A DNA stretch of 64,000 bases from Massalongia carnosa. Lineage: Eukaryota. The notes beneath the pieces were generated by a model. The model ran no database searches. It worked only from the letters and a program-made list of their open reading frames with translations, and was not told where the DNA came from. The position numbers were made by a program, and so were the translations under genes. Within the stretch, counting starts at the first letter, position 1. Each line of letters starts with the position of its first letter. Of this stretch, positions 1 through 64,000 are shown in pieces. Where the stretch lies: positions 124,001-188,000 of the forward strand of contig OZ287077.1 of NCBI GenBank assembly GCA_965645245.1. Reading direction: 5' to 3'.

Positions 1-995
1 GCCATCAGGCCAAAATCTTCGACTTCGGTAGCCGCACGGGCGTATTCCGAGTCGCTTTCTTCAGATCGGGCATCATTCTCCTGGGTCAGTCGTGCTTCGT
101 CCGATTTCTTCGTTTTTCGGCCCCGACTCCCTGATGATTTCCCCCGCCTCTTACTATCATTGGTTTGATAAGCATTTTCATTTTTCCGCTTGTGCTCTCG
201 GCCCTCATCCGTTTTCAACCATTGAAAACAGTCCGTTTTTATGTGGCCAGCCTTATCACAATAGAAACATTTTCCAGTGAATTTTCGGCTAGATGAGGCC
301 TTATTAGCAATTTCCGGGGTGCTTATTTCATCTTTATTTCTTGATTCCACCTCCTTATACTTTTCTATAACCATGGTCATGGTTATTTCTCCTTTGTCTT
401 CCAACAGGGCCCTAGCCATGGCGTACGGGGTCCCGTCAATTGAATCCATCAATATTCGAGCTAGAAGAAACTCCGACGGTTCCTCCCCGGGTCGAATTTC
501 GGCCATTACAGCAGCAATGGTTCGTAGCTCCGAAGCTATTTGCTCAACGGAGTCTGATGGGCCGGCTTTGTAACCACAAAGCCGTCTAGAAAGAGGTATA
601 AGGCGTGTCAGTCCGATATCCCTATGAATACGATTTAGTGTCTCCCACTGATCGTTGGCTGTGTCCAATCGGATGATGTGTTGAAGCTGTCTGTCATCTA
701 CGGCCGTCATGATTTATGTCATGGCCGTAGCATTGTTAAATTCCCATGCTTCCAGATCACTAGGCCGAGTCTCGTCCGGGCATACTATTCGTCCAATGAC
801 GATGCTCCAGAGCTTTTTACCTATCAGGTTATTCTTCATTATCTTACTCCATGTACGATAATTTTCCTCGGTTAGTTTGGGAACTTTAACATCCCTTACC
901 CCTGCTCCGGACGTGATCCGACCGTCGGCCCCATCTGATCTATCCTTGACCACGATTTCGGGGCCGGGCGTTTGTTGAGGGGTGGATGAAGACAT
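1..995 (-). pseudogene. gag: copia gag, frameshifted
   Basis: ORF 714-995 plus further fragments in other frames, including the zinc knuckle. Confidence 0.7.
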
Positions 996-1036
996 TTCGA
1001 GTCGATTTTCAGACTGTTTTTCCTATTGGCTGACCG

Positions 1037-1047
1037 GGCTCATAACC
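1037..1047 (-). promoter_or_regulatory. primer-binding site GGTTATGAGCC (half initiator tRNA-Met type)
   Basis: + strand ggctcataacc directly abuts the LTR end. Confidence 0.8.
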
Positions 1048-1293
1048 TGTTGCGGAGGCTACGGATTATAGGGGTGGAAGTAGGAAACAACAGCAAAAAG
1101 TACGTGCGATGATCAAGCTGATCCAATGGCAGGCTACTAATGATTGATTGAAAATGACTGAGGCTATCTATGGGGGCATATAGCCCATTATATACCGCTG
1201 CCTGCCTTGAGCACGATTCTCCCACTTTCTATGTGATCGGTCAGTCAAATGCTGATATGTAAGCTCGTCTTTGTCGGAGTTCCAAAGCTGACA
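1048..1293 (-). repeat. 5' LTR of copia G
   Basis: tgt...aca termini, adjacent to the PBS. The distal boundary is inferred from ctgaca at 1288-1293. Confidence 0.65.
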
Positions 1294-1870
1294 TATTTGC
1301 CTCATTATCAATCCACTGTAGAATGTTCGAATGTCTCCTAGAATATCAGACGCGGGATGTTGATGATAAATCCCAAGGTGGCCAATCCAAATACTTCCAA
1401 TAGCTAGTGCGCATTGGGGTTAGTGCCATTTTCTATAAGCAGACATCTCGGCTATCCTCAACAGAAATATCACACGGTACAAATCGAGATGGGTGATGAA
1501 AGTCTATCTCCAGCAGTACGGAGTAGATTTCGAACAGACCTATGCCTCCGTAGTGAAACTAATGGCCTTCCGATTATTGTTTGCCATAGCAGCTCATCAT
1601 GACTTGGACATCGAACAGCTTGATGTCGTCACAGCATTCTTGTATGGGGTAATAGATCAATTGATTTACGTCCAAATGCCCAAAGGATATGTAAAAGCGG
1701 GCATGATCTGCAAACTGAACAAGACTCTCTATGAACTGAAACAATCTCCACGCCTAGGGTATGAAAGGCTATCCGAATTTCTACTTACCAAGCTGGGTCT
1801 GTCCAAACTTCACGCAGATCATAGTATCTTCTCCTCTTCGGCAGGAATAAGAAGTCCAATTGTTACCTCC

Positions 1871-1989
1871 TGTTAAATAAACAGTTGACGGCATAATTTT
1901 GAAATTACTACGGAGGTGACTGCTTATAGCAGTCATGGCAGCCTGCAGGGCTGAGCTAGAACTAATGGGGCTAAGCGAGTATTCCAACA
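1871..1989. repeat. solo LTR, 119 bp, TSD CCTCC
   Basis: tgtt...aaca flanked by cctcc at 1866-1870 and 1990-1994; removal restores IVTSFVDDL. Confidence 0.85.
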
Positions 1990-2674
1990 CCTCCTTCGTT
2001 GATGATCTAAACATCATAGGTCCAAATGGATCTCCTATGATATCTGAAGTAATGAAACAACTGAACATTGCGTTCAAGATGGTGGACATGGGCTCAATCA
2101 GTCATTATCTAGGCCTAAAGGTAGAACGAAATCGCGATAACAGAACAATCAAACTATCTCAATCTACCTACATCGAAAAGGTCCTGGAGAAGTTTCATAT
2201 GCAGAACGCGAAAACTACCACCACCCCAATGAAAGAAGGCAGTCTATTCAGAAATGAATCCCAGGCCTATAAATCAGACATTAAACATTATCAAGCAATC
2301 GTCGGCTCCATCATGTTTGCTGTGATAGAAACAAGGCCTGACATTGCCTACGCAACCTCAGTGGTCAGCCGACATGCCAAAAATCCTGGCAAATCACACA
2401 TGGAGGCAGCCAACCAGATTCTCAGATATCTCAGTGCAACTAGAGACAGAGGCATTACCTTTGGTGGTGGAGATTTGTCTATACAGGGCTATTCCGATTC
2501 TGATTGGGCCGGTGACAAGGAAGACCGCAAGTCCACCTCCGGATACGTCTTCATGCTGAACAATGGACCAATCAGTTGGGCCTCAAAAGACAGAAAACCG
2601 TTGCCCTCTCATCCACAGAAGCCGAATATATGGCATTCACCTTAGCTGCTAAGGAGACCATATGGATACGCTTA

Positions 2675-3005
2675 TGTCGATATTAATAGACCGTGGTTCA
2701 AGCCAATTCCCGAAGTAAGATGTTGAAGGAAAAGCACGTGATTTCGGACTAATAACCGAGGCCTCGATCTTTAAGATGCTATTTCTTTCTATGCCATATA
2801 TCTGATTTCTAATACTCAATGATTTCAAAGCATTGTACCTCGTATGGGTTCCGGATTACTAATGATTTATTAGTAAATAGAAGTGGCTGGAAGATATCTA
2901 GATTAGGAAAGAATGTAGCGAAATGGTCTATATAGCTAGCTAGAATTTCCAGTTTAGATAGACAAGGAGAACATCATTTTCCAGATTAATAAGAACGGTC
3001 CGACA
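2675..3005. repeat. solo LTR, 331 bp, TSD GCTTA
   Basis: tgtcg...cgaca flanked by gctta at 2670-2674 and 3006-3010; removal restores WIRLLMTEL. Confidence 0.9.
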
Positions 3006-3384
3006 GCTTATTGATGACAGAACTCGGCCTGATGCAGGATGATGCTACTCCGACAGTGAATGTACTTGAAAGGGAAGGCGCTATAGCATTGAAAGGTGAT
3101 AAACAGAGTGCTATAGCACTGGCCAATAATCCCGTCTTACATTCAAGGACTAAGCACATCGATATTCAGCATCACTTCATACGGAATGAGGTCACAGAGG
3201 GTCGAATAGAGCTTACCTATGTTTCAACAGAACGCATGGTAGCGGACGGACTGACCAAACCGCTTACCTACGTCAAATTCTTCTCCTTCATCAGACAACT
3301 TCACATGAATTCATCTAGTTGAGTTCACACCCCGCGGCGCGGTTTTGATCATCAGAACAAGTACTGGCAGAACTTGAGGGAGGG

Positions 3385-3620
3385 TGTTGAATGTTCAACT
3401 TCTACCAACATTGCCTAGCCGATAGATTAGATAAGATCTAATCTAATCTAATCGCATAGAGGCTCGGATAAACTATTATCATCTCGCTTAGCAGAGGTGA
3501 CCAACATAAAAGGAACAGATTGCTCTGCACTCCGTAGCAACTCTGCATCCTTAACATCATAGTCATACAGGCCCCTATCTTTACATAGTCATATAGCCAT
3601 AGTCATAGACCTATTCAACA
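3385..3620 (+). repeat. 3' LTR of the copia remnant
   Basis: 8-bp terminal inverted repeat tgttgaat...attcaaca, directly after the PPT. Confidence 0.85.
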
Positions 3621-3775
3621 ATTTGTGATATTTGCAAAAGAAATATCATTATCTTTATATCTTTCATTGTATAATAAATCAAAATCTTCGTTGTTTAATC
3701 GAACAGTGGCGCATTTCTGATCAATATTATGATATCGTAAATCACGAATAGCGAGCGATTTGACACGTTCAATAT

Positions 3776-3955
3776 TGTAAGGAAGCTGTCGTCGATTCTA
3801 ATCAACCGCTATTAAACCAAAATTTATCTACAAAGAAGAAAAGAATCATTGTGCGCGACTCGCTAGGAATATCTGCACCGAGTGTCGCGCTAGCCTCGCG
3901 TGCTCCCGTGATCCCCCTTTCCATCTCAGCCTTATATCAGGCTAGGATCCTGACA
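3776..3955 (-). repeat. 3' LTR of gypsy A (180 bp)
   Basis: tgtaagg...cctgaca, followed by cttttccccccttct (PPT on the - strand). Confidence 0.85.
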
Positions 3956-4014
3956 CTTTTCCCCCCTTCTATTGGCGAGGTCTCCGAAGCGCTAAGTGGC
4001 AGGTGCCCTGCCAG

Positions 4015-7000
4015 CTAGCCAGATTCATGATTATCGTCTATTTTTGATAGATCATCTGATGGTTTAGGTTTCTGTGGATGTTCTCGATGGTATTGGAAGA
4101 TTTTGTCCTTTGAATTCTTAAAGTCGGTCCATGGTTGCCAGTAAGGGTTCGCGTTCCATTCATCCCAATTTCCAATGAAGGTTGCTTTGTACTGCACGCC
4201 GAAATTTCTTGTTTCGCGGCAGTCAATTATTTCGAGGACTTCTCATTCTTCGTGGGCCTCCTCTTCATCGTTTTCGGTTATGGCTATGGGCGGTCCAGGC
4301 GGTAAGACTTGTCCTAGGAATGGGTTGGAAGGTGCGAGATGTAGCTTCCACGGATGAAAAATGGGAGTAAGCCCGACGTTCTTTAACTGATCCGGGATCT
4401 CTAATTCGTATGCTTTATTGTTGATAATTCTTATTATCTTCCATGGTCCTACGTTCTTGAAGCTTAATGATCTGCTGGGTCTTTCTGAAGCAAAGTGCTT
4501 GGCGTTTACATAAACCATGTCCCCGATTTTGTATTCGGGGTGAGGTTGACGGCCTTTGTTTGCGTGTCATGTTTGTTCTTCCTGAGCCCAGGCTAATTGA
4601 TCTCGGAGCCAGGTTCGCATGGCTTCTTGCCGTTCTATGATTTTGTCAGCATGCAGTATCTCTGCTTTTCCTTTTCCTTCGTATGTGCCTGGTGGTTCGA
4701 TGCCACAGCGTGGGTGAAAGCCATGGTCTGCGAAGAATGGAGTCATTCCCGTTGATACGTTTACATGATTTTTGGCGGCAAACTCGGCGTCCGAGAGATA
4801 GTCCACCCAATTGTCTTGTGTATAACTTACGTATGCTCGAAGGTAGTTCTTCATTACCTTGTTGGCGTTTTCGGTTTGACCGTCTGTTTCGGGGTGATTT
4901 GCGGAAGAGAACTTTATTTTAACACCGTATCTTTCGCAAACTCTTTTCCAAAGGTGAGCGGTTAGTTGACTACCGCGATCGTTGACTGTTGATATAGGAA
5001 ATCCGTAGGAGGAGAATAATCTTCTGGACATTGCGTCCGTCAGTTCGTCAGTGGAGAGAGTGGTTAGTGGTTCGTATAATCGTCTTTTCGTTAAACGATC
5101 TACTATCACTAATATGTGTTGATAGACTCTGTTTCGTCTTCGGCATTCTGGTAAAAATTTAACGAAGTCCAACGATACGTCCATCCATTTTCTGTTCGGG
5201 ATCGGAAAGGGTTCAAGAAACCTTGCTTTTTGTCGATGTATGCTTTTGATCTTCGACATACGGAACAGTTCACTGCATATCACTTGCAATTCTCTCTCAT
5301 TTCGAACCAGAAGTAATTTTCTCTTATTATTTGATACATACTCTTATATCCTGGATGGCCCTGTAATAGTGGTTCGTCGTGCTTTTGCAGTAAATGTAGC
5401 TGCAGTGTCTCGTGATTTGGTATGTATAGTCTTCCTTTGACATACAACTTGTCGTATTCTATTTTGAGGTCCCCCATTGCTAAATTTAGTCCTCTTTTGA
5501 TGAGGTTCAATGGGAGTTTTCTCAGTTCCTTTTCTTTGCCACTATTATGTCTTGTACCGTTTCATCCCTTTCGTAAGCTTCTTCGATTAGTTCCTTCAAA
5601 GTCTTCGTTATCGGGTTCTCGGTCTCATCGGTCCCTGATATATGTTCTGCATTAGGTTCTTCTGATTCCGTTGCGTCTTCCTCAGTGATTTCGCTTCGAT
5701 CGTCTTGATCGTTTTCGTGATCGTCGTCGCCTGCTGTGTTCGCGGAGAACACAACTATTAACGCTTTACGTATATCGTCATCTAATTGATGCTCCTGCAA
5801 CAACGTTTGAAATTGATGCTGTTCTCTAATATCCTCGAATCCCTTCGGAAGATCTTGAGAGCGTCGGGTCAGCGTGTCCGGTTTCTCTCCTTGCTTCCCC
5901 GGTCGATACATTATCTTGAAATTAAATTCGGAGAGAAATTCGGCCCATCTAGCTTGTCTTCTGTTCAGCTGCTTCGTGGTCATGAAATGCTCTAAGTTCT
6001 TGTGATCGGTGTATACTTTGACAGGTTTATCAGGAGCAGCACTTGCAACCTCGGGGCGCCAGACTTCGAAGCACTTTACAATAGCGAGGAGTTCCTTATC
6101 ATAAAGCATATAGTTACACTCGGCAGGGGTCATCTTCTTGGAAAAAAATAGGCTACCGGTTTCAGTACTCCACCGTGCATTTGAGAGAGTACTCCGGCGC
6201 TGACGAAATCTGAAGAGTCAGTCTCGACCCATGTTTTCAGGGCCGGATCGTAATGTGCTAAGACGGGAACGGTGGTGAACGCAATTTTTAAATCTTCGAA
6301 GGCCTTTTGACAATGTTCAGACCAGACGAACGAATTATACTTGGTTCATTTCTGTCCTGATTTCGTCGTTATTTGCTCGGCCTTTGTTAACTCTAACGAT
6401 CTCGTCCGTTGCGAAAATCTCGATATAAATCGTAGATTAAAATTCGCAAAGCCTAAAAATGCTTGCACGTCTTTTACGGAGTCTGGGGTCTCCCATTTCA
6501 GAATCGCCTCGACTTTCTCCGAGTCCATTTTTATTCCATCGGTGGTGAACATCAATCCAAGAAACTTTACCTCCGTCACAGAGAATTCGCACTTGTCTAT
6601 GTCCACTTGCAGTCCTTTCTCTTTCAATTGAGTTAGGACTTTTTAGCACTTGTTCGGAATGCTCTTCTTCGTTTTCGCTGTAAATTAGGACGTCGTCCAA
6701 ATACGCCGTGCAGAAAACGTCTAATTATTTTCTGACTGTGTCGTTGATGAAACTTTGAAAAGTTCCTGGAGCGTTGCAAAGGCCGAATGGCATCACCAGA
6801 TATTCGACTAACCATCTCTAGTATTGAAAGCCGTGAGCCATGCGTGACCTTCTTTCATTCTCATACGATTGAACGCGGTAATCACATCGAGTTTCGTAAA
6901 CTTCTTGGCCTGTAATAGTTTTCCCAATGTTTCATTTATCAACGGTATTGGATATCTGTTCTTGATCGTGATGGAGTTCAAGGCTCTATAATCCATGCAG

Positions 7001-8022
7001 AATCTTAGACCACCCCCTGGTTTTCTAACTAGAAGAACGGGGGCTGCTGCGCTTGAAGAACTAGGACGGATGAAGCCCTTTCCCAGATGCCCGTCAATGT
7101 ATTTCTTAACCGCTTCCAATTCTTGTTCTGACATGGGTTTATAGTTCCTTACGTACGGAGCTTCTTTTCCTGCCTCGAGGTTTATCTGATGATCTTCCTT
7201 CCGATGTTCAGGCAGTTCATCTGCCTTGTGCTTCATGGAAACATCTATTACGCTGTGATAAGCTGCTGGCACTCTCTTCAACAACTCCTCTGGGGTGTAT
7301 TCCGGTTTTCCCTTCATGAACTTGTCGTAATCTCCTGATGTCACTACTCCGGTGGTAGTTGCGCAGAAGGCCTTCTTTGTTTCTCGAGGAATCCATAGAT
7401 AGCCGTCGTGATCCTTCTTTCCGGCCATTCGAAAGAACTTCGATGTCTTCCTTAGGCTCGATCCTATTCTTAACCTTGCTTCCCACAGCGAATTTGATAT
7501 AAATTATCCCTCGTATAAGACATCCTTTTTCAAGACAATCTGATGAGTTGAACTTCATCGTTCTCTCTTTCCAATTGATCATTGGGTTGTGCGTTTGCAG
7601 CCATCCATCCCCTAAAATGACTGCATACGCTTCTAGTTTTGCCAAATAACATAAGACTTGCTCTTCGTGATCTCCCATTTTCACGTCGATCAAGCGGCCT
7701 TCGAGAGGAGCTGTACCACCTCTCCATTTCTCAAAGTAAGTTTCACCTTCTTATCCAGTTTGAAGGTGTTCAATTTGTGTTTACGCACAAAGGATTCGTC
7801 AATGAGTTCAGCTTCACTTCCATTATCGATAAGTAAACGGGTTTTAATTCCAGCTATGCTAGTCTTAAAAACTAAATGCTTGCCCTCGATTTTCTTTTCA
7901 GTATCGCGGACAGCACAAGTAGATACCCTAACCATTTTCGTTTCAGTGTCACCGTTCCCATTAACAACCTCCTTGTTTGTACGCCCTTGATCGTGATTTC
8001 GATCAAGGACTAGGCTTTTCCC
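4015..8022 (-). pseudogene. pol: gypsy A pol (protease, RT, RNase H, integrase, chromodomain), multiple frameshifts
   Basis: LIDNGSE protease; RFCMDYRALN and [17 protein letters not shown] RNase H; HPETDGQTE integrase; chromodomain ...QYKATFIGNWDEWNANPYWQP. Confidence 0.9.
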
Positions 8023-9043
8023 GCCTTAGATTCCGCTCCCGAATCTATTTCTACTGTGCTCATAGTGCTCAAGTTCTTGTCCATTTATTGAGGACAAATG
8101 GTATCCTTTCCTCGATGTCCTGATCCCCTGCATGCCCAGCATCGGCGTTGACAGGAGAGGGACTCGCGCTCGTCATCCTTCAGCTTCCTTGGGTTTGGGT
8201 CTGGATCATGCCAGATGCCTACTCAACTGGCCGGTTTGACTATCGTCGGCATCAGCTTCGCATTCGGCCGATCATCAGATTTCGAGCTGGTTTGATTTAT
8301 GGAGGATGAGGCGGACTTTCCGCCGGAGGACTGGTTTGAGGATTGTCCGCCGGAGAAGTTGCTTCGTTGGCTGGGGTTCTTCGTTGCAGCTGGTTTATCG
8401 GGACGAGGAAAGTGGTGCGCCACATCTTTGCGGCGGTCTTCGATTCTTCGTGCTTCGTCAAGTAAAGGGCAGAAATCAATAAAGACTGAACCCATAAGAG
8501 ATCTGGAGATGCTAGGCATTAACGTTACGAGGAACTTCTCAATTCGCTGTTCAACGGGAGTTTTGGCTTTCTGCCATAGCTTGAAGATTCGGTGATAATA
8601 CTCGCTGACGCTTTCGCCCCCTTTCATGATGACGGTGAGGAGCTCTTTCTTGGCGTCGCGGCTCTGAAGGTGAATGCCCATGTAATGCTCTATCTCTTCG
8701 ACCAAAGCGTCGGCCGATAGTGAGTCTCCTATATCCGCTACCCAAGAGTGCATAGCCCCGAAGATCGGCGCTTCCATTGGAGACAGCGCGTAACCGACCT
8801 TTTCGCTCTCATTGGCGTAGAGAGGTGCGTCTGTCTTCGGTTTTTTGCGGACGGAGTACGCCCAAGGGCTATACTCCTCCGAGTCCTCACCTTTCAGTGG
8901 CTTGCTAGGATTTATACCATGGGGTCGCCAATTCTGGGGATTGGCGTTGGTCCTTTGAGTAGTAACGGTATCTTCTCGTTGATGAGGTGGTGTTTCCCGT
9001 GTTTCCGCTAACTGGCGAATCAGGGAGTCTCTGTCTTTCTGTA

Positions 9044-10380
9044 CAGTACTAGGCCAAAAGCCTGCGGCCCCGCACCACACCAACATTTCAATCATTCTAT
9101 TCAATCAACAATCAACCACGTCACGATTGCTGAAATGTCTTGAAACTTTACATAATGATTACATACATACTAAACAAGAATTCCCCCAAAAATTGAATTT
9201 TGATATTTAGTATACCATCCTTCCGACGCTATACACGCTTTTATCCTTCTATTCATGCTCTCTATTAACCTCCTCATCATTTTTACATCTATCAATGTCC
9301 AGGCTTCTTCTAACGCTTTCCAAAGTACCTCACGAACAGTTTCATCACTGCCGATCACCAAATCTATGTTCGGGTTGACTTGATAGACGAGCTTTTTTGA
9401 GCACATACCAAATATGCTCGATGGGATTTAAATCAGGTGAATAGGGGGGCCAATCGATGACCTCTATACCGTTCTCATTGAACCATTCCATCACCTTTTT
9501 AGCCTTATGTATAGGTGCGTTATCCTGCATGAAATGAGGCCCGGTTGCCAAATTCCAAGCAGATTATCGTTCAATAATTCCATATATGAGTTCGCCGAGT
9601 ACCCCATCTTCTTCGCAGCAAAATCACGAGCCAATTTGTAAAGATCTGACCTGTCATCTCCCCAAAAAGCTGCCCAGACCATGACACTGACTCCTTTGCC
9701 TTTGGGGACAGGTTGTATTATCTCTTTATTCCATTTTTCTTTCGGCAATCTGAACACCCACTGACGCTGTTTTCCTGACCCCTTTTCCACCGAGCACTCA
9801 TCTGACTATATAACTCTTGACCACTGCTCAAAAGTCCACTCACGCCGCAGCAAGCACCAATCCAATCGTTTCTTGGCCACCTCAGGCGTCAATAAAGGTC
9901 GTTTTTTAGCCACCCAGTTGGTTAAACCATACAGTTTGAGTGCCCGATAAATAGTCGTACGACTGCAGCCGAGCCCCACTTCTAGTTTGATTTGTGCATA
10001 AGTGCTTCGTGGATTGATTCGTGCATGCTTGATGATATAACGTCGATCGCGTTCTGACAGCACTTCAGGCCGTCCAGAACGTGATTTAGACACGCCGTCG
10101 TTGCGAATTGAGTGCTTCTGAATGGTGCTCTGCACGGTCGATTTAGTGAAATTAAGAGTCTTCCCAATCTCGGTCGGTGTGTGCCCCAACGCCTGGGCCC
10201 CAACAATCATACCACGTTGATATGGCGTCAATTCAGTGTTACGAGGCCGATTACCACTTATGGGGGTCAAAGAAGCACGAAGCATGGTGAAATGATGAGG
10301 TGGAAGATGGGGGTTGATGAGTTGAAAACGCGAAATCACGAAAATTACGGGTTGGGCCGCAGACTTTTGGCACGGGACTG
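9044..10380 (-). mobile_element. Tc1/mariner (Impala-like) DNA transposon, 1337 bp, TA TSD
   Basis: Imperfect 27-bp TIRs (cagtactaggccaaaagcctgcggccc vs cagtcccgtgccaaaagtctgcggccc), flanked by TA at 9042-9043 and 10381-10382. Confidence 0.92.
9170..10285 (-). pseudogene. Tc1 DD34E transposase (one stop, about two frameshifts)
   Basis: HTH N-terminus, GRP motif, I*SDE, FMQDNAPIH, WPPYSPDLNPIEH. Confidence 0.9.
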
Positions 10381-11208
10381 TAATCTCTCTTTTGCTATAG
10401 TCATTGCCTTCAATTCGATATCTCTATGCGATAGTTCTTCTTGTGCGAGAAGGGTCTCTCGTTAGGCATCGTCTTTTTCCGCGATGAGACGTTCATGTAC
10501 TTGTTTGTAACGTCTGTTAATCTTTTTGGCCTCGGAAAGCATCTTCAGGTCGCCCTGCATGGAGATGTATTTGTTAAATAGAGTCTTATCGTATTCGAGC
10601 GCTCTCGCGAGGAAGTCATACCATCGTGGTCCTTCTTTCTCGTCTCGCAAGATGCTCTGCAATTCCTTCAAATTGAGTGCTGCAATGTGGGACGGATGCT
10701 CTGCAGCATCCTTCTCGTAATATGGGTGATCGGAGACATCGATCTTCTGGAAAAACTCTTTTTCTTTTTCACGTCCTGCTCTTGGGGTTTTTCCCAACGT
10801 CCCTTCCGTGGTTTCTTTAATCTATTCGTTCTGAGGTTATTCGGAGTCTTCAAACGTTCCCGGCATGCTGCTATCCGAGCGAGACGAATGACGGGAGGCA
10901 GAAAGAGCGCGGGTGTTAAATGCTGGGCCAGGCTGGGCCTCTGCGGAAGGGGCTACGGCCTTTCTCGCCGTCATGGGCGTTTTTGAGCTCATGACTGGAT
11001 TCTGGAAGTGGGAAAGCTTGATTCTCTGATTTTAAAATTCTGGAAGTTCTGGAATTTGGATCGGTTTGGATTCGCACAAACGATCAGTCTGGAAGGTTAC
11101 TGGAACGAGTTTTTACTCTATCTGGAAGAAAGTAGCTGGAACGGGACCTCGTCCCTACTGGAAGTTCTGGAAGAAAGAATACTAATAGATAGGTAGATAA
11201 ATTGTGTA

Positions 11209-12816
11209 ACGTATTTTATCACCGGATGAACTTTATCACTGGATGAACACACCTCCAGAAATGGTAATTACGACCTAAAACTAGAATATCTCAATGAAAA
11301 ATAAATATAAAGCTATAAAAATCATATGAAAGGGTAAATATCATTGTACGAACACGATACAGCTATTTTCTACTCCTTAAACTTAGAAGGAATCACTACA
11401 GTGCGCCCGCTACGAGCTACTCTCGTTTCGGGCAGTTTCGGCTCCATAGGAGGTGGATCCTCCAGTTTTCGCTTTCTAGCTATAGTAGCTTGTTTCTTTT
11501 GATCCTTTTCTGACTGCTCTTCAGCCTATGCTGCTTATTAAGCTACTTCTACTTCGTACGAGCTTCTTTTTCGCGCTGCTTCTGCTCCAGCTTTTCAGCC
11601 CGAGTTTTCTGCCTAGTTTCGCGCCGTTCCTGAGCTTCCTGAGCTTTGCGCTCCCTCTCAGCAGGCCGATTTTGACGCTCTACTTCCTTTTCAAGCTTCT
11701 CCTGTTCTTTCTGAGCCTCGAGCTCCTCTTCACGGGTCCGAACCGCAGCAATTTTAGCCAGAGAAAAGAACATAGCCTGACCGGGCTCATCTTTGACAAA
11801 TAGGCCCATCGGTTTCCCCCTTTTCCGGCGTTTTTTTTCGTCTACTAGTGCTGTACGAAGCCCAACAATCTCGTGTTCTAGTATATCATTTTTAATTGCT
11901 AGTTTCTCGCTTGCTCGAATCACCAAATCCAGTCCTGCAGCTATGTCGGTCGTTTCGGATCGAGTCGCTTTGACTGCTCTTCGTACACCTCGTACGGAGC
12001 CCGGAGTCTTTTTCTTAGATTCGCTATCTCTTTGAATTGGTGATGGAGTCTTCCTTTTGAGCTGGTTTATAACCTTTTCGGGGCATAGTGGGTAAACCGC
12101 AGTGGCAGCGAAAGCTGAGCGTATATTTTCAAAGCTTAAGGCTGTTTTCCATGCCGTACGGAACATAGACCAAAAGCTACGCTTATTAACTCGAGAGAAG
12201 CCCTGGCTCGACTGGATCAAATGGTCAATTTGGTTCGAATAGGCGGTAGAGAGCGGTGAGAAGATTCCAACATCCAGGGGCTGTAACCGATGTGTAGAAT
12301 GCGGGGGCAAAATAGCTAGAATAATCCCATGATTATCGCATAAATCGATAAACTTCATGTTTACATGGCTCGAATGACCATCCATAATTAATAGGCGCCT
12401 AGCGTTACCTGCCTTTTTGCGCGTAATCGGTTCGAAAAGCTTTGAAAGCCAGGAAAGCCCCAGTTCTTCATTGGTCCGGCCCTTTTTGGATACAGCAAAG
12501 TAAGCTTCATCTGATGAGCAGTCATAATCTTCGAGCCAGGTATCTTGTAGATCGTACGAATCCCCCTAATAGATTAAATCTAGTGTTAGAGCGCTACCGT
12601 CGGCGCAAATCATAGCCAAAAGGGAGATGAAGTCGCGAGATCCGTCCTGACTCGAACCGGGCGTCTTTTTGCTTCGAAGGTAATCAATCGATACGATACG
12701 CTTCATAGTACGACATATACACATTAGGAAGCCTTTTTCATCGAAGTTGTATATGTTCGAGGGCTTGATGTGGTATTTTTCGATCTTCTCCTGGAGCTAG
12801 GGGGTCTAGGGTCAGT
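11209..12816 (-). mobile_element. Fot1/pogo-like DNA transposon, 3' part
   Basis: The end begins TA|ACGT with two direct tttatcac(c/t)ggatgaac motifs; transposase motifs YNFDEKGF, MDGHSSH, QPLDVG. The second end was not found. Confidence 0.85.
11549..12797 (-). pseudogene. pogo/Fot1 DDD transposase exon (internal stop)
   Basis: ORF 11549-12385 extends upstream to LQEKIEKYHIKPSNIYNFDEKGF, preceded by a possible intron acceptor (ctgac...tag). Confidence 0.85.
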
Positions 12817-13099
12817 TCAGCGGCATAAGCATAGGTTATAGGGAAAACGCACCAGCTTGCTGGGGGCTAGTGAAGTTGTCACCGTGACGGACGGCACCAG
12901 GCGTGTAAGCGGGATAGGGCCTGACGCTAGCAGGGAGGTGAAAAACTCTTCACCTCCTCCATCCCCCCATCTCTTCTCTCTTTCCTCATCAACACTCATC
13001 AAAAATCGTGTTTCGCTGTTTCTATACACGCACACTCACACACACGCAAACATATTATTCATATTCTATTCACATCAAGAACACACGCAGTCAAAGCGG

Positions 13100-14200
13100 G
13101 CGAGAGAATCGCCAGACGATTCCTCCCTGTGGTGCGACCGGCAGTCGGGGTCGAGGCAGAGGCACACGCGGCCGGGGAGGCCGAGTCACACTCCAATCAG
13201 ACTCTAGAGAGGCAACAATAGAACATGAGTCACGCCACTCCTCCTCCGAGGCAATCCCGCCTCCAGACCGTCGCGCGGCCCTCAGGGCGGAAGCCGAAAG
13301 GCCACGAGCCGAAGCAAAAGCCAGAGAAATCGAGCAAGAGGAGGCAGAGCTCGAACGCGAGATATAACGTCTCAGAGACGAAGCGGTGCCGTCACGCACA
13401 GAATCCGCACCACCCACAAATTCTTTAATACTTCCAGCGAGACCGAGCGCGTTCGCGACATTTCATGCGGAGGGTGCGTCTCCTATGTTTCATTCTCTGA
13501 TAGCTCGATTTCCAATGGTAGACACGGAGCACTTCAAAAACATCCGTGACAACAAGTTCAAAGTGGAGAATATTATGAAGCTGTCGACCGAATATGAGTC
13601 GGTTCGCCCAAAAACAAATATCAAAGAATCGGGTCGACCGAGGTGGAATATCGGGAAGAGGACGCCCTGGCCTCGGACGCACGAGGAAGCACACATCTTC
13701 TTCGCGCGTTTCTCATATACTGTCAAATCGTCATTCACATCGCTCACGCGGGCACACAAATGGAACTACAAGCGGCAATGCACGTCTACATCGATCAATT
13801 GCTAGGATGGTCCCTTCTATACACGTTCGAATCAATTCGTCAATTCCACTTCGGCTTTCATAAAGCCCGCCTCGTGGAGGGCGTGGACGACCCGCGCGGT
13901 TAGCGGACCCCGAACAGAGGTTTAGAAGAACGAAATCTCCGTCGAAAAATCGATTACAACGCTGGCCCCAATCTTCGTCGAACACAGAGCACGAATTCGC
14001 TCGTTCAACGCACGTCAAGTCAAGACGATCAACGCGGCATAGCAGCGTGCAGACGATACAACAACGGCGGCGATTGTCCAAGCAACTGCACATTTCGTCA
14101 CGTTTGCGAGTCATGCGGACGCCAGCATACGTAACGCGATTGTCGCATGCGCGTCAATCCATATCCTCCGCAGCAAAGCAAGCCCAGTTGACTATCCATC
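13100..14200 (+). pseudogene. Ngaro gag-like ORF with zinc fingers
   Basis: Coiled-coil N-terminus; CRRYNNGGDCPSNCTFRHVCESCGRQH*RDC at about 14044-14150; frameshifts and stops. Confidence 0.7.
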
Positions 14201-14269
14201 TCAAGCGCTCTCTCGTTCATTTCCGAGGGTTTTCCATATCGGATAGACACCGACGCGGATGCGGACGAG

Positions 14270-16440
14270 GTACGATGCCCACTGAAGTCAGTGGGATGGA
14301 AACGATGATTGGAGAAACATCCAGACAGTGTCTATAGAAGGACAATTCTTAACATCATTCGATGTGGGGCAAGGATTGGCTACACAGGGCCAAAACAGCG
14401 TATCATAAGCCCGAACCTATCTTCTGCCAAAGATGCACCCGAGGTGTTGTCCAAAGATCAGGACAAACAGATTCAAAATCACCGTGTAGTACCCGTACGG
14501 GAACCACCGCCTCACTTTATGTCCTCCCCACTGGGCCTCGTCCCCAAGCCCAATGGCAAATGGCGAAGAATTCATCATCTGTCTCATCTACGCAAGGGCT
14601 CGGTCAATTACCACATTCCCGCTGAATGGGGCGCCCTAGAGTACACGTCATTTGACGAAGCACTAGAAGCTCTTCTTGACGTCGGACGAGGAGCATACCT
14701 CGTAAAACGCGACCTCACGGACGCCTTCCGGCACATACCCGTCGCAAGCGCGGACTAGTGGCTACTGGGTTTTCAGTGGAACAATTCTTATTGGATGGAC
14801 ATCTTCCTCCCATTTGGTCTTCGTACCTCCCCATTTATCTTCGATCTCTTCGCGAAGGGAATAAACTTGATATTAGTCGTTCAGAACTGGCTAGTCCTAC
14901 ATTATTTAGATGACTTCCTCGCGATTGTCAAGACGAGCGAGGAGGCATCCCGTTACGAGTCCGCGTTCGACACGTTGTGCGACGAGTTGGGCATGCGTAT
15001 AAACGTATCAAAGGGAGAGACGGGGCAAATCTGCGATTTTCTCGGGTTAACACTAGACACACCCAACGCATGGAAGCCCGCCTACCTCCCGACAAATTAA
15101 AAAAGGCCATCGAATGGGTCAACAGCGCATTGACGCAAGACTATATGTCCAAAGACGAACTACGTTCCCTTCTGGGGTTTCTATCATTTGCGGCCAAAGT
15201 GGTCAAACCAGGCAGAGCCTTTTTACGCCGCCTATTTACCGCCCTCGGCGAAGACACGGGTCGGATCCGCATAGCCGGCGACATGCGACTAGATCTATTA
15301 TGGTGGCAATACTTCTTGCCCTGATGGAACGGCGTTCAAATCTTACGATCGCTGAACACTAGAGAGGAAATTCGTCTATGGACAGACGCTTCGGGAACAT
15401 GGGGAATGGGCGGGTACTATTCGGTGCACCGAACCCCACACTCCACCGAAGCGGGCACGCTTTCTCGTCATTCAAATACAAAAACACTAGAGACAACCGA
15501 AACACAGCGTGCGTTTGCCGAGGTATCTCTCCCAAGACGAGGTGTTCTTACGAGACCCTCGCATTGGATGCCTTCAAAGAAGAAGAACTCAATCTCTTTC
15601 GAGACGTCTTCAGACAACGAGTTGAGGATACAAGATGTCCGGGTCTCGCAATCTCAGGGGATGGTCGGGGTGATAGACGACGAGAATTTCAACGAATTCC
15701 TAGTCACACCTGCCGAGACGTCAGCCATACGGACCTCGTCCGGGGACATCGCAATGCGCACCTTTAAGTCCGGGACAACCGAGATAACCGAAGAAGGAAA
15801 TTACAGCGAATTTCTGGAGGTGTCTGCCGAGGTGTCTTCGATGCGGATGGCCGGGATGACAGACGAAGAAAATTCCAAAGAATTTCTCGCTACATCTGCT
15901 CGAGGTGTCAAAGGTTCACCGGACCTCGTCCGGGAACATGCCGCGTCACGCATGGCGCATAGCAAAATAGTCGGAACGATCGACGAAGGACATTCAAAGG
16001 AATCTCTAGTCTCGTCCGCCTCGATAAGGACCTCGTCCAGAGACATGAAGAAACATATCAATGTCAAAGAAATGATGGCTGTATTACACGCACTGAAGAA
16101 TTCTCGATAAGGACCTCGTCCAGAGAAATGAAGAAACATATCATCAATGCCAAAGAAATGATGGCTGTATTACACGCACTGCGCAAATGGTTACCTATTT
16201 TAAAGGATCCAAACTCGTCATATATGGCGACAATCAAGCGGTCGTAAATGGACTACGCATCGGCTCCATACGCGGCCCGACCATGAAACCCCTACGGGAT
16301 ATTGCCATGCTACTAGCATTACATGACATCGTCATTGAATCACATTGGATCTCATCAAGAGAGAATACTCTGGCAGATATACTTTCCCGCGGTCAATGGA
16401 ACAAAATTGCTGACAACTATCCTTTACTACAGGACTTGAC
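14270..16440 (+). pseudogene. Ngaro RT-RNase H
   Basis: SSPLGLVPKPNGKWRRIHHLS, DLTDAFRHIP, LPFGLRTSP, HYLDDF (14903-14914), WTDAS, HINVKEMMAV, GDNQAVV, NTLADILSR. Confidence 0.9.
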
Positions 16441-16479
16441 ATTAGCCCACGGGGCACAATCGGTGAACCACCGGAACAC

Positions 16480-17420
16480 TGGTTCCAAAACCAAGAACTG
16501 TCAAACTCAGCAGCGAGATATCTATGGTGGGGCCTAGCTGAAGGGACTAGAATATCGTACGAGCAGGCACGACGAAGCTACACCAAATACTGCGTGATAT
16601 GGAATTACGTCCCCTTTCCTCCGTCCATTCGCTCATTATGCGACTGGGCAGCTAATTTAGGCGACAAGGGAATTAACCCAAAAACCATAAAACAATACTT
16701 AAGCGGCATCAGATCTTATCAAGTCGACCGAGGCGCGTCGAAGGCCGAATTAGACATTTTCCATCATCCCCAACTAGAGAGAATCGTGGCAGGCATACGC
16801 CGGCTCCGTCCCGCCGCCCAGCCGCGAGAACGTCGTCCTATAACCCGATCCATCCTAGAAGAGATCGTTAGTACTTTTGATCAAAATTCCTTAAGGGGAG
16901 CCATACTGCACGCGGCCTTCTGTTTAGCCTTCGCGGCCTTCTTACGTATCGGAGAATTCACATGGGAAGAAAACATGTGGGGAGACGACTTTGCCCAATG
17001 GCACATAACCAGAGGTTCACTATTACTGAGCGAGGAAAGATTACAGCTGACCCTTCCCGCCTCCAAGACGGATCCCTTCCGACAAGGGGTCACAGTTACA
17101 GTAGCGGCCGTCAACGACGAAGCCTGCCCAGTCCGATCATTGAGAAATCTGATCGAACGTTTTCCAACAGATCTCACCCAACCTATGTTCTATCCAAAAA
17201 AACTTTCACGCGAAACTTTGTCACTAAAGCATTACGAGACGTTCTAAAAGACAAGGGATATCAGGGAAATTATTCAGGTCACTCCTTTCGGAGAGGGGCC
17301 GCCACCTCCGCGAAAAACGCCGGCCTAAACGAGGATGAAATCAAGCTGTTAGGACGCTGGGAATCAGACGCCTACTGATTATACATACACACAAACCCCC
17401 CAATCATACAGAATGCCTCG
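16480..17420 (+). pseudogene. tyrosine recombinase (frameshifted)
   Basis: AFLRIGEF (catalytic R), SKTDPFRQG (K), GHSFRRGAAT (HxxR), GRWESDAY. Confidence 0.9.
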
Positions 17421-20192
17421 AGACGACATACATCAAAGAGGCTGAATACCACATGTCCCGCACCTTACCCGAACCCTCACCACATGCACACCGCACCCAC
17501 ACCATCGCGAGACTTCGCACGCTATAAACCATTCCTCTGCGAGAAATACGGTTTTAGGGTTTTGGGAGTATGTCTTGACCCCAGGATTCGCATCTACAGC
17601 GTCCATGGACCCCGTAGCCTACCCGTTGCGGCTCCGTACCCGGCGCGGACGGCGCACGAACGGTGTCATGCCACACCCTAGGGTCAGGACTTTGCCCAAA
17701 CACTAGAATAGCAATAAACACAAGGTGGCTGCGTTTCACTAGCTCGATCCTTTCTGATGGTTGTATCATGATCTATAATGAGTTTTGATCACCAAAATCA
17801 AAGCTATGATAGAGTCACTTGTCTTTCTGACCAGATTGCTTTCGTGCCTGGACGGTTGTGCTTTTCAAAGTAGCGAATATTATAGCAAAGTTCAGATCTT
17901 CCGACACTAGTTTCATGTTAACAGATGGTCGGCATCTACAGCAGTATCTTAGAGAGGGCTACACGGAACTTGTCCTCAAGTCTAACGACACTCTGCTTTT
18001 CAGACTAATAATATTCTCATCTTTTGGCTCGAACTTGATTCCAAAGCCACGTACTAGGTCCCAGAATGGCGTGAAAACTCGACAAGCTTGCATTAAAAAT
18101 GTGAACGCGTGATCGCTGAGTTGAATATAGTCCCAAGAATCCCGTTGACGAAGAACGCTATGTTTACACAAAATTGTTAGTCATTGAATTTGAAGATCCG
18201 TGTAACGATTGTTAATGCCCGTACATAAATGACAATTGTTCTTCATTTATGTTCTGTTGCTTCTTGTAAGCTCCATTTTTCCGATCCACAAGCTTTTTGG
18301 CTTTGAGCAGTCTTACGGATAAACCCTCTTCCAACTCCTGCGCATTACTGAACACACTCTTATTAAACCTTGTCGCAGTACACATGAGCAGTCATCATTT
18401 AGCTTGTACGTCTCTCATAATCACCTTGGCGTTGACCGCCGGAGAGAGAGCTTCTCGACTCGCATCTTGGTGGGGTGGAAGAGGCGTCGCATCTCGACAT
18501 CACCAGGCACTGGCTGGTTGCCGGCGTCGAGAAGTCTCATATTGCCATTGGCCAGGCTTTGCGTTGCTCAAGCAGACTTTATAGGCCTACCAGGTGATAA
18601 AGCTTTGTTCCCTGATATGTAGGTGTGAAATTGGATAGTCAGGCGGGAGAGCTATTTATCAAGTCATGGTACTGTAACCGCGCCTTGATAATTGGTTGGA
18701 TGGCCATGTCTGTTAGATGGTGAGACTACTATCCGTTAGATGGTCAGGCTACCATCAATACAGGCATCCATCCTGAGTCCCACGGATGCCTGCCAGATAC
18801 CTATAGAGGTGCCTAATATGTAGTCATGGAGGTGCCTTGTTAGAGCTAATTGATCACCTTGGTGCATGATACGAATATTTAGAAGGGATAGTTGTTCTAT
18901 TTACTATCTGCAGATTTTACCCAACTCCAAAATGAACGCTAGGCCCAAACGGGCAGTCACCAACTGCCTGACACATTCTGTTTGGCCTCCTAGCCCAAAC
19001 ATCAACACTCCCACTCAGGCATGGTGGGAGGAAATGATGACCACGAGTTCCAGACAGTTATAAGAGAAGTCTCTGAAATACGATTAGTCTACACCTCTCT
19101 TGGAGAGGGCATTGAGGAACGTGATGCGCAAAGGCAATCATCACCAAACCGCCTCTGTAACGGGTGGGCAATAGAAGGCCTACTCAAGTGGTGGTGATGA
19201 TGGTCTTGACGGCTAGCTAATAGCTATGCTAAATAAACAAGACGAACACAAAGAAGAAAGAAGCAATTGCTGCAGAGATTTTCTTATAACTACTTGATCC
19301 CTTTACTAACCTTGATGAGGTCAGCTTCCCGCTAAACCCAATGCGCTACCTCCCGCGATGCTAAATGTCGGGGGTATCGCTTAGCAATCCTAGCAACCTT
19401 CTTGTGACTACCTTTCCTAGATTATCCTTATTCGCACCATGACATTCATCGGACGTCTTGTGTATTATTCTCAACTTCTAGTTTTAGCATATCTAGATAT
19501 CCGTTCTGCAAGATAGAGTCTTATATCTCTCCAGCCCTCCCCAGACACCAGAAATGGACGTCTGGAATGCATGCAGTCGGTGAAACGGTGACGGTAGTGG
19601 AAGTCGGAAAGGTGAAAAAGCTGATGGGGGCCATAATGCTCAGTTTGGTGTGGGAGAACTCGATCGTGCACGGTCGGAGGTGGAGTAATCAGAGTGATCA
19701 GAGGTGCAAAACAAGGAGGTTTTTCGACGTTTGATGCTCAGTTCAACTGCTCAATTGCACCAGTACTATCATATATCGCACCGTGGTCGCCAATGAAGAG
19801 GGGTAGTCGTGCGTGCTAATGGAAGGTGGTAGTACGTGATGATAGATGGCGAACTGAGCAGTGAACACACACACACAAACGTCTGAATGGACCTACGACT
19901 GCATAGACATGAAAAGAACTCGACGACTGAACGTCTGACCGACTAGATGGTACACGAAATAAACGTGTCTAGATGATGGCTACGTGACACGATAATGATG
20001 ATGACTGCGTAGATGATAAAATGATGATCGAGAATGATGTCCAGAGATGATGAAGAAAACGCCAGCAAAAAACCCCTTTTATCTCCACATAGGCCTGCCG
20101 TGTCACCTGACTATAGATGACACGTGTCGCCCCACCACACTAGCTAAGCTTCCTCCAAACGGGCTGGCTGACCCGTAGGGTATGAGAGCAAT

Positions 20193-20416
20193 TGTAATTG
20201 GCTACGAGACCAGTAAGCTAATCACGAGCGACACTTATCTCGAAAGAGGAAATGCTCAGCGTGAGAGGTGGAAGATAGCTACTACGTGCTAGTCTCCGAG
20301 AGTATACGTTATCCAAAGAACTTAGGGATGTGGAAGTGTTTAGACCAAGAGATTTCGTCCGAGACCCAAACGTAGGTTTTTCATAGAATAAAGACTAATT
20401 GCTAACGAATACTACA
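20193..20416. repeat. probable LTR (solo or remnant), related to 28130-28283
   Basis: Starts TGTAA; about 145 bp are clearly similar to the second copy. The right end (actaca) is uncertain and there is no TSD. Confidence 0.5.
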
Positions 20417-21152
20417 GAACTCGTTCTGGTATTTATCCTACTCACCCTAAGCCTATAGCCTTGGGAGCCTTGGAACCATAGGAGCCTTGCAACCCCCATC
20501 TGACCTTATCGCCTTACATCCAACTATCCCTCAGGATCCATCTACAAACTCGGCGTTCGCTGGATCATCTAGTCAGCATCGAGCAGCCTTCGAACTAGAC
20601 CTTCCCTTGCAAGGTAAAACTGTTCTACCTGCGGCTAGATTCCAAACTACATTGCTAGCCTGCCTCTAAATATAGAGTTTACGACTAGTATCCACAGGAG
20701 TTCGCCTTACTCCATGGCAATCTACCACCACGGCCTCGACAGGTGTTTGATATGTAAGCAGTCTAGAACGTAGTAACAACTAATTCGGAGTTGTGTGGCA
20801 AGGTGGCGTCGTGTCAACCTCGACGGCTGCGCGACAAAGTACTACGGCTTGGCTCATGCTAGTTAATACCGCATCCGCCGTAGTTAATCACGTATCATTC
20901 TAGCGCTATCCGTATTACAGGTGACGAGAATGATAAAGAAGAAAATGATGAGAAACATGGGGATAAGAGTAAGGTTTAGAATTAAAAAGAATGAAAGAGT
21001 AGGGATAAGGGTAAAAATAAGGGTAAGAATGAGAGGGAGAAAGATGATTAGGATACGTTTGAGAATTAGGAAGAGGAAGAGGGAGATTTTAAGGACGAGG
21101 ATAAGAGTAAAGGTGAGAATTTTTGTAAGGGTAAGGATTGATATCTGTATAC

Positions 21153-21187
<35 letters not shown>
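21153..21187 (-). repeat. (CAAT)8 tail of the LINE
   Basis: attg tandem between the TSD and the LINE 3' UTR. Confidence 0.9.
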
Positions 21188-21527
21188 CATACACCGATCC
21201 AAGGGCCGAAGGCCCTTATGCGGGAGTGCTAAACTACATCGGGGGGTGTCCCAAGAGATGGGTATCTAAGTCTGCTGAGGGCAGAATTGCTGCACTAAGC
21301 GCTGAAAGTACAAAAAATACAAAATCTCTTTTAGCTGTACGAGGGGTTGTGAATGCAAGGAAGAGGGAAAAGAAGACACGAACAGAGGGACAAACCGCTT
21401 GAGACAAATCGATAAATAGAACTCCAACGCCACCCTCCTGGGCCCCTGTGCTTGGTGTTGATACATGCAAGCCCTACCATGGTAGAGACTATTCTGTGAG
21501 CGGGATAAAACAAGAGCCGGTCTGCCG

Positions 21528-24500
21528 TTAACTCGTGGATTGTTCGGTTGCTATCCTCACGTCTCCAAATTGGCCGAGGAGACGTGAGGATAGCATGAAT
21601 TTGGATGCTGCCTTGGCCAGTCTGGGGGTGCTAAAAATTTCTTGGAGATCGAACACCTTCCGGCCTATCCAGATAGTCTCCATGCGCAATCGATGGTGCC
21701 TGACGCACTCTAGAAGCACATGGTGAACTGTTTGATAACCGAAGCCGCATGGGCATTCGCCCGTTTCGGTGCGGCCTATATCTGAGAGATACTTGCGTAG
21801 ACCAATCTTACCTGTTCTCATCTGCACCAGGGTGGAACTCATTGACTTGTGAAGCCCCTGGTAAAGCTGCAAGACCTTGTTAGTGGGCTGGGGGAGGAGC
21901 TTTTTCGTCATCTGTCCGCGTTTTTCTGCCTCCCAATCCCCAGCCCATTCTTTGCTGATCATTGTCCTCATGTTGCGTTTTATCGCCGACTTCGCTGTGT
22001 GTCCGAGGAAGTCGAAGTGGGTGATGGAGGGACTCTGGCCAGGTTCTAACCAGCCTGATGCTTCTTTTGCTGCTTGGTCTGCTATCTCGTTGCCTTCTAC
22101 TCCCATATGCCCAGGTATCCAGCAGAGTCTGACTCTGGCCTGCATCTCCCGGCATGCGTGGAGTTTTCCAATGATCTCGCGTAGTATGAACTGACCTGAT
22201 TGAGTTCCGGGGTCGGCTACTGATTTGATGGCTGATTGATTATCTGCAAAAACCGTTATTATCTCCCCTTGCCATCGTGCAATAGCCGCCGCCAGTCCCG
22301 GGTCGATGCCCACTAGTTCCGCGAGGTAAACTGTGGCTTCTTTGTTCGTTCCGAGGCGGGTTCCTACCCGTGTGTTGTCGCTGGGGATGACCGCTGCCGC
22401 ACCAACTTCGAAGAGGTTATCACTCCCATCCGTGTATATGACTATTTGGTTCGGCTCTGATGTCATCTTGTCATGCTCTTTGATTGCTTCCTCTTTACTG
22501 GAAGCAATGTGCGTTTCGGGGGGAGACCACCATGGTTCCACTATAAATGGAAGAATGACCTCTAACCGCCAGGGTTGAGGGCATTTCCCCGAAGTCATTA
22601 AGCGGGACTCTAGCTTAGCTAGAGGGCTCCAGTATCGATAGTGGGAGTCCGCTTGGCTTGTCCAGGCGCGGATCTCACGTATCATGGCGTAAAGGGGGCT
22701 TGAACGTATGCGCAGTAGTGACTCGTTCACTGCCTGCTCCATGCGTTGCCGGCCAGGCAGGAGGTGAAGCTCCATATCCAAGGCCGGGCCCGAGGTTGTT
22801 CTAAATGCCCCTGAAATGATGAGTGCCGCCCGTCGCTGAATAGATCTGACGGCTTTGAGCACGGCGGTTGCTTGCGTGATAGTCCCGTATCCGCCCTCGG
22901 GAACATACCATGCAGAGCATCCAAAGGTGAGTTGCGGTAGTATGGTGGCTTGATAGATCCTTCGAAGGCTCGCAAGACTGGTGCCCCATGTGGAGCCCGC
23001 AAGGCTGCCTAGGGCCCCCAGTCTCTTTGAGGTTTTGGCTTCCAGTTTCCTTAAATGGGCGTGCCATTTGAGCTTGTCGTCAAATGTGGCGCCCAGGTAG
23101 GTGGCGGTATGCTGTGGCTTGATGGTTTTGCCCGCTAGGGAGATAGCTCTCTCCGGGGGGTTCAAATCCGTCTCTGAGGGTCCTTTGATGAAGTGCAAGA
23201 GCTGAAATTTGGCGGGGGCAAATTTGGAGGCGTGTGTGTCCGCCCATTTCTGCTCCCTCGTCATGAACGAGGCTTCGAGATTCTACAGTTCTGTTCTGCT
23301 GAAGTTCCAATAATTAGTTTGGATATGTCATCGACATAGCCCAAGTTCATCTTTTTGGGCCCTTCCTCTTCCATAAGGTCGGCGTTGTAGAAGAGATAAA
23401 GAATAGGAGATATAGGGGATCCCTGAGGGACTCCAAAGTTCGTGGTGAATGGTTGCGAGGTGTATTCGGGCATGGCGATGGTCGTTTTCCTTTCCTGAAG
23501 GAAGCTTTCGATCCATTTAGCTATGTTGCCGTCTATTCTTCTCTTCCGTAGGTTGTGCAGTAGTCTTTCGTGGGATACGTTATCGTAAGCACCCGAGATG
23601 TCCAGCATGAGCACTGTGGCCACTTCGTTGTTAAGCCAGGCTGCGTGGATGGCCTCTAGGAGCAGATGGAGGGCGTGTTCGGGTGATCTAGCTCGCCTGC
23701 CGCCTATATGGAGTCTGGGGAGTAGGCTCTCGGTCTCCACCGCGTGATTGATTCTGGTTGCAATGATCTTCTCCATAGTCTTACCTAAAGTGTTGAGCAA
23801 GGCTATGGGTCTGTATGAATTCGGCAAACTGTAGTCGGCCTTAGCTGGTTTTCTGAGAACCACCGTGGTGGATTCTCTGAAAGCATTGGGGTGATGACCC
23901 AGTTCCCAGCTGGCGTTATACAGAGCTACAAGTGTGGGCATGATGAGCGGTAACACATCTCTGAGGATTCTATTAGGCAGTCCGTCGGGGCCTGGGGCCG
24001 AGAGTGGTGCTGCCTTTGTGATGGCTTTAGTTATTTCCCGAGCTGAGATGGGAGCAAATTGGATTGGCTCTGGATAGTGATAATCGGCTATGTCTTCAAG
24101 ATTGGTCGCGTCCGGGATAGGAAAAAACTGTCTGCGAAGCAGTTCAGCCTTGACCGAAGCCTCCGTCACTTTGGAGCCATCGCTTTTCATTAGGGTTGGG
24201 GTGAAGGCTTGGAATGGGGTCGACCTGTTCTTAGCCCATTTCGCAAGCTTCCAGAGACCATCTGGAGTGCTGGTGGCCTCCTCTACCCTGTCCCTATGTG
24301 TTGTCTTAAGAGCTTTTTGTACGATTTTGTTTTTGCTGTTTCTCGCCTCTCGGTAGGCTTCCCAGTCTTCCAGAGAGCGCGTTTCCTTATGCTTGCGCCT
24401 GAGACGTCTGCATAGGGTGACTGCCTCTTTGCATTCCGGGGTAAAGCCAGGTTTTGAATGATTGCACCCTCTAGAAAGTGGGACTGCTGTCTCCACTGCG

Positions 24501-25381
24501 TGCTGGATAGCTTCAACTAACTCGTGGGCCAAGTTGTCGAGTTCTTGAACTGTGCTCACGCTCCTAGGTGCCGGGAGCTTGTCTGTCATCGTGTCTAGTA
24601 GCCTTTTCCTATCAGTCTTAGACCACATGCGAGAGGACCTTATGGCCCTCTTAACTGTGGTGATATCGAATGCTGTGCCAATGGGGTAGTGATCTGAGTC
24701 ACAATCCAACTCTCTTCTCACATCGCACATGAGTACGGCTGAAGCCACTGCGGGGGTTGCGAACGTTAAGTCTATCGTGCTCTGTGCTGATCTATGATCG
24801 TATGTTATGGTACCAGGGGGGAGCAGAAGTTCTAGCTCGCTATGATCGAGAATCTCCAGTAGTTGGTCTGCCTCCGGATGTTGATGATGGTAGTCTTCGC
24901 CAGTCCATAGGGGATAGTGAAGATTGAAGTCCCCTACCACTATGTGTTCTCCCTCCACCTCTAGCGCCTTGATTAGGTCTGGCAAGGTGCTGTAGTTTCC
25001 CTGAGAGGGGGAGGGATTGTAGATGTTATGGATATTGATGACTCGCTGGGTTTCGCCAGGAAATTCCAAGTGCAAAGTCATCAGATCGGGAGAGTGGAAG
25101 GTTACCTTCCAAGAGGCGCTTGCTATGTCTTTGTTGACGAACATGCATACTCTCGGAGGGAGCTCTTGTTCTCCTGTTTCGGGGGGATAGAGAAGGTGGA
25201 AAACATTTTTGACCGGATTGTGCGTGGTGTGTTGATAGGGGTTCCCCGCCCAGGGTTCCTGGATGGCCAGGATGCCGTATTTCATGGTTTCCTCCCTGCG
25301 AAGGAAGTCCGCCATGACAGTGTTCTTGGATTTGTTGCAGTTGTACTGAAGTATGGACAGATAGTGGGTGTATTCACTCAT
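21528..25381 (-). pseudogene. LINE ORF2: APE endonuclease, RT, RNase H, C-terminal CCHC; one frameshift near 23275
   Basis: LQYN, IQEP, GDFNLH, SDHYPI; YRPIALLNTLGK, GVPQGSPISP, YVDD; YTDGS, WIPGHMGVEGNEIAD; CPCG..QTVHHVLLEC. Confidence 0.92.
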
Positions 25382-27087
25382 AGTTCCTCTTCTGTCTGAG
25401 TACTGGGCTGCAAGCGACGGGTTGCCGATCTGGTGGTCTTTGAAGAACTATCGTCGTTCTCCTTATCGCTCAAGACTTCCACAGCCTTCGAGGAGAGTTT
25501 CTTCTTTCCCTTCTTAGAAGCTGCTTGTGCCATGCTCCTGTTGGTAGAACTGGGGTTGTCTGCCAGGGGCTCTACCTCCCCATGCGCCCGCTTCTTCCCC
25601 TTGCGGAGAGTTGGCACGGTTTGCCACTCTTTCTCTCGTACAGAGCCCGTTCGAGGGCCCTGTTCCACCTGGGTTGAGGCTGGGGTCACCTCACTGCTTG
25701 TCGTGACCGTCGGCGTGGTCGATGCCGGCGGACTGCTCCGTTCTTGTTCCTGACCATTTAGGGTCTCCCTTGAGGAGGCCCTGAGAGGCCAGAAGGGGAG
25801 AGCTTCTTCTTTGGCCCGCTTCATTCGGGCCTTTTCCTTCTTTCGCTCCGGGCAAGACTCTGCGCTTGCCCCGTGGCCCTCCTTGCCACACGCATTGCAT
25901 TTGAGAGTGACCGATTTGCAATCGGTCATGTGGTGACTTTCGGAACATTTGAAGCATGTTTGATGCTTCTGTCGGCAAGCATGGCTCGTGTGACCATACT
26001 TACCGCACCGGAAACATTGCCTAAGCCTGGCCTCCGGAACATGTCTTTCCACCGCGAAAGATCTCCCATCCAAATATAGCTGCGAGGCCAAAATGGCATT
26101 GCAGTCTAATTCGTTCTCAAAGTATACCACCATGGATCTAGCTGTGGCTCCTGCCTTACTCGTGCGGGACAACCATTCTACTCCTGTTACCCTATTCCTA
26201 ACGGGCATATGTGACTTATTTTCCTCCCAGAGGCGTTCCTTGATGTCTGTCGTGCTTAGATTAGCCGGTACAAAGTGCGCGATTAAGCCGAAGCTTGGCT
26301 GTATTATAGTAGCTTTGCTCGATAGCCTGATGGCCCATCGGGTGTCTTTTCTTAGGCGTTCCGTGTCTGAGACGTTGTTAACTATTACCTGTAGGTCTCC
26401 GCTAGGGAGGACCCTTGCTGCTATTGCTACGGCTGCTGCCTTGGCTGTGCCATTGGAAATAGGGGGGGCGGGAGCGTTTTGATTGGTCGGAATTCTCGTG
26501 TTGTTATGATCCTTTAACGCGTTAGATATTGCCGCGTTGATTCTGTCTTTGAGCGCTGAGGAGGCCAGTTTGGCCAGATCCTTTGCTATGGCTTCGTTGT
26601 TCAGTTTGACGACGATTTCACGAGCTTTCTCTTCTAGTATAGGAGCGGGGATGGACGTCCCCGAAAGCGTAGAGATCGTTGGGGCCGAGGCAGCAAAGGC
26701 TGCCCGTTCTGCCCAGGTTATCGTCCTCTTGTAGCCAGTAGTGGCCGCGGAGGAGGTAGTGGGTGTTGTGCGGGCGGTGTCTTGCTTGCGCTCGACATAG
26801 GTGACTTTAGTGAGCGTTTGCTCTGTAGTGTTCTTTATTTGGTTGATGGTAGCTTGGAGCTGATCCATTGTGGGCTGGTTGCGCATCTTCTCCAGTAGGC
26901 TGAGCATACTGGAGAGTAACGGGGTGTAAGACTGAACCTTCATAGGTCTTTGCTTCTGATATGCCTCGCAGTTAGTTAAGTTATTAAGCACATTGGTGAG
27001 GAAGTGACGATGCTCGTCTAGTGAATCGGGGGGGCGTCGTTGGGCACGACAAAAGAGCTCCCCATGGTTGCCACAATGCAGCCACAA
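25378..27087 (-). CDS. LINE ORF1 (gag-like, CCHC zinc knuckles)
   Basis: 569-aa ORF with QCFRCGKYGH, CFKCSESH and CNACGKEGH; the true start may be downstream. Confidence 0.88.
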   Translation of the reverse strand: MWLHCGNHGELFCRAQRRPPDSLDEHRHFLTNVLNNLTNCEAYQKQRPMKVQSYTPLLSSMLSLLEKMRNQPTMDQLQATINQIKNTTEQTLTKVTYVERKQDTARTTPTTSSAATTGYKRTITWAERAAFAASAPTISTLSGTSIPAPILEEKAREIVVKLNNEAIAKDLAKLASSALKDRINAAISNALKDHNNTRIPTNQNAPAPPISNGTAKAAAVAIAARVLPSGDLQVIVNNVSDTERLRKDTRWAIRLSSKATIIQPSFGLIAHFVPANLSTTDIKERLWEENKSHMPVRNRVTGVEWLSRTSKAGATARSMVVYFENELDCNAILASQLYLDGRSFAVERHVPEARLRQCFRCGKYGHTSHACRQKHQTCFKCSESHHMTDCKSVTLKCNACGKEGHGASAESCPERKKEKARMKRAKEEALPFWPLRASSRETLNGQEQERSSPPASTTPTVTTSSEVTPASTQVEQGPRTGSVREKEWQTVPTLRKGKKRAHGEVEPLADNPSSTNRSMAQAASKKGKKKLSSKAVEVLSDKENDDSSSKTTRSATRRLQPSTQTEEEL

Positions 27088-28129
27088 CAGAAGGGACGAT
27101 ATAACTTTCGGCCAAGATAGCTACAGAGTCGGGGAGCAATTCTACGTGATCACAATGACTATTGAGGGCTTGTATGGGTAACGAATGCAATTTCTAGTGC
27201 TAGCTAAAAAGTGCGAAAGTTGGATATCTGTATACATGGTTCTTTATTTGAAGGTCTCCTGCCACCAAAAAAATTAAGCGAATGTCAAATTCGCTTAAAA
27301 GAGACCTCTCCTGCACGCGAGATTAATCGAAGAACTTTTAAATAAGCGAATATCATATAAAATTAACCGAATTCCGAGATGATGTGTAACGTAATAAGTA
27401 ATACTGTTTATGATATGCAGAATTTTACGCTGAATCCAAATCTGAAAGAATTTTAATATTCGAACAAGAAACGACTAAGTAATTGCCGATTACAATAAAG
27501 TTTACCTTGAATTTTCAGCTTCAAATGTTAATGCTTCCCTCGGGACCAGAGGGAAGCATCACTTGACATCGAAGTTCTTTGAGAGCGAAACACTTCGTTC
27601 CGACTTCCTCTATTTCCTGCTTCTTCGTATACGCCGCCGACTTGACGGAACACGATCGTATTCATCATTGGATGCAGACGGTAACTACATATAATCCTTT
27701 TCTTGTTCTTGGAAAAGCTTCGTCTCACGCCGGCGCAGGACCTGCTAATATTGGAAGAATTGCACGAACGCCGTGCCACTCATCCCTCCAGTCTTGCCAT
27801 CATGACCGACTGGTTTCGCAGCCTCACTTCAATCATTGAGATTCGAATCACTCCCCGACCCAATGACATGATAGCGGAAATTATTCGCGACGACTTCTTC
27901 AACAGCAGCAGGCTCTCCTCCGCATCCAGCCGCGACAGTCTTCTCCCCGCCCCTCCCCCACGCCTCCCCCTAGCCCCGCCAGCTCGCACGCCTCTACCCC
28001 TCCACGTCCGCCTTCACTTCCTTCGTCTCGCGGCAGTACCCGCCAGCGCGCCGCTCCTTCCGCGAAGCAACCTGCCGTCGGCCCGTCACACAAGCGAGAT
28101 GCTTAGGGACAGTCCCTCCCCGACCGTCC

Positions 28130-28283
28130 TGTAAAAGGCTACGAGACTAGCAAGCTAATCATGAGCGACTCTGATCTTCGAGGGAAATGCTCAGCGTGAG
28201 AGGTGGAAGATAGCTACTACGTGCTGGTCTCCGAGAGTATACGTGATCCAAATAACTAACGGATGTGGAAGTGCTTTGTCAAA
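28130..28283. repeat. partial LTR related to the 20193 copy, cut by copia B
   Basis: TGTAA start; shares ggaaatgctcagcgtgagaggtggaagatagctactacgtgct with the 20193 copy. Confidence 0.55.
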
Positions 28284-29207
28284 TGTCAGCTATACTGGCA
28301 TTAACCAACATTGGTAAATGGGCCCGTCACATGCCCGTCACATGACATTGCCACCGCGGCACAGGTAAAAATTCTTCATCCCCTCTTCCTTCGGAGACAT
28401 CTCTTGATCTATCCCCTGGCGGCATACCTAGCTAGAAAATCATCTAGAGATCAATGCCATTCATTTCACCTCATCTGGTCAAGACGTAAATCATCTCAAC
28501 TGATCATCAGAACAAAAAGCCTCTGAGTTATGAGCCCGGATTCTCGCTTCCATCGTCTTGACTACTTCTTGAATCTTTAAAAAAGCCACCTTTTGGCACT
28601 TATTCAGAAGCCATCACTTGGCACCTTCAGCATTTTTCGAAATCAGCCCTTTTTCGAAAAACAATATCAGCAATGTCGGCATCGCCCAGAAAAATCGTCT
28701 TGGCAAAATCGGCGGACTGGAGAACATGGTTTTCCTTCATCCAGATAAAGGCAGAAAGTCTAGAAATTTGGGATGAGGTTAACCCGAATGAGCCATTTAA
28801 GGAGTCGTTAAAACGGCCAGAGATACCAAATTTTCCAATCTCGGAAAATGATGATGATGAAGTTGAGGCAGGAAAGTATCAAATGCTTCAACTGAAAACT
28901 CAGCTATACAGATTAAAATTGGACGAATACAAAGTTCGAAAAGCAGCACTAACTGAGCTGAAATCTAAAATTCTAGAAAGTCTGTCGACCGAATACGGCG
29001 TTTATTTGGAAGACATAAACCATAAAAGAGGACATCCATGGAAAATACTGACGGCACTGGAGCAAAGAATTGCTCCATTTGATGCCGCCCAAATTCGGGA
29101 TATTGAGACCAAATACCAGAAGCTCAAAAAGGGACCAGGAAATCAAATTTGGAGACATATATCGAGCAGTGGCAGAGGACATACACTGATGCCATCAATA
29201 ATGTAAT

Positions 29208-29691
29208 TGTAATAGGGTAGGCCTAGTATGCGTTCGTTGAACGTAAGACTGGCCTATGTGGCCATGTGGGATACGTACAGCCAAAACAACCACCAAGACA
29301 ATAAGGTCCCGCCTAACCCAGTTAGGCATAGTGTGGGGACTTAACTTATTATGGAGGTGTTTTCGTAGTACACGAAGTATCCCCTCGCCTCGCCTCACCT
29401 CCCCTAGCTCACCTGCCTAGTCTTATCTACCCGTGTCTTTCGGTGTCCGAAGTATTTCGGAGTCCGAAAATACCAGGTAGTATGGGCAAGGTATGGAAGA
29501 AGAGCTTAGGTTATGGATTGTCCTATCCTATATAGATCAATGATCAAGCACTTTAAAAGGGTAGCATTTAGTCTACCCTTTGACCCGACCCAACCTATTT
29601 GTACCTCTATTGTGACCATCACGTTGTGTAGCCCCTGTGGATCCCATCTTCCAGTAGTGAATGCCTGCTGGGAGAAGGTCTCCCCGTTTCA
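29208..29691 (+). repeat. 5' LTR of gypsy C
   Basis: TG...CA; three substitutions seen relative to the 3' LTR. Confidence 0.95.
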
Positions 29692-29826
29692 ATTCTAATT
29701 GCTCTATATATCTCCGGATTAGCACGATCCGGTGGTCGCAATAAGGGTGCTGCTTTTCACCGCTTTCGCCATCCAGCGTCATTTGGCCTTTCGTCGTTCA
29801 GGCCAAACTTCCTCATCGATTCTTCC

Positions 29827-31077
29827 ATGGTCACCGGCAGCCAGTCCGCTGCAATTAGGGCCTCCATGGATCCTTCTCTCCTCGGCACCTCCGGTGCTTC
29901 AGCTAATTCAGCCAATGCATCTGGTGCTCCGCCGTCTAGTGGCCCACTTCCTGTTGGCCCGCACGGCTCCGCCCATCTTTCCTCTGGCACGTCAGCTACC
30001 ACAGTGACTCTGACTGCCGAGCAATGGGCTGCTATCCAGTCTACCCTGGACCAAATCAACCAGGGCCATGGCCGAACGCCCTCTCGGTCTGCTCGCCGAT
30101 CTCGATCGGCCCCACGATCTCCTCGGGCACCCCAGTCGCCTGAGAGGTCATCCAGGCGGAATAGTCATCATACCCGCCGGGACTCTCGCTCTCGCTCGCC
30201 CGGCCATTACCATCGCCGCCGGTCACCTTCGCGTGACTACTCAAACCGCCGTTATGACGGCGCTTCTCGTCCCTTACTGAAGCCTAAGGTTCCTGACATA
30301 TACAAGGGAAGTAGTCACAAGGAGCTGCATGAGTTCGCTCGTCAGTGTCACGAGTACTTCAAGACTGCACGGGCGCATCCCGATGATTCTTCCTCCGTCT
30401 CTTTCGCGGCTTCCTTTCTTCGCGGAGAGACTGTTGGCCATGTATGGTCAGAATACGTCAAGACATTGCCGCTTGATTACGACCCACCCTGGGCCGAATT
30501 CTTAAAGGTCCTCCGGGATGACCTTGGCAACGAGAAGACCTTCGTGGATAAAACCTGGGGAAAGTTCTTTAGTTTTGTTCAGCGCCCTGGAGACAACGTA
30601 CGCACGTTTAGCGTACAGCTTCAACAATTGTGCTCCGTTCTTCAGGAGTATGACCTTCAATTCCCCCGCGAGTCCGACATGATTCGCCGCGCTCGAGATG
30701 CTCTGCGTCCTGAGATTAAGTCAGCCCTTTACAACATGGTTGACAATGCGAGCACCTACTCGCAATTCGTCGCTCTCGCAATGCAGGCCGAGGCATCCGT
30801 TAATATGCACACCTCGACCAAGAACTCCTCACATCGCGACTCTCGTCGCGATAAGTCAAGGGATGCCTCGCAAACTCGATCGTCGAAGACTCAGGGTAAG
30901 AATCACAGACGTGGCAAGGGTAACAACAAGCCTACCGAATCTTCCGGCACCTCTGCCAACAAGACGCCTGCCACTGGCGCCAACGCAGAGCCTCCTGCCG
31001 AAGTCACCTGCTATAGATGCGGTGAAAAAGGGCATATCTCTACCCACTGCACCAATCCTCCCAAGCCAAAAAACTAG
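29827..31077 (+). CDS. gag: gypsy C Gag with CCHC knuckle
   Basis: 416-aa ORF; PDIYKG, CYRCGEKGHISTHC. Confidence 0.9.
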   Translation: MVTGSQSAAIRASMDPSLLGTSGASANSANASGAPPSSGPLPVGPHGSAHLSSGTSATTVTLTAEQWAAIQSTLDQINQGHGRTPSRSARRSRSAPRSPRAPQSPERSSRRNSHHTRRDSRSRSPGHYHRRRSPSRDYSNRRYDGASRPLLKPKVPDIYKGSSHKELHEFARQCHEYFKTARAHPDDSSSVSFAASFLRGETVGHVWSEYVKTLPLDYDPPWAEFLKVLRDDLGNEKTFVDKTWGKFFSFVQRPGDNVRTFSVQLQQLCSVLQEYDLQFPRESDMIRRARDALRPEIKSALYNMVDNASTYSQFVALAMQAEASVNMHTSTKNSSHRDSRRDKSRDASQTRSSKTQGKNHRRGKGNNKPTESSGTSANKTPATGANAEPPAEVTCYRCGEKGHISTHCTNPPKPKN

Positions 31078-34000
31078 CTGTCGCCGGCGTTACTTCCGAA
31101 CCGGTGACTGACCCTAGGGAGGCAATTGCCAAGCATGCGCCCCGTTTGCAAAGAGAACCCTGTATGTTGTACGACATCCAGATGGTGAAGGATCTTTCTA
31201 GTCTGAAAGCCTTGATCGATTCTGGTAGCGAAGTCAATGCTATCGCTCCAGAGTTGGTTCGATCTTTAGGTCTTCCGACCCTGCATACCAATTGGGGTGC
31301 AGCTACGATAGATGGCTCTCGGTTGACTACCCATGGCATGGTGTTAGCCAAATTCTCTGTTGATGACAAGCTCGAACGAACTCGCTGGTTCGAGGAGACT
31401 TTTCTAATAGCAAACGTCTCTCATGATGTTGTGTTGGGGATGCCTTTTCTGAAACTCGGCAACCCGGACGTCCACTTCGCTGAAGGGTCTCTCACTTGGA
31501 GAGATTATTCTGTCTCGACTTCTTTGCCGACCGAAAGGCGCATTGAGTTAGTTGAGCCGGAGACCTTCGCAGAGGATGCTCGGGATGATAAGTCCACTTG
31601 CTTTGTCGTACAAGTAGCCGCCATTCTTGATGCGTTGGACGACGCTAGGCGCGTGAACCTACAGGCTATTTCAACTACAGAGGAGATCAAGCTCCCTGTG
31701 GAATACGCCGATTATGAAGGGGTATTCTCTGCGGAGAAAGCTGACGAGTTGCCGTCGCTGACCCCGGATGATCACAGAATCGTCCTAGAGGAGGGCAAGT
31801 CGCCTCCTCATGGGCCTATCTATAGCCTCGGTCCCACGGAGTTAGAAGCTCTAAGGGGTTATATCGAAGTCAACCTCAATAACGGGTTCATCAGACCGTC
31901 GACTTCTCCTGCGGGGGCGCCTATCCTCTTTATTAGGAAGCCCAGCGGAGGATTGCGGCTATGCGTCGACTACAGGGGTCTCAACAATATAACGATTAAA
32001 AACCGTTACCCCCTGCCGTTAGTAGGCGAGGCCCTAGATAGGCTCGGCCGAGCGAAGGAGTATACCCAGCTTGATCTCATCCATGCGTACCATAGGGTGC
32101 GAATAGCAAAGGGAGACGAGTGGAAGACTGCCTTTCGAACTCGCTATGGCCATTTCGAATATCAGGTTATGCCCTTTGGGCTTTCCAATGCACCAGCGAC
32201 GTTTCAAGCTTTGATTAACAAGGTACTCGCTGAAAAACTTGATGTTTTTTGCATTGTCTATTTAGACGATATTCTCATTTACACTGAAGAGACTGGTTCA
32301 GCGCACACTGATGCGGTTAAGTGGGTGTTTGAACAGTTACGAAAGCACGGCCTGTATGCCAATTTGCAGAAGTGCCGTTTCAGTCAGAAAGAGGTTCGCT
32401 TTCTTGGGTATATTATTTCACCTGAAGGTATTCGGATGGAGAATGATAGGATAGAGAGCGTGCGCAGCTGGCCTAGACCCCAGTGCGTTCGCGATATTCA
32501 AGTCTTTATAGGCTTTGCCAATTTTTACCGCCGGTTCATCAAAGGGTTCAGTAAGATCGCTAGGCCTTTGACCGCGATGCTGAAGACGACGGGCCCTAAG
32601 ATGCCGAAATCGGACCCGTTTCTGACTGCTGAGGCGTTAGTAGCGTTCGATCAACTGAAGGGGGCCTTTGTCACGGCCCCAGTCCTCAGGCATTTCGATG
32701 CGGAGCGACATATACGCGTGGAGACTGATGCATCTGGGTATGCCATCGGTGGGATACTATCACAAAAGGACGATGAGAGTCATTGGCATCCAGTAGCCTA
32801 CTTTTCTAGGAAGATGATTCCCGCGGAGCGTAATTATGAAACGCATGACGCGGAGTTGCTGGCCATTGTCGAGGCTTTTAGGCATTGGAGGCATTATCTC
32901 GAAGGCAGCACTCATGAAGTCCTAGTTCTCACCGACCACAACAACCTAAAACGGTTCATGGATACCAAACGACTCGGCGGACGCCAGATCCGTTGGGCGC
33001 AGGAGCTCTCCCAGTATAACTTTCGGATTGACTATCGTCAGGGTTCTCACAACCCCGCAGACGCCTTATCTCGCCCCGCCCAGGCCGAGGCGGATGACGA
33101 TGAGTTAATAGTTGAGAATAAACAGATATTGCACCGCTTGCAGGATTCTTTGCTGTTGAACGAGCCCGTGACCATTCGGGCCTGCAAGGCATTAAGCCAA
33201 CCTAAGAAGCCCCGCGAGCGTGACTACTCGCAGGGGTATAGGAAAATGATGTTAGAGGTGATTATCTGTGGGACTGCGGTGGTCCCGGACCTCGTCAAGT
33301 CATGGGCTGTTATAAGGGCAGTCGTGGCTGAAGAGGGTCCCTACACTGCAATCGGTTCATTACTTCCACGTCTTCCTGAGTTGCTTGCGGAAGACAAGGG
33401 CGCCCAGGCTGTACGAAAGAGGCTAGCTACCTCCGAAGTTAATGCGTTTTCTGGTGTTTCGGGCGAGCCCTGGAAGGAGTCCGGGGATGTCTTATATTAT
33501 GAAGGCAAGCCTTATATCCCCGAGACGTTACGAACTGAGCTAATGGCGCGCCATCATGATGACCCCTTGGCGGGGCCTTTAGGCATTGAAAGACCCAGGA
33601 GTTGCTGACTCGGAAATACCACTGGGACACTATCAAGGTGGACGTTGAAAAGTACGTGGATGCGTGTGACGTATGCATGAGGTCGAAGTCGCAGCGGCAT
33701 AAGCCGTATGGGAGTCTCCAGTCCCTGCCGATTCCCTCGCATAGGTGGAAAGACATTACGATGGACTTCGTTACAGGGCTCCCGCGCAGTTGCGACTGGC
33801 GTGGAGTAGGATATGACTCCATCCTCGTCATTGTTGACTGCCTGGCGAAGATGGTCCATTAAGAAGCAGTGATGAAAACGCTGACGGCTGAAGGCCTCGC
33901 GGAAGTAATTATTGATTCGGTCGTGAGATACCATGGGCTCCCTGACTCTATAGTTATAGACCGTGGCTCCCTGTTCACATCGCAGTTCTGGCCCTCGCTG

Positions 34001-34900
34001 TGCTATTTTGTTAGCATTAAGAGGCGTCTCAGCACGGCTTTTCACCCACAAACTGACGGCCATACAGAGCGTCAGAATAGCACGTTGGAGGCGTACCTCC
34101 GGTCCTTTGTCTCATTCGAGCAGGACAACTGGGTGCAGTATCTGCCCATGGCTGAGTTCGCCTTCAATAACTCCAAGCACTCTAGCACCGGGTTGACTCC
34201 TTTCGAGTTGAATTGCGGTTATCATCCGCGGATGGGCTATGAGGATGAGCTGGATCCCCGTTCGCGGTCTAGGGCGGCGGGGGCTGAGGTCGCGGAACTC
34301 AAAGAGCTTATGGACCTGTGCAAGGCAAACCTTAGAGGTGCACAAGAGTCTCAAGCTCGCTACCATAACAAGGCTACAAAGGATCGTGTGTAAAGCCCCG
34401 GCGAGTCAGTTTGGTTGGATGGCAAGCACTTTAACACAAAGAGGAATAGGAAGCTTGGACACAAGTTCCTAGGTCCATTCATGGTTATTGAGCCGATTGG
34501 CAAGCAAGCCTATCGCATCCAACTGCCGCCGCGTTGGCGAATCCACGATGTCTTTCATGTGTCTCTTCTGGAGAAGAATTGGCACTAAGAAGGGGGGAGT
34601 CGATAAAGAATTAGCGGAGCAGATAGAGTTCAATGAAAATGAACCAAAGGAGTACGAGGTCGAGAGTATTCAAGATTCGGCTGTCTATGCTAGGGAGTCG
34701 GAGGACGGGAGACCTGTAGGGCTTTATTATCTAATCCATTGGAAAGGATACCCTGAGTCTGAGGATAGCTGGGAACCGTATGCGGCCATCAAGCATTTAC
34801 GCAAGATGGTGAGGTTATTCCATAGGATAATCCTTCAAAATCCACCGCAAGCGGAAGCCCAGTCGATTCAGGTCCTCCACGTCCTCCTCTAGCGAAGAAA
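31068..34900 (+). pseudogene. pol: gypsy C pol (PR, RT, RH open; integrase-chromodomain broken)
   Basis: LIDSGSE, YLDD, ETDAS; frameshift near 33575, stops near 33860 and 34391; chromodomain EYEVESI..YLIHWKGYPESEDSWEP. Confidence 0.92.
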
Positions 34901-35376
34901 TCGACATACTCCGCGCTGCAGCCGGACTCCCCGCCTGGCCCTGTCGATGAGGCTTTGCCTTTAACCTCGCAAGTGGGGGTCGACTTGGTAACACCGCTGC
35001 GTCTAGGACGTCCCAAGAGGGGTCGTCGGCAGTTAGGTATAGATGACGCTGGCGCGGCTGGGACGGTCCATACGCGCAAGAAGCCGCGAGTCAAGTCCTA
35101 AGGGACAGGCGAAGAAGTCCAATGCTGCGGCATTGGCAGTGAGTATGTAAGTCGGTGCCTAATGGCCGGAAGGGGCTGCATACTCAAAAGGGGACCGTCG
35201 GCGCAGTGGATCATTCGGCTAGGCCGTACCCGTCATGACAGCGATGCCTTTTTGCCTCTGTCCCAAAGGGTCAGAGGGTTTTTATGGAGTTGTCTAGGTA
35301 CGCACCCTAGGTCGTCATGAGGCTATCTTTTGCAGTGCATGTCTCGGATGGGACTCGACCATAGGAGGGAGGCAGT

Positions 35377-35860
35377 TGTAATAGGGTAGGCCTAGTATGC
35401 GTTCGTTGAACGTAAGACTGGCCTATGTGGCCATGTGGGATACGTACAGCCAAAACAACCACCAAGACAATAAGGTCCCGCCTAACCCAGTTAGGCATAG
35501 TGTGGGGACTTAACTTATTATGGAGGTGTTTTCGTAGTACACGAAGTATCCCCTCGCCTCGCCTCACCTCCCCTAGCTCACCTACCTAGTCTTATCTACC
35601 CGTGTCTTTCGGTGTCCGAAGTATTTCGGAGTCCGAAAATACCAGGTAGTATGGGCAAGGTATGGAAGAAGAGCTTAGGTTATGGATTGTCCTATCTTAT
35701 ATAGATCAATGATCAAGCACTTTAAAAGGGTAGCATTTAGTCTACCCTTTGACCCGACCCAACCTCTTTGTACCTCTATTGTGACCATCACGTTGTGTAG
35801 CCCCTGTGGATCCCATCTTCCAGTAGTGAATGCCTGCTGGGAGAAGGTCTCCCCGTTTCA
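35377..35860 (+). repeat. 3' LTR of gypsy C
   Basis: Direct repeat of 29208-29691. Confidence 0.95.
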
Positions 35861-37181
35861 AATAATAAGCTTTTTGAGGCAGAGGGGCAACGAGCTCATC
35901 GACACTTTCTCATGGCTATTTGGGAAAAGTAGACTAACTTTGCCGATACCATGCTGATTAATCTAAATAGGGAGCCGGACATGGACTTCTATAAATTGCT
36001 GGATTAATTCCGACAATTCGTCCGGTATCAAAAAGCTGAAAAAGGGGAGTCCCATTCCGCCTTTTCTGCTAATTCCAACTAGTCAGAATAATCAGGGGCA
36101 AAAGAACTAGGATCAGAAAGGGCAGAAAAATAACATGATACCGGAGGGTGGAAATGCCACCTTTGCAGCTTTTTGCAGCACTTCCTTTTCAGCGGCAAAT
36201 AGCTTAGTCATCAAGGGGGAAATGAGGCCATGAAATCGCGTATATTGAAGACGCGAGATGCATCAAAAGATGACTATTTGGCAGCCGGTGCCAACTACCT
36301 AAAAATTGAATTCTACGGAACCATCAGAATCAATATTACTGCCCCATCTGGACCATGGATAATTACATTAGTCGACGTCGCCTACGTCCCTAGATTCATG
36401 ACAAATGTCGTCGCTTAGCATTTATTCAATGTAAAAGGGGTACACTTTGACGATTGGAAAATGCACCTGTATAGGGAAGAAAAGACTGTCGCATGAGTTA
36501 AACCACTAAATGGGCACTTCTTACTGGAAGACAACACTGAGGAGGTGTTCAATCAGTCATTTGCAACAGGGCAAAATTCCGCTGCAGCTAATGAGAAAGA
36601 AAATGCCAAATCTGCACCTTCCTATCAATGGCATCAGATGTTGGCACATGCGTCAAATAACGCCATTCAGCATTTACAGGCATCAGCTGAGGGGGTGTAG
36701 ATTGCTGATTCAGCAGCTGCCCCTACAATTCCCAAAACCAATGAGTACGAAACATGCGCACTTTCAAAAATGCACCGAATCATCTCTAGTTCAGCGGAAA
36801 TGCCGAAACGGCAGCCCTACCTTTTCATCGAATCGCATACGACTTAATCCCATTGAACCCTGCCTATAACAAAGATGAATGGGTCTCTCATTTCGCCTGC
36901 CATTGGACCGATTTTAACATGGTTTTTACTCATCCAAAGAAATCAGATGCGACGCGGATAGTAAAAGAGGCACTTAATTTGATCGAGACTGGATTCAATG
37001 GAAAAGTTGTCTTCTTTCGGACTGACGGCGAGAAATCTTTGGGAGGTGATTTTTGAGAATTACTTATAGAAAAGGGGATTACTTACGAACCATCTGCACC
37101 TCATTCGCCGGAGCAGAATGGGCACTCAGAAAGAAAAGGGGGAATTTTGACCATAAAAGCACGTGTTATGCGGATGGATGC

Positions 37182-37568
37182 TGTAGGGGGGTGGAGCGGT
37201 GATACTCTAAATTCAAATTGCTAGCGGTTCGGGAGTTGGTTCTTTTCGGCTGATACTCGGTAAAGGTAGCGGGGAAGTCAGGTGACAGTCTTTCTTTTAG
37301 CTTAGTTATAGATAGTTCTTTTCCTTTTGGAGCAAGCATGCTCGTAGCAATAGCTACACAACACATAGCATCAACACATACAGTTCACAGGTACGAGGCA
37401 TGAGGCACGAGGCATGAGGCACGAGGCATGAGGCACGAGGCGCGAGGCTTATAGTGATCAGTCTAGCTATTGTTCTTATTCTATTGTTCTGTTCTTCTCT
37501 TGTTTGTTTGTTCTCTTGCACTCCTAGCAGTAGTGGACCACGCACACCACCCAGTTCATCCTTCCACA
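37182..37568 (+). repeat. 5' LTR of D1 (387 bp)
   Basis: tgtagggggg...ccttccaca, with an internal GAGGCAY tandem array. Confidence 0.93.
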
Positions 37569-37658
37569 TTTGGCGACCACGGTGCGATCTCTATTTGACC
37601 GGGAGCAGGAATCAAACGACGAGTCTAGACAGACATGTGAGACAGACAGTAGACTTAC

Positions 37659-37758
37659 AGCGACAGCGACAGCGACAGGAAATAGCGACAGGAAACAGCG
37701 ACAGGAAGCAGCGACAGGAAGCAGCGACAGGAAGCAGCGACAGGAAGCAGCGACAGCG
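37659..37758 (+). repeat. tandem repeat (cagcga)n then about six 13-bp cagcgacaggaag units in the D leader
   Basis: Directly visible. Confidence 0.9.
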
Positions 37759-38108
37759 TACAGATATCTAGAGATAGTGGAAAAACGACATACAGTGACC
37801 GGAGAAAGACAGAAAGAACGGGGGCATCCATTTGACCCTGACAACGAGGCACGAACAGACCTCTCAAGAACGCGCGGACTCGGACATAGCGACGGGACGA
37901 CCCCATACAGCTTGCGACACGGTGGAGACGGTCTAGGTACTAAAAGAATTGACATCGAGACGAAGACAGACGGAAAAGTGACGGCATTACGGACCGGACC
38001 AATCAGGAGCCTCGGAATTGCGACTCGGCAGTTGAAGTCGACAGACTAATCCCGTTTGAGAACATCGCCACATTTAGCGAATGCATCAATGATTTAGCGA
38101 CGGCGTGA

Positions 38109-39653
38109 GTGCGACAGTGGCAAAAATATAGTGTACCCACAGACATGGGGCCTGAGCGGTATCGCATTCCTGCTAGGAGATTAGCCAGCGTCGGGAACCG
38201 AGAGACAAAACGACACGGAGTAGACATAAAAGTAGCCTCATTTCCCTCCGATGGCAGAATATCGCAGCCATTCCATTCTACCCATTCGTACAATTCATAT
38301 CAAACTTCCTATTCACCAGTTGACAATACCGAGAGAGAAAGCAGAGCGCATTGCTATAACAGACAACGTCTGCATACGGAGGCGGCACCAGCACCTCTGC
38401 ACCACAGACATTTCGACCTACCTCCACCGTACCAGACACATACTTGTCCTTGTTTGTCATATCATTGTTTCGAGCCGACTAAGCAAGCTCCTATTGGTCA
38501 TTCGTCTGCAGGAGAGACGTATACTCATCATCCTGTTTCGCATTGTCATCCATACTATTGTCAGCCGAGTAGTCATATCCCAACCTCTGACGACAAAGAA
38601 ACAACTACGTCACAGCTGACAAAAATCGTTACAAACTTCATTCCTCTTCTCGAGCAACTTGTCATTAGCGTCCGAAACACTAACGAGGCACGTACGCGAA
38701 CTGATAGTCCTGCTCCACCTGCGAGCCGAGATAGTCCATCGACTATCATACCTACAACCGAAGGTCAACCTAGTCACGAGGCAGAGAGCACCATGACCAC
38801 ACCATCGTCGACAAGCCCCGAGTCTTTTGGAAATAGACCAGCCATGTCCGCTGGACCCTTTGGATTTGTGATGACCATGCCTCAACCAGGCACTCCTGGC
38901 ACTCCATTCTTTCAAGGTAAAAATGTGTCGGAGTTCCTGAGTCGGTACGAGGATATGTGTGAGGACTATCATGTCGGAAACAATGAGAAGATTCGTAGGT
39001 TGCCCCGTTATTGCGACATGCTAATTGACCAGACCATTGAGTCGCTTCCGGACTTTGTGGAGAGAAGATGGACACAGCTGAGCAAGGTGATGAAGAAAGA
39101 GTACAAGGCTGGCGATAGCATTCAGCAGGTGAATTCTCGACCGTTTCTGGAGTCATACAAGGACAAAGTACGCACTAGCGACGATGATGTGCGGAACTTC
39201 TGTCGGAAGTTCGGTGCCATATCCAAAGCCCTAATTAGTCAAGAGAAGCTAGACATTTACACACGAAATCAGTGGTTCATGCAAGGTCTTCCTGCTGACA
39301 TACGCGAAGAGTTGTTCTTTCGCCGAGGTGTTGATTTCGACGATAATGTGATGAAGGACTTTGATGGACTGGTGAAAAAGACTCTGACACTAGTAGAGGC
39401 GAGAATGAAATATAAGGAGGTGATGCGGACCGAGAAGAGTGTAACCGATAAATATAGTGCTCTAGCCGACCAGTTCGACAAAAAGATAGTGCTAGACGGT
39501 CATGAAAATATCATGAACTCGCTTAGTCCACCAGTAGCAGACTCGACTACTGTTAGCCTATCGAAGTCCACGGAGAAAACTATCATGGACCTGACCAATA
39601 AGTTCGATGCATTAGTCCTTGCCACCGGAGCTCAAATGCGACCGGCCAATTAG
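38109..39653 (+). CDS. gag: D1 gag (capsid part); start uncertain (GTG 38109 or a later ATG such as 38793)
   Basis: MPQPGTPGTPFFQGKNVSEFLSRYE, gag-like; ends at an in-frame TAG. Confidence 0.75.
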   Translation: MRQWQKYSVPTDMGPERYRIPARRLASVGNRETKRHGVDIKVASFPSDGRISQPFHSTHSYNSYQTSYSPVDNTERESRAHCYNRQRLHTEAAPAPLHHRHFDLPPPYQTHTCPCLSYHCFEPTKQAPIGHSSAGETYTHHPVSHCHPYYCQPSSHIPTSDDKETTTSQLTKIVTNFIPLLEQLVISVRNTNEARTRTDSPAPPASRDSPSTIIPTTEGQPSHEAESTMTTPSSTSPESFGNRPAMSAGPFGFVMTMPQPGTPGTPFFQGKNVSEFLSRYEDMCEDYHVGNNEKIRRLPRYCDMLIDQTIESLPDFVERRWTQLSKVMKKEYKAGDSIQQVNSRPFLESYKDKVRTSDDDVRNFCRKFGAISKALISQEKLDIYTRNQWFMQGLPADIREELFFRRGVDFDDNVMKDFDGLVKKTLTLVEARMKYKEVMRTEKSVTDKYSALADQFDKKIVLDGHENIMNSLSPPVADSTTVSLSKSTEKTIMDLTNKFDALVLATGAQMRPAN

Positions 39654-41165
39654 AATAGTCAGCAGAGTCAGCAGAGTCGGAACCGTTCCCAATCACCACA
39701 TAGACAGTCATCCTATGACGGACAGAGACAACAGCATGACCATCAATATGGTAGCGACGAAAGCTGCAACTATTGTGGAGAGAAGGTACTGCATGACAGG
39801 CGAAGAGACTGTCCAGACTTCGACGCTGACCAAAGGAATGGTGTTATCCATCTGAATGAGAAAGGCCTGCTCTGTCTGGGACCGATGGGTACATATTCCA
39901 ACCCAATTCGGCATTTACCGGGTGTGACACAAAAAGAGTCCATTAGACGTGCGAAGATGTTGGCCAATCAATTTAGTCAAGCTGGACAAAATGCCGAAGT
40001 GCACACGGTTCGAATAGGCGAGGATAGTGCAGATGACTTTTCTTCTGACGAAGAATGGGACCCGGAGGTGACGATCATCGAACATACTACCTCTATCAAC
40101 TCGGCTAGGACCGAAAACAATAAACCTGCTGAGGAGAACTGGAAAGAGCCGGCTAAACGAATTCTGAAACGCAGGGCTGAGCGCGAGGACCATTTCGCAG
40201 TACCGAAAGCACCTAGATATGGCAATTGGAGTCCGCTTCCTACGTCGGTAGAACGTCGGAATGATAGTCTTGACCAATCAAAACCAACCGACAGAGCTTC
40301 CGCGGCAGAACCTCGGGTAACATTTGCTGACCCTATAGAAGAAGATGTGGAAATGACAGAAGCAGGTCTAGCTGGGAAAGGCGGCGGAAAGAAGAAGCCG
40401 GGTACCGGAGTGCTGAGGGCACCTATTCGTGGAGAAGTTCGAGACGCCATAGAAAAGATAGGTGCAGAAGAATTCCTGAAGATAGCGAGACGAGAGTTCA
40501 ACGTGGACTTGATACAGGGCCGCTATCTGCAATCGCTAGCAGCTGGTACTGGAGGACTGACCAATGGCAATATCATAGCCATGTTACCCATGTTTAAATC
40601 GGTAGTTAACAAAGTGACACGAAATACGGAAGCAGAAAGACAGGACGGTCCAACGGTAAAAATCGGCTCTATCGGCATTCGGGATCCACTACTCCGCAGA
40701 GCATATACAAGGTCGACACCTAAAGCCAAAGTGCGAGTTGGTGATGGAGGCCGATATAAGTCTCTTCTTGACTCAGGTGCCGAAGTGAACGTGATGACAT
40801 ATGATGTCGCTAAGCGCGAGGGTCTGGCCATGCGACCTTACCCAAATATCAATCTAATTTCCCATACCGGACATAGAAAGGAATTCCTCGGGGTGTGTGA
40901 AAACGTGGAGGTTGATATTGGCGGAGTAGCGTCGCTTAACCACATATTTGTCATTGATGCTGCGGACCATCAACTAGTGCTAGGACAACCTTATCTTCAC
41001 CAGATGCGTGTGGGCTTGGACTACCGTAACAACGAGGTAGAATGCACCATACATGCTGAAGATGGGAAACGAACTGCTAAGTTCATAGCGACTTCCGATC
41101 CTGGTAGCAAACTCCATACAGCAGAGGACCTGTTTCCGGAGAACCGAGACGAAACTTTAAACTAG
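39654..41165 (+). CDS. D1 zinc knuckle and aspartic protease, same frame as gag
   Basis: The frame is open from the TAG onward: CNYCGEKVLHDRRRDC, LLDSGAEVNVM, LVLGQPYL. Confidence 0.85.
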   Translation, partial: NSQQSQQSRNRSQSPHRQSSYDGQRQQHDHQYGSDESCNYCGEKVLHDRRRDCPDFDADQRNGVIHLNEKGLLCLGPMGTYSNPIRHLPGVTQKESIRRAKMLANQFSQAGQNAEVHTVRIGEDSADDFSSDEEWDPEVTIIEHTTSINSARTENNKPAEENWKEPAKRILKRRAEREDHFAVPKAPRYGNWSPLPTSVERRNDSLDQSKPTDRASAAEPRVTFADPIEEDVEMTEAGLAGKGGGKKKPGTGVLRAPIRGEVRDAIEKIGAEEFLKIARREFNVDLIQGRYLQSLAAGTGGLTNGNIIAMLPMFKSVVNKVTRNTEAERQDGPTVKIGSIGIRDPLLRRAYTRSTPKAKVRVGDGGRYKSLLDSGAEVNVMTYDVAKREGLAMRPYPNINLISHTGHRKEFLGVCENVEVDIGGVASLNHIFVIDAADHQLVLGQPYLHQMRVGLDYRNNEVECTIHAEDGKRTAKFIATSDPGSKLHTAEDLFPENRDETLN

Positions 41166-44100
41166 CTAGCCACCATGTGCAGAACAGGTCCATGGCTGGT
41201 AGCAGTAATAAAAACCTGGAGAGAGCGAAAGTGTCGAGTTTTAGGGTTGGACTATCGGAGAATAAATCTTCCATTCCATTTAACAGGCCCGGCCTATTAA
41301 ATCAAATAGCCCTAACTCCTACAGCGACTAGTGCGGAAGAGGCGGCGATGGACCACTATGTTCGCGCCTTCACACCGTCGCGTGCAATTGGCTCGGTCGG
41401 ACTTTCGGCTCTGAGGTTTTCTCGGAAATTCGACATGTACACGATCAATCAGAACAGGGTGTTCGGGCGACGGAGTAGTGTGAGAGTTGATACGGCATAC
41501 AAACGGAAGGCAGTCAAGGTTCGACCAGTGAATTCTGACCAGTCGGATGGCACCATACCTGGTGGAATAGCAGATTGGAAAGCGAAGGCGCTAGAGAAAG
41601 AGAGAGGCCTACCAAAGTCAGAAAAGTTCCCTGATTGGCTAATTCCAAAGTTCTCGACAATATTCAAAGGCTCACGATTGACACCGGAACGGCTGCAGCG
41701 AATGACAGTGGGCGACAGTATGACGTCTGCTGAGAAAGAAGTGTTGACCCAGATGTTATACAACCGAGAAGCAGCGCTGTCATGGGAGTTTTCCGAGATG
41801 GGCAGAGTCAAACCTGAGGTGTCTCCACCATGTAAAATCAACACTATTCCACATGAGGCATGGCAGACCCCATCATTCCCATTGCCAAGGGCCCTGGTAC
41901 CGATGGTGATAGAGATGCTGAAGGACCGACTGCAGCGAGGAACGTTGGAACCTTGTCATGGTCCCTATCGAAATCCATGGTTCATAGTGAAGAAGAAAGA
42001 GAAAAATAAGTACCGATTAATTAATGCGGCCCTAGACATGAACAAAGTGACCATCCGAGACGCAAATCTGCCACCTTCGGTAGACGAATTCTCAGAGGAC
42101 TTTGCTGGCTGCCACATCGCTTCCTTGATCGACTTGTTTTCAGGATATGACCAAATGGAACTCGATGTTCATAGTCGAGACATGACCGCCTTCATGACAC
42201 CAATAGGACTATTGCGAATGACATCTATACCAATGGGAGCTACCAATTCGGTTGCACAGTTCGTACGGGTAGTGACAAAGATACTGCAGGACCACATTCC
42301 GAACCGTGCTAAACCTTTCTTTGATGACATCGGAGTGAAGGGGCCGAAGACTGATTATGGTGGTGAAGAAGTGGCACCGGGCATCAGAAAGTACGTGCTT
42401 GAACATCTCATGTGGCTAGATGGGGTACTCGCGGACATAGAAAGGGCTGGATGCACTATCTCCGGAGAAAAGTCGCAATTTTGCATGGCCGGTCTGAAGA
42501 TAGTAGGATTTGTGACCGACTCCGATGGTAGACATCCGGACACCGCTAAGGTTATCAAAATTCTAGAGTGGCCGATATGCACCGACGCTTCTTCCGCTCG
42601 TGCTTTTATAGGTGTGTGTGTGTACTATCGCATATGGATATTGGACTTTGCCATTGTTGCTGAACCAATATATCGTCTGCTGAAGAAAGATGCTGCTTTT
42701 GTATGGGGCATGGAACAAACCGAGGCAATGGACTTGCTGAAGATAGCTCTGACATCTCCGCCAGCACTAAAGACCATTGACTATAGCGAGCTAGCTGGAC
42801 TTATCATATTGGCTGTGGATGCGAGTTTGAAAGGATGGGGCGCTGTACTGATGCAAATCTTTGATGGCAAGCGTCACCCCATTCGGTACGAAAGCGGAGT
42901 ATGGAGCGAGGTGGAACAGCGATATGATGCAACCAAGCGAGAGTGTCGAGGCGTTCTAAAGGCATTGAAAAAGACAAGGCACTGGCTATATGGAGTTCAC
43001 TTTGTGTTGGAGACAGACGCCAACGTCCTAGTGGCGCAATTGAATGGAGCTTGTACCGATTTGCCTGGTGCTCTGATAGTCCGATGGATAGCATGGATAC
43101 GACTGTTTGACTTCGAGGTCAAACATGTTGCTGGCCGAAAACATACGGCAGCAGATGGACTGTCTAGACGACCTCATACTGAGGAAGAAATTCGGGCCGA
43201 ACAGCAGGAGCAAGACATAGACGACTTCATAGATGCCGAACTGAATTCACTAAGGGCCTGTCCAATTTCCGTTAACTCCGCAGACGAGGTGCCAGACGAA
43301 AAAGTGCTAAAGGCCGGATATAGAGATAAGTCCGAGAGAATCGCTGCATTTCTAACATCACTACAAAAGCCGGTTGGACTAAACCGCAAAGAGTTTAGAG
43401 CGTTTAAGAGCGAGGCCTTGCGCTATCGAGTACAAGATGGCCATCTTTATAGACGAAACAGCAAGAACGTACCTTCCAGGAGAGTGATAGACTCCGATGA
43501 GCGGAAGTTGGAAATATTGAAACAGCTGCATGACGAAAGTGGACATAGAGGCAGAGAGGGCACATACAGACGCATAGCAGACAGGTACTGGTGGGAACAA
43601 TTGCACGATGATGTAAAAGGCTATGTTCGGTCCTGCGAGGAATGTCAGAAACGTGACCCCACTAGGCTCGAGGAAGCACTTCATCCGACATGGGTTACCT
43701 TCATGTGGCAGAAGGTTGGCTTAGACGTGGTCCACATGCCAGCTTGTCGAGGCAAGCACTATATTGTTATGGCCAGAGATGACTTTTCCGGATGGGTCGA
43801 GGGTAGAGCACTAGGAAAAGCTACCGCTCAGAATGTCGCGAGATTCTTGTGGGAAGATGTTATATGCAGACATGGGTGCTTCGGAAAACTGATTGTTGAT
43901 GGTGGACCAGAAAACAAAGATGCTGTTATCGAATTAGCAAATCGATATGGTATCAAAAGAGTAGTTGTTTCTGCCTATCATCCGCAAGCCAATGGCATGA
44001 TAGAACGGGGACATCGGCCAGTTGTTCAAGCATTATCCAAAATGACAAATGGAGGCATGGGCAAATGGGTTGATAATCTTCCTGCAGTACTATGGGCCGA

Positions 44101-44743
44101 CCGTACAACAGTTCGTGCTAGCACCGGCAACACACCTTTCTATCTGAATAGCGACAATGAGGCTGTTCTACCAATTGAACTGGAAATTCCAACATGGAGA
44201 ATATTACCATGGAATGAAGTTCATACAACAGACGAATTGCTAGCTATGCGTGCGAGACAAATACAGCGAAGGGACGAAGACATGGAAGAGACAGCTTTAT
44301 TCCTGCAAAGACAAAGAATGGAAGGCAAAGAGACCTTTGACCCTCTGAACAATCTGAGATCAATTGAACTCACCGAGGGTCAATTAATTCTTTTGCACAA
44401 CACTAAATTAGACAATCAGCACACAGGCAAACTAACGTTCAGGTGGTTGGGACCATATAAAATTCAACAAACAATTGTTGATAAGGGAACTTACAAACTA
44501 TGTGAACTAGACGGCACCCTATTAGCTGGAACCTTTGCAGGAAATCGACTGAAACCATTTCATGCTCGGCAAAATATTAACTTACCTCCGATAGAAGAAC
44601 CTGAGCAACATAATAGTCAGGGGCCGACTATAAACCATGGGGGGGACGAGGACGACCGACAATCCATGATTCCACCTGGCTGGCCAATGGCAGTAGTGAT
44701 TCCTAGCAGACGTGCTGATGCGATGGAGACGGTGGAAAATTGA
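41156..44743 (+). CDS. pol: D1 pol (RT-RNase H-integrase), intact, -1 frame
   Basis: 1188-aa ORF; DLFSGYDQ, FFDD, VDASLKGWG, H..H..C..C, YHPQANG, WLGPY; no chromodomain. Confidence 0.93.
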   Translation, partial: FKLASHHVQNRSMAGSSNKNLERAKVSSFRVGLSENKSSIPFNRPGLLNQIALTPTATSAEEAAMDHYVRAFTPSRAIGSVGLSALRFSRKFDMYTINQNRVFGRRSSVRVDTAYKRKAVKVRPVNSDQSDGTIPGGIADWKAKALEKERGLPKSEKFPDWLIPKFSTIFKGSRLTPERLQRMTVGDSMTSAEKEVLTQMLYNREAALSWEFSEMGRVKPEVSPPCKINTIPHEAWQTPSFPLPRALVPMVIEMLKDRLQRGTLEPCHGPYRNPWFIVKKKEKNKYRLINAALDMNKVTIRDANLPPSVDEFSEDFAGCHIASLIDLFSGYDQMELDVHSRDMTAFMTPIGLLRMTSIPMGATNSVAQFVRVVTKILQDHIPNRAKPFFDDIGVKGPKTDYGGEEVAPGIRKYVLEHLMWLDGVLADIERAGCTISGEKSQFCMAGLKIVGFVTDSDGRHPDTAKVIKILEWPICTDASSARAFIGVCVYYRIWILDFAIVAEPIYRLLKKDAAFVWGMEQTEAMDLLKIALTSPPALKTIDYSELAGLIILAVDASLKGWGAVLMQIFDGKRHPIRYESGVWSEVEQRYDATKRECRGVLKALKKTRHWLYGVHFVLETDANVLVAQLNGACTDLPGALIVRWIAWIRLFDFEVKHVAGRKHTAADGLSRRPHTEEEIRAEQQEQDIDDFIDAELNSLRACPISVNSADEVPDEKVLKAGYRDKSERIAAFLTSLQKPVGLNRKEFRAFKSEALRYRVQDGHLYRRNSKNVPSRRVIDSDERKLEILKQLHDESGHRGREGTYRRIADRYWWEQLHDDVKGYVRSCEECQKRDPTRLEEALHPTWVTFMWQKVGLDVVHMPACRGKHYIVMARDDFSGWVEGRALGKATAQNVARFLWEDVICRHGCFGKLIVDGGPENKDAVIELANRYGIKRVVVSAYHPQANGMIERGHRPVVQALSKMTNGGMGKWVDNLPAVLWADRTTVRASTGNTPFYLNSDNEAVLPIELEIPTWRILPWNEVHTTDELLAMRARQIQRRDEDMEETALFLQRQRMEGKETFDPLNNLRSIELTEGQLILLHNTKLDNQHTGKLTFRWLGPYKIQQTIVDKGTYKLCELDGTLLAGTFAGNRLKPFHARQNINLPPIEEPEQHNSQGPTINHGGDEDDRQSMIPPGWPMAVVIPSRRADAMETVEN

Positions 44744-45100
44744 CATATCCGACTACCTATATCGAACGAATTTCCTTAGTAAAATGCATATTGTCAGCGG
44801 AGGGAGCACACGAACCTTCGGAATAGTTTCATTTCACACTTACCAAAATTCACCGAAAACTTCACCAACCTTAGTCGAAATTGCCATCTTCCAAATCCTC
44901 ACCTCCATGTTTTACCTTTTCCATACTACCAGAACTCAGCAAATTATCTAGCTTTTACTACCTACCTGATCAGCACATATACTATCTTCCTATCAGCAAA
45001 CATCTCTGCTAAGCTCAACTTCTTATCTAAGCGAAAGTCAGCAAGCTACTCGATAACTTGGAACAATTTATCTTACCTTACTTGCCTTACATCTTTTGGC

Positions 45101-45616
45101 ATGTCTTTCCAATTAGTCATTGTCCTAGGAAATGACCGCTTCCACCGCATGACAGACGCACTAGCTTTTCTTGAGACATTGACCCCAGCAGACCGATACG
45201 AGGGACAGAGGACCATAGAATCGCAGCTAATAGAGTTCCAGCATATGCTAGGGGATAGCATAGTGGACTATTATGACTATGTCATACAGAATGATGCCTG
45301 GGCCTCGGTGATGAAAGAAGAAGAGTTCAAAGCTCAATAAGACGATGTAATTGAGGAGGTGGATATGGCCCAACTGTCACGGGCAGTTGGAGAATGGAGG
45401 AATCGAACACTCAAGGAGGCCACTATTATGTTTCAGCATGTGAAGAAAGCAGAGGAAGAGGACTTTGGGACTAGGTCATCTTTTCGGTTAAAGCGAGAGT
45501 CACATGGCAGGCCTATTCCTCACATCTCTGATGACATTGATACGACTCCGGGACCCGAGCTGGATGAGGAGGAGTTAGAGTTTGCTGAGGCCGGAATGAA
45601 GCGAACGGTGGAGTAG
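45101..45616 (+). pseudogene. D1 extra 3' ORF (ORF3), one premature TAA
   Basis: Collinear with the intact 171-aa ORF in D2. Confidence 0.65.
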
Positions 45617-45665
45617 GAACAGTGATAGGTGTCAGGGGTCGACACCTAAAGAGAGAGGGGAACTA

Positions 45666-46022
45666 TGTAGGGGGGTGGAGCGGTGATACTCTAAATTCAA
45701 ATTGCTAGCGGTTCGGGAGTTGGTTCTTTTCGGCTGATACTCGGTAAAGGTAGCGGGGAAGTCAGGTGACAGTCTTTCTTTTAGCTTAGTTATAGATAGT
45801 TCTTTTCCTTTTGGAGCAAGCATGCTCGTAGCAATAGCTACAACACATAGCATCAACACATACAGTTCACAGGCACGAGGCATCAGGCACGAGGCGCGAG
45901 GGTTACAGTGATCAGTCTAGCTATTGTTCTTATTCTATTGTTCTGTTCTTCTCTAGTTTGTTTGTTCTCTTGCACTCCTAGCAGTAGTGGACCACGCACA
46001 CAACCCAGTTCATCCTTCCACA
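45666..46022 (+). repeat. 3' LTR of D1 (357 bp)
   Basis: Direct repeat of 37182-37568 with indels and substitutions. Confidence 0.93.
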
Positions 46023-48340
46023 ACGGCGCCAGCGAGGTGCAGATCGCTGTGTTTCCGCCAACCTTAGAAATAGAAGCAATACGAGGTCACATGAACTAGG
46101 ACGAGAACAACAATTATCAGAAATCAAACCGTATTATTTATACTGGAATCGGAAGGAACCACATCTCGATGCTGTAAATCTCTTGTGTAGATGGCTGTAT
46201 CATACTGAGATAAAAAAAGGTTTTATTTTTCGTCGATTCGATCAGTATGATAGAGTGGATAAAGCAAGCCGACCTATGGTGAGTATGCTTGATAGTTCTT
46301 GTTTTCAAAGTTCTCTTTTTAAATGAGCTCTTAGACCTCGTCCACGTTTTTAGAGAATTTTCGCAACAATCTTGCCGACATAGGAATAGATCCAGCTCCT
46401 TATGGTACTCATTAATTTCGAAGATGAGGTGTACAATATCTTTCGAGTGAAAACCGATTGAACATACGCAAATTATGTGATTGTGGTGGATGGTCTCAAA
46501 GTTATGATACTTTGACAATCGTTCGTTATTTAATGAATTGGAATGACGATCCTATAAGACGACGAGATGATTTCATGAATCCGGAAGCGCAGATCGGAGT
46601 TAAATGTTCTTATTGTGGTCGAGCTTGCGGTTTTGCATAAAGAACTCATTAAATACTAGTTCATGAGCTCGAATAATGAAAACCAGGAGGATGATTTCAA
46701 TCTAATCTATAATGATAAAAAGTTAAGAGCTCATTTAACTAAACTCTTCTCACCCGAAATCCTACTCCTCATCATCATCCTCCCCCCTCACTCCTCTCCT
46801 CCTCCTCACCTTCCTCCTCTATCATCTCCTAATCCTCATTGAAAGGATCGGACGACACTTCCTCAAAAAGTGGATTATCACATTCGCCCAGTTTAGTCAA
46901 AAGATCGACAGCAGCATCCGTCCTTTCGCCTCTACTAGCAACCTAAATTCGGTTATAACGAAGTTCGTTTATAATGAGCATGTTCGGTTGATTTACTTTT
47001 CTATAAGACCATTTACCCAGTATGGCCTCAAAAAGACGAACACAATGCTCTCGTCGACCTCCAAGAGTTAACTCCTCTTGCGCCACATTCTATAAACATT
47101 AAATATTAGGTCGAGCTTATATAAAACGAGTATAAATTAACAATTTTACTTTGGTTTTGGCATTTCAAAAGATTTGCTTCTCGAACATCTATTGTTCGAG
47201 CATAGACGCACTATAAGCACATCCGCACGGCAAGAGATTAACCTTGTCTAAACCCAACGGAATATTCTCGCCCTTAGGCATCTCCTGCATTCGTTTTAAA
47301 CGAGCTTATCAGTAACAGATATCATCATTTATAACTAGCTCATACCTTTTGTGACCGATAACATCCATGACATCGGGCATAGCCCGGATTCTGTCTCCAG
47401 AATTTCGCTCGTAGCCCTTCTTCGCCCTCGGTTTCTTCTGGTTTTGCCCCAGGACCCCAACGTGTCTTATAAGCATTTATTCGTCTTCATTAATAACGAG
47501 TCAGTTGAAAACGAGCTCAGTTCATATAATAATACATACTTCTTTTTCTGCAGGCTTCTTGTGTTTCGCTTGTTCGAGCTCTATTTATTTTTCTGTTTTC
47601 GATAACCGCAGAATTATATTGTCAGGCGATTAGGGGTCACATGACCCGCCATGGGTCACACGACCCACTAACCCCTATTAGATATATCCCTCAGTAAGCT
47701 AGCCTAGATCTCCTATAGATCAATACACACCACTGCTTTTTATCTATATTCCACATTAGCCTATACAGCTTAATAGTTATGAGCCCGGTGAGCATAGAAG
47801 CTTCAAATTACTACTCATCAATCTAGTTGAATAAAACCCTCTTCCCAAAACGATCCAACAAAACGATCAAAATGGAGGAGACCAATAAATTAACGATAAT
47901 CGCCCTAACTCCTAAGAATTATCATCTATGGATTAGGGAATTACAAGGAATATCGGAGGAAGCGAAGGTATTGTAATAAGTGGACCCTAATGGTTCAAAC
48001 CCGGAGCCCGAAGAGGGAGAATATCCGGAAGTTTCAAAATATCAAGTCCCTATTCAAGCACAGCCAGCAGGTAGAATTGCTTACCCCATTATAGAAGGTG
48101 GAGTTATAATAGCCACGAAATCGACTGAGAAATAGGGTGATTTATCGGCTGAGTAAAAGGAGGACTATAAAATGGAGATATCAGCCTATAATATGAAGGA
48201 AAAACAGGTGGAGAAGGTTGCCCAAGGACTCAGAATAGTGGACAATGCACTAAAGAGCTCCGCACGAGTATACATCCCCCCCAATAAAATAGCTTCATCG
48301 GTTAGGGAAATAGTGAAAATTCTGGCTGCAAGATATTAGC

Positions 48341-48513
48341 TGTGAGGGATAAAACGAGTTCAATTTCAATAGCCTAGTTCTACACCAAAATCTTCAGACG
48401 AAGTCTAAAAGCTTTACTCGGGCGGAGTTCTATATAACCCCTGAAAAGTCGCTTCCTCGGCACATTACCTAATCGATGCTAGTCTGATGTCAGGTGACCT
48501 CAGGACCCTGACA
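48341..48513 (-). repeat. 3' LTR of E
   Basis: tgtgaggg...ccctgaca. Confidence 0.97.
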
Positions 48514-51500
48514 CTACCCCTCCTCTGAGACGGCGGCTCCGGACGTCGATGGTTGACTGTTATTCATGAATAGGACATCCTTTGGGGCGTTGGGTTTTCC
48601 TTTATTGTCTGTATGAAATTTTCTGATTTCTTCTTTGGCGCGAATGAAATCAGTCCATGGCTGCCAAGGTGGGTTTGCGTTCCAGTCATCCCATGAGCCG
48701 ATATAGGTTGCTTTATACTGAGTGCCGTATTTCTTAGTTTCACGGCAGTCGACGATTTCGAGGACTTCATATTCTTCATGAGGACTGGATTCGGCGTCTT
48801 CTTGAATCAGTATCGGGGGACCCGGTTCAATAAGTTGACCGGGGAATGGGTTCGTAGGAGCCAGATGAAGTTTCCATGGATGAAATATGGGTGTGAGCCC
48901 CACTCTTTTCAAGTGTTCGGGAATTTCCAATTCATAGGCCTTGTTATCTATGTTTCGGATGATTTTCCATGGCCCCGCGTTTTTGGAACTCAGGGAGCGA
49001 CTCTGCTTGTCGACGGAGAAATCTTTGGTGTTGACATATACCATGTCTCCTATCTTGTAGTCTGGATGTGGGGCCCGCGACTCATTGGCATATCTCATCT
49101 GATCTGCCTGTGCCCAGGTTAGGTGCTCGATAAGCCATTTGGTCATGGCTTCTTGTCGGGCGGTTATTTTGTCTGCCGACATCAGTTCCGCGCGTCCGGT
49201 GACATTTGAGTCAAAAGGCTGAAGCGGCTCCGAGCCACTACGAGGGTGATAACCGTGATCAGCGAAGAAGGGGGACATTCCGGTTGAAGCGTTCGTATGA
49301 TTATTGACTGCAAATTCGGCATCTGGTAAGTAGTCCACCCAGTCGTCTTGAGCATGTCTGACGTATGCTCTCAGGTAGTTCTTCATAACCTTATTCGCAT
49401 TTTCGGTTTGACCATCTGTTTCTGGATGATGCGCGGAGGACGGTTTCGATTTGACTCCTAATCGCTGACAAATTCGCTTCCACAGATGGGCTGTCAATTG
49501 CGTCCCGCGATCGTGGACGATGGAGTTTGGCAAGCCGTATGTTGAAAAGACCCGACGTTTGAGGACTTCTAGTACGTCCTTCGTGCCTATATCCACCATA
49601 GGTTCGTACAACCTACGTTTGGTCAATCTGTCCACGATAACCAAGATATTTTCGTACGTCCGGCCCCGTCTGTGACATTTGGGCAGTTTGACTACAAAGT
49701 CCAGAGATAAGTCTGTCCATTTTCTTTGAGGTATGGGTAGTGGGGCTAATAGGCCCTGTTTCTGATCGTTGTACGCCTTGGACCTTCGGCATGTAGAGCA
49801 GTTAGTAGCGTATCTTCGACAATCATCCTTCATGGACATCCAGAAATAGTTCTCCAGCATTTTGGCATACATGCCTCGATACCCGGGGTGTCCTTGCATC
49901 GGGGGATTATGATGATCCGATAAAAGACGCAGCTTCAGCTTGTCGAAATTCGGAATGAAGAGGCGTGTTTTGTAGTATAGTCTTTCGTGACGGACTTCCA
50001 AGTCACCCATCGCCAGTCTCAGCCCGTTGCTTAGAATTTTATCGGGCAATTTCTTCAGATTTTCCAACTTAGCCTTCATGACTTCCTGAATCATTGCGTC
50101 TTCTTGATATGCCTCCGCTAAAAGATTTTCTAATAATTCATCAGGCTTTTCTGCATCCGAATCATCATTCGAATTGATTGTGAACTCCTCTACCGTCAAG
50201 TCCTCTACTTCCTCATCCCTGATTTGATCGGATGAGTCAGTAGTAATGTTGTCTTCAACCCGTTCTCGATTGGCCATGGATCTGGTTGTCACGTACAGCT
50301 TCAGGTCCTGTTTCACTTCATCGTCCAGCTGATTTTCTTTTAGCAGCACCTGATATTGATATCTGGTGCGATCATCCTCCGCGTCCATCGGCAGATCTTG
50401 CTCTCTTCTGGTGAGGGCGTCCGGTTTGCCCCCTTGCTTGCCTGGTCTATACATAATGCGAAAATTATATTCCGCCAGCATCTCAGCCCAACGCACTTGA
50501 CGGCGATTTAGTTGTTTCAAAGTCATGAAGGTCTCCAGATTCTTATGATCTGAGTAGACCTTTGTTGATTGCTCCACTCCCGCTAGCTCCGGTCTCCAGA
50601 TGACGAAACTTTCTACGATGGCTAGGAGTTCTTTATCGTAGATCTCATAATTGCATTCGGCGGGGCTCATCTTCTTCGAGAAATAAGCCACGGGTTTCAG
50701 AACGCCTTCATGCATCTGAGAGAGTATCCCCGATACTACGAAGTCAGATGCGTCTGTCTCCACCCAGGTCTCTAGCCTTGGGTCGTAATGAGCAAGAATC
50801 GGCGCAGAGGTAAAAGAAATCTTCATGTCTTCGAAAGCTTGCTGACATTCAGTGGTCCACACGAAGTCTTGATACTTGGTGCGTCTCTTTCCGCCTTTCG
50901 TGACATATTGCTCTCCGCGGGTTAGCTCGGTCAGACACTTCACCTTTTCGGAGAATCGCTCAATGAAGCGACGATAGAAGTTAGCGAATCCAAGAAAGGA
51001 CTGCACCTCTTTTACTGACGCGGGCGTCTTCCATTCTAGTATGGCCGTCACCTTTTCTGGGTCCATTCTAACGCCATTCACCCCCACGAACATTCCGAGG
51101 TACTTGACTTCGGAGACAGAGAATTCACACTTGTCTATGTCTAGTTGAAGTCCTCTTTCTTTCAGACGACGAAGTACCTTCAGTACCTGCTCGATGTGCT
51201 CCGTTTCTGTTTCACTGAACACCAGTACGTCGTCCAGATAGGCGGTGACGAAATAATCTAAGTATTCTCGCAGGGAGTTATTGATATAGCTCTGAAATGT
51301 TGATGGAGCGTTGCATAGTCCGAAGGGCATCACAAGATATTCAAATTGACCGTATCGAGTATTGAACGCCGTGAGCCACTCTTGTCCCTCTTTAATCCTC
51401 ATCCTATTGAATGCATGAATGACGTCCAATTTAGTAAACCACTTTGCTTTGGCGAGTTTCGCCAATGTCTCGCTGATCAATGGAATGGGGTATCGACTTT

Positions 51501-52584
51501 TCTCCGTGATATTATTCAGATCTCGATAATCTACGCAAAAGCGAAGACCCCCGCCTGGTTTCCTGACCAATAGTACCGGCGCGGCCGCCTTTGACGAGCT
51601 CGGACGAATAAACCCTTTTGCTAAGTGCTCATCTAGATATTTTCTTACCGCGGTCAATTCCTGTTCGGACATGGGCCGATAATTCTTGATGAACGGGGGC
51701 TCGATCCCGGGCATCAAATTGATTTCGTGATCCTCTTTTCGATGAGGTGCCAACTCGTCTGCCTTAGCCCTCATGAAGACTTCAATCTCGCCATGATAGG
51801 CCTCGGGTACTCGTTTTTTCAATTCTTCCAGAGTATATTCGACTTTGTCTTTCATGAACTTCTCATGATCGTCGCTGGTGACTGCGTTGATACTTGAAGC
51901 AGTCAGAAGCTTCTTCTCGTACCTATCTAACTTCTTGTTGAGCTTTTCCCTCGGATAGAAACAGTAAGTCTGATGACCCGATCTTCGAAGAAGTTTCATA
52001 AATCGCTTCGGGGTGAGGGACTGAATATCGAAATTTTCAAAGGCCTCGTTCTTTGCTGAGGCAGTCGTTTCCTTCTCCAAGATTGTGGATTCAAATTTTG
52101 AGACTGAATGAGATCGAGGTGCGCATCCCTTACTGACGCACCGATTGGAGAACGTCATGGTGCGTTCAACCCAATCAATGTGAGGGTTATGCTCCTGCAG
52201 CCATCCATCACCGATGATCAAGGTATGATTACCTATGTCGGCCAGATAGCAGAATAACTTTTCCTCATGATCTCCGATTCTGACGGGAACGATAACGGCC
52301 TTATCAATGATTTGATGGACTTTTCCATCCCCAAGTTCCAGTCTGACCCTGTCTCTTTTTTTTAGTCTAATGGTCTCTAGTTTTCTTTTGCGCGCAAAGG
52401 ATTCATGAAGAAATTGAGCTTCACTTCCGTTATCGATCATCAACTGATTTTCATTAGAGGCTATACTACATCTAAATAAAAGATGCTTGCCCGGAACGAG
52501 ATGATCGACAGAAAGAACAGATGCTCTAACAACCCTTAATGAAACTTCTCGACATTCCTGATGGCGACTATCATCAGGAATCAT
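48514..52584 (-). CDS. pol: E Pol: protease, RT, RNase H, integrase, chromodomain (1356 aa)
   Basis: MIDNGSE, YLDD, ETDAS, HPETDGQTE, AGPW, EYEVLEIVD; the stop codon abuts the LTR. Confidence 0.96.
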   Translation of the reverse strand: MIPDDSRHQECREVSLRVVRASVLSVDHLVPGKHLLFRCSIASNENQLMIDNGSEAQFLHESFARKRKLETIRLKKRDRVRLELGDGKVHQIIDKAVIVPVRIGDHEEKLFCYLADIGNHTLIIGDGWLQEHNPHIDWVERTMTFSNRCVSKGCAPRSHSVSKFESTILEKETTASAKNEAFENFDIQSLTPKRFMKLLRRSGHQTYCFYPREKLNKKLDRYEKKLLTASSINAVTSDDHEKFMKDKVEYTLEELKKRVPEAYHGEIEVFMRAKADELAPHRKEDHEINLMPGIEPPFIKNYRPMSEQELTAVRKYLDEHLAKGFIRPSSSKAAAPVLLVRKPGGGLRFCVDYRDLNNITEKSRYPIPLISETLAKLAKAKWFTKLDVIHAFNRMRIKEGQEWLTAFNTRYGQFEYLVMPFGLCNAPSTFQSYINNSLREYLDYFVTAYLDDVLVFSETETEHIEQVLKVLRRLKERGLQLDIDKCEFSVSEVKYLGMFVGVNGVRMDPEKVTAILEWKTPASVKEVQSFLGFANFYRRFIERFSEKVKCLTELTRGEQYVTKGGKRRTKYQDFVWTTECQQAFEDMKISFTSAPILAHYDPRLETWVETDASDFVVSGILSQMHEGVLKPVAYFSKKMSPAECNYEIYDKELLAIVESFVIWRPELAGVEQSTKVYSDHKNLETFMTLKQLNRRQVRWAEMLAEYNFRIMYRPGKQGGKPDALTRREQDLPMDAEDDRTRYQYQVLLKENQLDDEVKQDLKLYVTTRSMANRERVEDNITTDSSDQIRDEEVEDLTVEEFTINSNDDSDAEKPDELLENLLAEAYQEDAMIQEVMKAKLENLKKLPDKILSNGLRLAMGDLEVRHERLYYKTRLFIPNFDKLKLRLLSDHHNPPMQGHPGYRGMYAKMLENYFWMSMKDDCRRYATNCSTCRRSKAYNDQKQGLLAPLPIPQRKWTDLSLDFVVKLPKCHRRGRTYENILVIVDRLTKRRLYEPMVDIGTKDVLEVLKRRVFSTYGLPNSIVHDRGTQLTAHLWKRICQRLGVKSKPSSAHHPETDGQTENANKVMKNYLRAYVRHAQDDWVDYLPDAEFAVNNHTNASTGMSPFFADHGYHPRSGSEPLQPFDSNVTGRAELMSADKITARQEAMTKWLIEHLTWAQADQMRYANESRAPHPDYKIGDMVYVNTKDFSVDKQSRSLSSKNAGPWKIIRNIDNKAYELEIPEHLKRVGLTPIFHPWKLHLAPTNPFPGQLIEPGPPILIQEDAESSPHEEYEVLEIVDCRETKKYGTQYKATYIGSWDDWNANPPWQPWTDFIRAKEEIRKFHTDNKGKPNAPKDVLFMNNSQPSTSGAAVSEEG

Positions 52585-54173
52585 TCTTTTTCCGAGTCAT
52601 CGGACTCGGATGAGTCTTCTCGAATGGCGACTCTACTGAGATTCACTGCTTGCCTAATGCAACAGGGGTCTCGGCCCCTATGCCCTGATCCTCTGCACGA
52701 CCAACATCGGCCCTGTCGTGACAGAGTCTCTCGTTCCCCGTCCTCCAACTTGGGCGGGTGAAGCGTCCCCTCGTACCAAGCTCCTACCCATCCTTCCGGT
52801 TTGGTCGAGACCTGTCCGAATTTCGAGTTCGGGTTGGCGGAGATGGCGGAGTTGGTCGTAGTCGCTTTTGGTTTGACTGTGATCGAGGTACTGGAGGTGG
52901 CGGTCGTGATTTTGTTTAAACCACGACCGACGGAAGAAGAAGGAGAAGTCGTCGTTTTCGCGGGCTTCTGAGATTCCGACTTCGCGTACTTCTGATTCAT
53001 CTCCTTTCTTCCCTGTTCGATTTTCCTGGCTTCATGCAAGAGGGTTTCTAGACTGATGAAGTCCCGTCCCAATAGAGACAGCGCGATGTTCGGCCGCAGG
53101 GTGTCCTTGAACGTCTCAATTCTCTCATCCGCGGGGGTTTTTGCACGTTGCCAGAGTTTGAACATTCGATGATAGTATTCAGTCACCGTTTCATCTTTGT
53201 TCATGCTTATTTCTTTCAATTCCTTCTTCGCGTCCTTTGTCAAATATGCTATCCCGAGATAGCTCTCAATTTCCTTGAAGAACGTATTCAAAGAGAGAGT
53301 GGGACCGGCATCCACTACCCAGGTGTGTATGGCGTCGAAAATGGGATCCTTCATCTGCGATAAGGCGTAGTCGATTTTCAACTCCTCACTAGTGTACATT
53401 GGGGAGTCGGTTCTGATTTTTCTTTCCACCGTAAACGCCCATGCACTATAGGCGTCTGAGTTGGAACCGTCGAGGGCCTCCTTCGGGTTGGTGCCTTTGG
53501 GTCGATAATTGCTTAAGGGGGCAGCGACGGCGGATTGATCTTCAGTTTGACCAGTCGATGAGGTCGACGTCTGAGTAGCTTCGCGAGCTAGACGTTTCAT
53601 CTCTGATATTTCACGAATGAGGTCCGAGTTTTCCGCTTTGACCTTCTGAGTCTCCAATTTTTCAGCCGCGATATCCTCCTCAAATACTAGTCTCTCGTGA
53701 TCCCAGCTCTTTATCATTCGGGTCCATTCTGCCTGTAGACCTTTTAGATCTTTGTTTCTTTTTTTCAAGTCCTGATATTTCTCGATCAAAACCTCATGTT
53801 GTAGGAGCGTGCCGGCTAGAACAGTGTACCATATGTCGCCGTCTCCCTTTAGGACGAGGGCCCTTCTCAACTCTTCTCGATTGGCCACCTTGATGATCAT
53901 AGCTGATTTCGACGGATTGCTTTCCGTCAGACTTCGATAAATGGCATAATTGCTTATGTCGATTTTCGGTTCTGAGGTCGGGGCCTCGATCTTCGGTTCC
54001 CTGCCTTTGTCTTTGTTTGTCGGCAAAACAGTGTCATTTTCCACCTCTTCGTCGGCGGGTTCATATTCGCCTGGTATGCTCTGTGTCGATTGTCGCGACA
54101 TGGAGCGAGCTCTAGTGTTGAAGGCCGGCCCCGAGGGAGCGACATCTCTGCTGGATGATTCTAATGAGTTCAT
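52581..54173 (-). CDS. gag: E Gag (530 aa)
   Basis: Coiled coil, capsid region, CWSCRGSGH knuckle. Confidence 0.93.
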   Translation of the reverse strand: MNSLESSSRDVAPSGPAFNTRARSMSRQSTQSIPGEYEPADEEVENDTVLPTNKDKGREPKIEAPTSEPKIDISNYAIYRSLTESNPSKSAMIIKVANREELRRALVLKGDGDIWYTVLAGTLLQHEVLIEKYQDLKKRNKDLKGLQAEWTRMIKSWDHERLVFEEDIAAEKLETQKVKAENSDLIREISEMKRLAREATQTSTSSTGQTEDQSAVAAPLSNYRPKGTNPKEALDGSNSDAYSAWAFTVERKIRTDSPMYTSEELKIDYALSQMKDPIFDAIHTWVVDAGPTLSLNTFFKEIESYLGIAYLTKDAKKELKEISMNKDETVTEYYHRMFKLWQRAKTPADERIETFKDTLRPNIALSLLGRDFISLETLLHEARKIEQGRKEMNQKYAKSESQKPAKTTTSPSSSVGRGLNKITTATSSTSITVKPKATTTNSAISANPNSKFGQVSTKPEGWVGAWYEGTLHPPKLEDGERETLSRQGRCWSCRGSGHRGRDPCCIRQAVNLSRVAIREDSSESDDSEKE

Positions 54174-54206
54174 GTTTTCTGATTAGCCTAATGATTCTGA
54201 TTGTAG

Positions 54207-54217
54207 GTCTGAAGATT
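54207..54217 (-). promoter_or_regulatory. self-priming PBS (11 nt) of E
   Basis: AATCTTCAGAC (-) is perfectly complementary to LTR positions 54267-54277. Confidence 0.85.
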
Positions 54218-54218
54218 G

Positions 54219-54391
54219 TGTGAGGGATAAAACGAGTTCAATTTCAATAGCCTAGTTCTACACCAAAATCTTCAGACGAAGTCTAAAAGCTTTACTCGGG
54301 CGGAGTTCTATATAACCCCTGAAAAGTCGCTTCCTCGGCACATTACCTAATCGATGCTAGTCTGATGTCAGGTGACCTCAGGACCCTGACA
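54219..54391 (-). repeat. 5' LTR of E
   Basis: Reads identical to 48341-48513; TATA-like TATATAGAA near 54307-54315. Confidence 0.97.
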
Positions 54392-56477
54392 TTAGCGGTC
54401 AGATAACCAAGTCATAGAGCAATTGCATGAGCAATTTCTAGCCCTAAAAACCCCGCCCATTAAAGGTAAAATAGAGGCATGGGTAGCTAATTGGGAGAAT
54501 ATTAAGGGACAAATTGTTGAGCTCAATATAACGGGCCTATTTGGCTCCGAGACCATATTCATCAATGAATTTCTCCAATCAGGGAAGAAATGGACGCCCA
54601 ATCTCTGTAATAACTGGGTAATGCAGCATAGGGCTGCTAAGACGACGGTTGAATTTTACGAGACAACCAGGGAATATCGTTTAGCCGTGGAATAATTCCT
54701 GAATGAGGCAAAATCAACGTCTAGAAATCAAGCTAATGCAGCCTCGCTGCAGGGCCCAATGCAAGACGAAAATAAAGGTCCGGGGCCTAGCCAATCAAGT
54801 CAATGGAATGGCCAATCAAAAGAGGCCAGATTCAAGGATAGAAAGTGCGTATGTGGGAAAATACACCTGTTTAGGCTATATCTATATATCGTCAAATCAG
54901 CTCGCCCCCCTGCATGGAAGGAAGATAAAACCATACGCAATGAAATGCGTCAGAAAATTCAGTCAAAAATTCGGTTTTTCATGGCTATTAAGAAGGTCAC
55001 CGACACCAACGTACTAGACGGAATAGCTGAGGAGTCAGTCAAAAAGAGCTCCCAAAAAGCAGAGAATGAGCAACATAATCAGGGTAATCACATTGAATTG
55101 CCTGGTCAATCCTTCTCGTTTACGAACGTTATATCTAGGGCAAATAACCCCTTGCATAAAAGCGTCATATTTGAGTCCGGATGCGATAACCCTCTGACCT
55201 ATGATAAATCACGGTTTATAGGAGAAATAACCCCAACTTCGTCAGACATGTGGGTAGACACCCCCGACGGGGAGATGAAAATCCATGGTCATGGCACAAT
55301 GAGGGTAAATGGCCTATTAAATGGCCAGAAAAGGGAGCTATTATTCGAAGAAACAGCTTATATTCCTGATTCATCAGTGACGTTGGTTTCGGCCAATAAG
55401 TTGAAAAAACGAGACTTTTTCTGGGATATGTTCACTGATACCCTTATAGTTAATGAGACAGGGCAACAAATATGTGAAATAAAGGAGCACTATAGGCTCT
55501 CAATCATAGAATATAACCCTGAATCTATAGATATAGGGTTTGCTAACTCAGTGCAGCCACGCGATACGTCAGAAGCAACTCAATGGAAATGGCATCTTCG
55601 GTCAGGTCATTGCCGGCCAGAGGTGATTGACAAGCTAAAGAAGATCGATGAAGTGACAGTTTCAAAAGGCGTAGGGGGTGACAACGCACCTAGGACTATT
55701 CAATGCGAAACGTGTGCAGTCTCCAAGTTGCATAGATTCATCAATAAAGCTCCGTCAGGGCGTGCCATTAAGCCATATCAGGTGCTTCATTTTGACCTAA
55801 CAATCAATGATAAGGGGTTCGATAAAACGAGCTGTAAAGCTTATTTTACGGACGAAATTACCTCATATGTATGGGTTTATCCATTGAATGATCATAAGGA
55901 AAAGACCTTATTGCCCATCTTCAAAAGTTTGATCAATCAATGCGATAGGGTTGGCATTTCCATTAATTCAATTGTAACCACGATTCGCACGGGGCAAGAA
56001 AAATCAGTAGGAAAAGCCCTAGAAGCATGGATCAGTCAACAAGGTATAGGATAGTCATGGTCAGCAAAGAATACCCCTGAGCAAAATGGCGTTTCGGAGC
56101 GTTTCGGAGCCATATTAACTGAAAAAGCTCGATACATAAGGGAATATACAAAAAATGCCAGAAGACCTGTATCCGGAGTGCTATTTAGCTGCAGCCTATC
56201 TAATGAATCGAATCTCCAATAAAGCTCTGGAATGGGACTCCTCATTGGTCAAATTGTAGAAACTGACTAATACGGGTCAATCAGTCAGATACGAGCTGGC
56301 TCATCTAAAAGTGTTTGGTTGCAAGGCGTATCCATTGTTAAAAGGGGCCGATGCTCCTCACAAAAGCAATAAGTTGAAACCTAGGGCATTTGTTGGCTAT
56401 TTAGTTGGCTATGATTCAACAAATATCTTCAGGATATGGAATCCAGAAAAGGGAGATGTCAGCGGTTATAGAGACGT

Positions 56478-56827
56478 TGTGGAAGGATGAACTGGGTGGT
56501 GTGCGTGGTCCACTACTGCTAGGAGTGCAAGAGAACAAACAAACAAGAGAAGAACAGAACAATAGAATAAGGACAATAGCTAGATTGGTCTCTGTATGCC
56601 TCGTGCCTCGTGCCTCGTGCCTGTGAACTGTATGTGTTGATGCTATGTGTTGTAGCTATTGCTACGAGCATGCTTGCTCTAAAAGGAAAAGAACTATCTA
56701 TAACTAAAATAAAAGAAAGACTGTCACCTGACTTCCCCTCTACCTTTACCGAGTATCAGCCGAAAAGAACCAACTCCCGAACCGCTAGCAATTTGAATTT
56801 AGAGTATCACCGCTCCACCCCCCTACA
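56478..56827 (-). repeat. 3' LTR of D2 (350 bp)
   Basis: Reverse-complement homologue of the D1 LTRs. Confidence 0.93.
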
Positions 56828-56876
56828 TAGTTCCCCTCTCTCTTTAGGTGTCGACCCCTGACACCTATCACTGTTC

Positions 56877-57392
56877 CTACTCCAGTGTTCGCTTCATTCC
56901 GGCCTCAGCAAACACTAACTCCTCCTCATCCAGCTCGGGTCCCGGAGTCGTATCAATGTCATCAGAGATGTGAGGAATAGGCCTGCCATGTGACTCTCGC
57001 TTTAACCGAAAAGATGACCTAGTCCCAAAGTCCTCTTCCTCTGCTTTCTTCACATGCTGAAACATAATAATGGCCTCCTTTAGTGTCCGATTCCTCCATT
57101 CTCCAACTGTCCGTGACAGTTGGGCCATATCCACCTCCTCAATAACATCTTCTCGTTGAGCTTTGAACTCTTCTTCTTTCATCACCGAGGCCCAGGCATC
57201 ATTCTGTATGACATAGTCATAATAGTCCACTATGCTATCCCCTAGCATATGTTGGAACTCTATTAGCTGCGATTCTATGGTCCTCTGTCCCTCGTATCGG
57301 TCTGCTGGGGTCAATGTCTCAAGAAAAGCTAGTGCGTCTGTCATGCGGTGGAAGCGGTCATTTCCTAGGACAATGACTAATTGGAAAGACAT
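56877..57392 (-). CDS. D2 extra 3' ORF3, 171 aa, unknown function
   Basis: ATG-initiated, same sense as pol, lies between pol and the PPT; acidic and predicted by eye to be helical. Confidence 0.65.
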   Translation of the reverse strand: MSFQLVIVLGNDRFHRMTDALAFLETLTPADRYEGQRTIESQLIEFQHMLGDSIVDYYDYVIQNDAWASVMKEEEFKAQREDVIEEVDMAQLSRTVGEWRNRTLKEAIIMFQHVKKAEEEDFGTRSSFRLKRESHGRPIPHISDDIDTTPGPELDEEELVFAEAGMKRTLE

Positions 57393-57749
57393 GCCAAAAG
57401 ATGTAAGGCAAGTAAGGTAAGATAAATTGTTCCAAGTTATCGAGTAGCTTGCTGACTTTCGCTTAGATAAGAAGTTGAGCTTAGCAGAGATGTTTGCTGA
57501 TAGGAAGATAGTATATGTGCTGATCAGGTAGGTAGTAAAAGCTAGATAATTTGCTGAGTTCTGGTAGTATGGAAAAGGTAAAACATGGAGGTGAGGATTC
57601 GGAAGATGGCAATTTCGACTAAGGTTGGTGAAGTTTTCGGTGAATTTTGGTAAGTGTGAAATGAAACTATTCCGAAGGTTCGTGTGCTTCCTCCGCTGAC
57701 AATATGCATTTTACTAAGGAAATTCGTTCGATATAGGTAGTCGGATATG

Positions 57750-60700
57750 TCAATTTTCCACCGTCTCCATCGCATCAGCACGTCTGCTAGGAATCACTAC
57801 TGCCATTGGCCAGCCAGGTGGAATCATGGACTGTCGGTCGTCCTCGTCCCCCCCATGGTTTATAGTCGGCCCCTGACTATTATGTTGCTCAGGTTCTTCT
57901 ATCGGAGGTAAGTTAATATTTTGCCGAGCATGAAATGGTTTCAGTCGATTTCCTGCAAAGGTTCCAGCTAATAGGGTGCCGTCTAGTTCACATAGTTTGT
58001 AAGTTCCCTTATCAACAATTGTTTGTTGAATTTTATATGGTCCCAACCACCTGAACGTTAGTTTGCCTGTGTGCTGATTGTCTAATTTAGTGTCGTGCAA
58101 AAGAATTAATTGACCCTCGGTGAGTTCAATTGATCTCAGATTGTTCAGAGTGTCAAAGGTCTCTTTGCCTTCCATTCTTTGTCTTTGCAGGAATAAAGCT
58201 GTCTCTTCCATGTCTTCATCCCTTCGCTGTATTTGTCTCGCACGCATAGCTAGCAATTCGTCTGTTGTATGAACTTCATTCCATGGTAATATTCTCCATG
58301 TTGGAATTTCCAGTTCAATTGGTAGAACAGCCTCATTGCCGCTATTCAGATAGAAAGGTGTGTTGCCGGTGCTAGCACGAACTGTTGTACGGTCGGCCCA
58401 TAGTACTGCAGGAAGATTATCAACCCATTTGCCCATGCCTCCATTTGTCATTTTGGATAATGCTTGAACAACTGGCCGATGTCCCCGTTCTATCATGCCA
58501 TTGGCTTGCGGATGATAGGCAGAAACAACTACTCTTTTGATACCATATCGATTTGCTAATTCGATAACAGCATCTTTGTTTTCTGGTCCACCATCAACAA
58601 TCAGTTTTCCGAAGCACCCATGTCTGCATATAACATCTTCCCACAAGAATCTCGCGACATTCTGAGCGTAGCTTTTCCTAGTGCTCTACCCTCGACCCAT
58701 CCGGAAAAGTCATCTCTGGCCATAACAATATAGTGCTTGCCTCGACAAGCTGGCATGTGGACCACGTCTAAGCCAACCTTCTGCCACATGAAGGTAACCC
58801 ATGTCGGATGAAGTGCTTCCTCGAGCCTAGTGGGGTCACGTTTCTGACATTCCTCGCAGGACCGAACATAGCCTTTTACATCATCGTGCAATTGTTCCCA
58901 CCAGTACCTGTCTGCTATGCGTCTGTATGTGCCCTCTCTGCCTCTATGTCCACTTTCGTCATGCAGCTGTTTCAATATTTCCAACTTCCGCTCATCGGAG
59001 TCTATCACTCTCCTGGAAGGTACGTTCTTGCTGTTTCGTCTATAAAGATGGCCATCTTGTACTCGATAGCGCAAGGCCTCGCTCTTAAACGCTCTAAACT
59101 CTTTGCGGTTTAGTCCAACCGGCTTTTGTAGTGATGTTAGAAATGCAGCGATTCTCTCGGACTTATCTCTATATCCGGCCTTTAGCACTTTTTCGTCTGG
59201 CACCTCGTCTGCGGAGTTAACGGAAATTGGACAGGCCCTTAGTGAATTCAGTTCGGCATCTATGAAGTCGTCTATGTCTTGCTCCTGCTGTTCGGCCCGA
59301 ATTTCTTCCTCAGTATGAGGTCGTCTAGACAGTCCATCTGCTGCCGTATGTTTTCGGCCAGCAACATGTTTGACCTCGAAGTCAAACAGTCGTATCCATG
59401 CTATCCATCGGACTATCAGAGCACCAGGCAAATCGGTACAAGCTCCATTCAATTGCGCCACTAGGACGTTGGCGTCTGTCTCCAACACAAAGTGAACTCC
59501 ATATAGCCAGTGCCTTGTCTTTTTCAATGCCTTTAGAACGCCTCGACACTCTCGCTTGGTTGCATCATATCGCTGTTCCACCTCGCTCCATACTCCGCTT
59601 TCGTACCGAATGGGGTGACGCTTGCCATCAAAGATTTGCATCAGTACAGCGCCCCATCCTTTCAAACTCGCATCCACAGCCAATATGATAAGTCCAGCTA
59701 GCTCGCTATAGTCAATGGTCTTTAGTGCTGGCGGAGATGTCAGAGCTATCTTCAGCAAGTCCATTGCCTCGGTTTGTTCCATGCCCCATACAAAAGCAGC
59801 ATCTTTCTTCAGCAGACGATATATTGGTTCAGCAACAATGGCAAAGTCCAATATCCATATGCGATAGTACACACACACACCTATAAAAGCACGAGCGGAA
59901 GAAGCGTCGGTGCATATCGGCCACTCTAGAATTTTGATAACCTTAGCGGTGTCCGGATGTCTACCATCGGAGTCGGTCACAAATCCTACTATCTTCAGAC
60001 CGGCCATGCAAAATTGCGACTTTTCTCCGGAGATAGTGCATCCAGCCCTTTCTATGTCCGCGAGTACCCCATCTAGCCACATGAGATGTTCAAGCACGTA
60101 CTTTCTGATGCCCGGTGCCACTTCTTCACCACCATAATCAGTCTTCGGCCCCTTCACTCCGATGTCATCAAAGAAAGGTTTAGCACGGTTCGGAATGTGG
60201 TCCTGCAGTATCTTTGTCACTACCCGTACGAACTGTGCAACCGAATTGGTAGCTCCCATTGGTATAGATGTCATTCGCAATAGTCCTATTGGTGTCATGA
60301 AGGCGGTCATGTCTCGACTATGAACATCGAGTTCCATTTGGTCATATCCTGAAAACAAGTCGATCAAGGAAGCGATGTGGCAGCCAGCAAAGTCCTCTGA
60401 GAATTCGTCTACCGAAGGTGGCAGATTTGCGTCTCGGATGGTCACTTTGTTCATGTCTAGGGCCGCATTAATTAATCGGTACTTATTTTTCTCTTTCTTC
60501 TTCACTATGAACCATGGATTTCGATAGGGACCATGACAAGGTTCCAACGTTCCTCGCTGCAGTCGGTCCTTCAGCATCTCTATCACCATCGGTACCAGGG
60601 CCCTTGGCAATGGGAATGATGGGGTCTGCCATGCCTCATGTGGAATAGTGTTGATTTTACATGGTGGAGACACCTCAGGTTTGACTCTGCCCATCTCGGA

Positions 60701-61336
60701 AAACTCCCATGACAGCGCTGCTTCTCGGTTGTATAACATCTGGGTCAACACTTCTTTCTCAGCAGACGTCATACTGTCGCCCACTGTCATTCGCTGCAGC
60801 CGTTCCGGTGTCAATCGTGAGCCTTTGAATATTGTCGAGAACTTTGGAATTAGCCAATCAGGGAACTTTTCTGACTTTGGTAGGCCTCTCTCTTTCTCTA
60901 GCGCCTTCGCTTTCCAATCTGCTATTCCACCAGGTATGGTGCCATCCGACTGGTCAGAATTCACTGGTCGAACCTTGACTGCCTTCCGTTTGTATGCCGT
61001 ATCAACTCTCACACTACTCCGTCGCCCGAACACCCTGTTCTGATTGATCGTGTACATGTCGAATTTCCGAGAAAACCTCAGAGCCGAAAGTCCGACCGAG
61101 CCAATTGCACGCGACGGTGTGAAGGCGCGAACATAGTGGTCCATCGCCGCCTCTTCCGCACTAGTCGCTGTAGGAGTTAGGGCTATTTGATTTAATAGGC
61201 CGGGCCTGTTAAATGGAATGGAAGATTTATTCTCCGATAGTCCAACCCTAAAACTCGACACTTTCGCTCTCTCCAGGTTTTTATTACTGCTACCAGCCAT
61301 GGACCTGTTCTGCACATGGTGGCTAGCTAGTTTAAA
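57750..61336 (-). pseudogene. pol: D2 pol with a 1-bp deletion in integrase (near 58668)
   Basis: ORFs 58601-61315 and 57750-58646; gctaccgctcag in D1 vs gctacgctcag in D2. Confidence 0.93.
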
Positions 61337-62838
61337 GTTTCGTCTCGGTTCTCCGGAAACAGGTCCTCTGCTGTATGGAGTTTGCTACCAGGATCGGAAG
61401 TCGCTATGAACTTAGCAGTTCGTTTCCCATCTTCAGCATGTATGGTGCATTCTACCTCGTTGTTACGGTAGTCCAAGCCCACACGCATCTGGTGAAGATA
61501 AGGTTGTCCTAGCACTAGTTGATGGTCCGCAGCATCAATGACAAATATGTGGTTAAGCGACGCTACTCCGCCAATATCAACCTCCACGTTTTCACACACC
61601 CCGAGGAATTCCTTTCTATGTCCGGTATGGGAAATTAGATTGATATTTGGGTAAGGTCGCATGGCCAGACCCTCGCGCTTAGCGACATCATATGTCATCA
61701 CGTTCACTTCGGCACCTGAGTCAAGAAGAGACTTATATCGGCCTCCATCACCAACTCGCACTTTGGCTTTAGGTGTCGACCTTGTATATGCTCTGCGGAG
61801 TAGTGGATCCCGAATGCCGATAGAGCCGATTTTTACCGTTGGACCGTCCTGTCTTTCTGCTTCCGTATTTCGTGTCACTTTGTTAACTACCGATTTAAAC
61901 ATGGGTAACATGGCTATGATATTGCCATTGGTCAGTCCTCCAGTACCAGCTGCTAGCGATTGCAGATAGCGGCCCTGTATCAAGTCCACGTTGAACTCTC
62001 GTCTCGCTATCTTCAGGAATTCTTCTGCACCTATCTTTTCTATGGCGTCTCGAACTTCTCCACGAATAGGTGCCCTCAGCACTCCGGTACCCGGCTTCTT
62101 CTTTCCGCCGCCTTTCCCAGCTAGACCTGCTTCTGTCATTTCCACATCTTCTTCTATAGGGTCAGCAAATGTTACCCGAGGTTCTGCCGCGGAAGCTCTG
62201 TCGGTTGGTTTTGATTGGTCAAGACTATCATTCCGACGTTCTACCGACGTAGGAAGCGGACTCCAATTGCCATATCTAGGTGCTTTCGGTACTGCGAAAT
62301 GGTCCTCGCGCTCAGCCCTGCGTTTCAGAATTCGTTTAGCCGGCTCTTTCCAGTTCTCCTCAGCAGGTTTATTGTTTTCGGTCCTAGCCGAGTTGATAGA
62401 GGTAGTATGTTCGATGATCGTCACCTCCGGGTCCCATTCTTCGTCAGAAGAAAAGTCATCTGCACTATCCTCGCCTATTCGAACCGTGTGCACTTCGGCA
62501 TTTTGTCCAGCTTGACTAAATTGATTGGCCAACATCTTCGCACGTCTAATGGACTCTTTTTGTGTCACACCCGGTAAATGCCGAATTGGGTTGGAATATG
62601 TACCCATCGGTCCCAGACAGAGCAGGCCTTTCTCATTCAGATGGATAACACCATTCCTTTGGTCAGCGTCGAAGTCTGGACAGTCTCTTCGCCTGTCATG
62701 CAGTACCTTCTCTCCACAATAGTTGCAGCTTTCGTCGCTACCATATTGATGGTCATGCTGTTGTCTCTGTCCGTCATAGGATGACTGTCTATGTGGTGAT
62801 TGGGAACGGTTCCGACTCTGCTGACTCTGCTGACTATT
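61327..62838 (-). CDS. D2 zinc knuckle and protease
   Basis: The annotated 426-aa ORF is identical to that of D1. Confidence 0.85.
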   Translation of the reverse strand, partial: NSQQSQQSRNRSQSPHRQSSYDGQRQQHDHQYGSDESCNYCGEKVLHDRRRDCPDFDADQRNGVIHLNEKGLLCLGPMGTYSNPIRHLPGVTQKESIRRAKMLANQFSQAGQNAEVHTVRIGEDSADDFSSDEEWDPEVTIIEHTTSINSARTENNKPAEENWKEPAKRILKRRAEREDHFAVPKAPRYGNWSPLPTSVERRNDSLDQSKPTDRASAAEPRVTFADPIEEDVEMTEAGLAGKGGGKKKPGTGVLRAPIRGEVRDAIEKIGAEEFLKIARREFNVDLIQGRYLQSLAAGTGGLTNGNIIAMLPMFKSVVNKVTRNTEAERQDGPTVKIGSIGIRDPLLRRAYTRSTPKAKVRVGDGGRYKSLLDSGAEVNVMTYDVAKREGLAMRPYPNINLISHTGHRKEFLGVCENVEVDIGGVASLNHIFVIDAADHQLVLGQPYLHQMRVGLDYRNNEVECTIHAEDGKRTAKFIATSDPGSKLHTAEDLFPENRDETLN

Positions 62839-64000
62839 CTAATTGGCCGGTCGCATTTGAGCTCCGGTGGCAAGGACTAATGCATCGAACTTATTGGTCA
62901 GGTCCATGATAGTTTTCTCCGTGGACTTCGATAGGCTAACAGTAGTCGAGTCTGCTACTGGTGGACTAAGCGAGTTCATGATATTTTCATGACCGTCTAG
63001 CACTATCTTTTTGTCGAACTGGTCGGCTAGAGCACTATATTTATCGGTTACACTCTTCTCGGTCCGCATCACCTCCTTATATTTCATTCTCGCCTCTACT
63101 AGTGTCAGAGTCTTTTTCACCAGTCCATCAAAGTCCTTCATCACATTATCGTCGAAATCAACACCTCGGCGAAAGAACAACTCTTCGCGTATGTCAGCAG
63201 GAAGACCTTGCATGAACCACTGATTTCGTGTGTAAATGTCTAGCTTCTCTTGACTAATTAGGGCTTTGGATATGGCACCGAACTTCCGACAGAAGTTCCG
63301 CACATCATCGTCGCTAGTGCGTACTTTGTCCTTGTATGACTCCAGAAACGGTCGAGAATTCACCTGCTGAATGCTATCGCCAGCCTTGTACTCTTTCTTC
63401 ATCACCTTGCTCAGCTGTGTCCATCTTCTCTCCACAAAGTCCGGAAGCGACTCAATGGTCTGGCCAATTAGCATGTCGCAATAACGGGGCAACCTACGAA
63501 TCCTCTCATTGTTTCCGACATGATAGTCCTCACACATATCCTCGTACCGACTCAGGAACTCCGACACATTTTTACCTTGAAAGAATGGAGTGCCAGGAGT
63601 GCCTGGTTGAGGCATGGTCATCACAAATCCAAAGGGTCCAGCGGACATGGCTGGTCTATTTCCAAAAGACTCGGGGCTTGTCGACGATGGTGTGGTCATG
63701 GTGCTCTCTGCCTCGTGACTAGGTTGACCTTCGGTTGTAGGTATGATAGTCGATGGACTATCTCGGCTCGCAGGTGGAGCAGGACTATCAGTTCGCGTAC
63801 GTGCCTCGTTAGTGTTTCGGACGCTAATGACAAGTTGCTCAAGAAGAGGAATGAGGTTTGTAACGATTTTTGTCAGCTGTGAGGTAGTTGTTTCTTTGTC
63901 GTCAGAGGTTGGGATATGACTACTCGGCTGACAATAGTATGGATGACAATGCGAAACAGGATGATGAGTATACGTCTCTCCTGCAGACGAATGACCAATA
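62839..64000 (-). CDS. gag: D2 gag (partial)
   Basis: Two amino-acid differences from D1 over the annotated 286 aa; same TAG. Confidence 0.75.
   Translation of the reverse strand, partial: IGHSSAGETYTHHPVSHCHPYYCQPSSHIPTSDDKETTTSQLTKIVTNLIPLLEQLVISVRNTNEARTRTDSPAPPASRDSPSTIIPTTEGQPSHEAESTMTTPSSTSPESFGNRPAMSAGPFGFVMTMPQPGTPGTPFFQGKNVSEFLSRYEDMCEDYHVGNNERIRRLPRYCDMLIGQTIESLPDFVERRWTQLSKVMKKEYKAGDSIQQVNSRPFLESYKDKVRTSDDDVRNFCRKFGAISKALISQEKLDIYTRNQWFMQGLPADIREELFFRRGVDFDDNVMKDFDGLVKKTLTLVEARMKYKEVMRTEKSVTDKYSALADQFDKKIVLDGHENIMNSLSPPVADSTTVSLSKSTEKTIMDLTNKFDALVLATGAQMRPAN

Follow-up and report, generated by a model that had tools for sequence, protein, structure and literature searches.

A short open frame behind pol in a fungal Ty3/gypsy family appears to unite the two ends of a long PhyH-like dioxygenase family

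What is encoded between pol and the polypurine tract of a fungal Ty3/gypsy element, in the place where other retroelements keep an env gene? The window analysed here, by which we mean the whole stretch of 64,000 nucleotides, holds two copies of one Ty3/gypsy family, family D: D1 on the plus strand and D2 on the minus strand. In both, an additional frame, which we call ORF3, follows pol in the sense orientation. A preliminary description had read it as a real accessory protein, for example one acting in silencing evasion, and had pointed to several silent differences between the copies. We find instead that ORF3 is, as judged from alignments, the two ends of a much longer protein whose catalytic centre is missing.

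By self-BLAST, D1 and D2 are 99.4% identical across 7,534 aligned bases. The family is ordered as LTR (TG...CA), primer-binding site, a leader (about 1.2 kb) that contains tandem repeats, gag-like ORF, protease ORF, pol, spacer, ORF3, polypurine tract and 3' LTR; the coordinates of these features are collected in Table 1. A Pfam scan of pol recovered reverse transcriptase, RNase H and the integrase zinc and core domains and gave no chromodomain match, in agreement with the first assignment to the chromodomain-less gypsy elements. The copy with an open pol, D1, carries the broken ORF3, and the copy with an intact ORF3, D2, carries a frameshifted pol. Across the aligned segments (38492-46025 against 64000-56475) the copies differ in 45 columns, whose spacing is very uneven: none falls within 39028-43824 (4.8 kb), about 30 fall within the last 2 kb and five within the first 540 bases. 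Counted by feature, ORF3 has 12 differences, the spacer two, and the LTR 13 plus a 7-base indel. Because the differences are spread so unevenly, D1 and D2 look like mosaics of two family sub-lineages, which suggests recombination or gene conversion between these. The two LTRs of D1 are unequal (387 and 357 bases) because they hold different numbers of a 15-base tandem repeat, and the five bases on its two flanks (37177-37181 and 46023-46027) mismatch, so that a target-site duplication is not evident. D1 may be the product of recombination between two insertions.

Table 1. Coordinates in the window of family D features and of the parts of ORF3.
Feature	Position	Strand	Basis or remark
D1 5' LTR	37182-37568	+	self-BLAST
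D1 protease ORF	39885-41165	+	ORF reading
D1 pol	41177-44743	+	single open frame, 1188 aa; RT, RNase H, integrase
D1 spacer, pol stop to ORF3 ATG	44744-45100	+	357 nt; counterpart of the D2 spacer
D1 ORF3	45101-45616	+	TAA at 45338-45340 (codon 80) splits it into 79 aa + 85 aa; the 79-aa product is P0123
D1 polypurine tract	about 45648-45662	+	read directly from sequence
D1 3' LTR	45666-46022	+	self-BLAST, sequence
D2, whole copy	56478 to past window end	-	alignment with D1
D2 3' LTR	56478-56827	-	self-BLAST, sequence; run X6 and X7 contigs diverge from the window at 56478
D2 polypurine tract	56831-56845	-	mapped via D1/D2 alignment
D2 ORF3	56877-57392	-	intact, 171 aa + stop, ATG start; exact product in the 22-member protein cluster
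ORF3 residues 91-171, putative C-terminal tail of long family	56880-57122	-	blastp, A3
Approximate deletion junction, codons 90/91	57105-57140	-	located from protein alignment, good to a few codons only
ORF3 residues 1-90, putative N-terminal domain of long family	57123-57392	-	hhalign, blastp, A3
D2 spacer, pol stop to ORF3 ATG	57393-57749	-	357 nt, 39% G+C
D2 pol	57750-61315	-	frame broken near 58669, where D2 lacks 1 base of D1

The window is a nest of transposons. A second gypsy element, bearing a chromodomain, occupies 48341-54391 on the minus strand; both gag (530 aa) and pol (1356 aa) are open in it, and its 173-base LTRs (48341-48513 and 54219-54391) are 100% identical, which suggests that it inserted very recently. 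A pair of 486-base direct repeats with 99.4% identity (29207-29692 and 35376-35861) probably represents the LTRs of a third element, and a weaker repeat pair lies at 20193-20341 and 28130-28277. Between the chromodomain-bearing element and the end of D2, at 54423-56054 on the plus strand, are ORFs of 90, 104 and 431 aa, the last of which reads like a gag or pre-integrase piece of another retroelement.

ORF3 lies on the sense strand within the element, beginning 357 nt past the pol stop and ending about 32 nt ahead of the polypurine tract. The placement first given for it, its integrity in D2 and its interruption by the change from CGA to TAA in D1 are all correct. The two copies of the frame differ by 12 bases in 11 codons. 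Five of these codons are silent (Q47, V83, R102, L104 and T169), five are missense (D81E, A95T, T108I, E160V and V170L) and one is nonsense (CGA in D2 vs TAA in D1), the last accounting for two of the differing bases; the observation that several differences are silent or conservative, as in D81E and V170L, thus holds. Codon 80 encodes W in most relatives, R in D2 and a stop in D1, and several mutational paths between these states are equally short. The predicted product is acidic (pI 4.7; 36 D+E vs 20 K+R), has no cysteine and one N-x-S/T sequon, and contains no membrane segment, the top 19-residue Kyte-Doolittle mean being 0.61, all of which fits the initial judgement that it is not a classical Env. 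Reading the 357-nt spacer for a splice acceptor or internal promoter revealed a pyrimidine-rich run ahead of the ATG and no convincing signal. On the opposite strand, an 83-codon ORF that overlaps the polypurine tract and the first part of the 3' LTR is uninterrupted in D1 and D2 alike (45632-45883 minus and 56610-56861 plus) and is probably a chance frame.

If ORF3 itself were a chance open frame in the non-coding DNA of the element, then its lack of any Pfam match at E <= 1 and the absence of anything usable from an ESM Atlas feature search would be as expected. However, when the 922-nt post-pol region was shuffled 5000 times with its dinucleotides preserved, a sense ATG-ORF of at least 171 codons arose in 0 cases (mean 52, maximum 163). 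The remaining five frames of the stretch hold 6-17 stops each. The shuffles, together with the significant homology of both ends of ORF3 to a conserved protein family described below, refute this explanation, to which we give virtually no credence.

A phmmer search with ORF3 over 1.84 billion representative proteins returned 18 matches at E <= 0.001. The long proteins among them, P0020 (819 aa, E 5.4e-15), P0024 (911 aa) and P0030 (880 aa), each aligned with ORF3 over two separate stretches. By blastp, residues 1-94 of ORF3 align with residues 1-95 of P0020 (E 1e-14) and residues 94-145 with residues 759-810 of the same protein (E 4.7e-10), and the tail of ORF3 aligns with residues 222-307 of P0019 (E 1.9e-25). 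Comparison of the short with the long family by hhalign covered the N-terminal 90 columns with a probability of 98.1% (E 1.4e-13). In a joint alignment of 33 short and long sequences (A3), the ORF3 row divides into residues 1-90 and 91-171, which stand about 930 columns apart; its start methionine aligns with the starts of P0020, P0022 and P0023, and near its C-terminus it has in common with several long members a short acidic motif. The counterpart of P0020 residues 92-755, about 660 residues, is absent from ORF3, and tblastn with the long proteins found no further match anywhere in the window; likewise, 107 retrieved proteins compared with the window matched nothing outside ORF3. On the strength of these alignments, we conclude that ORF3 is the N-terminal domain of a family of 820-950 aa proteins, joined in frame to the C-terminal tail of that family, with the core deleted.

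What, then, is the long parent? The 820-950 aa proteins come from Pezizomycotina, with Coccidioides posadasii, Penicillium crustosum, Xylona heveae and Venustampulla echinocandica as named sources, and a word-indexed search with P0020 yielded 31 relatives of 471-1143 aa. The relatives are annotated as 'hypothetical' but for one UniRef name, 'Phytanoyl-CoA dioxygenase', and the source name of one further fragment falls in the phytanoyl-CoA dioxygenase family. The long proteins are built from an N-terminal domain of about 90 residues, a Cys-containing middle region, a PhyH-like core and a helical acidic C-terminal tail; N-terminal domain, middle region and tail have no Pfam family, and conservation is good in the centre and the C-terminal two thirds. 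Four of 20 long members matched the PhyH profile (PF05721) at E <= 0.01, the best of them at 1.2e-5, as did 6 of the 33 rows of A3 at E <= 1. Language-model features of P0020 residues 470-745 stood at 0.96 to PhyH clusters, with 26 of 30 matches in that set. H550, D552, H650 and R660 (P0020 numbering) are invariant in all 20 of 20 long members, a pattern, H-x-D...H...R, that we take to be the iron triad and the 2-oxoglutarate-binding residue of Fe(II)/2-oxoglutarate dioxygenases. A sequence search of the PDB with the long-family profile gave low-complexity matches only (best E 0.025). Beyond the fungi, scanning with the long-family alignment produced 53 pattern matches in prokaryote genome contigs and 23 in viral contigs, none of which was confirmed in either set. 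Judged by its conserved residues and profile matches, the centre of the long family is a PhyH-like Fe(II)/2-oxoglutarate dioxygenase and would have the corresponding jelly-roll fold. All four invariant residues lie within the part deleted from ORF3, and as it has no catalytic core, the short form cannot be an enzyme.

The idea of an accessory protein thus survives in part: ORF3 is a genuine, family-wide ORF derived from a conserved family, but its 171 residues are not a complete protein, since the catalytic core has been deleted. Nothing supports silencing evasion in the short form. As a role for the long parent enzyme, it would be a reasonable idea by analogy only.

With a shallow alignment, composed of near-identical sequences only, AlphaFold2 modelled ORF3 at a pLDDT of 43.6. 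With the deep 33-row alignment, the mean pLDDT rose to 88.3, with residues 1-140 mostly above 90, and the pTM was 0.59. The model consists of a beta hairpin (7-14), helices at 17-24 and 29-63 and a long helix (73-125) that is continuous across the deletion junction; after this come a short helix, an acidic stretch (about 134-155) that is disordered and, at the end, a helix of weak prediction. At this pTM the predicted geometry between the two halves is less certain. A fold search of 48,161 solved chains with the model returned generic long-helix matches, with a best Z of 6.7 and none at Z >= 8. Structure prediction, which had been put forward at the outset as a way into the function of the protein, thus delivered a confident helical model when the alignment was deep and no informative fold match. 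A stable folded mini-protein is possible on this evidence; the model means that the fusion could fold, and is no demonstration of any activity.

Copies of ORF3 beyond the window bear on whether the short form is kept. Clustering at 90% identity places the exact D2 product among 22 distinct sequences, which share a single source and lie on contigs of 0.6-3.8 Mb. The corresponding cluster for the protease ORF has 24 members, which indicates that ORF3 accompanies practically every family copy. Sixteen of the 22 ORF3 members were inspected, of which eight are full length (seven of 171 aa and one of 170 aa) and eight shortened. Among the shortened are 79-aa products ending at codon 80, in three different versions (P0123, which is D1, P0011 and P0012) on contigs of 2,300,223, 2,077,076 and 3,628,741 bases. 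The lineage with this stop has therefore multiplied, being present at at least three loci on different contigs, from which it follows that an intact ORF3 is not required in cis. An older short-form copy, P0002, is 79% identical and spans the junction, so the short form outlasted the latest burst of a family whose copies are 98-100% alike.

We also compared the locus with contigs from four sequencing runs (X6-X9), selected for divergence but found to hold near-identical copies, which have a depth of about 2 and no joints and are silent on expression or splicing. ORF3 is intact in the X6 and X8 contigs. Relative to the window, X6 shows 21 mismatched letters and 9 gapped ones across 3,023 bases, and X8 shows 3 mismatched letters across 1,085 bases; coverage in X7 and X9 is limited to the LTR or a piece of pol. 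The element is present in runs from seven studies whose labels name six different organisms and a lichen metagenome, and the two runs that cover ORF3, X6 and X8, are more than 99% identical to the window over 56475-59500. A near-identical element across such labels could be one fungus variously labelled, very close species, or transfer.

To the differences between D1 and D2 we added a third ORF3 copy, a single X6 contig that spans the stretch. The X6 copy differs from D2 at seven positions in ORF3; over 1,750 bases of pol, the differences amount to 2 substitutions and 2 indels. Across the three copies, 7 of 16 variable sites in ORF3 are synonymous, where random placement of the same mutation types predicts 29% (P = 0.15). 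The synonymous excess is not above chance, and the silent differences are no sign of selection. Nominally dN/dS is about 0.3-0.4, a value with little power behind it at 16 sites. Weak purifying selection on ORF3 could thus go unseen. Between copies of a family this young, most differences stem from post-insertion decay and have no power to show constraint. Copy-to-copy differences in pol look near neutral too, the five substitutions between D1 and D2 giving three amino-acid changes. That an ORF of a young transposon family is open, multi-copy and variable at silent sites is no evidence that it functions.

Is the long gene itself mobile, and was it carried by gypsy elements? In Coccidioides posadasii there are five paralogues more than 90% identical to one another, on five scaffolds of one strain (P0042 and P0098-P0101). 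One assembly of Penicillium crustosum has at least three long members (P0085, P0086 and P0088), likewise more than 90% identical, another has many partial copies on contigs of 1.4-3.3 kb, and one long-family protein is identical on three contigs. The closest relatives of ORF3 are P0018, which is 52% identical over the N-terminal part and runs on into long-form sequence, and P0019, 47% identical over the tail, with long-form core before it. Both are fragments of the long form and are rich in I, N and K, as are the products that repeat-induced point mutation yields. Because the long form is multi-copy within genomes and is accompanied by AT-biased fragments that look repeat-mutated, it is probably carried by a mobile element, and the paralogue sets of C. 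posadasii and P. crustosum are probably transposon cargo annotated as host genes. Many long members lie on contigs of 10.5-12.8 kb, which is about the size of the 8.8 kb element with a further 2 kb or so. Other long members sit on large scaffolds and are apparently ordinary annotated genes, as in Venustampulla (1.6 Mb scaffold).

As to the linkage with pol, a search for fusions of pol with the long form scored 7,988 candidates and recovered no matching protein longer than 1434 aa, a null result that is weak evidence. Scanning metagenome contigs with the short-family alignment gave 586 pattern matches, of which 0 were confirmed; scanning them with pol gave nine short loci of 41-51% identity, none extending past pol residue 991. 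ORF3 keeps both exact ends of the long protein, lies in the sense orientation and occupies the usual slot for an extra ORF, and on these grounds we infer that the long gene stands behind pol in relatives of family D.

We consider it probable that ORF3 is an internally deleted, dispensable relic with little or no expression. An ancestor of family D would have carried the full-length gene as an accessory ORF, placed after pol and ahead of the polypurine tract. About 660 codons would then have been lost in frame, perhaps in the course of replication if, for instance, reverse transcriptase switched templates, and the loss would have united the N-terminal domain with the tail and removed all catalytic residues. 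That about half of the distinct variants inspected still have the short form open would reflect the youth of the family and not demonstrable selection. Several observations run contrary to this account: dN/dS is nominally low, the deletion is in frame and the fusion could fold stably, an older short copy exists, ORF3 has not been lost from the family (22 vs 24), eight of 16 inspected members are full length, and no protein fusing pol with the long form came to light. If ORF3 instead functions without catalysis, as a stable helical module of N-terminal domain and C-terminal helix that serves as adaptor or dominant-negative regulator of the long-form enzymes or of a host factor bound by the parent protein, then copies with stops would be complemented in trans. 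The preservation of start and stop around an in-frame deletion, the confident model with its helix unbroken over the junction, a dN/dS nominally below one, the persistence of P0002, the near-equal numbers of ORF3 and protease variants and the intact copies in X6 and X8 would all be in keeping with such a role. The synonymous excess is not significant, however, and copies that stop at codon 80 occupy at least three loci. The high pLDDT comes from covariation within each half among the long proteins, which says little on the fusion; the pTM is only 0.59, and the fold search was uninformative (0 of 48,161 chains at Z 8). Nor is there an evident route for translating a fourth ORF that begins 357 nt past pol. 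We therefore regard a non-catalytic function as doubtful.

Whether the long gene ever belonged to a gypsy element is a separate question from whether ORF3 is a relic or a functional mini-protein. The long family could be a host gene, or a gene of some other mobile element, of which family D captured a rearranged mRNA fragment by transduction or template switching, never having had it as an accessory gene. No protein fusing pol with the long form was found, the retrieved proteins match only ORF3 in the window, some long members appear to be ordinary genes on large scaffolds, and the nine metagenome pol relatives are too short to show the sequence after pol, all of which leaves room for capture. 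Against this, the exact ends, sense orientation and standard slot of ORF3 are more easily explained by deletion within a resident gene than by the capture of two pieces, and the long form is multi-copy and dispersed, with fragments that look repeat-mutated and with many members on contigs about the size of an element bearing the full gene. On balance, capture seems to us rather unlikely. The most far-reaching combination would have the long parent be an undescribed accessory dioxygenase of fungal Ty3/gypsy elements, possibly undoing a silencing mark on nucleic acid or chromatin, and at the same time the 171-aa form be a selected, non-catalytic mini-protein of its two end modules, perhaps a regulator or dominant-negative partner; that both should hold, we find clearly improbable. 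The short ORF is modest in itself, and its parent family is the worthwhile lead. Through the link to ORF3, several 'hypothetical proteins' of fungi are explained as probable transposon cargo.

Plant Ty3/gypsy elements are well known to bear additional ORFs behind pol. ORF3 sits, in the sense orientation, where the env genes of retroviruses and errantiviruses and the env-like ORFs of plant Ty3/gypsy elements sit, after pol and before the polypurine tract; it differs from Env in having, by hydropathy, neither a signal-peptide-like nor a membrane segment, in lacking cysteine and in being acidic and, by prediction, all-helical and soluble. Compared with PF05721 (PhyH), the long relatives share in their central domain the invariant H-x-D...H...R and weak PhyH matches, and they add the N-terminal domain, middle region and tail, whereas ORF3 has no such domain. 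In the accessible text of the open literature, including surveys of fungal LTR elements and of Coccidioides transposons, we found no PhyH-like ORF described for a fungal LTR retrotransposon; this scope takes in neither Repbase nor subscription journals.

Among fungal elements, DNA transposons carry genes for TET/JBP dioxygenases, according to the accessible part of PMC12730594. Like the long family, these are multi-copy Fe(II)/2-oxoglutarate dioxygenase genes on mobile elements, and they are thought to act on an epigenetic mark; unlike it, they belong to Class II elements and to another dioxygenase family, a comparison made here by description (PMC12730594). The extra ORFs of LTR retrotransposons described in the text available to us are mostly from plants, and the well-studied dioxygenase case is that of orchids. 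As reported in the available portion of PMC9289625, Ty3/gypsy elements of Phalaenopsis carry an additional ORF with an ALKBH5-like 2-oxoglutarate/Fe(II) dioxygenase domain that is active in vitro. There too, an extra ORF of the Fe(II)/2-oxoglutarate dioxygenase superfamily has been kept through rounds of replication; the orchid gene is a plant member of the AlkB family that keeps its H-x-D...H, whereas family D is fungal, derives from a PhyH-like protein whose core it has lost, and would have the long form among its gypsy relatives (PMC9289625). If the long PhyH-like gene is indeed gypsy cargo across Pezizomycotina, it would be the fungal counterpart of the orchid enzyme, a retroelement oxygenase that could bear on how such elements withstand genome defence.
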